NCBI GenBank assembly: GCA_965655095.1
Contig: OZ296650.1
Coordinates: 35,464,001-35,528,000 of the forward strand
Source of the DNA: Haplodiscus bocki
Taxonomy: Eukaryota
Direction: 5' to 3'
Length of the DNA stretch: 64,000 bases
Part shown: positions 1 to 64,000 of the stretch, in pieces
How positions within the stretch are numbered: the first letter of the stretch is position 1
How the letters are laid out: the number at the start of each line of letters is the position of its first letter
Position numbers and translations under genes: made by a program
Notes under the pieces: model-generated
Database searches by the model: none
Seen by the model: only the letters and a program-made list of their open reading frames with translations
Told to the model about the DNA's origin: nothing

Positions 1-536
1 CAACGTATTGAATAGCCGGGTCAATTGGAATGATTTTGAATTTTCCCTCATGGCTTCGGCTTCAACAGCATAAATTGCAACCTAAACTTGGTAAAGAAAC
101 ACTTGATACCACCACTAGTAATTGAACGAGATGTTGAACCAAAAAATAATCCGGAAAGCTGATCATTTTGTTTTGTTTCAAGTTCTGAGATGTTCAGTTG
201 CTAGATATCCTGGGTAATTTCGAGGACAACAGGCCATGATCTCCCTCTGAAAGCATTTGAAACGACTTCAATCAAAAATGTTTCTGGATGTGAAAATCTT
301 GATGTCTACAAAAACTCACCAAATCTCATTTACTGCATTCTCAAGCATACATTACTAAAATGCGAAGTTATAACCCTCTTGAAAAGAGAAATTGAGCTTC
401 TCCCAGCCTGTTAGACGGAGGCAGGAGAACCAATGAATTGCTAACCAATTTGAAAACAATTTGGTCACATCCGTTTGAATGAGATGAACACCACAACTTG
501 TTGACAGTGTGAGAACAAGAAAAAATGTGTGCATGT

Positions 537-860
537 GTCAGAATGCGGTCTTTCCAACCACTGAACCCATCTCTTGTGCCATTGATTCCCGGACGCGAAA
601 AAAAATTATATGCCTGGTGGAAAGACAATATTGATGTTTAATTCAGGATCCTGCCACTGAAGCTTAATGTCTTCCATATCCGACATCGGATACTCACTTG
701 CGTCCATCTGTGTTGCGCCTTTACTTGAGTGTGGTGCCTACTATATCTACACAGTAGCTTCCTGGTTGGGAGACAATAGTACTCTCGCTAATCGGGTGTC
801 CAAAAGGTCTTAACTCTGCTGAAGTAGCAGATTCTACGCAGCGCTGGATAGTTAGTGATC
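537..860 (-). other. ~320-bp unit segment not clearly pPolB; minus strand reads like a decayed coding fragment, possibly Ty3/Gypsy pol (RNase H-integrase linker)
   Basis: Minus-strand reading in many copies is DTQLAR...QMDASEYPMSDLEDIKLQWQDPDLNMNIVFPPG..FSPPGINGTRDG. QLAR and QxDPDL resemble Gypsy pol. Boundaries and identity are uncertain. Confidence 0.35.
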
Positions 861-2092
861 GGATCCTTGACTGACGAGCTTGCGACAAAGAGTATAAACA
901 AGCGCTCTATTTTCCAACATTTGTAACAGAATAAAAGTCATACTGGCTATGTCCTAAAGGTCGCCGTACTCTTTAAATGTCACCGCTGCTCTAAAGTGGT
1001 CAATTCATCAAGAAAGATCCGAATGAGGAGAGACACCTGTTAGTTTGTCATGAATTTTTTTTGACGTTTTATAAAACAACGTGTTTCAACCACGAGAATC
1101 CTTGTCTAATGAACTCCGTTTTGTTTTCAGATTTTGACAATAGATATTCAAAGGCTTTCAAGAACATGGAAAAATTTGACTCTCAAAACCTTTGTGTGTA
1201 AGATAACTTTATTAGTTGTAACGGTACCACAAGTTGGATCAGCAGAAACGTACAGGATTTTCATTAAATTCTTCCAACTTGAAATTAGCTCCATTTTTGC
1301 AAGGCAAGTCCAATCCGAGGTATTTGGTTGAGTTGTTTGTTGATGCTTTTAGTGGGTTTCATGCTCAAATCAAAACTTAAAGACAAAATGATTTTTTTGA
1401 AGATTTATATTGGCGCAAACGGCAAGTCCACGCAGCGTTTGTCAATTTACAATCAACGTTGTTTCGGCAAGCGGTGGATCTTGACTTTTGAAGACGAGTG
1501 TGTCAAAGGAGAAGAGTTCGATCAATCATAACGTTTTTTACAAAGGCAAAATATTCAACGTATTGATTAGCCGGGTCAATTGGAAAGATTTTGAATTTTC
1601 CCTCCTGGCTTCGGCTTCAACAGCACAAACTGCAACCTAAACTTGGTAAAAAAAACCTGGTACCACCACTAGTAAAAGAACGAGCTGTTGAACCAAAAAT
1701 TGATCTAGAAATCTGATCATTTTGATTTTTTTTCAAGTTCTGAGATGTTCAGTTGTTAGATATCCTGGGTGATTTTCGAAGACAACAGGCCATGATTTCT
1801 TCCTGAAAGCATTTGAAACGACTTCAATCAAAAATGTTTTTGGATGTGGAAAACTTGATGAATAGAAAAACTCAACAAATCTCATTTACTGCATTCTCAA
1901 GCATACATTAATAAAATGCTAAGTTATAACCCTCTTGAAAAGAAGAATTGAGCTTGCCCAAACCTGTTAGACGGAGGCAGGAGAACCAATGAATTTCTAA
2001 CCAAATTGAAAACAATTTGATCACATCCGTTTGAATGAGATGAACACCACAACTTGTTGACAGTGTGAGAACAAGAAAAAATGTGTACATGT
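860..2092 (+). pseudogene. Polinton/Maverick pPolB internal fragment (representative copy; present in every unit)
   Basis: Frame-hopping plus-strand translation across copies gives GSMTDELA.KS, HTCYV..F..LF..HRCS, LVESFVD, FEDECVK, QFLQTHKNQ.IDLQDQLER, GFGFNSANCNLNLVKKHL.P.LVIERDVEP, LKAFETT and NPLEK. These resemble the N-terminal/exonuclease region of Polinton pPolB (GFNSxxYD exo motif). Many stops and frameshifts. Confidence 0.8.
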
Positions 2093-5000
2093 GTCAGAAT
2101 GCGGTCTTTCCAACCACTGAACCCATCTCTTGTGCCATTGATTCCTGGAGGCGAAAAACAACTATATGCCTGGTGGAAAGACAATATTCATTTTTAAGTC
2201 AGGATCCTGCAAAAAGCTTAATGTCTTCCAGATCCGACATCGGATACTCACTTGCGTCCATCTGTGTGTTGCGCCTTAGTTGAGTGTGGTGCCTGCTATA
2301 TCTACACAGTAACTTGCTGGTTGGGAAACATTGGAACTCTCGCTAATTGGGTGTCCAAATTGTCGTAACTCTGCTGAAGTAGCAGATTCTACGCAGCGCT
2401 GGATTGTTTGTGTTCGGATCCATGATTGACGAGCTTGCGATATAGAGTATAAGCAAGCGCTCTATTTCCCCACAATTGTAACAGAATAAAAGTCATACTG
2501 GATTTGTCCTAAAATTCGCCGTACTCTTTAAATGTCACCGCTGCTCTAAAATGATCAATTCATCAAGAAAGGTCCGAATGAGGAGCGACACCTGTTAGTT
2601 TGTCATAAATTTTTTTTGGACGTTTTACAACACTACGTGTGTCAACCACGGGGATCCTTGTCTAATGAACTGCTTTTTTTCAGATTTTGACAATAGATAA
2701 TCAAAAGCTTTCAAGAACATGGAAGAATTTGACTCTCGGAACCTTTGTGTGTGAGATAACTTTATTAGTTGTACGATGCCACAAGTTGGATCGGCAGAAA
2801 CGTACATGATTTTCATCAATTTCGTCCAACTTGAAATTAGCTCCAATTTTGCAAGGCAAGTCCAGTCTGAGGTACTTGGTTGAGTCATTTGTTGACGATT
2901 TAGTGGGTTTCATGCACAAATATAAACTTAAAGACAAAATGATTTTTTGAAGGTTTACATTGGCGCAAACGGCAAGTCCACGCAGCGTTTGTGAATTTAG
3001 AATCAGCGTTGTTTCGGCAAGCGGTGGATCTTGACTTTGAAGACGAGTGTGTCAAAGGAGAAGAGCTCGATCAATCATAACATTTTTACAAAGGCAAAGT
3101 ATTCAACGTACTGATTAGCCGGGTCAATTGGAAAAATTTTGAATTATCCCTCCTGGCTTCAGCTTCAACAGCGCAAACTGCAAACTAAACTTGGTAAAAA
3201 AACATCTGGTACCACCACTAGTAATTGAACGAGATGTTGAACCAAAAAAGGATCGAAAAATCTGATCATTTTGTTTTTTTTTCAAGTTCTGAGATGTTCA
3301 GTTGTTAGATATCTTGAATTTTTTTCGAGGACAACAGGCCATGATTTCCTCCTGAAAGCATTTGAAACGACTTCAATCAAAAATGTTTCTGGATGTGAGA
3401 AACTTGATGAATAGAAAAACTCAACAAATCTCATTTACTGCATTCTCAAGCATATATTAATAAAATGCTAAGTTATAACCCTCTTGAAAAGAAGAATTGA
3501 GCTTGCCCAAACCTGTTAGACGGAGGCAGGAGAACCAATGAATTTCTAACCAAATTGAAAACAATTTGGTCACATCCGTTTGAATGAGATGAACACCACA
3601 ACTTGTTGACAATGTGAGAACAAGAAAAAATGTGTGCATGTGTCAGAATGCGGTCTTTCCAACCACTGAACCCATCTCTTGTGCCATTGATTCCCGGACG
3701 CGAAAAAAAATTATATGCCTGGTGGAAAGACAATATTCATTTTTAAGTCAGGATCCTGCCACTGAAGCTTAATGTCTTCCAGATCCGACATCGGATACTC
3801 ACTTGCGTCCATCTGTGTGTGTTGCGCCTTAATTGAGTGTGGTGCCTGCTATATCTACACAGTAACTTGCTGGTTGGGAGACATTGGAATTCTCGCTACT
3901 TGGGTGTCCAAAATGTCCTAACTCTGCTGAAGTAGCAGATTCTACGCAGCGCTGGATTATTTGTGTTCGGATCCATGATTGACGAGCTTGCGATATAGAG
4001 TATAAGCAAGCGCTCTTTTTTCCAACAATTGTAACAGTTTAAAAGTCATACTGGCTTTGTCCTAAAAATCGCCGTACTCTTTAAATGTCACCGCTGCTCT
4101 AAAGTGATCATTTCATCAAGAAAGATCCGAATGAGGAGCGACAACTGTTAGTTTGTCATAAAGTTTTTTGGGACGTTTTACAACACTACGTGTCTCAGCC
4201 ACGGAGATCCTTGTCTAATGAACTGCATTTCTTTCCAGATTTGGGAATAGATAATCAAAAGCTTTCAAAAAAATGGAAAAATTTGACTCTCAAAAGCTTT
4301 GTGTGTAAGATAACTTTATTACTTGTAACGGTACCACAAGTTGGATCAGCAGAAACGTACAGGATTTTCATTAAATTCGTCCAACTTGAAATTAGCTCCA
4401 TTTTTGCAAGGCAAGTCCAATCCGAGGTATTTGGTTGAGTTGTTTGTTGATGCTTTTAGTGGGTTTCATGCTCAAACTAAAACTTAAAGACAAAATGATT
4501 TTTTGAAAATTTACATTGGCGCAAACGGCAAGTCCACGCAGCATTTGTCAATTCAGAATCAACGTTATTCCGGCAAGCGGTGAATCATGACTTTTGAAGA
4601 CGAGTGTGTCAGAGGAGAAGAATCCGATCAATCACAACGTTTTTTACAAACGCAAAATATTCAACGTATTGTTTAGCAGGGTCAATTGGAAAGATTTTGA
4701 TTTTTGCTTCCTGGTTTCCACTTCAACAGCGCAAACTGCAACCTAAACTTGGTAAAAAAACACCTGGTACCACTACTAGTAATTCAACGAGATGATGAGC
4801 CAAAAATGATCACGAAAGCTGATCCTTCTGTTTTTTTTTCAAGTTCTGAAATGTTCAGTTGCTAGATATCTTGAGTTTGTTTCGGTGAAAACAGGCCATG
4901 ATTTCTTCCTGAAAGCATTTGAAACGACTTCAATCAAAAATTTTTCAAGATGTGAAAAAATGGATGACAAGAAAAACTCAACAAATCGCATTTACTGCAT

Positions 5001-5195
5001 TCTCAAGCGTACATTAAAAAAATGCGCAATTAAAACCTCTTGCAAAGAAGAATTGAGCTTCTCCAAGCCTGTTAGACGGTGGCAGGAGAACCAATGGTTT
5101 GCTAACAAAATTGAAAACGATTTGGTCACATGCGTTTGAAGGATATGAACACCCATACTTGTTGACAGTGTGAGAACAAGTAAAAATCTGCACAT

Positions 5196-6027
5196 GTAAC
5201 AGAATGTGGTCTTTCCAACCACTGAACCCATCTCTTGTGCCATTGATTCCCGGAGGCGACTTGGTTGAGTCGTTTGTTGATGCTTTTAGTGGGTTTCATG
5301 CTCAAACTAAAACTTAAAGACAAAATGATTTTTTGAAGGTTTACATTGGCGCAAACAGCAAGTCCACGCACCGTTTGTCAGCTTAGAATCAACGTTGTTT
5401 CGGCAAGCGGTCAATCTTGACTTTTGAAGACAAGTGTGTCAAAGGAAAACAACCGGAATCATCAGAACAGTTTTAACAAGCGCACAAGAATCAATGTATT
5501 GATTTGCATGATCAATTGGAACGATTTTGGACTTTGCTTCGTGGTTTAGGACTCAAAACGGCAAACTCGAATTTAACCTAGTTAAAAAATTACCCGGTAC
5601 CACCAGTGTTAATTGAACGAGATGTTGAACCAAAAATGACCAACAAAGCTGATGATTTTGTTTTTTTTTCCAGTTCTAAGATGTTCAATTGTTAGATTTC
5701 CTGAATTTTTTTTGAGGACAACAGGCCAAGATTTCTTCCTGAAAACATTTGAAACGACTTCAATCAAAAATGTTTCTGGATGTGAAAATCTGGATGACTA
5801 GAAAAACTCAACAAATCTCATTTACTGCATTCTCAAGCATACATTAGAATAATGCGCAATTAAAACCTCTTGCAAAGAAGAATTGAGCTTCTCCAAGCCT
5901 GTTAGACGGTGGCAGGAGAACCAATGGTTTGCTAACCAAATTGAAAACGATTTGGTCACATGCGTTTGAACGAGATGAACACCCATACTTGTTGACAGTG
6001 TGAGAACAAGTAAAAATGTGCACATGT
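5196..6027 (+). repeat. Truncated array unit (~830 bp) with ~725-bp internal deletion
   Basis: Junction CCCGGAGGCGA|CTTGGTTGAG at 5259/5260 joins two sequences that lie ~725 bp apart in normal units. Marker spacing here is 5172 to 6002. Confidence 0.95.
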
Positions 6028-9000
6028 GTCAGGATGTGGTCTTTCCAACCACTGAACCCATCTCTTGTGCCACTGATTCCTGGAGGCGAGAAAAAATTTT
6101 ATGCCAGGTGGAAAGACAATATTCATGTTTAAGTCAGGATCCTGGCACTAGGCTTAATGTCTTCCAGATCCCACATCGGACACTCACTTGAATCCATCTG
6201 TGTGTGTTGCGCCTTTACTTGAGTGTGGTGCCTGCAATATATACACAGTAACTTGCTGGTTGGGAGACATTGGAACACTCCCTAATTGGGTGTCCAAAAA
6301 GTCCTAACTCTGCTGAAGTGGCAGATTCTACGCAGCGCTGGTTTATTTGTGGTCGGATCCATGACCGACGAGCTGGCGGCAAAGAGTATAAGCAAGCGCT
6401 CTATTTTCCAGCATTCGTCACAAAACAAAAGTCATACTTGCTATATCCGAAATTTCGTCGTACTCTTTGAATGTCACCGATGCTCTAATGTGGTGAATTC
6501 AACAAGAAAGATACGAATGAGGAGCGACACCTTTTAATTTGTCATATCTTTTTTTGACGTTTTACAACACAACGTGTCGCAACTGCGGGGATCCTTGTCT
6601 AATGAACTGCATTTCTTTCCAGATTTGGAGAAAAGATAATCAAAAGCTTTCAAGAACATGGAAAAAATTGACTCTCAAAAGCTTTGTCTGTAAGATAACT
6701 TTATTAGTTGTACCGGTACCACAAGTTGGATCAGCAAAAACTTACATGATTTTCAACAAAATCGTCCAACTTGAAATTAGCTCCAATTTTGCAAGGCACG
6801 TCCAGTCTGAGGTACTTGGTTGAGTCATTTGTTGATGATTTAGTGAGTTTCGTTCACAAATTTAAACTTAAAGACAAAATGATTTTTTTGAAGGTTTACA
6901 TTGGCGCAAACAGCAAGTCCACGCAACGTTTATCAATTTAGAATCAACGTTGTTTCGGCAAGAGGTGAATCTTGACTTTTTGAAGGCGAGTGTGCCAAGG
7001 TAGAAGAGTCCGATCAATCACAACGTTTTTTACAAACGCAAATATTCAACGTATTGATTAGCAGAGTCAATTGGAAAGATTTTGAATTTTGCCTCCTGGC
7101 TTGGGCTTCAACAGCGCAAACTTCAACCTAAACTTGGTAAAAAAACACCTGGTACCACCACTAGTAATTGAACGAGACTTTGAAACGAAAATGATTAAAA
7201 AAGCTGATCATTTTGTTTTTTTTTCAAGTTCTGAGATGTTCAGTTGTTAGATATCTTGAATTTTTTTCGAGGACAACAAGCCGTGATTTCCCACTGAAAG
7301 CATTTGAAACGGCTTCAATCAAAAATGTTTCTTGATGTAAAAATCTTGATGACTAAAAATACTCAACAAATTGCATTTACTGCATTCTACAGCATACCTC
7401 AAAAAATTGCGAAGTTATAACCCTATTGACACGAAGATTTGAGCTTCTTCAAGCCTATTAGACGGAGGCGGGAAAACCAATGATTTGCTAACCAAATTGA
7501 AATCGATTCGGTCACTTCCGTTTGAACGAGATGAAAACCAGTACCTGGTGACAGTGTGAGAACAAGAAAAAATTTGCACATGTGTCAGAATGGGGTCCTT
7601 GGAACCACTAATCCATCTCTTGTGCCATTGACTCCTGAACGCGAAAAAAAAATGTTATGCCCAGTGGAAAGACAATATTCGTGTTTAAGTCAGGATCCTG
7701 CCACTGAAGCTTAATGTCTTCCAGATCCCACATCGGACACTCACTTGAATCCATCTGTGTGTGTTGCGCCTTTACTCGAGTGTGGTGCCTGCTATATCTA
7801 CACAGTAGCTTCCTGGTTGGGAGACAATGGTACTCTCGCTAATTGGGTGTCCAAAAGGTCTTAACTCTGCTGAAGTAGCAGATTCTACGCAGCGCTGGAT
7901 TATTAGTGGTCGGATCCATGACTGACGAGCTTGCGACAAAGAGTATAAACAAGCGCTCTATTCTCCAACATTTGTAACAGAATAAAAGTCATACTTGCTA
8001 TGTCCTAATTTTCGCCGTACTCTTTAAGCCTCACCGCTGCTCTAATATGGTCAATTCATCAAGAAAGATCCGAATGAGGAGCGACAACCTGTTAAATTGT
8101 CATAAAATTTTTTTGAAGTTTTACAACACAACGTGTCTCAACCACGGAGATCCTTGTCTGATGAACTGCATTTCTTTCCAGATTTGGAGAATAGGTAATG
8201 AAAAGCTTTCAAGAACATGGAAAAATTTGACTCTCAAAACCTTTGTGGGTAAGATAGTTTTAATAGTTGTACCGATACTACAAGTTGCATCGGCAGAAAC
8301 GTACGTGATTTTCATAAATTTCGTGCAACTTGAATTTAGCTCCAATTTTGCATGGCAAGTCGAATCCGAGGTACTTGGTTGTGTCGTTTGTTGATGCTTT
8401 TAGTGGGTTTCATGCAGAAATTAAAACTTAGAGACAAAATGATGTTTTTGAAGGTTTACATTGGCGCAAACAGCAAGTCCACGCAGCGTTTGTCAATTTA
8501 GAATCAACGTTGTTTCGGCAAGCGGTGAATCTTGACTTTGAAGACAAGTGTGTCAAAGGAAAACAACCGGAATCATCAGAACAGTTTTAACAAACGCACA
8601 AGTATCAATGTATTCATTTGCATGATCAACTGGAACGATTTTGGACTTTGCTTCGTGGTTTAGGACTCAAAACGGCAAACTCCAATTTAACCTAGTTAAA
8701 AAAGTACCCGGTACCACCAGTGTTAATTGAACGAGATGTTGAACCAAAAATGACCAACAAAGCTGATGATTTTGTTTTTTTTTCCAGTTCTAAGATGTTC
8801 AATTGTTAGATTTCCTGAATTTTTTTTGAGGACAACAGGCCAAGATTTCTTCCTGAAAACATTTGAAACGACTTCAATCAAAAATGTTTCTGGATGTGAA
8901 AATCTGGATGACCAGAAAAACTCAACAAATCTCATTTTCTGCATTCTCAAGCATACATAAAAAAAATGCGGAGTTATAACCCTCTTGAAAAGAAGAATTG

Positions 9001-12000
9001 AGCTTCTCCAACCCTGTTAGACGGAGGCAGGAGAACCAATGAAATTCTAACCAAATTGAAAACGATTTGGTCACATCCGTTTGATTGAGATGAAAACCAG
9101 TACTTGTTGACAGTGTGAGAACAAGACAAAAAAATGAACATGCGTCAGATTGGGATCTTTCCAACCGCTGAACCCATCTCTGGTGCCACTGATTCCTGGA
9201 GGCGAAAAAAGTTTTACGCCCGGTGGAAAGACAATATTCATGTTTAGGTCAGGATCCTGCCACTGAAGCTTAATGTCTTCCATATCCGACATCGGATACT
9301 CACTTGCGTCCATCTGTGTTGCGCCTTTACTTGAGTGTGGTGCCTACTATATCTACACAGTAGCTTCCTGGTTGGGAGACAATGGTACTCTCGCTAATTG
9401 GGTGTCCAAAAGGTCTTAACTCTGCTGAAGTAGCAGATTCTACGCAGCGCTGGATTATTAGTGGTCGGATCCATGACTGACGAGCTTGCGACAAAGAGTA
9501 TAAACAAGCGCTCTATTCTCCAACATTTGTAACAGAATAAAAGTCATACTTGCTATGTCCTAATTTTCGCCGTACTCTTTAAGCCTCACCGCTGCTCTAA
9601 TATGGTCAATTCATCAAGAAAGATCCGAATGAGGAGCGACAACCTGTTAAATTGTCATAAAATTTTTTTGAAGTTTTACAACACAACGTGTCTCAACCAC
9701 GGAGATCCTTGTCTGATGAACTGCATTTCTTTCCAGATTTGGAGAATAGGTAATCAAAAGCTTTCAAGAACATGGAAAAATTTGACTCTCAAAAGCTTTG
9801 TGCGTAAGATAGCTTTCATAGTTGTACCGATACTACAAATTGGATCGGCAGGACCGTACATGATTTTCATAAACTTCGTCCAACTTGAAATTAGCTCCAA
9901 TTTTGCAAGGCAAGTCGAATCCGAGGTACTTGGTTGAGTCGTTTGTTGATGCTTTTAGTGGGTTTCATGCAGAAATTAAAACTTAGAGACAAAATGATGT
10001 TTTTGAAGGTTTACATTGGCGCAAACAGCAAGTCCACGCAGCGTTTGTCAATTTAGAATCAACGTTGTTTCGGCAAGCGGTGAATCTTGACTTTGAAGAC
10101 AAGTGTGTCAAAGGAAAACAACCGGAATCATCAGAACAGTTTTAACAAACGCACAAGAATCAATGTATTGATTTGCATGATCAACTGGAACGATTTTGGA
10201 CTTTGCTTCGTGGTTTAGGACTCAAAACGGCAAACTCCAATTTAACCTAGTTAAAAAAGTACCCGGTACCACCAGTGTTAATTGAACGAGATGTTGAACC
10301 AAAAATGACCAACAAAGCTGATGATTTTGTTTTTTTTTTCCAGTTCTAAGATGTTCAATTGTTAGATTTCCTGAATTTTTTTTGAGGACAACAGGCCAAG
10401 ATTTCTTCCTGAAAACATTTGAAACGACTTCAATCAAAAATGTTTCTGGATGTGAAAATCTGGATGACCAGAAAAACTCAACAAATCTCATTTTCTGCAT
10501 TCTCAAGCATACATTAAAAAAATGCGAAGTTATAACCCTCTTGAAAAGAAGAATTGAGCTTCTCCAACCCTGTTAGACGGAGGCAGGAGAACCAATGAAA
10601 TTCTAACCAAATTGAAAACGATTTGGTCACATCCGTTTGATTGAGATGAAAACCAGTACTTGTTGACAGTGTGAGAACAAGACAAAAAAATGAACATGCG
10701 TCAGATTGGGATCTTTCCAACCGCTGAACCCATCTCTGGTGCCACTGATTCCTGGAGGCGAGAAAAAATTTTATGCCTGGTGGAAAGACAAAATTCGTGT
10801 TTAAGTCAAGATCCTGCCACTGAAGCTTAATGTCTTCCAGATCCGACATCGGACACTCACTTGAATCCATCTGTGTGTGTTGCGCCTTTACTTGAGTGTG
10901 GTGCCTGCTATATCTACACAGTAACTCGCTGGTTGGGAGACAATGGTACTCTCGCTAATTGGGTGTCCAAAGGTCTTAACTCTGCTGAAGTAGCAGTTTC
11001 TACGCAGCCCTGGATTTTTAGTGGTCGCATTCATGACTGACGAGCTTGCGACAAAGAGTATAAACAAGCGCTGTAATTTTCAACATTTGTAACAGAATAA
11101 AAGTCATACTGGCTATGTCCTAAAATTCGCCGTACTCTTTAAATGTCACCGCTGCTCTAAAGTGGTCAATTCATGAAGAAAGATCCGAATGAGGAGCGAC
11201 ACCTGTTAAATTGTCATAAATGTTTTTTGAAGTTTTACAACACAACGTGTCTCAACCACGGAGATCCTTGTCTGATGAACTGCATTTCTTTCCAGATTTG
11301 GAGAATAGGTAATCAAAAGCTTTCAAGAACATGGAAAAATTTGACTCTCAAAAGCTTTGTGCGTAAGATAGCTTTAATAGTTGTACCGATACTACAAATT
11401 GGATCGGCAGGACCGTACATGATTTTCATAAACTTCGTCCAACTTGAAATTAGCTCCAATTTTGCAAGGCAAGTCGAATCCGAGGTACTTGGTTGAGTCG
11501 TTTGTTGATGCTTTTAGTGGGTTTCATGCAGAAATTAAAACTTAGAGACAAAATGATGTTTTTGAAGGTTTACATTGGCGCAAACAGCAAGTCCACGCAG
11601 CGTTTGTCAATTTGGAATCAACGTTGTTTCGGCAAGCGGTGAATCTTGACTTTTGAAGGCGAGTGTGTCAAAGGAAAAGAACTGGAATCATCAGAACAGT
11701 TTTAACAAACGCCCAAGAATCAATGTTTTGATTTGCAGGATCAATTGGAACGATTTTGGGCTTTGCTTCGTGGTTTGGGGTTCAAAACGGCACACTTCAA
11801 TTTAACCTAGTTAAAAAAGTACCCGGTACCACCAGTGTTAATTGAACGAGATGTTGAAACAAAAAGGAACAAAAAAGCTGACCATTTTGTTTTTTTTTCA
11901 AGTTCTGAGATGTGCAGTTGTTAGATATCTTGAATTTTTTCGAGGACAGCAGGCCTTGATTTCTTCCTGAAAGCATTTGAAACGACTTCAACCAAATATG

Positions 12001-15000
12001 TTTCTGGATGTGAAAGTCTTGATGACTAGAAAAACTCAACAAATCTCATTTACTGCATTCTCAAGCATACATTAAAAATGCGTAGTTATGACCCTCTTGA
12101 AAAGAAGAATTGAGCTTCTTCAAGCCTGTTAGACGGAGGCAGAAGAACCAGTGGACTGCTAACCAAATTGAAAACAATTTGATCACATCCGTTTGAACGA
12201 GATGAATACCAGTACTTGATGACAGTGTGAGAACAAAAAAAAAAGTGCACATGTGTCAGAATGGGGTCTTTGGAACCTTTGAACCCATCTTTTGTGCCAT
12301 TGATTCCTGGAGGCGAAAAAAGTTTTACGCCCGGTGGAAAGACAATATTCATGTTTAGGTCAGGATCCTGCCACTTAAGCTTAATGTCTTCGAGATGCGA
12401 CATCGGATACTCACTTGCGTCCATCTGTGTTGCGCCTTTACTCGAGTGTGGTGCCTGCTATATCTACACAGTAGCTTCCTGGTTGGGAGACAATGGTACT
12501 CTCGCTAATTGGGTGTCCAAAAGGTCTTAACTCTGCTGAAGTAGCAGATTCTACGCAGCGCTGGATTATTAGTGGTCGGATCCATGACTGACGAGCTTGC
12601 GACAAAGAGTATAAACAAGCGCTCTATTCTCCAACATTTGTAACAGAATAAAAGTCATACTTGCTATGTCCTAATTTTCGCCGTACTCTTTAAGCCTCAC
12701 CGCTGCTCTAATATGGTCAATTCATCAAGAAAGATCCGAATGAGGAGCGACAACCTGTTAAATTGTCATAAAATTTTTTTGAAGTTTTACAACACAACGT
12801 GTCTCAACCACGGAGATCCTTGTCTGATGAACTGCATTTCTTTCCAGATTTGGAGAATAGGTAATCAAAAGCTTTCAAGAACATGGAAAAATTTGACTCT
12901 CAAAAGCTTTGTGCGTAAGATAGCTTTCATAGTTGTACCGATACTACAAATTGGATCGGCAGGACCGTACATGATTTTCATAAACTTCGTCCAACTTGAA
13001 ATTAGCTCCAATTTTGCAAGGCAAGTCGAATCCGAGGTACTTGGTTGAGTCGTTTGTTGATGCTTTTAGTCGGTTTCATTCACAAACTAAAACTTAAAGA
13101 CAAAATGATTTTTTTGAAGGTTTACAGTGGCGCAAACAGCAAGTCCACGCGGCGTTTGTCATTTTAGAATCAACGTTGTTTCGGCAAGCGGTGAGTTTTG
13201 ACTTTTGAAGACAAGTGTGTCAAAGGAAAAGAACTGGAATCATCAGAACAGTTTTAACAAACGCACAAGAATCAATGTTTTGATTTGCAGGATCAATTGG
13301 AACGATTTTGGGCTTTGCTTCGTGGTTTAGGGTTCAAAACGGCACACTTCAATTTAACCTAGTTAAAAAAGTACCCGGTACCACCAGTGTTAATTGAACA
13401 AGATGTTGAAACAAAAATGAACAAAAAAGCTGACCATTTTGTTTTTTTTTTCAAGTTCTGAGATGTGCAGTTGTTAGATATCTTGAATTTTTTCGAGGAC
13501 AACAGGCCTTGATTTCTTCCTGAAAGCATTTGAAACGACTTCAACCAAATATGTTTCTGGATGTGAAAGTCTTGATGACTAGAAAAACTCAACAAATCTC
13601 ATTTACTGCATTCTCAAGCATACATTAAAAAAATGCGAAGTTATAACCCTCTTGAAAAGAAGAATTGAGCTTCTTCAAGCCTGTTAGACGGAGGCAGAAG
13701 AACCAGTGGACTCCTAACCAAATTGAAAACAATTTGATCACATCCACTTGAACGAGATGAATACCAGTACTTGTTGACAGTGTGAGAACAAAAAAAATGT
13801 GCACATGTGTCAGAATGGGGTGTTTGGAACCTTTGAACCCATCTTTTGTGCCATTGATTCCTGGAGGCGAAAAAAGTTTTACGCCCGGTGGAAAGACAAT
13901 ATTCATGTTTAGGTCAGGATCCTGCCACTTAAGCTTAATGTCTTCGAGATGCGACATCGGATACTCACTTGCGTCCATCTGTGTTGCGCCTTTACTCGAG
14001 TGTGGTGCCTACTATATCTACACAGTAGCTTCCTGGTTGGGAGACAATAGTACTCTCGCTAATCGGGTGTCCAAAAGGTCTTAACTCTGCTGAAGTAGCA
14101 GATTCTACGCAGCGCTGGATTGTTAGTGATCGGATCCTTGACTGACGAGCTTGCGACAAAGAGTATAAACAAGCGCTCTATTCTCCAACATTTGTAACAG
14201 AATAAAAGTCATACTGGCTATGTCCTAAAGGTCGCCGTACTCTTTAAATGTCACCGCTGCTCTAATGTGGTCGTTTCATCAAGAAAGATCCGACGAATGA
14301 GGAGCGACACCAGTTAATTTGTCATAATTTTTTTTGACGTTTTACAACACAACGTGTCTCAACCACGGGGATCCTTGTCTAATGAACTGCGTTTTTCTTC
14401 AGATTTTAACAATAGAAAATCAAAAGCTTTCAAGAACATGGAAAAATTTGACTCTCAAAACCTTTGCGTGTAAGATAACTTCTTTAGTTGTACCGATACC
14501 ACAATTTAGATCGGCAGAATCGTACATGATTTTCATCAATTTCGTCCAACTTGAAATTAGCTCCACTTTTGCGAGGCAAATCCAATCCGAGGTATTTGGT
14601 TGAGTCATTTGTTGACGCTTCTAGTGGGTTTCATGCACAAATCAAAACTCAAAGACAAAATTACTTTTTGGAAGGTGTGCATTGGCGCAAACAGCAAGTC
14701 CACGCACCGTTTGTCAATTTAGAAACAACGTTGTTTCGACAAGCGGTCAATCTTGACTTTTGAAGACAAGTGTGTCAAAGGAAAACAACCGGAATCATCA
14801 GAACAGTTTTAACAAACGCACAAGAATCAATGTATTGATTTGCAGGATCAATTGGAACGATTTTGGGCTTTGCTTCGTGGTTTAGGATTGAAAACGGCAA
14901 ACTCCAATTTAACCTAGTTAAAAAAGTACCCGGTACCACCAGTGTTAATTGAACGAGATGTTGAACCAAAAATGACCAAAAAGCTGACCATTTTGTTTTT

Positions 15001-18000
15001 TTTTTCAAGTTCTGAGATGTTCAGTTGTTAGCTATCTTGAATTTTTTTCGAGGACAACAGGCCATGATTTCTTCCTGAAAGCATTTGAAACGACTTCAAT
15101 CAAAAATATTTCTATTTGTGAAAAACTTGAAGAATAGAAAAACTCAACAAATCTCAGTTACAGCATTCTCAAGCATACATTAAAAAAAAACGAAGTTATA
15201 ACCCTCTTGAAAAGAAGAATTGAGCTTCTTCAAGCCTGTTAGACTGAGACAGGAGAACCAGTGGACTGCTAACCAAATTCAAAACAATTTGATCACATCC
15301 GTTTGAACGAGATGAATACCAGTGCTTGCTGACAGTGTGAGAACAAAAAAAAATGTGCACATGTGTCAGAATGGGGTCTTTGGAACCTTTGAACCCATCT
15401 TTTGTGCCATTGATTCCTGGAGGCGAAAAAAATTTTACGCCCGGTGGAAAGACAATATTCATGTTTAGGTCAGGATCCTGCCACTTAAGCTTAATGTCTT
15501 CGAGATGCGACATCGGATACTCACTTGCGTCCATCTGTGTTGCGCTTTTACTCGAGTGTGGTGCCTGCTATATCTACACAGTAGCTTCCTGTTTGGGAAA
15601 CGATGGTACTCTCGCTAATTGGGTGTCCAAAAGGTCTTAACTCTGCTGAAGTAGCAGATTCTACGCAGCGCTCGATTATTAGTGGTCGGATCCATGACTG
15701 ACGAGCTTGCGACAAAGAGTATAAACAAGCGTTCTATTTTCCAACATTTGTAAGAGAATAAAAGTCATACTTGCTATGTCCTAATTTTTGCCGTACTCTT
15801 TAAGCGTCACGGCTGCTCTAATATGGTCAATTCATCAAGAAAGATCCGAATGAGGAGCGACACCTGTTAATTTGTCATAAATTTTTTTTGACGTTTTACA
15901 ACACAACGTGTCTCAACCACGGGGATCCTTGTCTAATGAACTGCGTTTATCTTCAGATTTTAACTGTAGATAATCAAAAGCCTTCAAGAACATGGAAAAA
16001 TTTGACTCTCAAAACCTTTGTGTGTGAGATCACTTTATTAGTTGTACGATGCCACAAGTTGGATCGGCAGAAACGTACATGATTTTCATCAATTTCGTCC
16101 AACTTGAAATTAGCTCCAATTTTGCGAGGCAAATCTAATCCGAGGTACTTGGTTGAGTCATTTGTTGACGCTTTTAGTGGGTTTCATGCACAAATCAAAA
16201 CTTAAAGACAAAATGATTTTTTGAAGGTTTACATTGGCGCAAACAGCAAGTCCACGCAGAGTTTGTCAATGTAGCATCAACGTTGTTTCGGCAAGCGAGG
16301 AATCTTGACTTTTGAAGAGAAGTGTGTCAAACGAGAAGAGTCCGATCAATCACAACGTTTCTTACAAACGCAAAAAAATCAACGTTTTGATTAGCAGGGT
16401 CAATTGGAAACATTTTGATTTTTGCTTCCTGGCTTCGGCTTCAACAGCGCAAACTGCAACCTAAACTTGGTAGAAAAACACCTGGTACCACCATTAGCAA
16501 TTGAACGAGATGTTGAACCAAAATTGACCAAAAAGCTGACCATTTTGTTTTTTTTTCAAGTTCTGAGATGTTCAGTTGTTAGCTATCTTGAATTTTTTTC
16601 GAGGACAACAGGCCATGATTTTCCCCCGAAAGCATTTGAAACGACTTCAATCAAAATTGTTTCTGGATGTGAAAATCTTGATGACTAGAAGAACTCAACA
16701 AATCTCAATTACTGCATTCTCAAGCAAACATTATAAAAATGCGAAATCATAACCCTATTGAAAAAAACAATTGAGCTTCTTCAAGCCTGTTAGGCGGAGG
16801 CAGCAGAACCAATGACATGCTTGCCAAATTGAAAACGATTTGGTCACATCCGTTCGAACGAGATGAATACCAGTATTTGTTGACAGTGTGAGAACAAGAA
16901 AAAATGTGCACATGGGTCAGAAACGGATCTTTCCAACCACTGATTCCATCTCTTGTGCCATTGATTCCCGGAGGCGAAAAAAGATATTATGCCTGGGGGA
17001 AAGAAAAAATTCAGGTTTAAGTCAGGATCGTTCCACTGAATTTTAATGTCTTCCACATCCGACATAGGTTACTCACTAGCGTCCATCTGTGTGTGTTGCG
17101 TCTTTACTTGAGTGTGGTGCCTGCTATATCTACACAGTAACTCGCTGGTTGGGAGACAATGGTACTCTCGCTAATTGGGTGTCCAAAAGGTCTTAACTCT
17201 GCTGAAGTAGCAGTTTCTACGCAGCCCTGGATTATTAGTGGTCGGATTCATGACTGACGTGCTTGCGACAAAGAATATAAGCAAGCGTTCTATTTTCCCA
17301 CATTTGTAACAGAATAAAGTCATACTGGCTATGTCCTAAAGGTCGCCGTACTCTTTAAATGTCACCGCTGCTCTAATGTGGTCGTTTCATCAAGAAAGAT
17401 CCGAATGAGGAGCGACACCAGTTAATTTGTCATAATTTTTTTTGACGATTTACAACACAACGTGTGTCAACCACGTGGATGCTTGTCTAATGAACTGCGT
17501 TTTTTTCAGATTACGACAATAAATAATCAAAAGCGTTCAAGAACAAGGAAAAATTTGACTCTCAAAACCTTTGTGTGTAAGATAACTTTATTAGTTGAAC
17601 CGATACCACAAGTTGGATGGGCACAAACGTACATGATTTTCATCAATTTCGTCCAACTTGAAATTAGCTCCAATTTTGCAAGGCAAGCCGAATCCGAGGT
17701 ACTTGGTTGAGTAGTTTGTTGATGCTTTTAGTTGGTTTTATGCACAAACTGAAACTTAAAGACAAAATGATTTTTTTGAAGGTTTACTTTGGCGCAAGCA
17801 TCAAATCCATGCAGCTTTTGTCAATTTAGAATCAACGCTGTTTCGGCAAGCGGTAAATCTTCACTATTGAAGACGAGTGTGTCAAAGGAGAAGAGTCCGA
17901 TCAATCACAACGTTTCTTACAAACGCAAAGTAATCAACGTATTGATTAGCAACGTCAATTGGAAACATTTTGATTTTTGCTTCCTGGCTTCGGCTTCAAC

Positions 18001-21000
18001 AGCGGAAACTGCAACCTAAACTTGGTAGAAAAACACCTGGTACCACTACTAGTAATTGAACGAGATGTTGAACCAAAAAAGGATCGAAAAATATGATCAT
18101 TTTGTTTTTTTTTCAAGTTCTGAGATGTTCAGTTGTTAGATATCTTGAATTTTTTTCGAGGACAACAGGCCATGATTTCCTCCTGAAAGCATTTGAAACG
18201 ACTTCAATCAAAAATGTTTCTGGATGTGAAAACTTTGATGACAAGAAAAACTCAACAAATCTCAATTACTGCATTCTCAAGCATTTATTAAAAAAATGCG
18301 AAACTATAGCCCTCTTGAAAAGAAGAATTGAGCTTCTCCAAGCCTGTTAGACGGAGGCAGGAAAAACCAATGAATTGCTAACCAAATTGAAAACGATTTG
18401 GTCACATCCGTTTGAACGAGATGAATACCATTATTTGTTGACAGTGTGAGAACAAGAAAAAACGTGCACATGTGTCAGAATTGGGTCTTTCCAACCATTG
18501 AACCCATCTCTTTTGCCTTTGGTTCCCGGAGGCGAAAAAAAACTTTTCATGTCTAGTGGAAAGACATTTTTCATGTTTAAGTCAGGATCCTGCCACTGAA
18601 GCTTAACGTATTCCAGATCTGACATCGGATACTCACTTGCGTTTATCAGTGTTGTGCCTTCATTTGAGTGTGGTGCCTGCTATACCTACACAGTAACTTG
18701 CTGGTTGGGAGACATTGGAACTCTCGCTAATCGTGTGTCCAAAAGGTCTTAACTCTGCTGAAGTAGCAGATTCTACGCAGCGCTGGATTATTAGTGGTCG
18801 GATTCATGACTGACGAGCTTGCGACAAAGTGTATAAGCAAGCGCTCTATTTTCCCATATTGGTAACAGAACGAAAGTCATACTGGCTATGTCCTAAAAAT
18901 CGCCGTACTCTTTAAATGTCACCGCTGCTCTAATGTGGTCATTTCATCAAGAAAGATCCCAATGAAGAGCGACACCTGTTAGTTTGTCAAAAAATTTTTC
19001 TGAAGTTTTACAACACAACGTGTCTCAACGATGGAGATCCTTGTCTAATGAACTGCATTTTTTCAAATTTTGACAATAGATAATCAAAAGCTTTCAAGAA
19101 CATGGAAAAATTGGACTCTCAAAACCATTGTGTGTGAGATAACTTTATTAGTTGTACGATGCCACAAGTTGGATCGGCAGAAACGTACATGATTTTCATC
19201 AATTTCGTCCAACTTGAAATTAGCTCCAATTTTGCACAGCAAGTCTAGTCTGAGGTACTTGGTTGAGTTGTTTGTTGATGCTTTTAGTGTGTTTCATGCT
19301 CAAACTAAAACTTAAAGACAAAAAGATTTTTTGAAGGTTTACATTGGCGCAAACGGCAAGTCCACGCAGCGTTTGTCAATTCAGAATCAATGTTATTTTG
19401 GCACGCGGTGAATCATGACTTTTGAAGACGAGTGTGTCAAAGGAGAAGAGTCCGATCAATCACAACGTTTTTTACAAACGCAAAAAATTCAACGTATTGT
19501 TTAGCAGGGTCAATTGGAAAGATTTTGAATTTTGCCTCCTGGCTTCGGCTTCAGCAGCGCAAACTGCTACTTAAACTTGGTAAAAAAACACCTGGTACCA
19601 CTACTAGTAATTGAACGAGATATTGAACTAAAAATGATCCAAAAAGCTGATCATTTTGTTTTGTTTCAATTTCTGAGATGTTCAGTTGCTAGATATCCTG
19701 AGATTTTTTCGAGGACAACAGGCCATGATTTCCCCCTGAAAGCATTTGAAACGACTTCAATCAAAAGTGTTTTTGGATGTGAAAATCCTGATGACTAGAA
19801 AAACTCAACAAATCTCATTTACTGCATTCTCAAGCATACAATAAAAAAATGAGGAATTATAACCCTCTTGAAAAGAACTATTGAGCTTCTCCAAGCCGAT
19901 TAGACGGAGCCCGGAGTACAATGAATCACTATCCAAACTGAAAATGAATAAGTAACATCTGTTGGAAAGAGAAACGTACCAGTACTTTTTGACCGTGTGA
20001 GAACAAGAGAAAATTGTGCACAAATATAAGAATGGGGTTTTTCCGACCACTGAACCCATCCCACGTGCCATTGACTCCTGGAGGCGAAAAACGTGTTTAT
20101 GCCTGTTGGAAAAACAAAATTCATGCTTTTGTCAAGATCCTCCCACTGACGCTAAAAGTCTTCCAGATCAGACACCTGATTCTCACTTGCGTCCGTCTGT
20201 GTTGCACCTCTACATAAGTTTTTTTCCTGGTGCATCTTTTTAAAAACTTGCTGGTTGGGAGACCTTGGAACTCTCGCTAATCGGGTGTCCAAAAGGTCTT
20301 AACTGTGCTGAAGTAGCAGATTCTACGCAGCGCTGGATTATTTGTGGTCGGATCCATGACTGACGAGCTTGCGACAAAGACTATAAGCAAGCGCTCCATT
20401 TTCCCACATTTGTAACAGAATAAAGGTCATACTGGCTATGTCCTAAAACTCGCCGTACTCTTTAAATGTCACCGCTGCTCTAATGTGGTCATTTCATCAA
20501 GAAAGATCCCAATGAAGATCGACACCTGTTAATTTGTCGTAAAATTTTTTTGAACTTTTACAACACAACGTGTCTCAACCACGGAGATCCTTGTCTGATG
20601 AACTGCATTTTTTTCGGATTTTTTGACAATAGATATTGAAAAAATTTCAAGAACTTGGAAAAACTTGGCTCTCAAAACCTCTGTGTGTAAGATAACTTTA
20701 TTAGTTGTACCGGTACCACAAGCTGGATCAGCAGAAACGTACATGATTTTCATGAAATTCGTCCAACGTGAAATTAGCTCCAATTTTGCAAGGCAAGTCC
20801 AATCCGAGGTACTTGGTTGAATCGTTTGTTGCTGTTTTTAGTGGGTTTCATGCACAAATTAAAACTTAGAGACAAAATGATGTTTTTGAATGTGAACATT
20901 GGCGCAAACAGCAAGTCCACGCAGCGTTTGTCAATTTAGAATCAACGTTGTTTCGGCAAGCGGTGAATCTTGACTTTTGAAGACGAGTGTGTCACAGGAG

Positions 21001-24000
21001 GAGAGTCCGATCATTCACAACGTTTTTTACAAACGCAAAATAAGCAACGTATTGTTTAGCAGGGTCAATTGGAAAGATTTTGAATTTTGCCTCCTGGCTT
21101 CGGCTTCAACAGCGCAAACTGCTACTAAACTTGGTAAAAAAAACACCTGGTACCACTACTAGTAATTGAACGAGATGTTGAACTAAAAATGGTCCAAAAA
21201 GCTGATCATTTTGTTTTGTTTCAATTTCTGAGATGTTCAGTTGCTAGATATCCTGAGTTTTTTTCGAGGACAACAGGCCATGATTTCCCCCTGAAAGCAT
21301 TTAAAACGACATCAATCAAAAGTGTTTTTGGATGTGAAAATCCTGATGACTAGAAAATTTCAACAAATCTCATTTACTGCATTCTCAAGCATACATTAAA
21401 AAAATGCGAAATTATAACCCACTTGGAAAGAAGAATTGAGCTTCTCCCAGCCTGTTAGACGGAGGCAGGAGAACCAATGAATTGCTAACCAACTTGAAAA
21501 CAATTCGGTCACATCCGTTTGAACGAGATGAATACCAGTACTTGTTGACAGTGTGAGAACAAGAACAAATGTGCACATGTGTCAGAATTGGGTCTTTCCA
21601 ACCACTGAACCCATATCTTTTGCTTTTGGTTCCTGGAGGCGAAAACAAACTTTTTATGTCTGGTGGAAAGACAATATTCTTTTTTAAGTCAGGATCCTGC
21701 CACTGAAGCTTAACGTCTTCCAGATCCGACATCGGATACTCACTTGCGTCCATCTGTGTTGCGACTTTACTTGAGTGTGGTGCCTGCTATACCTACATAG
21801 TAACTTGCTGGTTGGGAGACCTTGGAACTCTCGCTAGTCGGGTGTCCAAAAGGTCTCAACTGTGCTGAAGTAGCAGATTCTACGCAGCGCTGGATTATTA
21901 GTGGTCGGATCCATGACTGACGAGCTTGCGACAAAGACTATAAGCAAGCGCTCCATTTTCCCACATTTGTAACAGAATACAGGTCATACTGGCTATGTCC
22001 TAAAACTCGCCGTACTCTTTAAATGTCACCGCTGCTCTAATGTGGTCATTTCATCAAGAAAGATCCCAATGAAGAGCGACACCTGTTAATTTGTCATAAA
22101 ATTGTTTTTGAAGTTTTACAACACAACGTGTCTCAACCACGGACATCCTTGTCTGATGAACTGCATTTTTTTCAGATTTTTTGACAATAGATAAAGAAAA
22201 GCTTTCAAGAACTTGGAAAATTTTGGCTCTCAAAACCTCTGTGTGTAAGATAACTTTATTAGTTGTACCGGTACCACAAGTTGGATCAGCAGAAACGTAC
22301 ATGATTTTCATCAATTTCGTCCAACGTGAAATTAGCTACAATTTTGCAAGGCAAGTCCAATCCGAAGTACTTGGTTGAATCGTTTGTTGCGGTTTTTAGT
22401 GGGTTTCATACACAAACTAAAACTTAGAGACAAAATGATGTTTTTGAAGGTTTACATTGGCGCAAACAGCAAGTCCACGCAGCGTTTGTCAATTTGGAAT
22501 CAACGTTGTTTCGGCAAGCGGTGAATCTTGACTTTTGAAGACGAGTGTGTCACAGGAGAAGAGTCCGATCAATCACAACATTTTTTACAAAAGCAAAATA
22601 AGCAACGTATTGTTTAGCAGGGTCAATTGGAAAGATTTTGAATTTTGCCTCCTGGCTTCGGCTTCAACAGCGCAAACTGCTACCTAAACTTGGTAAAAAA
22701 AACACCTGGTACCACTACTAGTAATTGAACGAGATGTTGAACTAAAAATGATCCAAAAAGCTGATCATTTTGTTTTGTTTCAATTTCTGAGATGTTCAGT
22801 TGCTAGATATCCTGAGTTTTTTTCGAGGACAACAGGCCATGATTTCCCCCTGAAAGCATTTGAAACGACTTCAATCAAAAGTGTTTTTGGATGTGAAAAT
22901 CCTGATGACTAGAAAATTTCAACAAATCTCATTTACTGCATTCTCAAGCATACATTAAAAAAATGCGAAATTATAACCCACTTGGAAAGAAGAATTGAGC
23001 TTCTCCCAGCCTGTTAGACGGAGGCAGGAGAACCAATGAATTGCTAACCAACTTGAAAACAATTCGGTCACATCCGTTTGAACGAGATGAATACCAGTAC
23101 TTGTTGACAGTGTGAGAACAAGAACAAATGTGCACATGTGTCAGAATTGGGTCTTTCCAACCACTGAACCCATATCTTTTGCTTTTGGTTCCTGGAGGCG
23201 AAAACAAACTTTTTATGTCTGGTGGAAAGACAATATTCTTTTTTAAGTCAGGATCCTGCCACTGAAGCTTAACGTCTTCCAGATCCGACATCGGATACTC
23301 ACTTGCGTCCATCTGTGTTGCGACTTTACTTGAGTGTGGTGCCTGCTATACCTACATAGTAACTTGCTGGTTGGGAGACCTTGGAACTCTCGCTAGTCGG
23401 GTGTCCAAAAGGTCTCAACTGTGCTGAAGTAGCAGATTCTACGCAGCGCTGGATTATTAGTGGTCGGATCCATGACTGACGAGCTTGCGACAAAGACTAT
23501 AAGCAAGCGCTCCATTTTCCCACATTTGTAACAGAATACAGGTCATACTGGCTATGTCCTAAAACTCGCCGTACTCTTTAAATGTCACCGCTGCTCTAAT
23601 GTGGTCATTTCATCAAGAAAGATCCCAATGAAGAGCGACACCTGTTAATTTGTCATAAAATTGTTTTTGAAGTTTTACAACACAACGTGTCTCAACCACG
23701 GACATCCTTGTCTGATGAACTGCATTTTTTTCAGATTTTTTGACAATAGATAAAGAAAAGCTTTCAAGAACTTGGAAAATTTTGGCTCTCAAAACCTCTG
23801 TGTGTAAGATAACTTTATTAGTTGTACCGGTACCACAAGTTGGATCAGCAGAAACGTACATGATTTTCATCAATTTCGTCCAACGTGAAATTAGCTACAA
23901 TTTTGCAAGGCAAGTCCAATCCGAAGTACTTGGTTGAATCGTTTGTTGCGGTTTTTAGTGGGTTTCATACACAAACTAAAACTTAGAGACAAAATGATGT

Positions 24001-27000
24001 TTTTGAAGGTTTACATTGGCGCAAACAGCAAGTCCACGCAGCGTTTGTCAATTTGGAATCAACGTTGTTTCGGCAAGCGGTGAATCTTGACTTTTGAAGA
24101 CGAGTGTGTCACAGGAGAAGAGTCCGATCAATCACAACATTTTTTACAAAAGCAAAATAAGCAACGTATTGTTTAGCAGGGTCAATTGGAAAGATTTTGA
24201 ATTTTGCCTCCTGGCTTCGGCTTCAACAGCGCAAACTGCTACCTAAACTTGGTAAAAAAAACACCTGGTACCACTACTAGTAATTGAACGAGATGTTGAA
24301 CTAAAAATGATCCAAAAAGCTGATCATTTTGTTTTGTTTCAATTTCTGAGATGTTCAGTTGCTAGATATCCTGAGTTTTTTTCGAGGACAACAGGCCATG
24401 ATTTCCCCCTGAAAGCATTTGAAACGACTTCAATCAAAAGTGTTTTTGGATGTGAAAATCCTGATGACTAGAAAATTTCAACAAATCTCATTTACTGCAT
24501 TCTCAAGCATACATTAAAAAAATGCGAAATTATAACCCACTTGGAAAGAAGAATTGAGCTTCTCCCAGCCTGTTAGACGGAGGCAGAAGAACCAGTGGAC
24601 TGCTAACCAAATTGAAAACAATTTGATCACATCCGTTTGAACGAGATGAATACCAGTACTTGATGACAGTGTGAGAACAAAAAAAAAAGTGCACATGTGT
24701 CAGAATGGGGTCTTTCCAACCACTGAACCCATCTCTTGTGCCATTGGTTCCTGAAGGCGGAAAAAAAATTTTTTATGACTGGTGGAAAGACAATATTCAG
24801 GTTTAAGTCAGGATCCTTCCTTTGAAATTTAAAGTCTTCCAGATCCGAAAACGGATACTTACTTGCGTACATCTGTGTTGCGCCTTTACTTGAGTGTGGT
24901 GCCTGCTATATCTACACAGTAACTTGCTGGTTGGGAGACCTTGGAACTCTCGCTAATTGGGTGTCCAAAAGGTCTTAACTCTGCTGAAGTAGCAGATTCT
25001 ATGCAGCGCTGGATTATTAGTGGTCGGATCCATGACTGACGAGCTTGCGACAAAGAGTATAAACAAGCGCTCTATTCTCCAACATTTGTAACAGAATAAA
25101 AGTCATACTTGCTATGTCCTAAAATTCGCCGTACTCTTTACATCTCACCGCTGCTCTAATGTGGTCACTTCATGAAGAAAGATCCGAATGAGGAGCGACA
25201 CCTGTTAATTTGTCATGAATTTTCTTTGACGTTTTACAACACAACGTGTCTCAACCACGGGGATCCTTGTCTAATGAACTGCGTTTTTTCAGATTTTGAC
25301 TAGAGATAAACAAAAGCTTTCAAGAACATGGGCAACCTTGACTCTCAAAAGCTTCGTGTGTGAGGTAAAATTATTAGTTGTATTGATACCACCAGTTGGA
25401 TCGCCATAAACGTACATGATTTTCATCAATTTCGTCCAACTTGAAATTAGCTCCAATTTTCAAGGTAAGTCCAGTCTGAGGTACTTGGTTGAGTCATTTG
25501 TTGACGATTTAGTGGGTTTCATGCACAAATATAAACTTAAAGACAAAATGATTTTTTTTGAAGGTTTACATTGGCGCAAACAGCTAGTCCGCGCAGCGTT
25601 TGTCAGTTTAGAATCAACGTTGTTTCGGCAAGCGGTGAATCTTGACTTTTGAAGACGAGTGTGTCAGAGGAGAAGATTCCGATCAATCACAACGTTTTTT
25701 ACAAACGCAAAAAAATCAACATATTGATTAGCAGGGTCATTTGGAAAGATTTTGAATTTTGCCTCCTGGCTTCGGCTTCAACAGCGCAAACTGCTAACCA
25801 AACTTGGTAAAAAAAACAACTGGTACCACCACTAGTAATTGAACGAGATGTTGAACCAAGAGTGGTCAAAAAAGTTGATCATATTGTGTTTTTTCATCTT
25901 CTGAGATGTTCAGTTGCTGGCTTTCGTGAGTTTTCTCAGAAGACAAAAGACCATGGTTTCTCTCTGAAAGCCTTTCGAAAATGACTTGAATCGAATTGTT
26001 TTCTGGATGTGAAAACCTTGATGACTAGAAAAACCCAATAAATCTCACTTACTGCATTCTCAGGCATATATTAAAAAAATGAGGAACTATAACCCTCTTG
26101 AAAAGAACTATTGAGCTTCTCCAAGCCGATTAGACGGAGCCCGGAGTACAATGAATCACTATCCAAACTGAAAATGAATAAGTCACATCTGTTGGAACGA
26201 GAAACATACCAGTACTTTTTGACCGTGTGAGAACAAGAGAAAATTGTGCACAAATATAAGAATGGGGTTTTTCCGACCACTGAACCCATCCCACGTGCCA
26301 TTGACTCCTGGAGGCGAAAAAAGTGTTTATGCCTGGTGGAAAAACAAAATTCATGCTTTTGTCAAGATCCTCCCACTGAAGCTAAAAGTCTTCCAGATCA
26401 GACACCTGATACTCACTAGCGTCCGTCTGTATTGCGCCTCTACATAAGTTTTTTTCCTGGTGCATCTACTTAAAAACTTGCTGGTTGGGAGTAATTGGAA
26501 CTCTCGCTTTCTGGGTGTCTAAAAGGTCTTAACTCTGCTGAAGTAGCAGATTCTACGCAGCGCTGGATTATTAGTGGTCGGATCCGTGACTGACGAGCTT
26601 GCGACAAAAGTGTAAGCAAGCGCTCTATTTTCCAACGTTTGTAACAGAACAAAAGTCATACTTGCCATTTCCTAAATTTCGCCGTCCTCTTTAAATCTCA
26701 CCGCTGCTCTAATATGGTCAACTCATCAAGAAAGATCCGAATGAGGAGCGACACTTTCAATTTGTCATATATATGTTTTGACGTTTTACAACACAACGTG
26801 TCGCAACTACGGGGATCTTTATCTAGTGAACTGCATTTTTTTGAATGTTGACAATAGATAATCGAAAGCTTTCAAGAACATAGGAAACTTTGACTCTCAA
26901 AAGCTTCGTGTGTGAGGTAAATTTATTAGTTGTACTGATACCACAAGTTGGATCGGCAGAACCGTACATGATTTTCATCAATTTCGTCCAACTTGAAATT

Positions 27001-30000
27001 AGCTTCAATTTTGCAAGGCAAGTCAAGTCTGAGGTACTTGGTTGAGTCATTTGTTGACGATTTAGTGGGTTTCATGCACAAATTTAAAATTAAAGACAAA
27101 ATTATTTTTTCTGAAGGTTTACATTGGCGCAAACAGCTAAACCGCGCAGCGTTTGTCAGTTTAGAATCAACGTTGTGTCGGCAAGCAAAAAATCTTGACT
27201 TTTGAAGACGAGTGTGTCAGGGGAGAAGAGTCCGATCAATCACAACGTTTTTTACAAACGCAAAAAAATCAACATATTGATTAGCAGGGTCTTTTGGAGA
27301 GATTTTGAATTTTGCCTCCTGGCTTCGGCTTCAACAGCGCAAACTGCAATCCAAACTTGGTAAAAAAAACAACTGGTACCACCACTAGTAATTGAACGAG
27401 ATGTTGAACCAAGAGTGGTCAAAAAAGTTGATCATATTGTGTTTTTTCATCTTCTGAGATGTTCAGTTGCTGGCTATCGTGAGTTTTCTCAGAAGACAAA
27501 AGACCATGGTTTCTCTCTGAAAGCCTTTCGAAAATGACTGGAATCGAATTGTTTTCTGGATGTGAAAACCTTGATGACTAGAAAAACCCAATAAATCTCA
27601 CTTACTGCATTCTCAGGCATATATTAAAAAAAATGAGGAACTATAACCCTCTTGAAAAGAACTATTGAGCTTCTCCAAGCCGATTAGACGGAGCCCGGAG
27701 TACAATGAATCACTATCCAAACTGAAAATGAATAAGTCACATCTGTTGGAACGAGAAACATACCAGTACTTTTTGACCGTGTGAGAACAAGAGAAAATTG
27801 TGCACAAATATAAGAATGGGGTTTTTCCGACCACTGAACCCATCCCACGTGCCATTGACTCCTGGAGGCGAAAAAAGTGTTTATGCCTGGTGGAAAAACA
27901 AAATTCATGCTTTTGTCAAGATCCTCCCACTGAAGCTAAAAGTCTTCCAGATCAGACACCTGATACTCACTAGCGTCCGTCTGTATTGCGCCTCTACATA
28001 AGTTTTTTTCCTGGTGCATCTACTTAAAAACTTGCTGGTTGGGAGTAATTGGAACTCTCGCTTTCTGGGTGTCTAAAAGGTCTTAACTCTGCTGAAGTAG
28101 CAGATTCTACGCAGCGCTGGATTATTAGTGGTCGGATCCGTGACTGACGAGCTTGCGACAAAAGTGTAAGCAAGCGCTCTATTTTCCAACGTTTGTAACA
28201 GAACAAAAGTCATACTTGCCATTTCCTAAATTTCGCCGTCCTCTTTAAATCTCACCGCTGCTCTAATATGGTCAACTCATCAAGAAAGATCCGAATGAGG
28301 AGCGACACTTTCAATTTGTCATATATATGTTTTGACGTTTTACAACACAACGTGTCGCAACTACGGGGATCTTTATCTAGTGAACTGCATTTTTTTGAAT
28401 GTTGACAATAGATAATCGAAAGCTTTCAAGAACATAGGAAACTTTGACTCTCAAAAGCTTTGTGTGTGAGATAACTTTATTAGTTGTACTGATACCACAA
28501 GTTGGATAGGCAGAAACGTACATGATTTTCATCAATTTCGTCCAACTTGAAATTAGCTTCAATTTTGCAAGGCAAGTCAAGTCTGAGGTACTTGGTTGAG
28601 TAATTTGTTGATGATTTAGTGGGTTTCATGCACAAATTTAAACTTGGAGACAAAATGATTTTTTTAAGGGTTTACATTGGCGCAAACAGCAAGTCCGCGC
28701 AGCGTTTGTCAATTTAGACTCAACGTTGTTTCGGCAAGCGGTGAATCTTGACTTTTGAAGACGATTGTGTCACAGGAGAAGAGTTTGATCAATCACAACG
28801 GTTTTCACAAACGCAAAATAATCAACGTATTGATTAGCAGGGTCAGTTGGAAAGCTTTTGAGTTTTGCCTCCTGGCTTTGGCTTCAACAGCGCAAACTGC
28901 AATCCAAATTTGGTAAAAAAAACACCTGGTACCACCACTATTAGTTGAACGAGATGTTGAACCAAGAGTGGTCAAAAAAGTTGATCATATTGTGTTTTTT
29001 CTTCTTCTGAGATGTTCAGTTGCTGGCCTTAGTGAGTTATCTCGGAAGACAACAGATCATGATTTCTCCCTGGAAGCCTTTAGAAAATCACTGGAATCGA
29101 ATTGTTTTTTGGATGTGAAAACCTTGATGACTAGAAAAACTCAACAAATCTCACTTACTGCATTCTCAAGCATATATTAAAAAAATGAGGAACTATAACC
29201 CTCTTGAAAAGAACTATTGAGCTTCTCCCAGCCGATTAGACGGAGCCCGGAGTACAATGAATCACTATCTAAACTGAAAATGAATAAGTCACATCTGTTG
29301 GAACGAGAAACAAACCAGTACTTTTTGACCGTGTGAGAACAGGAAATAATTGTGCACAAATATCAGAATGGGGTCTTTCCGACCATTGAACCCATCCCAC
29401 GTGCCATTGATTCCTGGAGGCGAAAAAAGTGTTTATGCCTGGTGGAAAAACAAAATTCATGCTTTTGTCAAGATCCTCCCACTGAAGCTAAAAGTCTTCC
29501 AGATCAGACACCTGATACTCACTAGCGTCCGTCTGTATTGCGCCTCTACATAAGTTTTTTTCCTGGTGCATCTACTTAAAAACTTGCAGATTGGGAGTAA
29601 TTGGAACTCTCGCTTTCTGGGTGTCTAAAAGGTCTTAACTCTGCTGAAGTAGCAGATTCTACGCAGCGCTGGATTATTAGTGGTCGGATCCATGAGTGAC
29701 GAGCTTGCGACAAAGAGTATAAGCAAGCGCTCTATTTTCCAACGTTTGTAACAGAACAAAAGTCATACTTGCCATATCCTAAATTTCGCCGTCCTCTTTA
29801 AATCTCACCGCTGCTCTAGTGTGGTCAACTCATCAAGAAAGATCCGAATGAGGAGCGACACTTTTAATTTGTCATATATATTTTTTGACGTTTCACAACA
29901 CAACGTGTCGCAACTACGGGGATTTTTATCTAATGAACTGCATTTTTTTTGGATGTTGACAAAAGATAATCGAAAGCTTTCAAGAACATGGGATACCTTG

Positions 30001-32759
30001 ACTCTCAAAAGCTTTGTGTGTGAGATAACTTTATTAGTTGTACCGATACCACAAGTTGCATCGGCAGAAACGGACATGATGTTCATCAATTTCATTCAAC
30101 TTGAAATTAGCTCCAATTTTGCCAGGCAAGTCCAGTCTGAGGTACTTGGTTGAGTCATTTGTTGATGATTTAGTGGGTTTCATGCACAAATTTAAACTTA
30201 AAGTTAAAATGATTTTTTTAAAGGTTTACATTGGCGCAAACAGCAAGTCCGCGCAGCGTTTGTCAATTTAGAATCAACGTTGTTTCGGCAAGCGGTGAAT
30301 CTTGACTTTTGAAGACGAGTGTGTAACAGGAGAAGAGTCTGATCAATCACAACGGTTTTCACAAACGCAAAATAATCAACATATTGATTAGCATGGTCAC
30401 TTGAAAAAATTTTGGATTTTGCCTCATGGCTTCGGCTTCAACAGCGCAAACTGCAATCCACACATGGTTAAAAAAAACACCTGGTACCACCACTAGTAAT
30501 TGAACGAGATGTTGAACCAAGAGTGGTCAAAAAAGTTGATCATATTGTGTTTTTTCATCTTCTGAGATGTTCAGTTGCTGGCTTTTGTGAGTTTTCTCGG
30601 AAGACAGCAGACCATGATTTCTCTCTGGAAGCCTTTCGAAAATGACTGGAATCGAAATGTTTTCTGGATGTGAAAACCCTGTTGACTAGAAAGACTCAAC
30701 AAATCTCACTTACTGCATTCTCAGGCATATATTAAAAAAATGAGGAACTATAACCCTCTTGAAAAGAACTATTGAGCTTCTTCAAGCCGATTAGACGGAG
30801 CCCGGAGTACAATGAATCACTATCCAAACTGAAAATGAATAAGTCACATCTGATCGAACGAGAAACCTACCAGTATTCGTTAACCGTGTGAGAACAAGAG
30901 AAAAATGTGGACATATATGAGAAGGGGGTCTTTCCAACCAGTGAACCCATCCCACGTGCCATTGATTCTTGGAGGCGAAAAAAGTGTTTATGCCTGGTGG
31001 AAAAACAATATTCATGCTTTTGTCAAGATCCTCCCACTGAAGCTAAAAGTCTTCCAGATCAGACACCTGATACTCACTTGCGACCGTCTGTATTGCGCTT
31101 CTACTTAAGTTTTTTTCCTGATGCATCTACTTAATAACTTGCTGTTTGGGAGTAACTGGAACTCTCGCTTTTTGGGTGTCCAAAAGGTCTAAACTCTGCT
31201 GATGTAGCAAATTCTACGCAGCATTTTGTTATTTGTAGTCTGATCCACGACTGACGAGTTTACGAGGAAAAGTTAAAGCAAGCGTTCTATTTTCCAACAT
31301 CTGTAACAGAATAGAGGTCATACCTGCTCTGTTTCCAGTTTCAACATACTCTTTGAATCTCACGGCTGCTCTAATGAGGTCAATTCCTCAGAGCTTCGAA
31401 TTGTCATGGAATTGTTATGACGTTTTACAACGCAACGTGTCTCAACAATGATGAACCTTGTCTTGTGAACAGCATTTTTTCGGACTGCTTCCACAGACAA
31501 TCAAAAGCTCTACAGGAACATGGGAAAATTTTACTATGAAATCATTTGTGAATAAGGTAGTTTTATTAGTTGTATCGATACCTTTAGTTGGATCGGTAGA
31601 ACTGTTCAGAAGTTTCATCAATTCCGTCCAACTTGAATTTAGCCTCAAATTTGCAAGGCAAGTCCTTTCCGAGGGACTTGGTTGAGTCACTTGTTGATGC
31701 TTTTGGTGGGTTTCATGCAAAAATTAAAGTTTACAGACACGATGATTTTGTTGATGGTTTACAATTGCGCAAACATTAAGTTCACCCATGATTTGTCAAT
31801 TTTCAATCAACGTTGTTTCGGCAAGCGGTGAATCTTGACTTTTGAAAACGAGTTTTTCAACGGACAAGAGTCTGATCAATTTCAACGTTTTTTACAAACG
31901 CAAAACAATGAACGAATTGATTTGCAGGGTCAATTGGAAAGATTTTGAATTTTGCTCCTGGCTTCAAATTCAACAGGGCAAACTGCAACTTATACTTGGT
32001 AAAAAAGCACCTAGTACGACCAGTATTAGTTGAAGGAGATGTTGAACCAAGAGTGGTCAAAAAGTCTGATCAGTTTGTGTTTTTCATGTTGTGAGATGTT
32101 CAGTTGCTAGATTTGTTCATTTCAATCGCAGGACAACAGGCGTTGATTTCCTCCAGAAAGCCTTTATGTCAACTGGTATCAAAAATCTTTCTGAATGTGA
32201 AAAAAATTATGATTAGAAGAACTCAACAAACATCAATTACTGCCGTCTGAAGCTTACCTTAAAAAATTGCGAAACTAAAACCCTCTTGAAAAGAACTAAT
32301 GAGGTTCTGCAAGCCTATTATACGGAGGCAGGAGAACCAATGAATCAGTATCAAAATTGAAAAGTATTGAGTCACATCTGATTGAACGTCAAAAACGCCA
32401 GTACTTGTTGACCGGGTGAGAAGACAAAATGTGCACAAGTGTCAGAATGGGGTTTTTCCAACCACTGAACCCATCTCTCGTTCCATTGAATCCTGGAGGC
32501 GAAAAATTGTTCATGTCTGGTGGAAAAACAATATTCATGTTTAAGTCAGGATGCTGCCACTGAAGCTTAATGTCTTCCAGATCAGACACATGATACTCAC
32601 TTGCATCCATCTGTTTTGCGCTTTTACTTGAAAGGGATTCCCGCTGCATATACGGAGTAACTTGCTGGTTGGAAGTAATTGGAACTCTCGCTCATCAGGT
32701 GTCCAAAAATTCTTAACTCTGCCGAAGTAGCAGATTCTACACAGCCTTGGGTTATCTGT

Positions 32760-35700
32760 AGTCGGATCCATGATTGGCGAGTTTGCGAGAAAGAGTATAA
32801 GCAAGCACTCTATGTTTCCACAACTGCAACAGAAGAAACGTCATACTTGCTATGTCTCCAATTTTACCGTACTCTTTGAATCTCACCGCGGGTCTAATGT
32901 GCTAAATTTATCAAGAGAGCTCCGAATGAAGAGCGACACCTGGAGATTTGTCGAGAAAGTTTTATTACGTTATACAAAGCAAAGTGTATCAAATATGGAA
33001 AACTTTGTCTTATGAACTGCTTTTCTTCGAGTTTCTTCAACAGAAAATCAAAAGCTTTTCAAGATCATGGGAAAATTTGACGCGTAGGTTAACTTTATTA
33101 GTTTTATCAATACCGCAAGTTGGATTGATAGGAACGTAAAAAACTTTCATCAATTTCTTCCAACTTCATATCATGTCCAAATCCGGTAGGCAGGTAAATA
33201 TTGAGGCACTTGGTTGAGTTACTTGTTAATTTTTCAGTGGTTACAATCACAAATCATCGTTTATAGAAAAAAATGATTTTTGAAGGTTTTCAGTGGCGCA
33301 AACAGCAAGTTCACACAACTTTTGTCAATTTACAATCAACGTTTGGCAAGGGGTGAATCATGACTTTTGAAGACGAGCGTGTCAACGGAGAAGAGTCAGA
33401 TTCATCAGAACACTTTTTACGATCGCACAAGTATCAAACCTGTTGATTTGCAGGACCAATGGGAAAGATTGTGAATTTTGCTTTCTGGTTTCGGCTTCAA
33501 CAGGCAAACTGCAACTTAAACTTGGTAAAAAACAACCTGGTACCACCACTAGTAATTGAAGGAGAGGTTGAACAACTAATGATCAGGAAGGTTGATCATT
33601 TTGTGTTTCTCAAGTTCTGAGTTTTTCAGTTCCTAATTTTTTGGGTTTTTATGGAGAACAACAAGCCCTGATGTCTTCATGAATGCTTTTAAAACGACTG
33701 GAATCAAAAAAACTTCTGCATATGAAAAACTTCATGATTAGAAAAACTCAGCAAATCTCATCTAATGCCTTATGAAACTTACTTTAACAAAATGCACAAC
33801 CATAACGCTGTTGAAAGCCTGTTAGGCGGACGCAGGAGAACCAATGGATCACTACCCTACTGATATTGGTTTATTCACATCTGGTTGAACATGAAAAAGA
33901 CCGGCACTTGTCGAACGTGAGAACAAGACAAAATATGCACAAGTAGAGACTTTTAACGCAGTTGTGGAAAAAAGTGTTTCTAATGTTAGTGACCATGTGA
34001 CTGGTTGTGAATTTCTAGCCACAGTAAAGAAAACTGATAGCTGAATACTTGCACTGTCATAAAACAATCAAAAGTTCGTCTTCAAAAGTCAACTTTCTCA
34101 AAAACTTATCCCTTGACTGAAATTGACAAAGAAATGTTGTAGAAAGTAGAAGCTACGGTTAGTGGCACTTCAATTATGATTAGACGGAAAACTATTGCGT
34201 AGGAGACTCTTGTTTGTGACTCACTAAGCATGTCATAGCTTCTTGATGAAACTGATGCAGGTTCATTCTGCCCTATTCTATGTTTCAAGCGATTTCTACT
34301 GAACTATGGACCAGATGGTACCACAACTCTGAATCTGGTGAGGTCGAACCACGTCAAAACAAGACGATAGTCTCTGGAACTATGGTAATGTCGGACTTTC
34401 AGAGAGTCAAACGACCGTGTGAAATAAGGAACTTCTGCATCACGGGCATACATAAAAAACGCTTGTGTCTTTGATGAGAACGCTTTTGTACATAAAAAAC
34501 GCTTTTGTGCGCACTGTAGCAATGTGCTTCAAGCTATGGGATACCTTTGTAATTTTCATCTTTAGCAGCAACCTCGTCCTTTTCTCACCGACGGAAAAAA
34601 GTAGAGAGGTTTAAAAAAACAGTTGGATGAACTACGGAAACATATATAGAATGAAAGGCCTCTGACGTTTTGCAGGTGTACGAATGTGATTGTTGAAAAC
34701 TGTGCAAGGCACACTGTTTTGTTAACAAAATCTGCGCGAGTCTCTGTACTACAAAATGATTCTCAGAGAACGAAGACTTTTGAAAGGTGTCACAATTAGA
34801 AGTCCTTTTGGTGATATACAGTAAAACATTGAGGTGCCAGAGGAATTTGGGTAGGACTTACCAACTTTTCCACCATCCCTCAAGAACATTTATGTTGGTG
34901 GAGTTGACATTGGTTGGCCCATAAAAGAAAACAATAAGAGAAAAACTTTCAACTCAGCCGGGAAAAATGCTGATATAATGCTTTTTCGCGGATTTTGGAA
35001 CAGTCCTTACACTATTCTTGCTCCCTTATTAGTATTGCGGCCTGTTTGCAGAAACGTGATCATTTTTTGCAGTTTTTTCCAAAGAAATAGTCCAACGACT
35101 TTTTTCAGTTTTCATGGGAAGATAGAACAGAGGCAGGTGCGAATTCAAACTCCAGTAGAGCGCTTGAGACAAGGAAGTCACTAGTTAACATTTCCTAGGG
35201 TTACCAGAACATGAATCGGTGTAGGGATACAGTAACGATGTATATCATGGAAGAAAAGAGGCATGGTGCCAACAACCACAAAAAAGTTCAAATGCTTGAG
35301 TTATACAAACTATCCAATATATGAGGTACAACTTAAGTAGTCAGCATTTGAACTCAACCGATAACTGTAGGATTTTTTTCCGGGAATGTTCAGATTTGAG
35401 AATGCTATTTCTTTACTATGAGGTTTTTCGACAAATTTTGCGTTGTTACAAGGTTTGAAAAATGGAAATGGATACAGATTGCTCCACTCTAGCATAAGCC
35501 GATCAAAACTTGTATGATTGTAGCTGACCAACATTTAAAATGGAATAGGCTTCCCTGAGAAACGGATATTTCATGGAAATCTTTTCTGCCATTGCAAAAA
35601 CTAATTTTAATCCTCATATTTGCTGCACTAAGCATAAAAAACACAATAAACCACAACTGGAACTGTGCAGGGAAAGTTCCACAGCACTGAATTGATATGT

Positions 35701-35965
35701 CTGTGCAAGAAAACGTTTTGTTGTAAGATTCTCTGACTGATAAATTCAACAATAACAGTAAATGGTTGAATAAAGAACGCTTGGAGATTGTGGGTACCCG
35801 GTACGAGAAGTAATGTCAGAAAGTGTTCTTGAATTGTCAACCAAAAGAGGTTTTGGCTCATTTGAACATACTGTCTTTATATATGAGCAACCAAAAAAGG
35901 GGTTGTTTTACATTCATTCCAAAAGCAAAATTCCGCAAGATAGACTACACACTTATCCCCTTTAT
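32760..35965 (+). pseudogene. Polinton/Maverick protein-primed DNA polymerase B pseudogene (terminal array copy plus single-copy 3' remainder)
   Basis: Collinear decayed motifs: MIGEFARKS (32770); motif A-like ETDAGSFCP (34248); MFQAISTELWTRW..SESG..EPRQNKT (34280); motif B-like ETRKSLVNIS*GYQNMNR (35166-35219; KxxxNSxYG); motif C EMDTDC (35465-35482; DTDS); C-terminal YEQPKKGLFYIHSK (35882). Many stops and frameshifts. Confidence 0.85.
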
Positions 35966-36325
35966 AAACAATTATAGCCAGTTCACTTTTAGGTTTCATT
36001 CAATACCATTTACAGAAAGTTGTTTCTTCAGTGCATTTGAACTAATTCACACTTTTAAACCTTAGTTCAATCTTTTTACGTACCATTAAGTCTTAAGAGC
36101 TTCCGCAGACCAAATTATCTATCCGCAGGCGTGTTGTTTAACCACAGTTGTAAAGAACTTCCCGCCTACGTCCTAAACAATTTGGACGGGACACCGGCAA
36201 ATGTTCAAAAGAAATTTTCCCAAAAGTCTCACTGTGCCGATAATGGGAAACACAATTTCAGTTTCCTACCTCAATTCAATACCTAAATCGGGCTAATTTC
36301 CTTATAAAACTTGGTTATCGCATCT

Positions 36326-36422
36326 CTTAATACAATGAATCGGACTCCCAGCTTGAACACACTCAATCGGACCCCCTATTTCAATACGTTGAGTCGAACC
36401 CCCTAACTTAAAACCCTGAGCC
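36326..36422 (+). repeat. Short degenerate ~27-bp tandem repeat (3-4 copies)
   Basis: CTTAATACAATGAATCGGACTCCCA / CTTGAACACACTCAATCGGACCCCCTA / TTCAATACGTTGAGTCGAACCCCCTA / CTTAAAACCCTGAGCC. Confidence 0.55.
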
Positions 36423-36834
36423 GTTTTTAACACTATCACATGACACACAGGAAGCCATAGCCAATCTTAAAACTTTACTGAACAGAAGCGTATCAAAAAA
36501 CAGAACTGGAAGGCCCCGTTCAAGTTCCATGGTCTATTACCTATCTTAAAGAATGCAGGGGCCTCCATCTTTCTGCCCTCCACCTAACTGACTTTTATTC
36601 TTACTACTCATACAAAAGTACTGGCTCACTCATCTGGAGAAATGAAAAACAGCTCAAGCCAAAGAGTTGATTCGCTGCAACCTGTGCAACGCAATTATGC
36701 ATTCCACAAAGTAGCCTTGGTCGCACGCCAATTTCGCTCTGGATTGCCATAATTTGTTTCACTGTTTCAAAGGACCAGAGGCCCGAAAATGAATACATCA
36801 CCGCATCCAGACACTCCTGGATGTTTTCCACTTT

Positions 36835-39800
36835 ATATCAAACATTTGATTTTGGTTTCACTATAACTGATTGCATTACCAATCTATAACCCTCCACAGT
36901 TCCATTGTTGGCAAAAAGCATAATATCACCTTGTCGTCCTTTGAAAAGGAGGAAACGTTAGGTGGAAAACAACGTCAACCCAACAAGTAGGAAAAACTGT
37001 TTTCCGAACTTCTTGTTTATATGTATTCAGTTGATTGATTGAAACGACACCAGTGTTTCACTTGTAAAATTCATACAGAGAATAGCGGGGGGACAAAAAT
37101 GAATCCGTGGTATTACTTCAAAAAGACGTCCGTAATCTGGAAAACAGGCTGTACGAGTTGTTCCTCAGAAAATCTGGGCCGAACATTTGTGTAATCAACT
37201 GGATTAATAGTTTTTTGATTAAACGTATAGTTCTTCTATTCAAGAAATTTCTACGTAGGTTCCAAAAAGCAGGAAAATTTGGTCCATCGAATTGGTTTGT
37301 GCAAAGATTTTTAACTTAAACCTCACTTATGTCTACAACTAACTTGAATGGAAGGGGCTTGGTGATTTTGATTGGAATCCGGAATTTTTCAGAAAAAAGC
37401 GTTATTTTTTCGCACCCACCGAACGCCGAAAATACTTGAAGCAACTTGAGGTTGCGGAGTTGTTCACACAATAAAGTGAACAAACTCGTTTTTAGAATTG
37501 TTGCAACTGCATCGTGGGAAAAAATGGTATTTTTTGGAATGGCAAGTCGCTGGCATCTGTAACAAAAAAGAAAAACCCCCGAGCTCTGCTCAAGTCGTTT
37601 GGCAATCTTAAAGCCAAATTCGAGCAAAATGTAGCAAATATCTTTTGTTTTTGACTCCGGATCATATGGCCTCGCCTAATTATGTGTTGTTAGTAAATCC
37701 ATTGTAATGTTTCAGGAAGTGAACTGAGATTTTATACCGTTTACTCACGAAACAACAGCGTCAGTAAGAGAAGTATAAACGGTTTCGCAAAATCTCATGG
37801 ATGTTTCAGGGTGATCTACGGTCTTGAGTTGGAGAACTTACTGACACCTTGAGAATCTTTGCAGGACTTTTTTTAACCCGTGAAGCTGAGAACCGCAAGC
37901 ACACGCTTTTAACTGGGACGACTATCAAGAAATCAAAACCGTTCCCTCTTTCAGAGGATGTTTTATTAGCAGCAAGTGTACTTTGGAAAATATTACCTGC
38001 ATTCATGAAGAAGTGAAAAAAAGTGTTTCCAGGAAACGTAGTGGCTGGACATTTTCAGGAATTTGTTGGTTGTATCCACTGAACTTTGGTTGAAAAGTGA
38101 GTTATTTCCTTCACTTTACGCAATAGACCAGTTAAATGGACTTCACTTTTCTGAATCCAGAAAGATAACCGCGGTAACTGACGGAGTGCACTTGATCTGG
38201 TCTCATCAATTAATTTTACCATCCTCAGTGTACCATTAACAGATGCTCAATTGGATTTAATCTTTGATTTTATAAAGATACCAGTTGAGTTGGGGAATTT
38301 AACGGTTAATCGGAGTGAGTATCATTTTAGAATGAACTTTTGACTTTCCACCAGCCAAATCAAGTGGCGCAGGACAAAGTCGACTAGAAAACATTGAAAC
38401 CTTGTGTTTAAAAAGGGAAACGGTGACTGCAGCGAAACGCTCTGTGCAAATTCGATTGGAGATATGGATCTAACTGGAGGCGTATCAACGGGTTATCAAA
38501 ACTTTTCTACAAACCTTGCATCTCGTAGCAAGCTGTTGGAATTGAAACAACAAAGAATCATCACTCACGACCATCTTCGTCACCTCCCAATTTTGCGGAG
38601 TCAAAACATACACTCTGCGAGAACTGTTGACAAAAAAAATGTTAAGGAGAAAGTGATGAGTTCTCTTTAGCCTCCAAGAGTTCTCCAGAACAGAGACAGT
38701 CTTTCATTTGTTTATTGTATTGAAATTTTGTGCTAAATCAAAGAAATCGTTGTTTTGGCCGAGTAATTGGACAAAATTCTTCCTTTGAACATTGGCAGCT
38801 TTCTCGTTTCTTGTTTTTGTTCTGCAGACCATTTTAAAATTTTCTTGCTGGTCAGCACTTTCCATTTGTTCTCCGGACTATTGGTGTCCTTATCTGTTTT
38901 TGGTAAACCCTGCAAGTGTTAGTGAGGTGTTATTCAGGGTGCCGCAGAACTAACCAAAGAAAAACCTCTGATGAAACGAGTATCGGTAACATTGACGTCT
39001 GTCGATAACATCAAGACAAAGAAACGACTTGAGCTATCGCAGCAAAAACTTCGGATAAACAGATGATTGTTTTAGGAAATTCTCATGTCCGATGGGCTCA
39101 GTTGGAACTGAAAGAAGAACAATTGCAGAACGAGAAAGTTGACTACAAAACCTGCTCGGGTATTCAGGTAGAAATACTCCTTTCTTTAGTTAGGTACATT
39201 TCTTCCTAGAATTATTTAGAAGAACAGTTTCAAAAGAACGGTAGTTTGAAAGCGAGAGGTCTTTTAAAAGAAAAGGATGACTTTGAGGTACAAAAAGCTG
39301 ACAATATGCAGGGAGTTGAAACCTTTTTCCAACACGATGTAAAAATTACTAACACGTTGTAAGAATTTTGTTAAGAAAAGACAGACGAGACACAGTTTAA
39401 ATTCGTAATCTGGGACTTTGAAAAATGTAGCATTCAAAATTGGATGTCTACTAACGTTTCTGTTTTGGCGTCGTATATTCTGATATGGCAAACAAAAACT
39501 AAAAGTCTGCGTTTTTACAATTTACTGTTTGAATGAACAAATTTCGTTATTGCTTAAGTTTTGCCAGCAATTTTCCATCCAAAAACTGAGATGATGTAAA
39601 AACTTTGATTCGAAAACCGACGATTTGTAAAAAACTACGATCAATTAAATTTTGGAATCAAAATCTGACGTTTGTAAAAGGATTCGTGGTGCAGAGAAAG
39701 TCTTTCTGAAAAAACACACAAATGGCAGAAATTGGCAGCTTCACTGACTAGAAGGAGTCAGGACGAGGTAATTGAAAATTAAAGTTTTGTCTAAAATCTT

Positions 39801-42800
39801 GTGAGCAATTTTTACCGGCAACTGACCCAATAAAAAGTTAATTGGGCGGTCGGGCAAAAAACTTTTGATTCAAAAACTGAAACATAGTGAAGTACTTTTT
39901 GAGTCGAAATTTTGCGTTTGGAGAAATTTTTTGCCAGCTATGTGGGCTTTTTTGACCAGAACACAATTTGGTTGATTTCACGATGTGAAAAATTCAAAAC
40001 GTCTTTTTTGTATGCGAAATTGTGTTCAAAGTCCAATTTTTATAAATAATTTCGATTTCAAAAAGTCAGAGGCTGTAAACGGGTCCAAAACAGATTTTGC
40101 CACGTTGTAGAACGTTTAGATTCACAATCTGACTTACAGCAAAACCTATCAATTTTGGTTATAGTTATATGGTTATATCTGGTTTTAACCTTGTTTTTAA
40201 GCGCCTCTTTAATTGATCAACTTTTTGTCAAAATTCGGAACAATTGCTGCTTAGGGCAGTAGTAGTAGAAGTAGAAACAACTATCTACTTTGATAGTAGA
40301 CACTTATTGTCAGCATAAGTACAAGCAAAGTTGCGACACACTTCGTTTTTTTCATCTTCTAACTAAATTTGCTATGACGATTGACTTTTTTCACAGACTC
40401 AACACAACTCTCTGGAGCGTGAAAACTAAGTGAAAATCATTGTTTCTCAGAAAAAACTTTCCAAACTATAGATAGGTGTTCTTTGAGTCACATTCCTGAA
40501 AACGAAAAGAATTTCAACAGCAGTAGATTTTTTTGGTTCTGAGAGCGTTTTTTGAGGAAAAATGTTGTTCTGTTAGAACTAACGCTCCACAGTTTCTTAT
40601 CCAAAGCTGTGTGAAACTTGTCCATCGTTATGTTGGAATTGGTTGGAATATGCCAACGCAACTGACGTGTGTTGCAACCTCGGTTGTACACATGGACTCC
40701 TCACTGACACAGCCCAATCGGGTGAATGGTTTTCGCATATGCTCTGTCCAACAATTGTTTCGAATTTTGACAATAAAAACGTGATTCAGGGAGAAACTCA
40801 AAATTAAGGTGATAACCAGATCTTGTATCAAAACTTCAACGATTTGCTTTAACTCAGATTGTGAGTCTGACGTTCCTCCAACAAGTCAGATTCTAAGTGG
40901 GGTTCACCTACAACGTAACAGTTTTCAAGTTTAAAGTTACTTTCAAAAATCTGATTTTGAACATAATTGCACATACAAAAACGATGTTTTGATTTTTTCA
41001 CACCTTGAAAGTGTTCTTTTAGTGTTATTTCCAAAAGAGAACACGATTCAGGCAAATGCTTTCGGCAAAAGCCAATATTCGAATCAAAGTTTAAACAACT
41101 TATGAGCTATCCTCCAAAAAAATCACAACGATTTTTTTTTGAAGAAACAAACTTATCTGACTGATTTTGCGTGTTCATTTCTGCAAAAAGTCGGTTTTTG
41201 ATTATAAAATGTAGATTTCAGACGAAGCTTTGGTTTTGAAAAACCATTTTTTATTTTACTTCACTCTGTAAAAACTTCGAGTTTTACCATTTGTGTGCGC
41301 TTTCAAAACACACGACTCTGCCAGATAAATAACTTGCAACCGTCAGATTTCGATTGAAAAAAATTCAAAGTGATTGTGGTTTCTTATGACAAGTCAGATT
41401 TGAAATCAAGATTTTTGCATCATGTCAGTTTTTGTGTGAAACTTTTTTTGCAAAAACTTGGACCTTGAAGTAATTTGTTCATCCAAGAAGAGGCTTTGTA
41501 ACAACGTCAATGATTTCTGTGTTTATTATGTGAACGCACGTTGCTGATGCCGGAACGTTAAAGACAATAAATTTTGAATGGAAAAACTTCACTGTGTCAG
41601 ATTATGATTATCAATTTTTTGCTGCTGGTCGTCTTTTGAATGAGAAATCCTACAATCTGTCAGTAATGTTCACATTGCGTTAGCATATGGAGGAGAATCT
41701 GCGCATGTTGTTAGATTTTCCTATTTGAAACGCTTTCTTTGCATTTAATACTCTCAACTTCACATTAACCTTATCTTGGAACTGTTCCACTGTAAATTCC
41801 GACACAAAAAGTAACTTAACTACAAAAATGATGGTTCCTACATTATTACCTGATCATTTTTTTGCCACCAACTTTCTTTTTCTGCAAATAGTATACTTTG
41901 TCTACCCCAGGAAACTCCTCATACATGAAAAAATTTCTTCAATGAGGCCTTTGTTTTTCTGAAGTTTTGGTTGCGATAGCCCAAGTTAGTTTTTTATTTT
42001 GCTTGTAACGACAAAAGTCAGTGTTACCAAAACCATTTCAATATAGTTTTTTATCAAATAAAATCTGCTGCACCCAGAATAGCATCTCAGTAGCCATTGC
42101 AAAGCTTATCAAAACTGGCAGAAACATTAATTGTCCTGAGAACAAGTGGAAAATGCTGACAAGTGAGGAATTTTTAGATTGCCCTGCAGAAGAAATGCAA
42201 GAATTGAGAAAACCGCAAATCTTCAAATGAGGCCTTTTTTTCCAAATATTTTGCCAAAAAACAACGAATTCTTTGATTTAGTACAAGTTTTGAAAAGAAT
42301 GAACAAATGAAAGACTGTCTGTGTTCTAGGGAGAAGTTTGCCTAATTTAAAAATTTTTCAGAGTAAAATTACGATAAAAAAACGAGAAGGCTGCTATTTT
42401 TTAATTCAAGAGTTTTGTCCGAGAAATTGGCCCAAACAACGGAATTTTTGATTTAGCACAAACTTTAATAACACTGACCAATTGAAAGCCTATGTCTGCT
42501 TCGGGGACCTTTTGAAGACTAGAATGAAAATCATCTTATTCTCCTTATTCTCTTCCTCGTCGACTATTTTTGCAAAGTATAAATTCAAGTCTGGGAAAAA
42601 GAACGTGACGAAGATGACCCTGAGTGATGATTATCTAGTTTTTTTTCGAAAGTTGTTTTTCAGGATACAGAGTTAGTTGAAAAGACAATCATAACCTGTT
42701 GAAACGTATCCAATTCGATCCACGTTCCCAATCAACTTTGCACAGAATCGTTCGCTGCTGTCAATTTTTCCATTTTTCAGCTGAAAAGATTTAATTGTTT

Positions 42801-44335
42801 CCCAGTCTCGTCTGTCTTGTGCCGCTTGGTTCAAGTGGTGGAAACTCAACAGTCTGGCCTAAAACAATATACACTGTGATTAAACAGTAACTCCCCAAAA
42901 TCTAGTGGTATCTCTGTAAAATCAAAAAGGAGGTCAAATTGATCACCTGTGATTTGTAAACTGAGGATGTCAGAATCAAAATCAAAAGACCATATCTTGT
43001 GAAATCCATCAGTAACCGCCAATATACTACTGGATGCTTTAGGGATAAGTAAATTAAACTGTTCTAGTGCGTAAAGTAATTGTGAATCTTAGCAAAAAAG
43101 TACTTATAGTCACTTTTCAGCAGAAAACGAAGAGAATTCAACCGAAAAGAATTCGGGAAACTTCAAGCCACTAATTTTCATGGAAGGAAAAAACTTCGAT
43201 TCGTCATGAAGTCAACGAACAAGTTCCGGAAGAAAATTGCTACTGCTGAAGACATCCCCGAAAAAACTGTTGTAATTTCATGATAGTCGTCTACGTTTAC
43301 AGAGTGCGCTTCTCGTTTCAGTATCATGAGCTACACAAAAACTCTCAAGGTAGTCAGGGTGGCAGTGAAATACCTGACTCGAGACCGTTGCTCATCGACA
43401 TAAATCTGTAAAAGACTGAGAAAACATGTATACTTGTCCTACTGCCGGTTTCATATCATTGGTTATCGGTATGAACAATCGTTTCCGAGACAAAATAGAA
43501 AGTTACTAACTTTTACATTGACAGGTGAGGCTAAATGATTTGGAGTCGAACACAGAAAATATTTGCTACTTTTTAAACAAAAAAGGCTTTTAGTTCTTCA
43601 ATTGACTTGATCATAGCTCGGTGTGGACCTATTTAAGTTACGCAAGCCAACGATGCTGCCACTCCTAGAACTATTTATTTTTTCAAAATGCTTCTCCAAG
43701 AATTCCAAAAAAGGGTGGGAGTGTTGTGTGAACAACTCTACAACTTCAAGTTCATTGTCTTTTTGGCGTTCAATTTGTGCAAGGAACATCTACTTTCGTT
43801 TTAAATCTCGAATTTCATTCAAAATCCCCAGAGCCATTTCCTCCAAAACTTGTTTTGACTAATGACAGAGGTGGTAGATAAATTAAATCTTTTTGCACAA
43901 TTCATTTTGAAGAACCAAAAGTTTCTGTTACTTGGAGTCTTTGCAGACAATGCTTGACCAGAATAACTAACTTTTCCATCCTTCCAATTGACAACTATTT
44001 TCAATGGACAAATGCAAAACTCCATTTCAGAAAGAAGATTCAGACAACTGCCCAAATTAGTGATGGTGTTCTACCTGAGCTGTTAACAAAAATAGGACAG
44101 GTCTTTCCGCTATCTTCTCTTTAAAGTTTGAAAGGAAAACACTGAAAAACATTTAATCAACCGAATGAATTCAAACAGAAGTATCTTTAACTCTTTTCGA
44201 GTAAAGTATCTTTTTCCAATGCAAGTGGTTAGGAAACTAGGTAGCATTATGAATGACAATGAAAAATGACTTTGTGTTGATCTTTCTTGTGAGGGAACAG
44301 AGTCGGCTGAGACAGTAAACAAATCAATGGTGATG
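36835..44335. repeat. Ancient ~7.5-kb inverted duplication (palindrome) centred ~40500 with little or no spacer
   Basis: Reverse-complement matches with a near-constant coordinate sum: exact 19-mer 38694-38712 / 42302-42320; GGTAACA.TGAC 38985/42028; ATCTGGTT 40177/40821; TGGAGCGT 40413/40589. ORF pair 38733..38915(-) and 42021..42230(+) share PENKWK.LTS. Outer homology visible to ~36840/44330. Confidence 0.9.
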
Positions 44336-44449
44336 AATAAAATTTAGTTTAGAGTTGTTGATTAAGCCGCCACGCAAATGTCAGAGGGTACCCGACGTAC
44401 AATCAACATATTAATGGGTACGCTTTTTTTCCGAGCCAAAATGTTTAAA

Positions 44450-45250
44450 AACACAACTTTTGACAAATTCCAAAGATGATCTTTTTTCGCAACAAAGTGC
44501 ATTTTCGCTCAAGACAGAACAATCTAACATTTTAATCATTGTATAAGGACCTGTTATCGGCATTACCGTTTAGAAGAAAGATTTAAAGCCGTATTTGTGG
44601 ATATGTGGCTCAATTTTTCTACCTCTTGTATTTCCATTTATAGAGAATGTCAAGTATTTTGGAAAAAAAATTGTTCCGTTCTGTTTAGCAAAGACAAACC
44701 TTGTTGTTTGGAGAAATCGTGAGTGAGCTCCCAGGTAAAATTCTTTTCACCTCATCCGTTCTCTCGGAGCACTGTTGAATTATAATCTTTCAACTTCTGT
44801 CAAAAGCACTCAGGCACTGGTCACTTTTTAAAACAACTCCTTACAGCCAGCATTGTTCATTTTTCAAGTAGAAAATTTTTTGTGTCTTCCATGCAGGAAA
44901 TATTTTTGTGTTATCCATGCAATTACTGCATTCGAAGTCCTTGTGTCTTGTATTCCGTAACGCAACTCTGCTTTTTCGATCTATTAAAACTGATTTTGTA
45001 AAATTTTCAAGTCTTCTGCTGTCGGTTCTGTTAGAATTGATATTTTGAGTTTCATTCGGTATGAACAAATAGAAGTGTAAGTATTTTCATCCACTTTAGT
45101 TTCTGGACTTTCGACAGAGAATTAGACTTTCTGAACAAAATTACGATGCAGGGAATTCGTATTCACAAAAGGTTAGTCGAAGGGTCACCGGTTAATTCTT
45201 CTCACGATGATCTCGCTGCATTTTGATCAATTCTAGTGTCGGAGCAATGA
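44450..45250 (-). pseudogene. Possible second, N-terminal pPolB fragment (very decayed)
   Basis: Minus-strand pieces (FIPNE, GCKE, MEIQEVEKL, RSLYND*NVRL) loosely follow the order of the Polinton pPolB N-terminal region. Weak, by-eye only. Confidence 0.25.
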
Positions 45251-47869
45251 TGCGCAGAAGTGTCGCTGTCGATATGTTAAAAGCGATCCCCCATTTTCAA
45301 CTAAGTTACACAAAAAACTCGTCATCATTTCCATAATCCAGAACAAAACTGACTGGTGAATCAACAAAATGCAGTTAACCGCCACACTCAAATATACTGC
45401 TTTTTACGGATTCCGTTATAGATGACAGTTTTTAACGAGAAATTGTTCCCGAAATGATCGACAAGCAGAATGACGTTCACTTTTGTTATCAGTTTGTGGA
45501 TTGCTTGAACGCCTTCGTCTATTTCAAAATCAGTGGGCGCGTATGTACATCAAACAAACATCTCAACAGAAGCAGGAAGAGAGAGTTGCAAAATCTAACG
45601 AACACTTGGTAGGGTGGGATCGAAAACACAGAATATCGAGGAAACAGATCGAGGAGGAAACACCTTGTACTTTAACGAAACCAACCTCGAAAAGGCAAAA
45701 GCAAAACAAGTGCTAAAACGCAGTGCAACAATCCAGTGAAGTAGGTATGAAAACGATATGTCGAGATTAATTGATTGCCTTTCTGATGTATTCGTGGGTA
45801 ATGAAAAAATTTTGAATGCCCTGAAGTTAATGCACGTTGTAGCTCAAATTTTGCAGCCTCAAAGTTAAAACAATTAAAATTCTTCAGATATCAGTTCCGG
45901 GTTTGTAAACTTCCAATCTTTGATGTAACATAAAACTTAAAGCAGAAGGCCCCTTTTTAATACAAAATATAGTTTGTGGCTTTTATTGGACAAAATTTTC
46001 TCAAATAACAACCAAAGCAAAACCCGCGAAAAGCTTTTGCGTTTGATATGAAGTGACATGTTTTTTGATACCTTTCAGTTCTATGCCAAAAACTGTACAG
46101 TTCTCAACATCTGTCTGGAAACGAAAGTACGTGGATCTTTTTAGCCAATCTTCCTTGTTGTCCTGAATCTGCGCATAGGCCTAATAATATTACGAACCAC
46201 AGTCAGTACCAAATTCAGACACCAGTATTTTTTTTATTCTTCACGCTAAGCCTAGCCAGCAGTGTCTGAGGTTCAAAGTGGAAATTAGTTGAGGACGCTT
46301 CGTTTCAAGATTACCTAGCAAAAAGGATAACTTCGTCGTTGAAGAAATTTCGTTTATCAAACCTTGTGGTTGTAAACCTTTTTATTAGGTCCATCAAAGC
46401 AAAATTTTTACGTAATTGCACAATGCCTGGTTGCACTCATGACACATATAAAATGCCGGCCGGGTTAGGGCTTCTTTGAGAGCGAAAAAACTTCAACTTT
46501 GCAGTTGTTAGTCAGGAGTAGAAGAAAAGTCCGATCTCAAAAACCTTCCGCTAAACCAGTGCTGATATCTTGTGCCTCACCTCTATTGACAAACGGAAAA
46601 GCTATAGCCTCATGAGTTTTCCGGTTCAAAGGCTCTGTCAAACTGTACCGGTTAGAAAGTGTGTAATAGCGCATTGAAGTGTCGTGTTTTCACATTTTCT
46701 TTTTTCTTCAAATTTTGGGGAAGTTTTTTCAAGGCCTTTTGCTTTTTTTAGTAATAAGAAAAACGTATACTTCATTTATACATTTCGTTGAGAGAAATTT
46801 CCAACTTCATGACTTCCATTAGTCGGCCCGGGCCGCAACTGGAAGAGAGAACAACTAGGTTTTCGAGAAAAAGTCACTGGAGCGCAAGTATGCAGTTACA
46901 AAGGCTGACTTTCAATCGGCACCTCTTTCTTGGTGCGGGCTTGCAAACCCTCAATGTTCCAGGCCATTTTAATATGTATTTTCAAACACGCAATGTTTCT
47001 GCCCCAACAATTAAAGGTAGCGTGTTGTCTATAAAATGCAGGAACGTTAAACAAGCTGCAATTTCTGCGAGCCAGTATCTTTTGGTCAATAAAAGCCATT
47101 CCTGGTTTTTGGACCAGGATGGAGAACCCCTAAAAGGAGCATCTTAGTCTTTCGTAAAACAGGATTGTTCCACCAATTGTCGGTATTCGACATGAATTGA
47201 TGTTTTTTGGATGGTTTTTCATATGGTATCGACGGAGTGACTGCTAACTCCCTCGAAGATGCTTCATTCAATTCTTCGTAGCCGTTCTAAACCAGCGACT
47301 TTTTAGGAGAGAGTTGTTAATAGTCTTGATGAACACAGATTGATTTGTAGTGCAAAAGTATTTTGCGACACTGTTGTTTTGATATCTCAATCCACATTGT
47401 ACAATCTACACGTCATTTGAGATTATAGAGACCAAAGTTATGTGCTGAGTAGAAGCAAAGTGTTTTTTTGGGATTTCACATCCATGAAAACTGTAGACAC
47501 AAAGTTGGTCGATGACTGATCGATCAACTCCAGAGACACTATATGACCTGTAACAGCACTTTACACCCGCTTCAACAGTCTTTCGCCTTTTTTCGTTCAA
47601 CTATAGTAAGCGTTAAGTTTCTGGGCAGTTTCACTTTCTCCTAGAAAACAACTCTGAGTTCTCCTGCACGAATTACCATCACAAATTCCGTTATTTCGCC
47701 CATCCGTTATTCAAATCGTTGGATGAGGTTTTGCCCATCAGATGAGTTTTCGAAGCGAAAGTAACATACTACCGAAATGCGGACAATTTCGGCGTCCAAA
47801 TCTCCTGTTACTTCCTTTCAATGACACTTTTTTCCTCATGAGACTCTTCGCGAATCTCTTCTGGAAACT

Positions 47870-48800
47870 TCCGGTTAAAACGGCTGCTTTTAACTATTTT
47901 TTTCGAAGCGCAATGGGCCCCAAAAGTCTCAGTAACGACGCAACATGCTGAACACGCACGAGTGTCCTCTAGTTGGCGTTTTTCAAAACAATCAAACAAC
48001 ATGCACTCGTTGGTTAGGGTCCCGATTGTGCGCATCAAAAAGAGCGTTCTCTCAGCGGTGGATAGGTGTGCAGGAAAGTTGAGAATTCAAAATAACTGTG
48101 TAGATTATATGCTGAATTTTCAGCCCCTACGTCTGTAGGCAAAAAGTTTTTTCTCCAAGTGATGTCTCTGTGACTCAGCAATACGCTACCACGTGCAGAT
48201 CGGAAAATTTCACTAAAATGCTGACGCATTATATTTTCAACGTATATCGGAGTTTTTAATTTTTTTCAAGAATATTCTTTCTTGCGATTTATTGATTTAT
48301 CCAAAAGCGAGAGATACACACGACTCGTTTTTGTCAAAAAAGTCTTGACCTTTTGAATATATTTGTTAGCACCCGGGCTGGAAATTGTTTAGGGGGCAAC
48401 TTTTTCTTCGAGTGGATTGACGTATCAGAGAGCATTCATGTATATAAAGTGGATTGTACTGCTAAGGCCTGCGTTCGTATGCTACATATTTGAGGTACTA
48501 ACATTCCACTTTCGAAGTGTTTGGCTGTTTCTTTTCTTGTCAATTCGAATATTCAAAGTTGTTGCCCTATGCGTTGGTTTTGGTGCGCCGTAAAGGAATT
48601 GCGGAAACGTTCCCAAAACTTCAGTTTTTACGGTTGACATTCTCGTTTTGACCAGCTGATCCGCTTTCGTTCTTCACCCTGGTCCAGAATCCGCCAAAGA
48701 AAGTGGGCAACGGTTCATTTGGTTTCGAATGAGTTGCCAGAGCACATGCATGGACCTGTTTTCAATTTTTAGGAATACTCAAAGGCTTTCATGCAAAACA
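47870..48800 (-). pseudogene. Possible Polinton major capsid protein remnant
   Basis: Minus-strand fragments EVLGTFPQFLYGAPK..RATTLNIRIDKKRN, TISSPGANKYIQ and IGTLT..LFD...LEDT...VTETFG fall in the order expected for the C-terminal half of a Polinton double-jelly-roll capsid protein. Heavily decayed. Confidence 0.3.
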
Positions 48801-49349
48801 AGGGTTGGGTTGCTAGAGTTTTCTTTCGAGAAATTCGAACAGTCAGGTCTGTGGCAATAAGAAGACAGCAGAAGCTTGCTGAACAACTGCCCGACTGTCA
48901 TACATGAACTTGCACTGACTTGCACCTAAGCCTGAGTGTTGGCAAGTGGTACGGTTGCTTTTGGATTGCGAATCCATCGTGTAATAATAGCCGTTACTTT
49001 TCAGGTACGAACTTGTAGTAAAAAGCTTCTGAATGTAATGCTGGGAGCTGTCTTCCAGAGCATTGGGTTCGAAGTGCTAACTACATTTAAGTACAATGAT
49101 TTAGTCTGGAAAACCCACTTCCTGCAGCGATGTGACCGCAAATGGCTTTTTCTAAGACGTTGGTAGTTTCAGCTCGTCCTTTGTTCATTTAATAAATGCC
49201 TTCAGGTCCTGCATAGGCTGATCTGATTGTTATACCCAATCAAATCAGTACTTATTGCTGCATGGGCCTAATGGAGCCTCCGTTAGCCTCATCAACTTCA
49301 AGATAGCCAGCCAACGAAGTTCAAGCCCTTAGGTTACTCTTTGAAGCGC

Positions 49350-49910
49350 ACTTTACACATTACCGCAGTTTCGTGAGCCTCACAAAGTGTTACAAATCCT
49401 CCAGTCTTTCACCTTAATGTCATGTCGCAACTTCATTCATGCGAGAATCATCCAACTTCTTACCTCCACTTGCAGTAAGTTGGGTTCTAACAGCTGTTGC
49501 ATGTTTCTGAGCTCTACAGTTTTTGTTTTGTCTGTTTTCGCCAAATGTCTAAGCTTTGATTCATTCCCACGACAATGCTCTCTAGGTCTAAAAACTTTCT
49601 GTTGAACCGCAAATTTTGAAAATACACAAGTCATCATGTTTTCTCGGTAAAAGTTAACAAAACCTTAGTAGTATCCTAAAGTATTGCAGGCTTCATTTTT
49701 AATTTTTTAGTTTTCCGAGCCGTTTTTGTTGTTTTGAAGAATCCGTGGTGTAAAAACACAGCTACAATTTCACATTCCAACGGAAGTTGAATTCATTCGC
49801 AGGTTTCCAAACAAAAGTACCTGATAATTCACGGAATTATTTGTTATGACATTTTCGAGAGGATACACCAGGTGTGCGCAAAATAGAAGACTAAAGTGTC
49901 ATTAATATGG
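49350..49910 (-). pseudogene. Probable Polinton packaging ATPase (A32-like) remnant
   Basis: Decayed Walker-A-position LVYPLENVIT (~49870), Walker-B-like HDDLC (~49635), then EHCRG..KLRHL..TDKTKTVELRNMQQLL (ORF 49437..49637), resembling GRH.....KHNL...K...VELQN of Polinton ATPases. Confidence 0.45.
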
Positions 49911-50359
49911 AATCCATGTCTGTAACTAGAGTTTTTTACTTCTTAATCAATCAGCTTATCAAAAACCTTCTGCATCACGGTGCAAAGTGAAGACTCCATG
50001 CTAATTCAAAAAACCAAATTTTTTCGAAGTTAAGGATCACAATACCCAAAATTGAACATTATTTCCTTTTTTGTATTTTGAAGAACTAACAGTCAATGCT
50101 TACACAAGTACAAACGTCCCCACTTGTTTTTAGACTTCGATTTTACGTTAATAAATTGTACAACCCAAAAACTCGATCCAAATACAAATGCTTCACAAAA
50201 ACCATACATGCTACATTGTATGGATTTATTGTTTTCCGCCATATTTGAAATCTGGAAGCAAAATCTTCCTCTCAAATCGATGCGGTTTGTAGCCGATGTT
50301 TTCCAATTGCGTTCACGCGGAACGATGTAGGCCAAAAAGTTCGCGTTTCTGAACGTGAG

Positions 50360-50715
50360 TATTTTTTTAGCAAATTGTAGCAATTGTGCCGTAGAATACG
50401 ATTGAAAAGGTGAGATTTCTCAAAACGAGCCTAATTTTTTTTGGGAAAAAGTTTTTTTTAGAAAAAATCCTTGAATTTTTTCGAATTCGCCCATTTCGGC
50501 GAGTGTTTCTTAGAATGCTTATCAAATGGTAATCTTTCCTGAAAACGTGTTCCTGTCTTATCTGTAAGGTTTTTGACTGAAAATCAGAAAAATTTTAACG
50601 GTGGAAAAATTTGAGAATTTGATAAAGTATTCTGAGAAAAAAACGTTTTCTTTCAAAAAAGGCGTCTTTATCAAAGTGTAAGGGCGCAAAATATGCCGGT
50701 GGAAGCTGGACGTCT
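50360..50715 (-). repeat. Short interspersed repeat, copy 1 (~355 bp)
   Basis: Reverse complement matches 57959-58320, including an exact 20-mer CCACCGGCATATTTTGCGCC and CG.ATTCTACGGCA.A.TTGCTACAA. Confidence 0.85.
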
Positions 50716-51039
50716 CTTTTGCATTGTATCCAAGTATCCGCAGATGTTAAAATATCTACAATCGTAATAAAAAACCTCGGTCTTATTTTTTGGCAGGCGC
50801 AAGTAATAGTTTCACCCCCCCCCCCCCTCGAGTAATATTGCACGGTGCCCTGAAAGATGTCCCATGAAAAGGTTCAGTTTTTTTGAAAGGGCTGAGAGTG
50901 CTGAATATGAGTCATTAGAAACTATTCGATACCTTTTCTCAATGCAATACCTTTTAGCTTATGCTCCTGCATTACCAAACACACTGGGCACAGATTGCCC
51001 TTTTTAATGCATGGCGCGCCAAAGTCACTCAGCTTTTGC

Positions 51040-52700
51040 TGACAGTCAAACACATGCCCTAATTATATTATATTGCCGAAGTATACTTTTTTCAAGAAAT
51101 GGCTGCATGAATCATCTCAGCTTCGAGAGTTTGAAGACTATTTCAAAATATATAAGGCTTTGCGCCCTGCTGCTCCTAATCTGCTCATTATTCCACCTCT
51201 ATGATGAATTCTCCCTTAGAAAATGCATCGCTATGGAAACCTGCCGAAATCCGACTATTGTCATTCGGATACACTATTGACTGAAAAAAAGCAAAAAAAA
51301 AGACTTCGATAATGCCATGCTCACCGCTCCAACGACGTTTCAAAGTCCCCTGCTTCGTTAGTTTTTTTTGACACTTCGAGCGTTTCAGCTCCATTCGTCA
51401 TCCTACAGAAAAAATTCCTTTCATACTTTTGGAAACCGGATCAACCCTGGGATCAAAAAAGTCTGCCCTTTTGGCACACCACAAGAACAACTTGTTTCAG
51501 ACACAATAAAGACCAGCTTGCCATCAATCGTGCAGCCATATTTCGTTTTCAACCGCGCTCTTGATCTTATAGTGAATTTGAGCCAGAAACAGAAATTTTG
51601 TTGACCATTAAGTCTACGCAATACCCCGCTCAACTAGTCCTCGCGAACTGATTTTTGTTACCAAAAATAGCAGACGTCGTCGACCACAGTGTCAGGGGTC
51701 TCAAGCCGCCGAAAATTCCGAGAAGCGGAAAGAAGGGCCGTCGTTTTTGTTGAACTGTCTTCTACGTCGCCGTTAAGACCTCCGTATCAACGAACGAGAT
51801 CTTCAAGCGTTCTCCAATGGAGTCAAGGAACCCGTACTTTTCGACGTTTCTCGAACTCACACCGTCCCTTGACAACCCCTCCAGCCAGTTTCTCTTTCTG
51901 CCGTTTTCCCGAAACTTCATAAGATCGCTGGTTATTCTTCGACGAATTCCACTGTGGCCATTTTATCATTTGCCAATCAGAACCTCAGACCTTCTATGCA
52001 GCCATTCGGCAGTAAAAACAGAGTTTGTAACCATGGGCGAAGCAACTGTTGTCTTTTTGTCCGTTTCTCAGCAGCAGGCCGTCCACTTCGGTAACGCTTA
52101 TTTGCCACGCGTCACTCGCCTATCCGTTGTTTCGGATGCACAAGAACGCAATGCCAAGTTTTGCCTCTAGCACTATCACGGACTTTGCTACCACGCTTTA
52201 CCAAAAGACGTGAAAACTTACCATCGTTGACGATTCCTTGTTCTAGGTGTCCTTTGCAATCTCTGCTCATCAATCAAGATCGCAGTTTGGTCAGCCACCG
52301 ATTGCGTACCGAACGCATTCAACCTGTGGTAGCTGATCCAGCGCAATACCGCTTTTTACAACGTTCCAGTCACCCCTCTTGTTTGAAGACAACGGTGTTT
52401 AATTCCTGGGACCAAATCACTAAATGGCAGGAAATCCCAGAAGCACTGCGAATTCAAATTCCCCTGCCTAATCCCTCGCGCTTTGCACCTTGAATTATGT
52501 CCTGCAATCATAACTGACAGTTTGCTGAACACTTTCCTCCAGTTTACCTTTGGCCGTGCACATCCTGGCCTGCTGCAATCCCACAATGAAACAAACTTGA
52601 CTGAAGCTTGTCGTGAGGTACAGGAAACATTGAACACGAGAATTAGGTCCAACCAGGTGATGATTCGCGAAGCTGAGATGCGATGGAATCTGAATCAGCC
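51040..52700 (-). mobile_element. Decayed Ty3/Gypsy-like LTR retrotransposon fragment (gag-protease)
   Basis: Locally higher GC. Minus-strand gag-like NWRKVFSKLSVMIAGHN, a ruined CCHC-like R*YGGLNGDV (~51790) and a protease-site-like GKLVFIVSETSCSC (~51500), in the expected order. No LTRs identified. Confidence 0.4.
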
Positions 52701-54499
52701 CGTCCCGCGACACTTGAGTGGCGTTTTCAAAAGGATGATAAAAGAGCCAAAAGGACGCTCTTGGTGATCTTTGGTTCCCCAAAACTAAGCATTGAGTCCT
52801 TTTAACACAATCCTTGTTGCAAAAGAATCGATGTTGAACTTGGGACTCCTCACTCACGTTTATCCACAACCTAAGAATGAAGAAACCCAGACTATACATC
52901 TTTTTTTTTCATATACGCCCCAGGTTGTATGCATTTACACCGCCTGCAAAACTAGACAAAACGTCCGTCAGTATCTTCCGAGTCGTTGAGGGAGGTACAG
53001 ATTTTCAACTGTTTTTGGAGACGGTTTTCGCTGGAATATTTTACTCTTCCACTTCCGAAGGAAATGGCATGATGAAGGCACTCTGCAAATAGGTGATGTG
53101 GTTTAAATCCTCTGCGATTTGATGTCAAGAGGAATTTGGCCAGGGTTAATGACAGCATCCCACTCAAGTAAAGATGGTGTAACGAGTGTGCTTGGTGAAG
53201 ACAACCAAGGGAATTTTCGAACTCCCCGCTGTCTCCCTTTCACGTGTTTACCTCATAACGGTTCGTCTCTGACCCACTGTTAACTTAGGAACATTCTCGC
53301 TTGCTCTCCTTCTCGCAGCTCAGAGAATCGAGCATGTCGCGTTTGTGACTCACTAAAACTTCAGTTAGCTAAACTTCGAATTCAATGTTAACTGATATTC
53401 TATGAGAGTGGCTAAGTAAATTAAGAAATTTGTAGGTGGATTCATGGTGAATTGCCTCTAATGAGAGTGGGAACTCTTTTTTATACTACACCAGGAAAGG
53501 CAGACTTTACAGTCATTGTTGACTTCGTTAGTTCCTGGGTTTTCTATGTTAGGTTTGCAAATCGACGCCTACAAAAGCGGTACACTGAAAAATTCCAGCG
53601 AGAAAATCTGGACAGAGCGCCAAGAATTCCAGCTTTCTACTCGAATAAGTATTGGTCCGATCACATTTATAACCCCTCCTGAAAAAACTAGTCAAATTGA
53701 TGGAATTAATTGTATCTACCAGATGGCTGTTGCTCACTATTTTTTGACGGTAACCTTGTTCGATGCTCAATATACACACTTCTATGTTCAGGGAATACAG
53801 CCTTTATGAGTTTACCTAAAAAGTAGTGCTAAGAAGCTCTCAGCTGCAACGCACTTCTAGGAAGAATGATCAGTCAAAAATTCGACTGGCTTTCAGTGAA
53901 ATTGGTTCTAGTACCGGCCAGAATTCACAAAACAGATCAGGTACGCCCCTAACATAAATCAAACAAAATGGTACAAAAACATATCTACGTGAAAGAAGTT
54001 TTTGTTACCCAGAAAAGCGCATCTTAAGCGCAGATTGCTATTCCTACAAATCAGATGCTTGCTACCAAAATCACATACTCTGAAAGTTTTCCTGGTCAAA
54101 AAATGCAAGAAGGATACAAAAAAGCTGGCGCTCAATACACCACAAGAGACATCAGAAAATGGGGAACATTCACGACGGAGAAAGAGAAAGTTTTATTTGG
54201 TCTTTTTTAGCTTCAAGCAATTCTTCAAAACTTTTCTAATCCAACCTTCTACCTCATCAACTGGATAATCACACTCAATGCGCAAATATTTTCCGCGTTG
54301 TATAAACTTTTTGTCAAAATTCTGAATAACTTCGCGATTTCGAAGAGTTCTATTTCAGTCTCTATTTCAGCCGGGATTTTCTTGACACTGTTTTTTTAAA
54401 GTGAGTTGTCTTTCTTTCGAAAAAGCTTAACCAGTGATCTTCCTTGTACTGATACAACCGTGTGCAGAGGCGAACTGTGATCCGCACGAACTTGCGAGA

Positions 54500-56050
54500 T
54501 GAGAATCGACACCGACTAAATTCAAACCAACAACAACTGGTCGCCGTAGTCCTGAAGAAAGATAACAGGAAAATTCAAACGCTACCCCATTTAGCAGGAT
54601 TCAAATTGAGCATTCGATGGCTGCAAAGCACCTTAGTCGCCTAGGAACTTTGAATTTCAAAACAGGAAAACAAAAAAACAGTACAGACAAACAAGGGTTT
54701 TTTTGTGAAATACCTTTTGGTTGGCAACCACTGAAGAATCCAACTTTTAAAAAAACGCAAGTGAAACAAATAATCGACATTCAAACTACAAGTCAAAATA
54801 ATTCACGAAAAATGTAAGGCCTAGTACATTTCTCCTACTTCAGAGATTCCCCATAAGGTGGGTATTTTCATGAGCACAGAATGGTAACAATGTGACTAGT
54901 AGTCTTTGAGAAAAACTTCTTTCAAATAAGGCAATAAGATTTGATTTACAAACAAAATTTTTGTCAAAAAATTTCAAGTGTAAAGTATGAAATACACCGA
55001 ACACGATATGCTTTCTTGTTGTAGATTGTCCATATTACTGGCTTTCGAATAAGCGATAAAAAGCCGACATTTGAGCAAAAGTCTTCGAGAAAATGACTTC
55101 GAAAAAACAAACGAACAGTTTTTGAAATTCAAATTCCAAGAAATCTCCCGTGGAGATGTGAAACAGCACTACGAGCTTTTCCAAAGGTGCACTCTTGATT
55201 GATCCGGTTCATTAATGAGCTCTAGAAATCCGCAATCCACCCAGTTGTCAGAGTCAAAAATGCAATCCGCGGCAGGAGCTGTCCAGAAAGCAAGAAAATT
55301 GTGCCACTGGCTTCTTGATGATACTTCGGTGCTTCAGGGATTTGTAATCAATCTTGAACTTTCGAAAAGTATTCTTAATTGATAGATTTCAATTTCTTTC
55401 GGAAAATATCAATGCAAATAAGACACAGTGTGTGATACTGTGGTGTGTCTATATTACAAAACCGAATCAACTTCGTTTGCAATTCTTGCTCCTAGGATAA
55501 AGGAGTAAAGATTCACAAAACTTTCAAACTCGTAAAAAATCCCGATCAGGAAGTTCTGCGTTAGAACTAGATTGAACATTTTCTGACCTAAAAAATAGGT
55601 AAAGTGTTGGAGCCTTCTCATTGAACTAATAGAGAATTGTGGTAGTTTTCGTGCGTACCTGAACCAAGATGAAGAAATGTGACAGAAAAAATCAAACTAA
55701 TAAAAAAGCTCGATTATCACGTTTAGTCGCCCAAAAGCGCTTCAAAAAAGAAAGACCTCAAGAGAAAACTATTTCATGGAAAATTGATGTGTTCTGGGTT
55801 TACCAATGAAAATCCTGGGCCATTTTCAGGTCATAGTTTCAGAAATAGTACTGAAAGTGACAAAAAAATAGCCTTCTACAGCTCGACCATCAAATTTCTC
55901 TGGCTGAAAAAGGTACCGGAGATTTCTGTAAACTGCGACTGCAGCCGAACCGTAGAGCATAACCACCCAAAGGGTTCCGAAATTTCTGTGCAAAACTTGG
56001 ATTCTTCCTGGACTTACTTCCAGTATGTAGGACTTTAAATCGACAAGATA
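54500..56050 (+). mobile_element. Decayed hAT-superfamily transposase
   Basis: Collinear remnants: TTSQNNSRKM (TTDNAxNM-like, ~54786); frameshifted RWNSTYELFQR-like (55154-55187); AILAPRIK (LDPRFK-like, 55479-55502); FW.....RF.KL..AA dimerization-domain-like (~55890-55970). TIRs not found. Confidence 0.55.
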
Positions 56051-56539
56051 AAATGCAAAATGATCGATTTCTAGACTTTTGGCAGAAAAAACCTCACGAG
56101 AAACATTGACAAAGAAAAAAGAAGCTACCATCTCACAAAAATGAGCCTTTGAATCAAGCTATGCGAGAAACAAGTTAGTAAGTTGAAGACCCAAATGTCA
56201 AGTTATGATTCTTCATTTTAACTATTTTCTGCGGAACATTAAAATAAACTCGTTTAAGCCCAATGAACATTTTGCCGTCAACAACGAAAAGTATTAGATT
56301 CTTATTTCGTGTCTTTTTCTTTCCTTCGCCCTGACAAACTAAAGGTTTTTCTCCACCTTGCTTCCAGTACAAAGGACAGAAATTTGACGGAAGATGTTAA
56401 AAAGAAGCCCCAGTCTGTTCGCAAAAAACTAAAGAAACTGTCATCGTCACCAAAATTGAGTATCCATTACATTTAACTTTTCTATGGTTGTTGACAATTG
56501 ATATGGACTCCAGAGATGGGTGCCAAAAAGAAGAATTGG

Positions 56540-57540
56540 AACTCAGAAAAGATCAAAATACCCAAAAAATGGATTTCCAAAATTTTTTCGCAGAAAAATA
56601 GATCGGAAGTAAGTCGGAGCAACACATGATGAGTATGTAATGAATCAGAGCTCCTTCGTTAAGCTTGCCTGAAAATCAGGCAATTTGAAGTCCCACGTTA
56701 GAAACAAATGACTCCCAAAATGACAAATGGTGTCCAAGTTGACAGACTTTACATGATTTTCAGCTTTCTTCCAGAGAAAAAATGTCGGACCGAGGAAAAA
56801 ATTTAAGGTGTGATACAATAGAATCTTCTAGTTCCTCGCTAGGCTGCTACAATTTTTTGGCAAATCGAAGCTCCACATGAGGAAACAAACGACTCAGCAA
56901 AATGATAAATATCGTATCCCAGTTGACAAAATTAGCTCCAAATTCAATTTCTTTCGCAGAAAAAACAGCGGAAGAAGTCGGACCACAATCAAAAATTAGT
57001 GTGTGATAGAACACAGTTTCTATCCTGGGCGTGCGCAAAAATTCAGTCAATTTGGAAATCTCGGCCGAAAAAAGACCTTAAAAATGACAACTTTGGTCAA
57101 ATTGGCGAAAATTAGCTCGGATTTCGAATTTCTTTCGCAGAGAAAACGTCGAATAAATGTTGAATTACAACCAAATTTCAGTGCGAGACAGAGCAGAGTC
57201 ACTTTGTTAAGCCAGTGCACAATTCAGGCAAAATGGAACCCTATATGCGGAAAAAAAGACTTATAGTATGACAGAAATCGTCCCCCAATTGACAAAATTA
57301 GCTCCAACTTCAAGTTTCTTTCGCTGAAAAAACAACGAAAAAAGGTCGGACCACAGCCAACAATTAATGTGTGGTAGAACAGAATCTTTTCGTTGAGACT
57401 GTGCAAAATTCAGGCAATTTGGAAACATCTGCAAAAAGAAAGAGTTGAAATAAACGACTTGGTCGATTTGGCCAAAAATAGCTCGGTATTCGAGTTTCTA
57501 TCCCAAAAGGGTTATTGAAAATTCATCGAACCTCAACAAA
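56540..57540 (+). repeat. Degenerate ~183-bp tandem repeat (~5.5 monomers) with ~366-bp dimer structure
   Basis: A.TAGCTC at 56931, 57111, 57297 and 57477, alternating GCTCCAA / GCTCGG variants. Older copies at ~56570 and ~56745. Confidence 0.8.
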
Positions 57541-57958
57541 AAATATCGGACGTTGACAAAAATTTTTCGGCAAGGTTGTCGAAACTGAATTTTACGTGTC
57601 CAGAAAAACTTTTCCTTTCGGAATTTGGGCGAAAAATGTTCAGGACTTCGGGCGAAACAAATCAATGTTATTCCACTATCATCAATTAATGCTGCTTTCA
57701 AATGAGTCACTTTTAAGGTAATTTAGTTTTGTTTTCTTTACGCGATCATATAATAGCGTCAAACGAATTCAGTTCCAGGAATCAACTAAATTCGCCTTAA
57801 TGAAACCCTTCATCCTAATCCTTTTACTAAATGACAAAAATTGGGTTAAATCCTTAAAATCTATATTGCAGAACTAGAGAGCCATAGCCTACCGCAGAAA
57901 AAGCTACGAAGAAAAACAGGCACGAGCCTTTTTAAATTATATGGAAAAATGACTAACA

Positions 57959-58320
57959 AGACGGCCGGCTACCACCGGCATATTTTGCGCCTTCCCATTT
58001 TTGTAAACAAGGTTTATAAGAAGATGAAAACTTTTTTCTCGAAAAAACACGTATTTTCTAACTTTTGCAACTTTCAAAAATTTTTGATTTTTTGCCAAAA
58101 TAACCTTTAAACTAGGGCGGAAAAGACATTTCTACGAAATAATACCATTTGATACGCATTCTACGGCAAATTTGCCAACTTTATCGATTTTGCGGAAAAG
58201 TCGTTTTTTTTTCAAAAAACCCATCTGTTTTCCCAAAAAAAACCCAAATATTGAACGTTTTGAGAAGTCTTACTATTCCAGTCGCATTCTACGGCAAATT
58301 TGCTACAAGTTGGTGAAAAA
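57959..58320 (+). repeat. Short interspersed repeat, copy 2
   Basis: Homologous to 50360-50715 in opposite orientation. Internal direct repeat CGCATTCTACGGCAAATTTGC at ~58156 and ~58283. Confidence 0.85.
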
Positions 58321-58636
58321 GTAATTTTTTGTCAAAAAGTTCAATTGATTAACGAGTATCTCTTGACATCAAATTTAGCATTTACAAAAATATATTCGTC
58401 TACAGGAATGTCAACTTTCGGCGGATTTTCAACAAACTGTAATTTCAAAATGAATCATCAAGTAAAATGAAAATACAAGAAGCGCTAACAAAAAATTGGA
58501 TTGTCTTGGGCTGCTGCCAGTGCTTATATGAGAAGTGACAAACAGTCAACACTATCTAAAACAGTCAATCCTCATCCACCTGAAGCAACTTATTGGGTTT
58601 TATTCCATTATCGGAATTACTTTTGATTCCTTTGTA

Positions 58637-59806
58637 TAGTGGTGAGCGAAAAAAATGTCGCATTGAAAATTCTCTTTTTTCTCCAAATCAAAAGCAAACA
58701 AAGAACAGATTTTTCAACGGAGCAACACAACGATATATCGTCTCTCGATTTGCTTTAGATTAATTCTCCTTGTAATCTCTTACAGGACTTTAGACGCTTT
58801 CCAACAGAATTCATCAAATTTTCTCTGATTTCCCTCGTGATGACACTTTTGGAAGTCTGTATTGCTTCAATCAGTTCTTGCTTGGTTTTTGGATTTTTTT
58901 GCTCAACTGCATTTTTCAATATTTCCCAGACGTTTTCTATGGGATTTACGTCTGGGGAATTGGGAGGCCACTGCAGAAATTGAAGATTTTTTTCTTCAAA
59001 AAATTCCATCGTTTTTCTGGCGGTGTGAGGTGTCGCACCGTCTTGCTCAAGGATCCAGCCTTCAGGATACAGACGGTTTGCGTAAGGAATAAACTCATCC
59101 ACAATTTGGCAATACTTTTCTGCATTGACAGTCCCGCCTTCAATGATTTTCAGGTAAAAATCTCTTAAGCTGAGTGAACCCCATACCATAACTTTTTGGC
59201 AAAACTTTGGACGAGGTTTTTTGGGTTTTTCGTCTTTTAAGCACCAAACTTTTGTGGTATTAAGTTCTGGCACAATTTTTGGCAATTTTTGCACATATCC
59301 TGATGAGAAGAAGTATTTTGCTACCGTAGTCCGATGCGCTGTCTTTCCAGTTTCCTGAGCCACAATCTGCGAGAGTTTTGAGGATGATGAAAGCGGATTA
59401 CTGCGAGCAAATTCACAGATTTTTTGCCTTTCGGAGTCTGAAAACATCCTCGGTCGTCCAGATCCAACCTTCCGTCCCAGTCTTTCTCCGTTTTCGAGCT
59501 TTTTCATGTTTCGCTGAAATGTTCTTGGGGCCATACTTGATAAGTTTCGTAAGGTGTTCCGATCATGAGTTAACTCATTGAAGCATAATTCAAGAATATC
59601 TCGCTGCTTCTGCATGTTTTCACGAAATCGTGAACAAACTTTACGTGTTCTGCTTCTCAGCAGCTACACACGAGAGAATAAATGTTACATGTTTTGAAAG
59701 AGAAGTTCCATGTCTATATATTGTGTAAATATCAAGAACATTCGTCGGTTCAAAGATTCACAATAACCCTTTTTGTAAAAGCGACATTTTTTTTCGCTGA
59801 CCACTA
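58637..59806 (-). mobile_element. Tc1-like (Tc1/mariner, D34E) DNA transposon, 1170 bp
   Basis: TIRs TAGTGGTGAGCGAAAAAAATGTCGC (58637-58661) and GCGACATTTTTTTTCGCTGACCACTA (59781-59806). TA on both flanks (58635-36, 59807-08). Single internal transposase ORF. Confidence 0.95.
58755..59615 (-). CDS. Tc1-family transposase, 286 aa, in-frame deletion of the first catalytic-Asp region
   Basis: GSGRPR linker, HTH region, VMVWG, QDGATPH...WPPNSPDVNPIENVW (34 residues between D and E). No W..V.FSDE block between PKIVPEL and NTTKVW. Confidence 0.92.
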   Translation of the reverse strand: MQKQRDILELCFNELTHDRNTLRNLSSMAPRTFQRNMKKLENGERLGRKVGSGRPRMFSDSERQKICEFARSNPLSSSSKLSQIVAQETGKTAHRTTVAKYFFSSGYVQKLPKIVPELNTTKVWCLKDEKPKKPRPKFCQKVMVWGSLSLRDFYLKIIEGGTVNAEKYCQIVDEFIPYANRLYPEGWILEQDGATPHTARKTMEFFEEKNLQFLQWPPNSPDVNPIENVWEILKNAVEQKNPKTKQELIEAIQTSKSVITREIRENLMNSVGKRLKSCKRLQGELI

Positions 59807-60917
59807 TACTTAATCATAGTAGATATACAAATTTTAAACACAATTTAAACAAAGTTCGCGATAAAAAATGAAGAGCCAATCCCGTCAAATTGTAAGAAAT
59901 TCACGGCAACGAGTAGTGTAATGAGCACAGGATGGACACAATCCGACAAACATTCTTCAAGAAATGAACTACACAAAACAAGACATGTCCAGTAATTCAA
60001 ACACAAGTTAGGATAGCAGCTCAATAGAAGTTCCGGGCAGCGAGTACATAAATCACCACTGAAATTACACAATACGAGGTTTACTCATTGAGACAAAATT
60101 GTTTTTCAATGAACAAATCAAGGAAAAACACCGCTGAACTTCCATAACAGGTTATGAAATTCCGTAACAAAATTGGGAAACAGTTATTCATGGCAAAACC
60201 GCAGGACTTCTGAGCAGCAACAATTCTATCAAGCACTGGTTAGACGCGATCCCACGAGTAACTTTCAAAACACTTGTGAGTGCAGGGAACTGCAAACCTT
60301 CGTCTTTAGAATTTTAAATACGTACCGCTGTAGTTCCTTTCATTCAAACGAGAAGACAAGCTGGATATTAGGCCACGTGAAGAATATTTTGACAGACGAC
60401 TCAGCACGAAAAACCTTCTCAATCAAGTACGTATCCCCCACTACTGTTTTAGAGCTGAAGTGAGACTGCAAAAAAGACATGCGAAACGGAATCAACATTT
60501 TGCTAGGGTCAAAAAACGCAGCTTCAGCAAAATCTTCAGTAACTTCAGTTTGACTTACAAAAGATGGTTCGATTTTACCCAGCCATAAAAACTTGGTTGT
60601 TCAAGAAATCTCGTAAAAACATAGGCAGCAATGGACTTGGGCATAAAGCCATTAAGCGCCAAGAATTAGGTAGGAAGTGAAAAAAATAAATTGTCACACC
60701 CATTCGCGAGAAAAATTAATTGCGCGATTTCAGCAAAAACCTTCTGCTAGAACACGGCACCACTTCAGATAGGCCTCAAAATACACATTTACAGTGCAAT
60801 GAGAATCTTCTCGAGTCTGGCCAGTCAAAAACTTGATTAGCCACATTTTCATTCTGGCGAGGGCAAAAGATTTTGGAATAACAACAGCCCGAAAATTTCA
60901 ACAATTAATATTTTAAA

Positions 60918-61554
60918 ATGTGAGAACGGGACCAGGACAAAACTGCCGTTTTTTAAGAGACAAAACTGCCAATTTTGTAAATGAGACAAAAACGCCAATT
61001 TTGTAAATGAGAGAAAACCGTCGGTTTTGTAAATGAGAACATACTGCCATCAAATTTTTTTCCGATAGAAGCGTCTTGGCCAAATTATCGATAATTAGCA
61101 ATTATATTACCAATTACTCAAAGGAACTGCAATACTACTACTTAAATTCGATTTATTTCAATGTGTGACAAATAAATTTTCGAAAATGCCATCAGCAAAA
61201 ACTCCCATGAAACTCTCTTTTCCGTATACCTAAGTTTGTAGTGCCCCGCCTCCCTATTTTTCGTGTACCGAACTGCTCTGAATAACTAAAATTTCTTTTT
61301 CGGAAAAACTACAAGACCATTACCGAAATATTCAGAAAGGGTCTTTCCGGACATTTTCGGTTCATGGAAGGGCGCATCAAGAGGGCATCATTAATCTATC
61401 GTTAATTTAATTACTGGCGTTATTAGGCCACGACGCGTTCATCTTCAAAAAAAAGACTGAAAAATGGGCGATCTGTATTATCATCAATCGGTGGTTCTGT
61501 CTCATTTTCAAAATCTCACGTTTTCAAAATGGGCGGTTTTGTCTCACCTCACAT
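60918..61554. mobile_element. MITE/foldback-like element with inverted 26-bp subterminal repeats
   Basis: Ends ATGTGAG / CTCACAT. 26-bp unit GAGACAAAACTGCCAATTTTGTAAAT at 60957, 60983, 61009 and 61035; inverted related copies at ~61460-61547. No target-site duplication recognised. Confidence 0.6.
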
Positions 61555-62374
61555 CCAGATCAACTTTTGCTGTTCTATTCTTGTTAAACATGCTAATTTT
61601 ACAGAGGAACCGCTGATTAAACCGCAGTATCTCAAACCTCCATTCTCGTATTTCGGATTTTAGCAGAATGTGTAAACTAATTGATAAATAAATTCAATCA
61701 AATAATGTAACAAAACTATTATACTTGCATAACTTTACATCTGATTGGAATAGATTTAAGCAACATCATTCCACCGACTGGTCAATTCACTACAAAGAAC
61801 ATTTCAGCATTCCAAATATTTGTGTTTGTTTGGCCCGATAAGTTGCAAAAGGAAACACAAGTTTCAGTAATTTAGGCTAAAAATTTAATAATAATCATCT
61901 TATCGTCCTATATTTATGGAAATTATTGCACTGGATGTAGACAAAAATTTATTCCACATATAAAACACCGGGCAAGGGAAAATATCGCAAAAAAAACGAA
62001 CATACAAGCAACCCTGTCATTTTTATCATTAGCTTTCATCACTAATGCGACGTTTATATCATTCATTCGATACACTATTTCCATCAAAAACAAGTTCTCC
62101 TTTCACGGTGCGACAAAATTTCGTGAAATTTTCTTCGGTGAACCGCTGGGTTACTTGAATGGAAGGAATATAAACATCAGAGTTCGCTGAGACATCACTC
62201 CAAGAAAACGACGAAGGAGTTACCTAGACGACAGAAAGGCCAAGAAAGCTCGCGATATTTTGCTTTTTAATCTTTCCATTTTCAAAAACACTCATTCGAA
62301 TGCAATTTTGAATTTTCAGCAATATATGCAAGAATTTGAGATCGAAAAACAAAAAGTCACGAGAGCTTTTCTTT

Positions 62375-63066
62375 TTATATTTGCAACTTTAGCAAACCTT
62401 GATATTGGGAATCACAGCACAAGTAGCATGACCACCCTGGTGCGGTTTTGCCCCCTCCGCTAAGTCGGGAGCTATCGAGGGCGGCTTTAGTTAGAGACAA
62501 CGTATAAAGATTATCAAATAACTCAGTGGAAACTAAACCTGAAATACACTGCTCACAATAAGAGTAGAGACAATTGGGTTGCGTGCATCGTAATAACTTC
62601 TTGGGTGACGAGCAACATATGCAACAGATTGATCTTAGATAATCTAAATCTAACTGCATGACATCCTCTTCTAGTTCATTATTAATAACACTGACGGCTG
62701 GCGCTGATTCTAGTATGGAGATTAAATTTTTAGTAACTTTGGGTAAACAATCTTCACAGACCCCGCCCACGAATATAGGATGAGGAACAGCGACGTTTTT
62801 TGATGTGCAACACAGGCATAACTTCTTCAAGTGATAAGACGAAGTGCATCCATCAAATCGTTTGCTCCTGCTGCGAGTTGTTAATGGTGAAGGAGAAAAT
62901 GGTATCGCATTTTGAGTAGGTGCCCGAGTTTTAGATGCAGGCGTTCCACCCGCAGAATGCTTCTTGGATGCGCAATAATCGAGGGGCCCTGAAGATATAT
63001 CGACTCGTGACCTCGATTTGGGTTTGATATTAACCGGAGAAACTAAATTTGAGTGCTCTCGGTTGT
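62375..63066 (-). CDS. Terminal coding exon: second, complete ADD (ATRX-DNMT3-DNMT3L) zinc-finger domain
   Basis: CLCC....VPHPIFVGGVCEDC ... CCICC....LLRCTQPNCLYSYCEQCI ... WSCYLC.....GLLKLQI-TAA matches the GATA-like + PHD pattern of the DNMT3 ADD domain (HPLFVGGMC, WNCYMC, GLL). Confidence 0.9.
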
Positions 63067-63372
63067 CTGAAAACGAAACAAAATCAAAACAGAACTAATT
63101 AATAGCCCATTTCGCTGTTCTTGAAGTTACTATAACTTGTAAAGCAAGTCACTGGAGTTCCAACATGGTTCCAAAGTTTGGAATTTCCTGACTTATCGTA
63201 TCGGAAGTTTCACAAGCTTCGAACTCATTTTGATTTGGTTCAACTTAAATTAATTTGAGTCGCTTTTGCGCCATCAATTTCGATAGCTTGGTTTTCAAAG
63301 GAATAAAACATTTTTTCAGAGATACAAAAACATCTTTTCCCTCTATTTGGTACAATTTTCAAAAGTTCTAAC
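63067..63372 (-). other. Spliceosomal GT-AG intron, 306 nt, phase 1
   Basis: Donor GTTAGA; acceptor TTTTGATTTTGTTTCGTTTTCAG. Splicing creates GAC and a stop-free frame running 78 codons into ORF 62375..62830. Confidence 0.85.
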
Positions 63373-64000
63373 CATTTAAAGCAAAAGGAGTGCTTGCAGC
63401 TGCAGCAGCCGTAGTGATACTTTTGCACAGGGGTAGATTTTGGTCGCATGCAGCAGGTAGACAGTTATTATTGGCGATATCACTCCCTGCAGGCGAATGT
63501 TGTTCGGGTGGCAACATGTTCTCCTTTTGCAACGCCACATTTTGCCTTCCAAAGCCCAAATCAGCCAGAGTGACATCATCGTCATCATCGCAAAACACGC
63601 TGAACATCCGGCCTCTTCTTTCCCTGACGTCATCAGGACTGTTGTCTAAGGTCCTGCTACTATCACGCGACTCCACTTCTGCTACGTGTTCAAGCACCTT
63701 GGGAGTAGCAGTGGTAGTACAAGCACTATCTCTCGCAGCAATTCTCACATGTATTGGCTCCTCCCGATTATTGGCTTTGCTATTAAGGTGACTACACGAT
63801 TCATGATGTTGAGCCACGTTGTTGGGACAAGGATCACCTTGAGTCGACGACTTCGAAGAGTTAGAATCACTGTTAGAGACAGCTGTTAGAAACTTATAAT
63901 TTATTTTAGCACCATTAGTCATAAATTTATCGTAACTATATTTCCATTGGGATCTAACTTGCAGTAATCCTAGATTCTCTTGTGTGCACAAAATGCAATT
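63373..64000 (-). CDS. Exon (5'-open) of DNMT3-type ADD-domain gene: end of first ADD domain plus low-complexity linker
   Basis: Open frame from the window edge, NCILCTQENLGLLQVRSQWKYSYDKFM, resembles the DNMT3 ADD end (WNCYMC....GLL.RR..W...LQ.F). Donor G|GTTAGA at 63373/63372. Confidence 0.8.

Follow-up and report, generated by a model that had tools for sequence, protein, structure and literature searches.

The stretch at 37016-44180 is a genuine, long-decayed palindrome of 7.2 kb, which adjoins recognisable Polinton sequence and does not lie inside it. We consider it moderately probable that this palindrome is an ancient non-autonomous foldback-type DNA transposon, dead and gene-less, with unusually long arms. 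This reading draws on six lines of evidence: (i) arms that end homologously with a 10-bp direct repeat in the right geometry; (ii) a modular organisation of outer domain, tandem units, inner domain and short middle; (iii) a number of units that is unequal between the arms (1 vs 2), as in Tm1; (iv) extra contig pieces that fall on the tandem units and not on the outer domain, as with the TIR-220 of Tetris; (v) a second inverted pair with a perfect flanking repeat; and (vi) the absence of any coding signal from the arms.

Reality, extent and axis of the palindrome

Reverse-complement self-alignment of the window—the whole stretch of 64,000 nucleotides analysed here—resolved two collinear anti-diagonal blocks. 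The outer block pairs 37221-38841 with 43975-42344 at 65.9% identity (coordinate sum ~81190), and the inner block spans 38681-42335 at 63.9% identity (coordinate sum ~81015). In a global alignment, the two arms match over 3380 columns with 66.5% identity and a K2P distance of 0.45, scoring 1955 against -239 to -353 in all five block shuffles, which confirms the claim of an earlier note on this DNA that a hidden palindrome with heavily diverged arms is present. The step between the coordinate sums, attributed in that note to a small duplication, is borne out: the right arm carries a tandem duplication of 178 bp. Homology had also been said to reach within tens of bases of an axis at ~40500, and it does so: the innermost paired bases are 40472 and 40530 (0/300 shuffles reach the inner scores), so that no more than 57 bp are left unpaired around an axis at ~40501. 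On the outside, arm homology is supported up to 37016 and 44179-44180 (0/300 shuffles as high), with probable ends at 37005 and 44188, beyond these statistically supported limits. The outermost ~180 bp (36800-37020 vs 44170-44400) did not rise above chance, with 229/300 shuffles scoring as high, so that the palindrome itself stands while its claimed length of ~7.5 kb is reduced to 7.2 kb.

In runs X1 and X3, a single contig of 20.76 kb covers 34200-46200 and shows 3 and 9 differences, respectively; since the window itself may derive from these runs, they are not counted as independent support. A fold-back artefact of reads or assembly is impossible because the arms are only 66% identical.

Modular anatomy of the arms

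The left arm measures ~3.5 kb and the right arm ~3.7 kb, within a putative element of 7.18 kb. From the outside inward, each arm consists of an outer domain, the 178-bp unit or units, a ~0.65-kb stretch, three ~250-bp units and an inner domain, which leads to the middle (Table 1). Two traits of foldback elements are thus found here, namely very long inverted arms (3.5 and 3.7 kb) separated by no more than 57 bp, and modular arms with internal tandem units (the 178-bp unit present once vs twice, and the ~250-bp units at z 9.8, a value for units picked after inspection).

Table 1. Coordinates of the palindrome, its constituent domains and the neighbouring features within the window
Feature	Coordinates	Strand	Basis
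Head-to-tail array of ~1555-bp units with pPolB fragments, outside the palindrome	1..33944	+	Self-comparison
Broken Polinton pPolB, outside the palindrome	33280..36038	+	Many stops and frameshifts; 145 matches
Left copy of candidate 10-bp target-site duplication, AACTGTTTTC	36995..37004	+	9/10 match to 44189-44198
Left outer non-repetitive domain	37005..38660	+	66.4% to right arm, K 0.45
Left single 178-bp unit, best-conserved stretch	38665..38845	+	78% to R1, 73% to R2
Left three degenerate ~250-bp tandem units	39510..40250	+	z 9.8 vs block shuffles; motif map
Left inner domain, ~220 bp	40251..40472	+	40314-40472 vs 40694-40530, 0/300 shuffles as high
Unpaired middle, axis ~40501	40473..40529	.	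<=57 bp, from end-of-homology shuffle test
Right inner domain and three ~250-bp units	40530..41505	-	Alignment, self-comparison, periodicity test
Right two tandem 178-bp copies, R1 and R2	42165..42520	-	Self-comparison, alignment
Right outer non-repetitive domain	42521..44188	-	Supported to 44179, last 9 bp by eye
Right copy of candidate 10-bp target-site duplication, AACTCTTTTC	44189..44198	+	9/10 match to left copy

The outer domain (~1.65 kb) contains no periodic repeats (z -0.7 to 0.6 in 3/3 controls); in the left arm, its homology is statistically supported from 37016, with 37005-37015 assigned by eye only, and its summed contig depth is 1.0-1.17x that of the spanning contig. The 178-bp unit occurs once in the left arm and twice in the right, where the copies R1 and R2 are 67% identical to each other (distance 0.44). 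Inward of this unit, the ~0.65-kb stretch displays a weak periodicity (z ~4 in two controls that extend into it), and a recurrent A/T-tract motif in the left ~250-bp units points to the axis. As to Polinton termini at the axis, for which an AGT-type motif is known, the left arm bears an AGT-type microsatellite at ~40258 that the right arm lacks.

Divergence, coding content and RNA folding

The mismatch autocorrelation between the arms is flat at lags 1-18, without 3-base periodicity, and the gaps in their alignment ignore reading frame, with 26/60 being single-base and 33/60 shifting the frame by 1 mod 3. Measured per 200 columns, identity stays fairly uniform (0.57-0.78; p 0.024 for heterogeneity) and peaks once, at the 178-bp unit. 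The divergence looks like neutral decay from a single origin, since neither codon periodicity nor a hairpin-RNA bias was found, in keeping with the earlier proposal of a single origin followed by divergence. That proposal also held that the palindrome survived until divergence gave it stability. Its present-day stability is supported by the central 301 nt, which as DNA fold no better than shuffles (z -1.05), and by yeast data: inverted repeats there cease to be unstable at 75% homology, and their instability drops sharply as the spacer lengthens; for long single strands, a decrease is seen only below 75% homology (PMC10164571). At 66% arm identity, the palindrome site is probably inert now.

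A coding origin of the arms was rejected, as arm-arm tblastn comparisons met stops in all frames and 3-base periodicity is absent. Pfam searches of the arms returned 0 families in 12/12 frames, a weak test given that Pfam missed the pPolB relic in 6/6 frames, and this limit applies equally to the absence of a MULE transposase from the arms (12 frames, 92 open frames). Among the 92 open frames, Pfam identified no transposase and one sub-cut-off match, to HTH_36 (E 0.008). One of the six frames of the right arm had 0 matches among 3196 candidates, and an 80-residue frame had no Atlas match at >=0.9. A reassigned stop codon, considered in view of in-frame TGA runs, was ruled out by a 302-codon Tc1 transposase frame that is open in the standard code, and is also countered by arm differences that ignore codon position. 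Searches of the window for tRNA and Rfam families gave no match. An ADD domain suggests that the host is probably an animal.

Whatever its origin, the palindrome might owe its retention, past or present, to a function as a long hairpin-RNA locus, or might carry an exapted element, a reading that we judge improbable. As RNA, the central 801 nt fold into one long imperfect hairpin (z -9.7, 0/20 shuffles), and the left 178-bp unit carries just 5 private changes against 18 in R1 and 28 in R2; equal rates among the copies are rejected (p 1e-4, with the contrast of 5 vs 18 alone being weaker), and a 200-column window as conserved as this unit arises in 2% of simulations. However, the folding follows from the palindrome itself, G-U-compatible mismatches are even between the strands (283 vs 272, p 0.67), the longest perfect arm-arm run is 19 bp with just 2 runs of at least 15 bp, and Rfam is blank in the window. 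Moreover, in the 57-codon open frame over the left unit, 4/5 private changes alter the residue and 1/5 is synonymous. The hairpin RNA suggested earlier is thus unsupported in its selected version, given the even strand counts.

Ends of the element and the flanking direct repeat

The arms stop at homologous positions on both sides, and the candidate target-site duplication outside them implies an element at 37005-44188, with a coordinate sum of 81193 vs 81195 for the anti-diagonal. The chance of such a flanking repeat was 1.2% (narrow search, n=2933), 2.3% (n=1463), 1.8% along the anti-diagonal (n=114) and 4.2-4.3% in a wider search. Under an A/T-tract-rich null, the repeat arises in 9.6% of trials, and at 33.5% divergence a genuine 10-bp duplication would still score this well with a frequency of 10%; because this null equals the expected retention, the likelihood ratio is only ~1-8, and the 10-bp flanking repeat backs insertion to a modest degree. 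The terminal 10 bp of the left and right arms match each other poorly. The modular arms and the candidate duplication, both absent from the earlier note, point to a foldback transposon.

Judged only by the length of the 10-bp repeat, the foldback element is probably Mutator-like, and we infer its mobility, its family membership and its transposase. Under the foldback reading, a transposase acting in trans would have inserted the element 0.4-0.5 kb past the last Polinton-like sequence, duplicating 10 bp of the target. The arms would have been near-identical at insertion, each having since drifted by perhaps ~0.22 substitutions per site, and the element would now be inert, too diverged for cruciform extrusion and with its mobility lost.

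Another long inverted pair (50360-58323), the second in the window, combines 70% arm identity with a perfect 10-bp flanking repeat (chance 0.2-0.6%), which places two pairs with flanking repeats within 25 kb; given this perfect repeat, such insertions seem to occur in the genome. For a third inverted pair in the window, a flanking repeat was not found, and no transposase relic was found inside the second. Any relationship of the palindrome to the second and third pairs was rejected, as the matches fall at inconsistent positions; tests of the second pair against the palindrome arms scored above all 25 shuffles in 2/16 combinations (IR2L) and in 1 (IR2R). Joint retention of both flanking repeats (9/10 and 10/10) would be expected in only ~0.3% of cases if the arms had been identical at insertion; both flanking repeats look younger than the arms they bracket, and the insertions may therefore postdate the splits between the arms. 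A family of giant foldback elements with ~3.5-kb arms that was mobile when these were already strongly diverged, with a 155-bp left-arm stretch also kept by selection, is in our view unlikely.

The geometry of the ends also bears on a different scenario, in which two related ~3.5-kb elements of different subfamilies inserted independently, side by side and in opposite orientation. This would explain the 34% divergence without great age, but neither arm has terminal repeats of its own (4199 off-diagonal comparisons), the ends of the two arms coincide at the homologous base on either side, the contig pieces listed include no close relative of the left or the right arm, and the only duplication-like repeat found in searches of the outer ends sits outside the arm pair. 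We therefore regard independent insertions as very improbable.

Relationship to the neighbouring Polinton relic and tandem array

The frame of the pPolB relic, read with X at stops, yielded 145 matches at E<=0.001, with PF03175 in 3/20 tested. The relic ends at ~35962-36038, ~1 kb from the palindrome, and the contig pieces over it, with a summed depth of 1.6-4.6x that of the spanning contig, stop by ~36600. The tandem array is built from a fragment of pPolB, the same gene as the relic, and its near end lies 3 kb from the palindrome edge. Its units are 75-99% identical (22 compared), with K up to 0.30, a value beneath which homogenisation could mask an older age. The earlier idea that a fragile site at the palindrome drove the array is unsupported, as the array is head-to-tail, 3 kb away, and has a K of 0.30 vs 0.45-0.47 for the arms.

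No Polinton relatives were recovered from viral contigs, and metagenome contigs provided 7 loci, including the near-complete L001 and L002, in which protease, capsid, integrase and ATPase genes begin ~0.74 kb downstream of pPolB, the capsid labels being assigned from size and position. Against nine other L001 ORFs and a 104-sequence putative major capsid profile, a frameshift-aware scan placed the arms at null level: they scored 15.5-27 bits vs reversed-sequence nulls of up to 26.5, and the lone 27-bit match has no mirror in the other arm. As a positive control, the same scan found the pPolB relic at 39-176 bits in 3/4 segments using a single distant query. A candidate capsid relic at ~48100-48420 (tblastn E 0.007 and 0.047) was unconfirmed by profile.

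These comparisons bear on the mechanism put forward in the earlier note, in which the adjacent Polinton folded back within itself while replicating by strand displacement; this is already largely refuted, and we hold it to be highly improbable. The palindrome does lie ~1 kb from the end of pPolB, and for the A/T-tract region of L001 downstream of pPolB, the three highest-scoring matches in the window all fall in the inner arms. However, the inner-arm scores tested, three of them at 1883-2170, were below the maximum of 100 shuffles in 4/4 tests, and the likeness is therefore compositional; the genes downstream in L001 and L002 are undetectable in the arms, none rising above the null, and the arm divergence carries no codon signal. 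With pPolB stopping at ~35962-36038 and Polinton-like pieces by ~36600, a Polinton origin of the palindrome is unsupported. Literature searches, confined to titles, returned none on a Polinton-derived palindrome of such a kind. The palindrome is without demonstrated function and lends no support to Polinton replication making chromosomal palindromes.

Search for further copies and the case for in situ inversion

Among the pieces listed for runs X1 and X3, there is no long second copy at >=80% identity, and the longest other pieces listed are 57-95 bp, all in 34348-36455. Across 3 runs, no long piece at >=80% falls on the arms, a threshold that copies at 66% would escape. No extra contig depth is seen at the ends of the element, and extra short contig pieces fall on the ~250-bp units, at 2.2-2.6x over 39413-39813 and 1.6-1.9x over 41017-41818, where summed contig depth is not equal to copy number. 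In sample S2 (run X4, ~85% read), cover is absent at 40017 and there are gaps elsewhere in the arms; such gaps are not probative, and S2 may perhaps be structurally different inside the left arm.

These results are also compatible with an in situ fold-back inversion followed by neutral decay, the main rival reading and a less likely though possible origin. A broken end would have primed synthesis on itself across a loop no longer than 57 nt and copied ~3.5 kb of repeat-rich host DNA backwards, with one slip giving the 178-bp duplication, before switching back to the chromosome. Such an inversion makes a transposase unnecessary and accords with the lack of a long second copy among the pieces listed. 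The R1-R2 distance of 0.44 matches the arm distance of 0.45-0.47, as if both had arisen together, and MRE11/SAE2-proficient yeast typically forms loops whose median is 36 nt (PMC7467729). Conversely, an inversion does not predict a direct repeat outside both ends, the third copy of an inverted triplication is absent from 5551 chunk comparisons, and such products in yeast needed secondary rearrangements (PMC7467729). Against the foldback reading stand the lack of a long second copy among the pieces listed and of a transposase relic, the weakness of the flanking repeat, the poor match of the arm termini, arms twice as long as the longest Tetris repeat, and a second pair that belongs to a different family.

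Comparison with known systems

Of the Polinton/Maverick elements represented by L001 and L002, the only likeness is in the neighbouring pPolB relic and array, with no Polinton gene detectable in the arms. Hairpin-primed fold-back inversions likewise produce a long inverted duplication with a loop of tens of bases and need no second locus; they are usually resolved by further rearrangement and give no reason to expect a flanking direct repeat, which is present here (PMC7467729).

MULEs such as Muta1 have inverted repeats of >100 bp and an 8-10-bp target duplication (PMC5499845), and the palindrome shares inverted repeats of >100 bp and a candidate duplication of MULE length. Unlike them, it has no conserved terminal motif, its repeats lie near the centre and not at the ends, and a transposase was not found (PMC5499845). 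The Tm1 Mutator/Foldback elements of root-knot nematodes have a 9-bp target duplication, and most members are non-autonomous (PMC3169594). Tm1 and the palindrome share arms that differ in internal unit number and short non-inverted terminal bases. However, Tm1 units are ~14 bp in elements of 0.5-2.6 kb, against units of 178 and ~250 bp in 7.18 kb here, and dozens of Tm1 copies and an autonomous member are known, whereas the palindrome is known from one locus (PMC3169594).

Among the comparable elements considered here, the best described is Tetris of Drosophila virilis, whose arms are built in this order from ~220-bp units and whose target duplications measure 8-10 bp (PMC4079207). Both are non-coding, with long modular inverted arms in the same domain order, and the tandem units of Tetris are commoner in the genome than its flanking domain (PMC4079207), much as the extra contig pieces here concentrate on the tandem units. 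The likeness is by description alone, the units being ~220 bp in Tetris vs 178 and ~250 bp here, and the palindrome differs in its middle of at most 57 bp, its 66% arm identity and the single copy seen (PMC4079207). Its arms measure 3.5-3.7 kb vs at most 1735 bp in Tetris (PMC4079207); if it is a foldback element, they are ~2x the length of those of Tetris, and it would show that elements of this kind can still be recognised when their arms have diverged by 34%, which is beyond what routine repeat annotation detects. The palindrome is an example of how a long inverted repeat with almost no spacer can outlast its unstable phase and, on the foldback reading, is a known kind of element that is notable for its length and age.

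Sequence conservation and possible polymorphism in the left arm of the palindrome

The 178-bp unit, present once in the left arm of the palindrome and as two tandem copies in the right arm, carries only 5 private changes in its left copy (38686-38840), whereas the right-arm copies carry 18 and 28. Private changes are scattered rather than clustered in tracts, and the low number on the left may reflect constraint, patchy conversion or chance. Contigs from X4, the sequencing run of a second sample, provide a weak hint of structural polymorphism within this arm (37376-39610) in that one sample, the run having been read in part: one contig departs from the window sequence at 39610, with 642 letters finding no placement on the window, and a 1-kb contig (37376-38379) has about half the depth of its flanks.

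Additional inverted pairs, mobile elements and repeats

Beyond the palindrome, the window harbors two further inverted pairs and several other features, listed in the table.

Inverted pairs, repeats and open frames in the window
Feature	Coordinates	Strand	Characteristics
pPolB-derived satellite	1-33944		head-to-tail, ~1555-bp units; source, a Polinton pPolB fragment
Second long inverted pair	50360-50736 / 57938-58323		70% identity, K 0.38
Degenerate tandem repeat	56571-57584		~183-bp units, 67-72% identical
Tc1/mariner-type element	58634-59809		transposase frame open for 302 codons; DDE_3 match, E 4e-17
Third inverted pair	60939-61600		about 150 bp, 71% identity
Open frame	62378-63094	-	239 codons; DNMT3-type ADD domain, E 7e-8

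A 10-bp direct repeat without mismatches (50333-50342 / 58333-58342) brackets the second inverted pair, and its probability of chance occurrence is 0.2-0.6%; together, pair and repeat are likely the remains of an 8-kb Mutator-like element whose repeats are subterminal. A search of 78 open frames inside the pair returned no transposase match. The same interval includes a probable BEL/Pao retrotransposon relic (51300-53800), with a Peptidase_A17 match below the cut-off (E 0.017) and, near 52700, a motif that we take to resemble integrase. The ~183-bp repeat, when compared with the 178-bp arm unit, gave no match among the best matches listed.

The Tc1/mariner-type element has terminal repeats of ~39 bp (87%). 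The left arm of the third inverted pair contains a 26-bp tandem repeat, and a search for a direct repeat flanking this pair found none. For the ADD-domain frame, one relative was recovered, at 69% identity; the frame points to an animal as the host.

The pPolB-derived satellite and related Polintons

Among the 22 satellite units compared, identity ranges from 75 to 99%, with the greatest divergence in the final two; one unit, near 5197-6027, is only 830 bp long. In L001 and L002, two related near-complete Polinton loci from metagenome contigs, a tRNA-Asp gene (6008-6079 and 5443-5514, respectively) and an A/T-tract repeat region both lie between pPolB and the protease gene.

What the first reader, a model, noticed from the sequence alone, without database searches (positions are those of the whole stretch)
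62375..64000. Tandem-ADD protein: two DNMT3-type histone-reader domains and no methyltransferase after them
Seen: the window edge encodes the tail of one ADD domain (NCILC...GLLQVRSQW). After a long Ser/Pro/acidic linker split by one intron comes a full second ADD, then TAA immediately after GLLKLQI. Established: DNMT3A/B/L have a single ADD followed by a (pseudo)methyltransferase domain, ATRX has one ADD far upstream of its helicase, and ADD reads the H3 tail (unmethylated K4). Inference: a derived DNMT3-like chromatin reader with duplicated ADDs and a lost catalytic domain, possibly a bivalent H3 reader in methylation-independent silencing. Its position beside a repeat block may be coincidental.
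Basis: partly seen in the sequence, partly recalled or inferred. Interest (0 to 1): 0.7.

Follow-up and report, generated by a model that had tools for sequence, protein, structure and literature searches.

The report
Acoel protein with two DNMT3-type ADD domains
The window edge holds the last two exons of a conserved acoel-worm gene whose protein has two histone-tail-reading ADD modules of the DNA-methyltransferase-3 type but no methyltransferase; this domain layout was found in no other organism searched and its function is untested.

Summary
On the minus strand, window 64000-63373 and 63066-62378 are two exons joined across a 306-bp phase-1 intron. They encode the tail of ADD1, a disordered linker and a complete ADD2, and the frame stops at TAA (62377-62375) directly after GLLKLQI. 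A contig of the same genome (L002, 100% identical over the overlap) supplies the rest of ADD1.

Orthologues exist in three other acoels. Two are RefSeq models called only "uncharacterized protein" (Symsagittifera roscoffensis, 690 aa; Convolutriloba macropyga, 675 aa). Both have the layout N-terminal motif, ADD1, linker, ADD2, and both end ...LKLQI.

- No C5-methyltransferase or PWWP similarity was found in these proteins, in the 62 kb downstream in the window, or in 4.6-10 kb downstream at the other loci.
- dN/dS is 0.10-0.14, so this is a working gene, not a decayed one.
- Both ADDs keep all 12 zinc-binding cysteines and the acidic pair that in DNMT3A binds unmethylated H3K4.
- Both fold like DNMT3 ADDs and group with DNMT3-type, not ATRX-type, ADDs.

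Among 119 relatives in 1.84 billion representative proteins, only the acoel proteins have two full ADDs and no methyltransferase. Histone binding, any silencing role and acoel DNA methylation remain untested. This is a new variant of a known kind, of moderate interest.

The parts
63373..64000 (-). Exon (cut by the window edge): last 19 residues of ADD1 (NCILC...GLLQVRSQW), the post-ADD helix segment (KYSYDKFMTNGAKIN), a variable Ser/acidic linker, and the conserved disordered motif DDDVTLADLGF...QKENMLPPEQHSPAGSDIANNNCLPAACDQNL.
   Evidence: Translation. Identical to P0002 from the same genome. Aligns with the L001 orthologue; dN/dS is 0.12 in the ADD1 tail, and in the motif pN is 0.056 against pS 0.79. 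AlphaFold gives pLDDT below 50 for the linker.
63067..63372 (-). Intron, 306 bp, phase 1, GT...AG. The position and phase are the same in L001 and in the Convolutriloba locus, and the donor is the same in the Symsagittifera locus.
   Evidence: Splice-site reading and an in-frame join that reproduces the orthologue alignment.
62378..63066 (-). Last coding exon: a basic/Ser-rich linker (IKPKSRSRVD, SRSKRF), then the complete ADD2. ADD2 has a GATA-like C4 finger (CLCC...CEDC), a roughly 20-residue insert, and a PHD-type finger (CCICC...C...C...C..C...C..C), and ends GLLKLQI.
   Evidence: Translation. Pfam PF17980 at 32.8 bits and PF21255 at 20.7 bits. PDB hits to DNMT3L/3A. All 12 zinc-ligand cysteines are aligned and invariant. 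AlphaFold pLDDT is 76.6, and all 50 listed Foldseek matches are DNMT3 ADDs. dN/dS is 0.105.
62375..62377 (-). TAA stop codon directly after ...GLLKLQI. The C-terminus is the same in four acoel species.
   Evidence: blastn similarity to L001 ends at 62374.
61659..61947 (-). Conserved non-coding block about 430 bp after the stop; possibly the end of the 3' UTR or a separate element. Its link to the gene is not shown.
   Evidence: 81% identity by blastn and 87% mean column identity in the alignment to L001 11166-11461. It is single-copy and has no Rfam match.

Best explanation
The window holds the 3' two exons of a functional, acoel-specific gene. The protein (about 610-700 aa) consists of a short conserved N-terminal motif, a canonical DNMT3-type ADD domain (ADD1), a roughly 230-270-residue disordered linker carrying conserved short motifs, and a second, more derived DNMT3-type ADD (ADD2) that ends the protein. 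It has no PWWP and no C5-methyltransferase domain, so it cannot methylate DNA.

The most likely mechanism is inferred, not shown. Each ADD would dock on a histone H3 N-terminal tail that is unmethylated at K4, as DNMT3A/3L ADDs do. Two such modules on a flexible tether would give avidity for the two H3 tails of one nucleosome or of neighbouring nucleosomes. The conserved disordered motifs would recruit or regulate partner proteins. On this reading it is a stand-alone chromatin reader/adaptor derived from DNMT3, not an enzyme. It is also not a DNMT3L-type cofactor, because it lacks the methyltransferase-like fold through which DNMT3L binds DNMT3A.
For: SHOWN
- Gene structure and splice phase are established and are the same in three other species.
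- The full ADD1 is present in the same genome.
- The full-length RefSeq orthologues P0121 and P0124 have the same layout and the same C-terminus, and match only ADD Pfam families.
- Purifying selection acts on the gene: dN/dS is 0.14 overall, 0.105 in ADD2 and 0.12 in the ADD1 tail, with dS about 1.
- No methyltransferase or PWWP similarity was found in the window or in loci L001-L005, with working positive controls.
- All 12 zinc ligands are invariant. The residue matching human DNMT3A D529 is Asp in all eight acoel ADDs, and the one matching D531 is Asp or Glu. Those two residues are needed for H3K4me0 binding (PMC10393158).
- The ADD1 model superposes on DNMT3A ADD crystal structures at TM 0.90 and rmsd 1.6 A. 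The listed matches of the ADD2 model are all DNMT3A/B/L ADDs, with E down to 2e-8.
- Both ADDs lie inside the DNMT3-type clade and outside ATRX-type ADDs.
- The linker is predicted disordered.

INFERRED: H3 binding by each ADD, bivalency, and partner recruitment by the linker motifs.
Against: - No binding, expression or localisation data exist.
- ADD2 is derived. It has inserts between and within the fingers, its Pfam PHD-half score is below the cut-off in the window species (20.7 against 27), and its TM-score to DNMT3 ADDs is only 0.5-0.6.
- Positions matching DNMT3A G532, Y533 and Q534 are changed in ADD2, and the chain stops where DNMT3 ADDs continue into a C-terminal helix. ADD2 may therefore bind something other than H3.
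- DNMT3A's ADD also binds non-histone partners at the same site (MeCP2, title and abstract of PMC9798253 as listed).
- Whether acoels methylate DNA is unknown, so 'methylation-independent' cannot be asserted.
Confidence: 0.5

Rival explanations
1. It regulates or targets a catalytic DNMT3 that acoels still possess, as a functional analogue of DNMT3L or DNMT3B3. The two ADDs would sense H3K4me0, and the conserved linker motifs would bind the enzyme.
For: Both ADDs are of DNMT3 origin. The linker motifs are strongly conserved and have no assigned partner. Catalytically dead DNMT3 relatives acting as cofactors are an established theme; see the abstracts of PMC6326784 and PMC7608744.
Against: DNMT3L and DNMT3B3 bind DNMT3A/B through their methyltransferase-like fold, which is absent here. 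No acoel catalytic DNMT3 turned up among the hits that were named, but most hits were unnamed, and the targeted search was uninformative. CpG o/e of 0.84-0.98 over about 150 kb gives no sign of heavy germline CpG methylation; this is weak evidence.
Confidence: 0.15
2. Only ADD1 reads histone H3. ADD2 has been repurposed as a protein-protein or intramolecular module, for example binding one of the protein's own conserved linker motifs as an autoinhibitory lid, in the way the DNMT3A ADD binds its own catalytic domain.
For: ADD2 has a much longer branch than ADD1 (2.67 against 1.58), lineage-specific inserts, changed residues around the acidic pair and a truncated C-terminal helix. The DNMT3A ADD is known to use its H3 site for autoinhibition and for MeCP2 (PMC9798253).
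Against: The zinc ligands and the D-x-D/E pair are kept in all four species under dN/dS 0.105. No predicted contact is available, because only the separate halves were modelled.
Confidence: 0.25
3. It is a decaying remnant or mis-joined fragment of one or two DNMT3 genes (a pseudogene or an annotation artefact), or the catalytic exons lie further downstream.
For: All near-full-length DNMT3-type ADDs outside acoels are followed within about 20 residues by a methyltransferase domain. A fish model (P0043) shows ADD-MT-ADD-MT from a fused tandem pair.
Against: The reading frames are intact, the splice phase is conserved and the C-terminus is identical in four species. dN/dS is 0.10-0.14 with saturated dS. 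There is no methyltransferase similarity in 62 kb downstream in the window or 4.6-10 kb downstream in the other species. The linker shows no relic of the catalytic domain (hmmsearch --max gave nothing; hhalign probability 0.1%).
Confidence: 0.03

Closest known systems
DNMT3A / DNMT3B (animal de novo DNA methyltransferases)
   Same: Both ADDs are of this type. This rests on sequence (E 2.6e-18 for ADD1), fold (TM 0.90), zinc ligands and the D529/D531-equivalent acidic pair, and tree position.
   Different: There are two ADDs instead of one, with no PWWP and no C5-methyltransferase domain. The protein ends where DNMT3 proteins run on from the ADD towards the catalytic domain.
DNMT3L (catalytically inactive mammalian cofactor)
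   Same: A non-catalytic DNMT3 derivative that keeps an H3K4me0-reading ADD and lacks PWWP. It is the best PDB sequence match of ADD2.
   Different: DNMT3L keeps the methyltransferase-like fold that contacts DNMT3A, and this protein has none. The acoel ADDs do not group with the clade holding the named DNMT3L sequence P0009.
Drosophila dADD1 (CG8290), an ADD-only protein split from ATRX (PMC4249797)
   Same: A stand-alone ADD protein that has lost the enzymatic domain of its parent family, in an animal lineage with reduced chromatin-modifying machinery. It is the closest analogy in logic.
   Different: According to that paper, dADD1 corresponds to the ATRX amino-terminus, which carries the ADD. 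The acoel ADDs are DNMT3-type and there are two of them.
ATRX ADD domain
   Same: The same overall GATA-like plus PHD architecture.
   Different: ATRX-type ADDs (P0088, P0120) are only marginal hits (E 1.6e-5 and 9.5e-4) and form the outgroup. No ATRX entry appears at E of 1 or better in the PDB sequence searches.
Chaetognath DNMT3 copies that lost ADD and PWWP (PMC12460157)
   Same: They show that the DNMT3 targeting modules and the catalytic domain can be uncoupled in evolution.
   Different: It is the reciprocal case: there the enzyme survives without its readers, and here the readers survive without the enzyme.

Membership tests
ADD domain, DNMT3 subtype (Pfam PF17980 + PF21255) | GATA-like C4 zinc finger followed by a PHD-type finger: 12 zinc-ligand cysteines in the canonical spacing | tested here: met
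   All 12 cysteines are aligned; 11 are invariant and one (C38) nearly invariant across ADD1 and ADD2 of four acoels and 12 DNMT3 ADDs.
ADD domain, DNMT3 subtype (Pfam PF17980 + PF21255) | Scores above Pfam's curated cut-offs for both halves | tested here: inconclusive
   Window ADD2: PF17980 at 32.8 (above 26), PF21255 at 20.7 (below 27). ADD1 of the same species: PF21255 at 38 (above 27), PF17980 at 19.9 (below 26). In P0124 both families pass for the whole protein. Each domain passes one half-model and narrowly misses the other.
ADD domain, DNMT3 subtype (Pfam PF17980 + PF21255) | ADD three-dimensional fold | tested here: met
   ADD1 model: TM 0.90, rmsd 1.6 A to 4qbr/8ba5. ADD2 model: pLDDT 76.6, and all 50 listed matches are DNMT3A/B/L ADDs, with TM 0.5-0.6.
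ADD domain, DNMT3 subtype (Pfam PF17980 + PF21255) | C-terminal helix after the second finger (G-L-L-x-R-x-x-W-...) | tested here: inconclusive
   ADD1 has it (GLLQVRSQWKYSYDKF; helix 191-201). ADD2 stops after GLLKLQI, so the helix is cut short.
ADD domain, DNMT3 subtype (Pfam PF17980 + PF21255) | Groups with DNMT3 rather than ATRX ADDs | tested here: met
   The DNMT3-type clade including both acoel ADDs has 100/99 support against an ATRX-type outgroup.
ADD domain, DNMT3 subtype (Pfam PF17980 + PF21255) | Binds the H3 tail with unmethylated K4 | not testable with these tools
   Sequence proxy only: the acidic pair matching D529/D531 is kept in both ADDs.
DNMT3 enzymes (C5 cytosine methyltransferases) | C5-methyltransferase domain (PF00145) with its catalytic motifs | tested here: not met
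   No PF00145 in P0121, P0124 or P0002, against a positive control P0006. An MTase profile and hhalign against the linker gave nothing. tblastn against the window and loci gave a best E of 0.57.
DNMT3 enzymes (C5 cytosine methyltransferases) | PWWP domain N-terminal to the ADD (present in most, not all, members) | tested here: not met
   No Pfam hit in the N-terminal parts. PWWP probes hit only the control locus L006.
DNMT3L-like inactive cofactors | Methyltransferase-like fold that pairs with DNMT3A/B | tested here: not met
   The same tests as for the catalytic domain. The region after ADD1 is predicted disordered.
ATRX / dADD1 family | ATRX-type ADD; SNF2 helicase (ATRX) or MADF domains (dADD1, from my own knowledge) | tested here: not met
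   The ADDs are DNMT3-type, and no other Pfam domain is present in the full-length orthologues.

The most novel reading that the evidence does not exclude
Acoels kept and doubled only the chromatin-targeting module of DNMT3. They would use it as a stand-alone bivalent reader of unmethylated H3K4 that recruits a silencing or other effector through its conserved disordered motifs, independently of cytosine methylation. That would be a natural experiment showing that the DNMT3 ADD has a function separable from DNA methylation.
Probability: 0.25. Interest if true: 0.75.

Novelty: new variant of a known kind. Interest (0 to 1): 0.55.

Why it matters
ADD domains are the part of the de novo DNA-methylation machinery that reads the histone H3K4 state. 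Outside ATRX and its fly offshoot dADD1, they are known only as regulatory parts of DNMT3 enzymes or of DNMT3L.

A conserved, selected protein made of two DNMT3-type ADDs and nothing catalytic would be a DNMT3-derived reader-only protein. It occurs in acoels, a lineage often placed near the base of Bilateria, and none of six full-text searches found any paper on their DNA-methylation machinery.

If it binds H3K4me0 bivalently, it offers a simple natural system for asking what ADD-mediated chromatin reading does without methylation. It also gives a marker for tracing how the DNMT3 toolkit was dismantled in this lineage. If acoels do methylate DNA, it is a candidate new type of DNMT regulator.

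Tried and rejected
1. Relic methyltransferase in the linker. By eye, R.FSVF.DDDDDVTLADLGF resembles DNMT3 motif I and SPAGSDIANNNCLPA resembles motif IV with Cys changed to Ala. I tested this with a 44-sequence DNMT3 catalytic-domain profile (hmmsearch --max, no real hit) and with hhalign (probability 0.1%). The FSVF part is also not conserved in Symsagittifera or Convolutriloba. Rejected as unsupported.

2. Downstream catalytic exons. tblastn with ten catalytic domains found none, although the ADD controls worked.

3. Upstream PWWP. None was found.

4. Known RNA in the conserved block after the stop. No Rfam match.

5. Sister relation of ADD1 and ADD2. The quick 95-row tree joined them weakly with firefly DNMT3s, which is long-branch attraction. 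The careful 55-row tree leaves both unresolved, and the AU test neither shows nor rejects one clade (p 0.46).

6. Catalytic DNMT3 in acoels.
   - Naming 28 of the hits found none from acoels.
   - A word search with a hemichordate catalytic domain listed only the best 120 of 946 hits, all vertebrate or hemichordate, so it was uninformative.
   - Six literature searches found no paper on acoel DNMTs or 5mC.

7. Pfam on ORFs of the satellite and of the GC-richer 46-53 kb stretch gave nothing.

8. Exact exon 1 / exon 2 junction in the window's species. It lies outside the window and could not be fixed without RNA data.

Full report
WHAT IS IN THE WINDOW

The gene lies on the minus strand. Translation from the window edge (64000) downwards gives NCILCTQENLGLLQVRSQWKYSYDKFMTNGAKIN..., followed by a Ser- and acid-rich stretch. 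The frame is interrupted at AATG|GTTAGA. The exon ends at 63373, the 306-bp intron (63372-63067) ends in TTTTCAG, and the next exon (63066-62378) continues in phase 1. That exon encodes a basic/Ser-rich stretch and then a complete cysteine-rich domain ending ...GWSCYLCCDSQYQGLLKLQI, directly followed by TAA at 62377-62375. The window has no N, and nothing in it resembles human sequence, a toxin or an animal virus, so the operators' special rules did not come into play.

ARE THESE ADD DOMAINS?

- **ADD2, sequence.** The second domain passes Pfam's cut-off for the GATA-like half of the DNMT3 ADD (PF17980, 32.8 bits against 26). It narrowly misses the cut-off for the PHD half (PF21255, 20.7 against 27). 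Against PDB sequences it hits only DNMT3L/3A/3B ADDs, with E down to 3e-8.
- **ADD1, completeness.** The edge fragment is the end of a complete first ADD. The word search found one relative (P0001), whose contig (L001) carries a 405-aa exon with a full ADD1.
- **ADD1 in the window's own genome.** The exhaustive search with the L001 exon found P0002. Its contig L002 is 100% identical to window 64000-53368, so it belongs to the same genome, and it supplies the rest of ADD1.
- **ADD1, similarity.** The L001 ADD1 exon matches human DNMT3A ADD at E 2.6e-18.
- **Conserved residues.** In a 20-row alignment all 12 zinc-ligand cysteines line up. Eleven are invariant and one is nearly so. The residue matching human D529 is Asp in all eight acoel ADDs, and the one matching D531 is Asp or Glu. 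These two residues are required for H3K4me0 binding and autoinhibition in DNMT3A (PMC10393158).
- **Predicted structures.** The AlphaFold model of ADD1 superposes on DNMT3A ADD crystal structures at TM 0.90 and rmsd 1.6 A. The ADD2 model has pLDDT 76.6 and pTM 0.72, and all 50 listed matches are DNMT3A/B/L ADDs at TM 0.5-0.6.
- **How ADD2 differs.** It has an insert of about 20 residues between the fingers and lineage-specific inserts in the PHD part. It stops where other ADDs continue into a helix.

WHOSE GENE IS IT, AND IS IT REAL?

The clusters of the two more distant hits contain RefSeq proteins of the acoels Symsagittifera roscoffensis (XP_063710705.1, 690 aa) and Convolutriloba macropyga (XP_075250371.1, 675 aa). 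Both are named only "uncharacterized protein". The window therefore comes from an acoel or a close relative; the species was not identified.

Both RefSeq models have the layout N-terminal motif, ADD1, linker, ADD2 and end ...G(I/L)LKLQI. Pfam finds only the two ADD families in them.

The intron in the linker has the same position and phase in the window, in L001 and in the Convolutriloba locus, and the donor is the same in the Symsagittifera locus. In the window's species and in L001, the N-terminal motif (LPSWL.DKD.P..KYPRL) sits on a separate exon 2-2.5 kb upstream, outside the window. That junction is inferred.

Between the window and L001, dN/dS is 0.14 overall, 0.105 in ADD2 and 0.12 in the ADD1 tail, with synonymous sites near saturation. 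All indels are in-frame. This is a gene under purifying selection, not a relic.

NO METHYLTRANSFERASE, NO PWWP

- Ten DNMT3 catalytic domains searched by tblastn against the window (62 kb downstream of the stop) and loci L001-L005 (4.6-10 kb downstream) gave nothing better than E 0.57. The ADD parts of the same proteins hit at up to 1e-20.
- PWWP probes hit only a control locus.
- DNA similarity between the window and L001 stops exactly at the stop codon.
- By eye, the linker's conserved island recalls catalytic motifs I and IV, so I tested whether it is a decayed methyltransferase. A catalytic-domain profile and hhalign give no support (probability 0.1%). AlphaFold predicts the whole linker to be disordered.

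HOW UNUSUAL IS THE ARCHITECTURE?

The exhaustive search of 1.84 billion representative proteins returned 119 hits at E of 1e-3 or better. Four are the acoel proteins (E 1e-161 to 1e-74). There is then a gap to E 1e-16, where ordinary DNMT3A/B/L proteins begin.

I classified all hits with an ADD profile and a catalytic-domain probe. Only the acoel proteins have two full ADDs and no catalytic domain. In near-full-length hits the ADD is followed within about 20 residues by the methyltransferase domain. The few hits with two ADD stretches are not comparable:
- a fused ADD-MT-ADD-MT fish gene model (P0043);
- a protein with an extra partial ADD plus an ADD-MT unit (P0073);
- a single ADD split into two stretches (P0117).

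Six full-text searches found no paper on acoel DNMTs, on 5mC in acoels or on such a protein. The nearest published analogue is Drosophila dADD1, an ADD-only protein corresponding to the ATRX amino-terminus (PMC4249797).

ORIGIN

With ATRX-type ADDs (P0088, P0120) as outgroup, both acoel ADDs fall inside the DNMT3-type clade (100/99). Each forms its own well-supported clade (ADD1 97/99, ADD2 100/100). The split into the window+L001 pair and the Symsagittifera+Convolutriloba pair is seen within ADD1 and partly within ADD2. The two-ADD state therefore predates the split of these four species.

Their position within the DNMT3 clade is unresolved. An apparent link to firefly DNMT3s in the larger quick tree is long-branch attraction. 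An AU test does not reject ADD1 and ADD2 as one clade (p 0.46). An internal duplication is therefore compatible with the data but not shown.

That a catalytic domain was lost is inferred from the rule that near-full-length DNMT3-type ADDs elsewhere are attached to one.

LIKELY MECHANISM

The protein cannot methylate DNA. It also cannot act like DNMT3L, which contacts DNMT3A through a methyltransferase-like fold. What it keeps, under selection, is two H3-tail-reading modules and several short disordered motifs. The main linker motif is DD..(T/I)LAD(L/F)...QKENM.P..SPAGSDIANNNCLPA(A/S)CDQNL, and the N-terminal one is WL.DKDPP.KYPRL.

The best-supported reading is a stand-alone chromatin reader/adaptor. 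Each ADD would bind an H3 tail unmethylated at K4, the pair would give avidity for nucleosomes, and the motifs would recruit partners. I put this at about 0.5.

The main rivals are:
- ADD2 has been repurposed for a non-histone or intramolecular ligand (0.25);
- the protein regulates a still-undetected acoel DNMT (0.15);
- it is a pseudogene or an annotation artefact, which the data effectively exclude (0.03).

Whether acoels methylate DNA is open. CpG o/e of 0.84-0.98 over about 150 kb of acoel sequence shows no strong depletion, but this is weak evidence. My targeted protein search was uninformative because only the best 120 of 946 hits were listed.

VERDICT

This is a new variant of a known kind: DNMT3-type ADDs in a tandem, enzyme-free protein, so far seen only in acoels and annotated only as uncharacterized. 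Interest is moderate (0.55). It would rise if H3K4me0 bivalent reading, or absence of DNA methylation in acoels, were demonstrated.

Noticed in passing
window 1-33708: A satellite of about 1,556-bp units, at least 21 head-to-tail copies that are 76-95% identical to the unit at 12001-13560, running off the window start. Its recurring ~115-aa ORFs on both strands have no Pfam match. It ends 28.7 kb from the ADD gene, so it is not adjacent.
   Followed up: partly
window 58634-59809: A compact Tc1/mariner-type element. Terminal inverted repeats of about 36 bp (58634-58669 / 59773-59809) flank an uninterrupted 286-aa DDE_3 transposase ORF at 58755-59615 on the minus strand, so it may still be mobile.
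   Followed up: partly
window 61659-61947 (= L001 11166-11461): A single-copy non-coding block about 430 bp after the stop codon. It is 81% identical by blastn (87% mean column identity in the alignment) between the two species, better conserved than the coding exons (74-79%) even though synonymous sites are saturated. An AATAAA sits at its 5' edge and there is no Rfam match. It could be a 3' UTR element, a non-coding RNA or the end of a convergent gene.
   Followed up: partly
window 63400-63600 (minus strand) and the orthologues: A disordered-linker motif kept in all four acoels: DD..(T/I)LAD(L/F)...QKENM.P..SPAGSDIANNNCLPA(A/S)CDQNL. In the window-L001 comparison pN is 0.056 against pS 0.79, and pLDDT is below 50. 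It contains a KEN tripeptide followed by SP, which resembles a degron or CDK site; that resemblance is from my own knowledge and was not tested.
   Followed up: partly
L002 ~7599-7800; L001 ~5897-6100: A probable first exon with an N-terminal motif (M.ELPSWL.DKD.P..KYPRLEF...LFNDIP.STF). In Symsagittifera and Convolutriloba the motif is in the same exon as ADD1. It has no Pfam match, and the junction to the ADD1 exon is not determined.
   Followed up: partly
L006 10001-11917 (ENA ERZ26222911): A single exon encoding PWWP-PWWP-ADD and the first residues of methyltransferase motif I. It is a canonical DNMT3 of an unidentified eukaryote that groups with protostome-type DNMT3 ADDs. It served as the positive control for the PWWP probes.
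   Followed up: partly
window 60936-61049: A short tandem repeat, 26-bp unit, 4.5 copies, 80% matches.
   Followed up: no
window 46000-54000: A stretch with higher G+C (0.40-0.44) and negative GC skew compared with its surroundings. Its ORFs of 110-134 aa have no Pfam match, and there is no Rfam match.
   Followed up: partly
L001 619-2351 and 3240-3482: Upstream of the orthologous gene in the sister species there are ORFs that look like a zinc-finger/hAT-type transposase remnant. On the other strand there is the start of a transporter-like gene (MGYEEVLRRVGSDGIFQRCFAFFGAF...). Both were judged by eye only.
   Followed up: no
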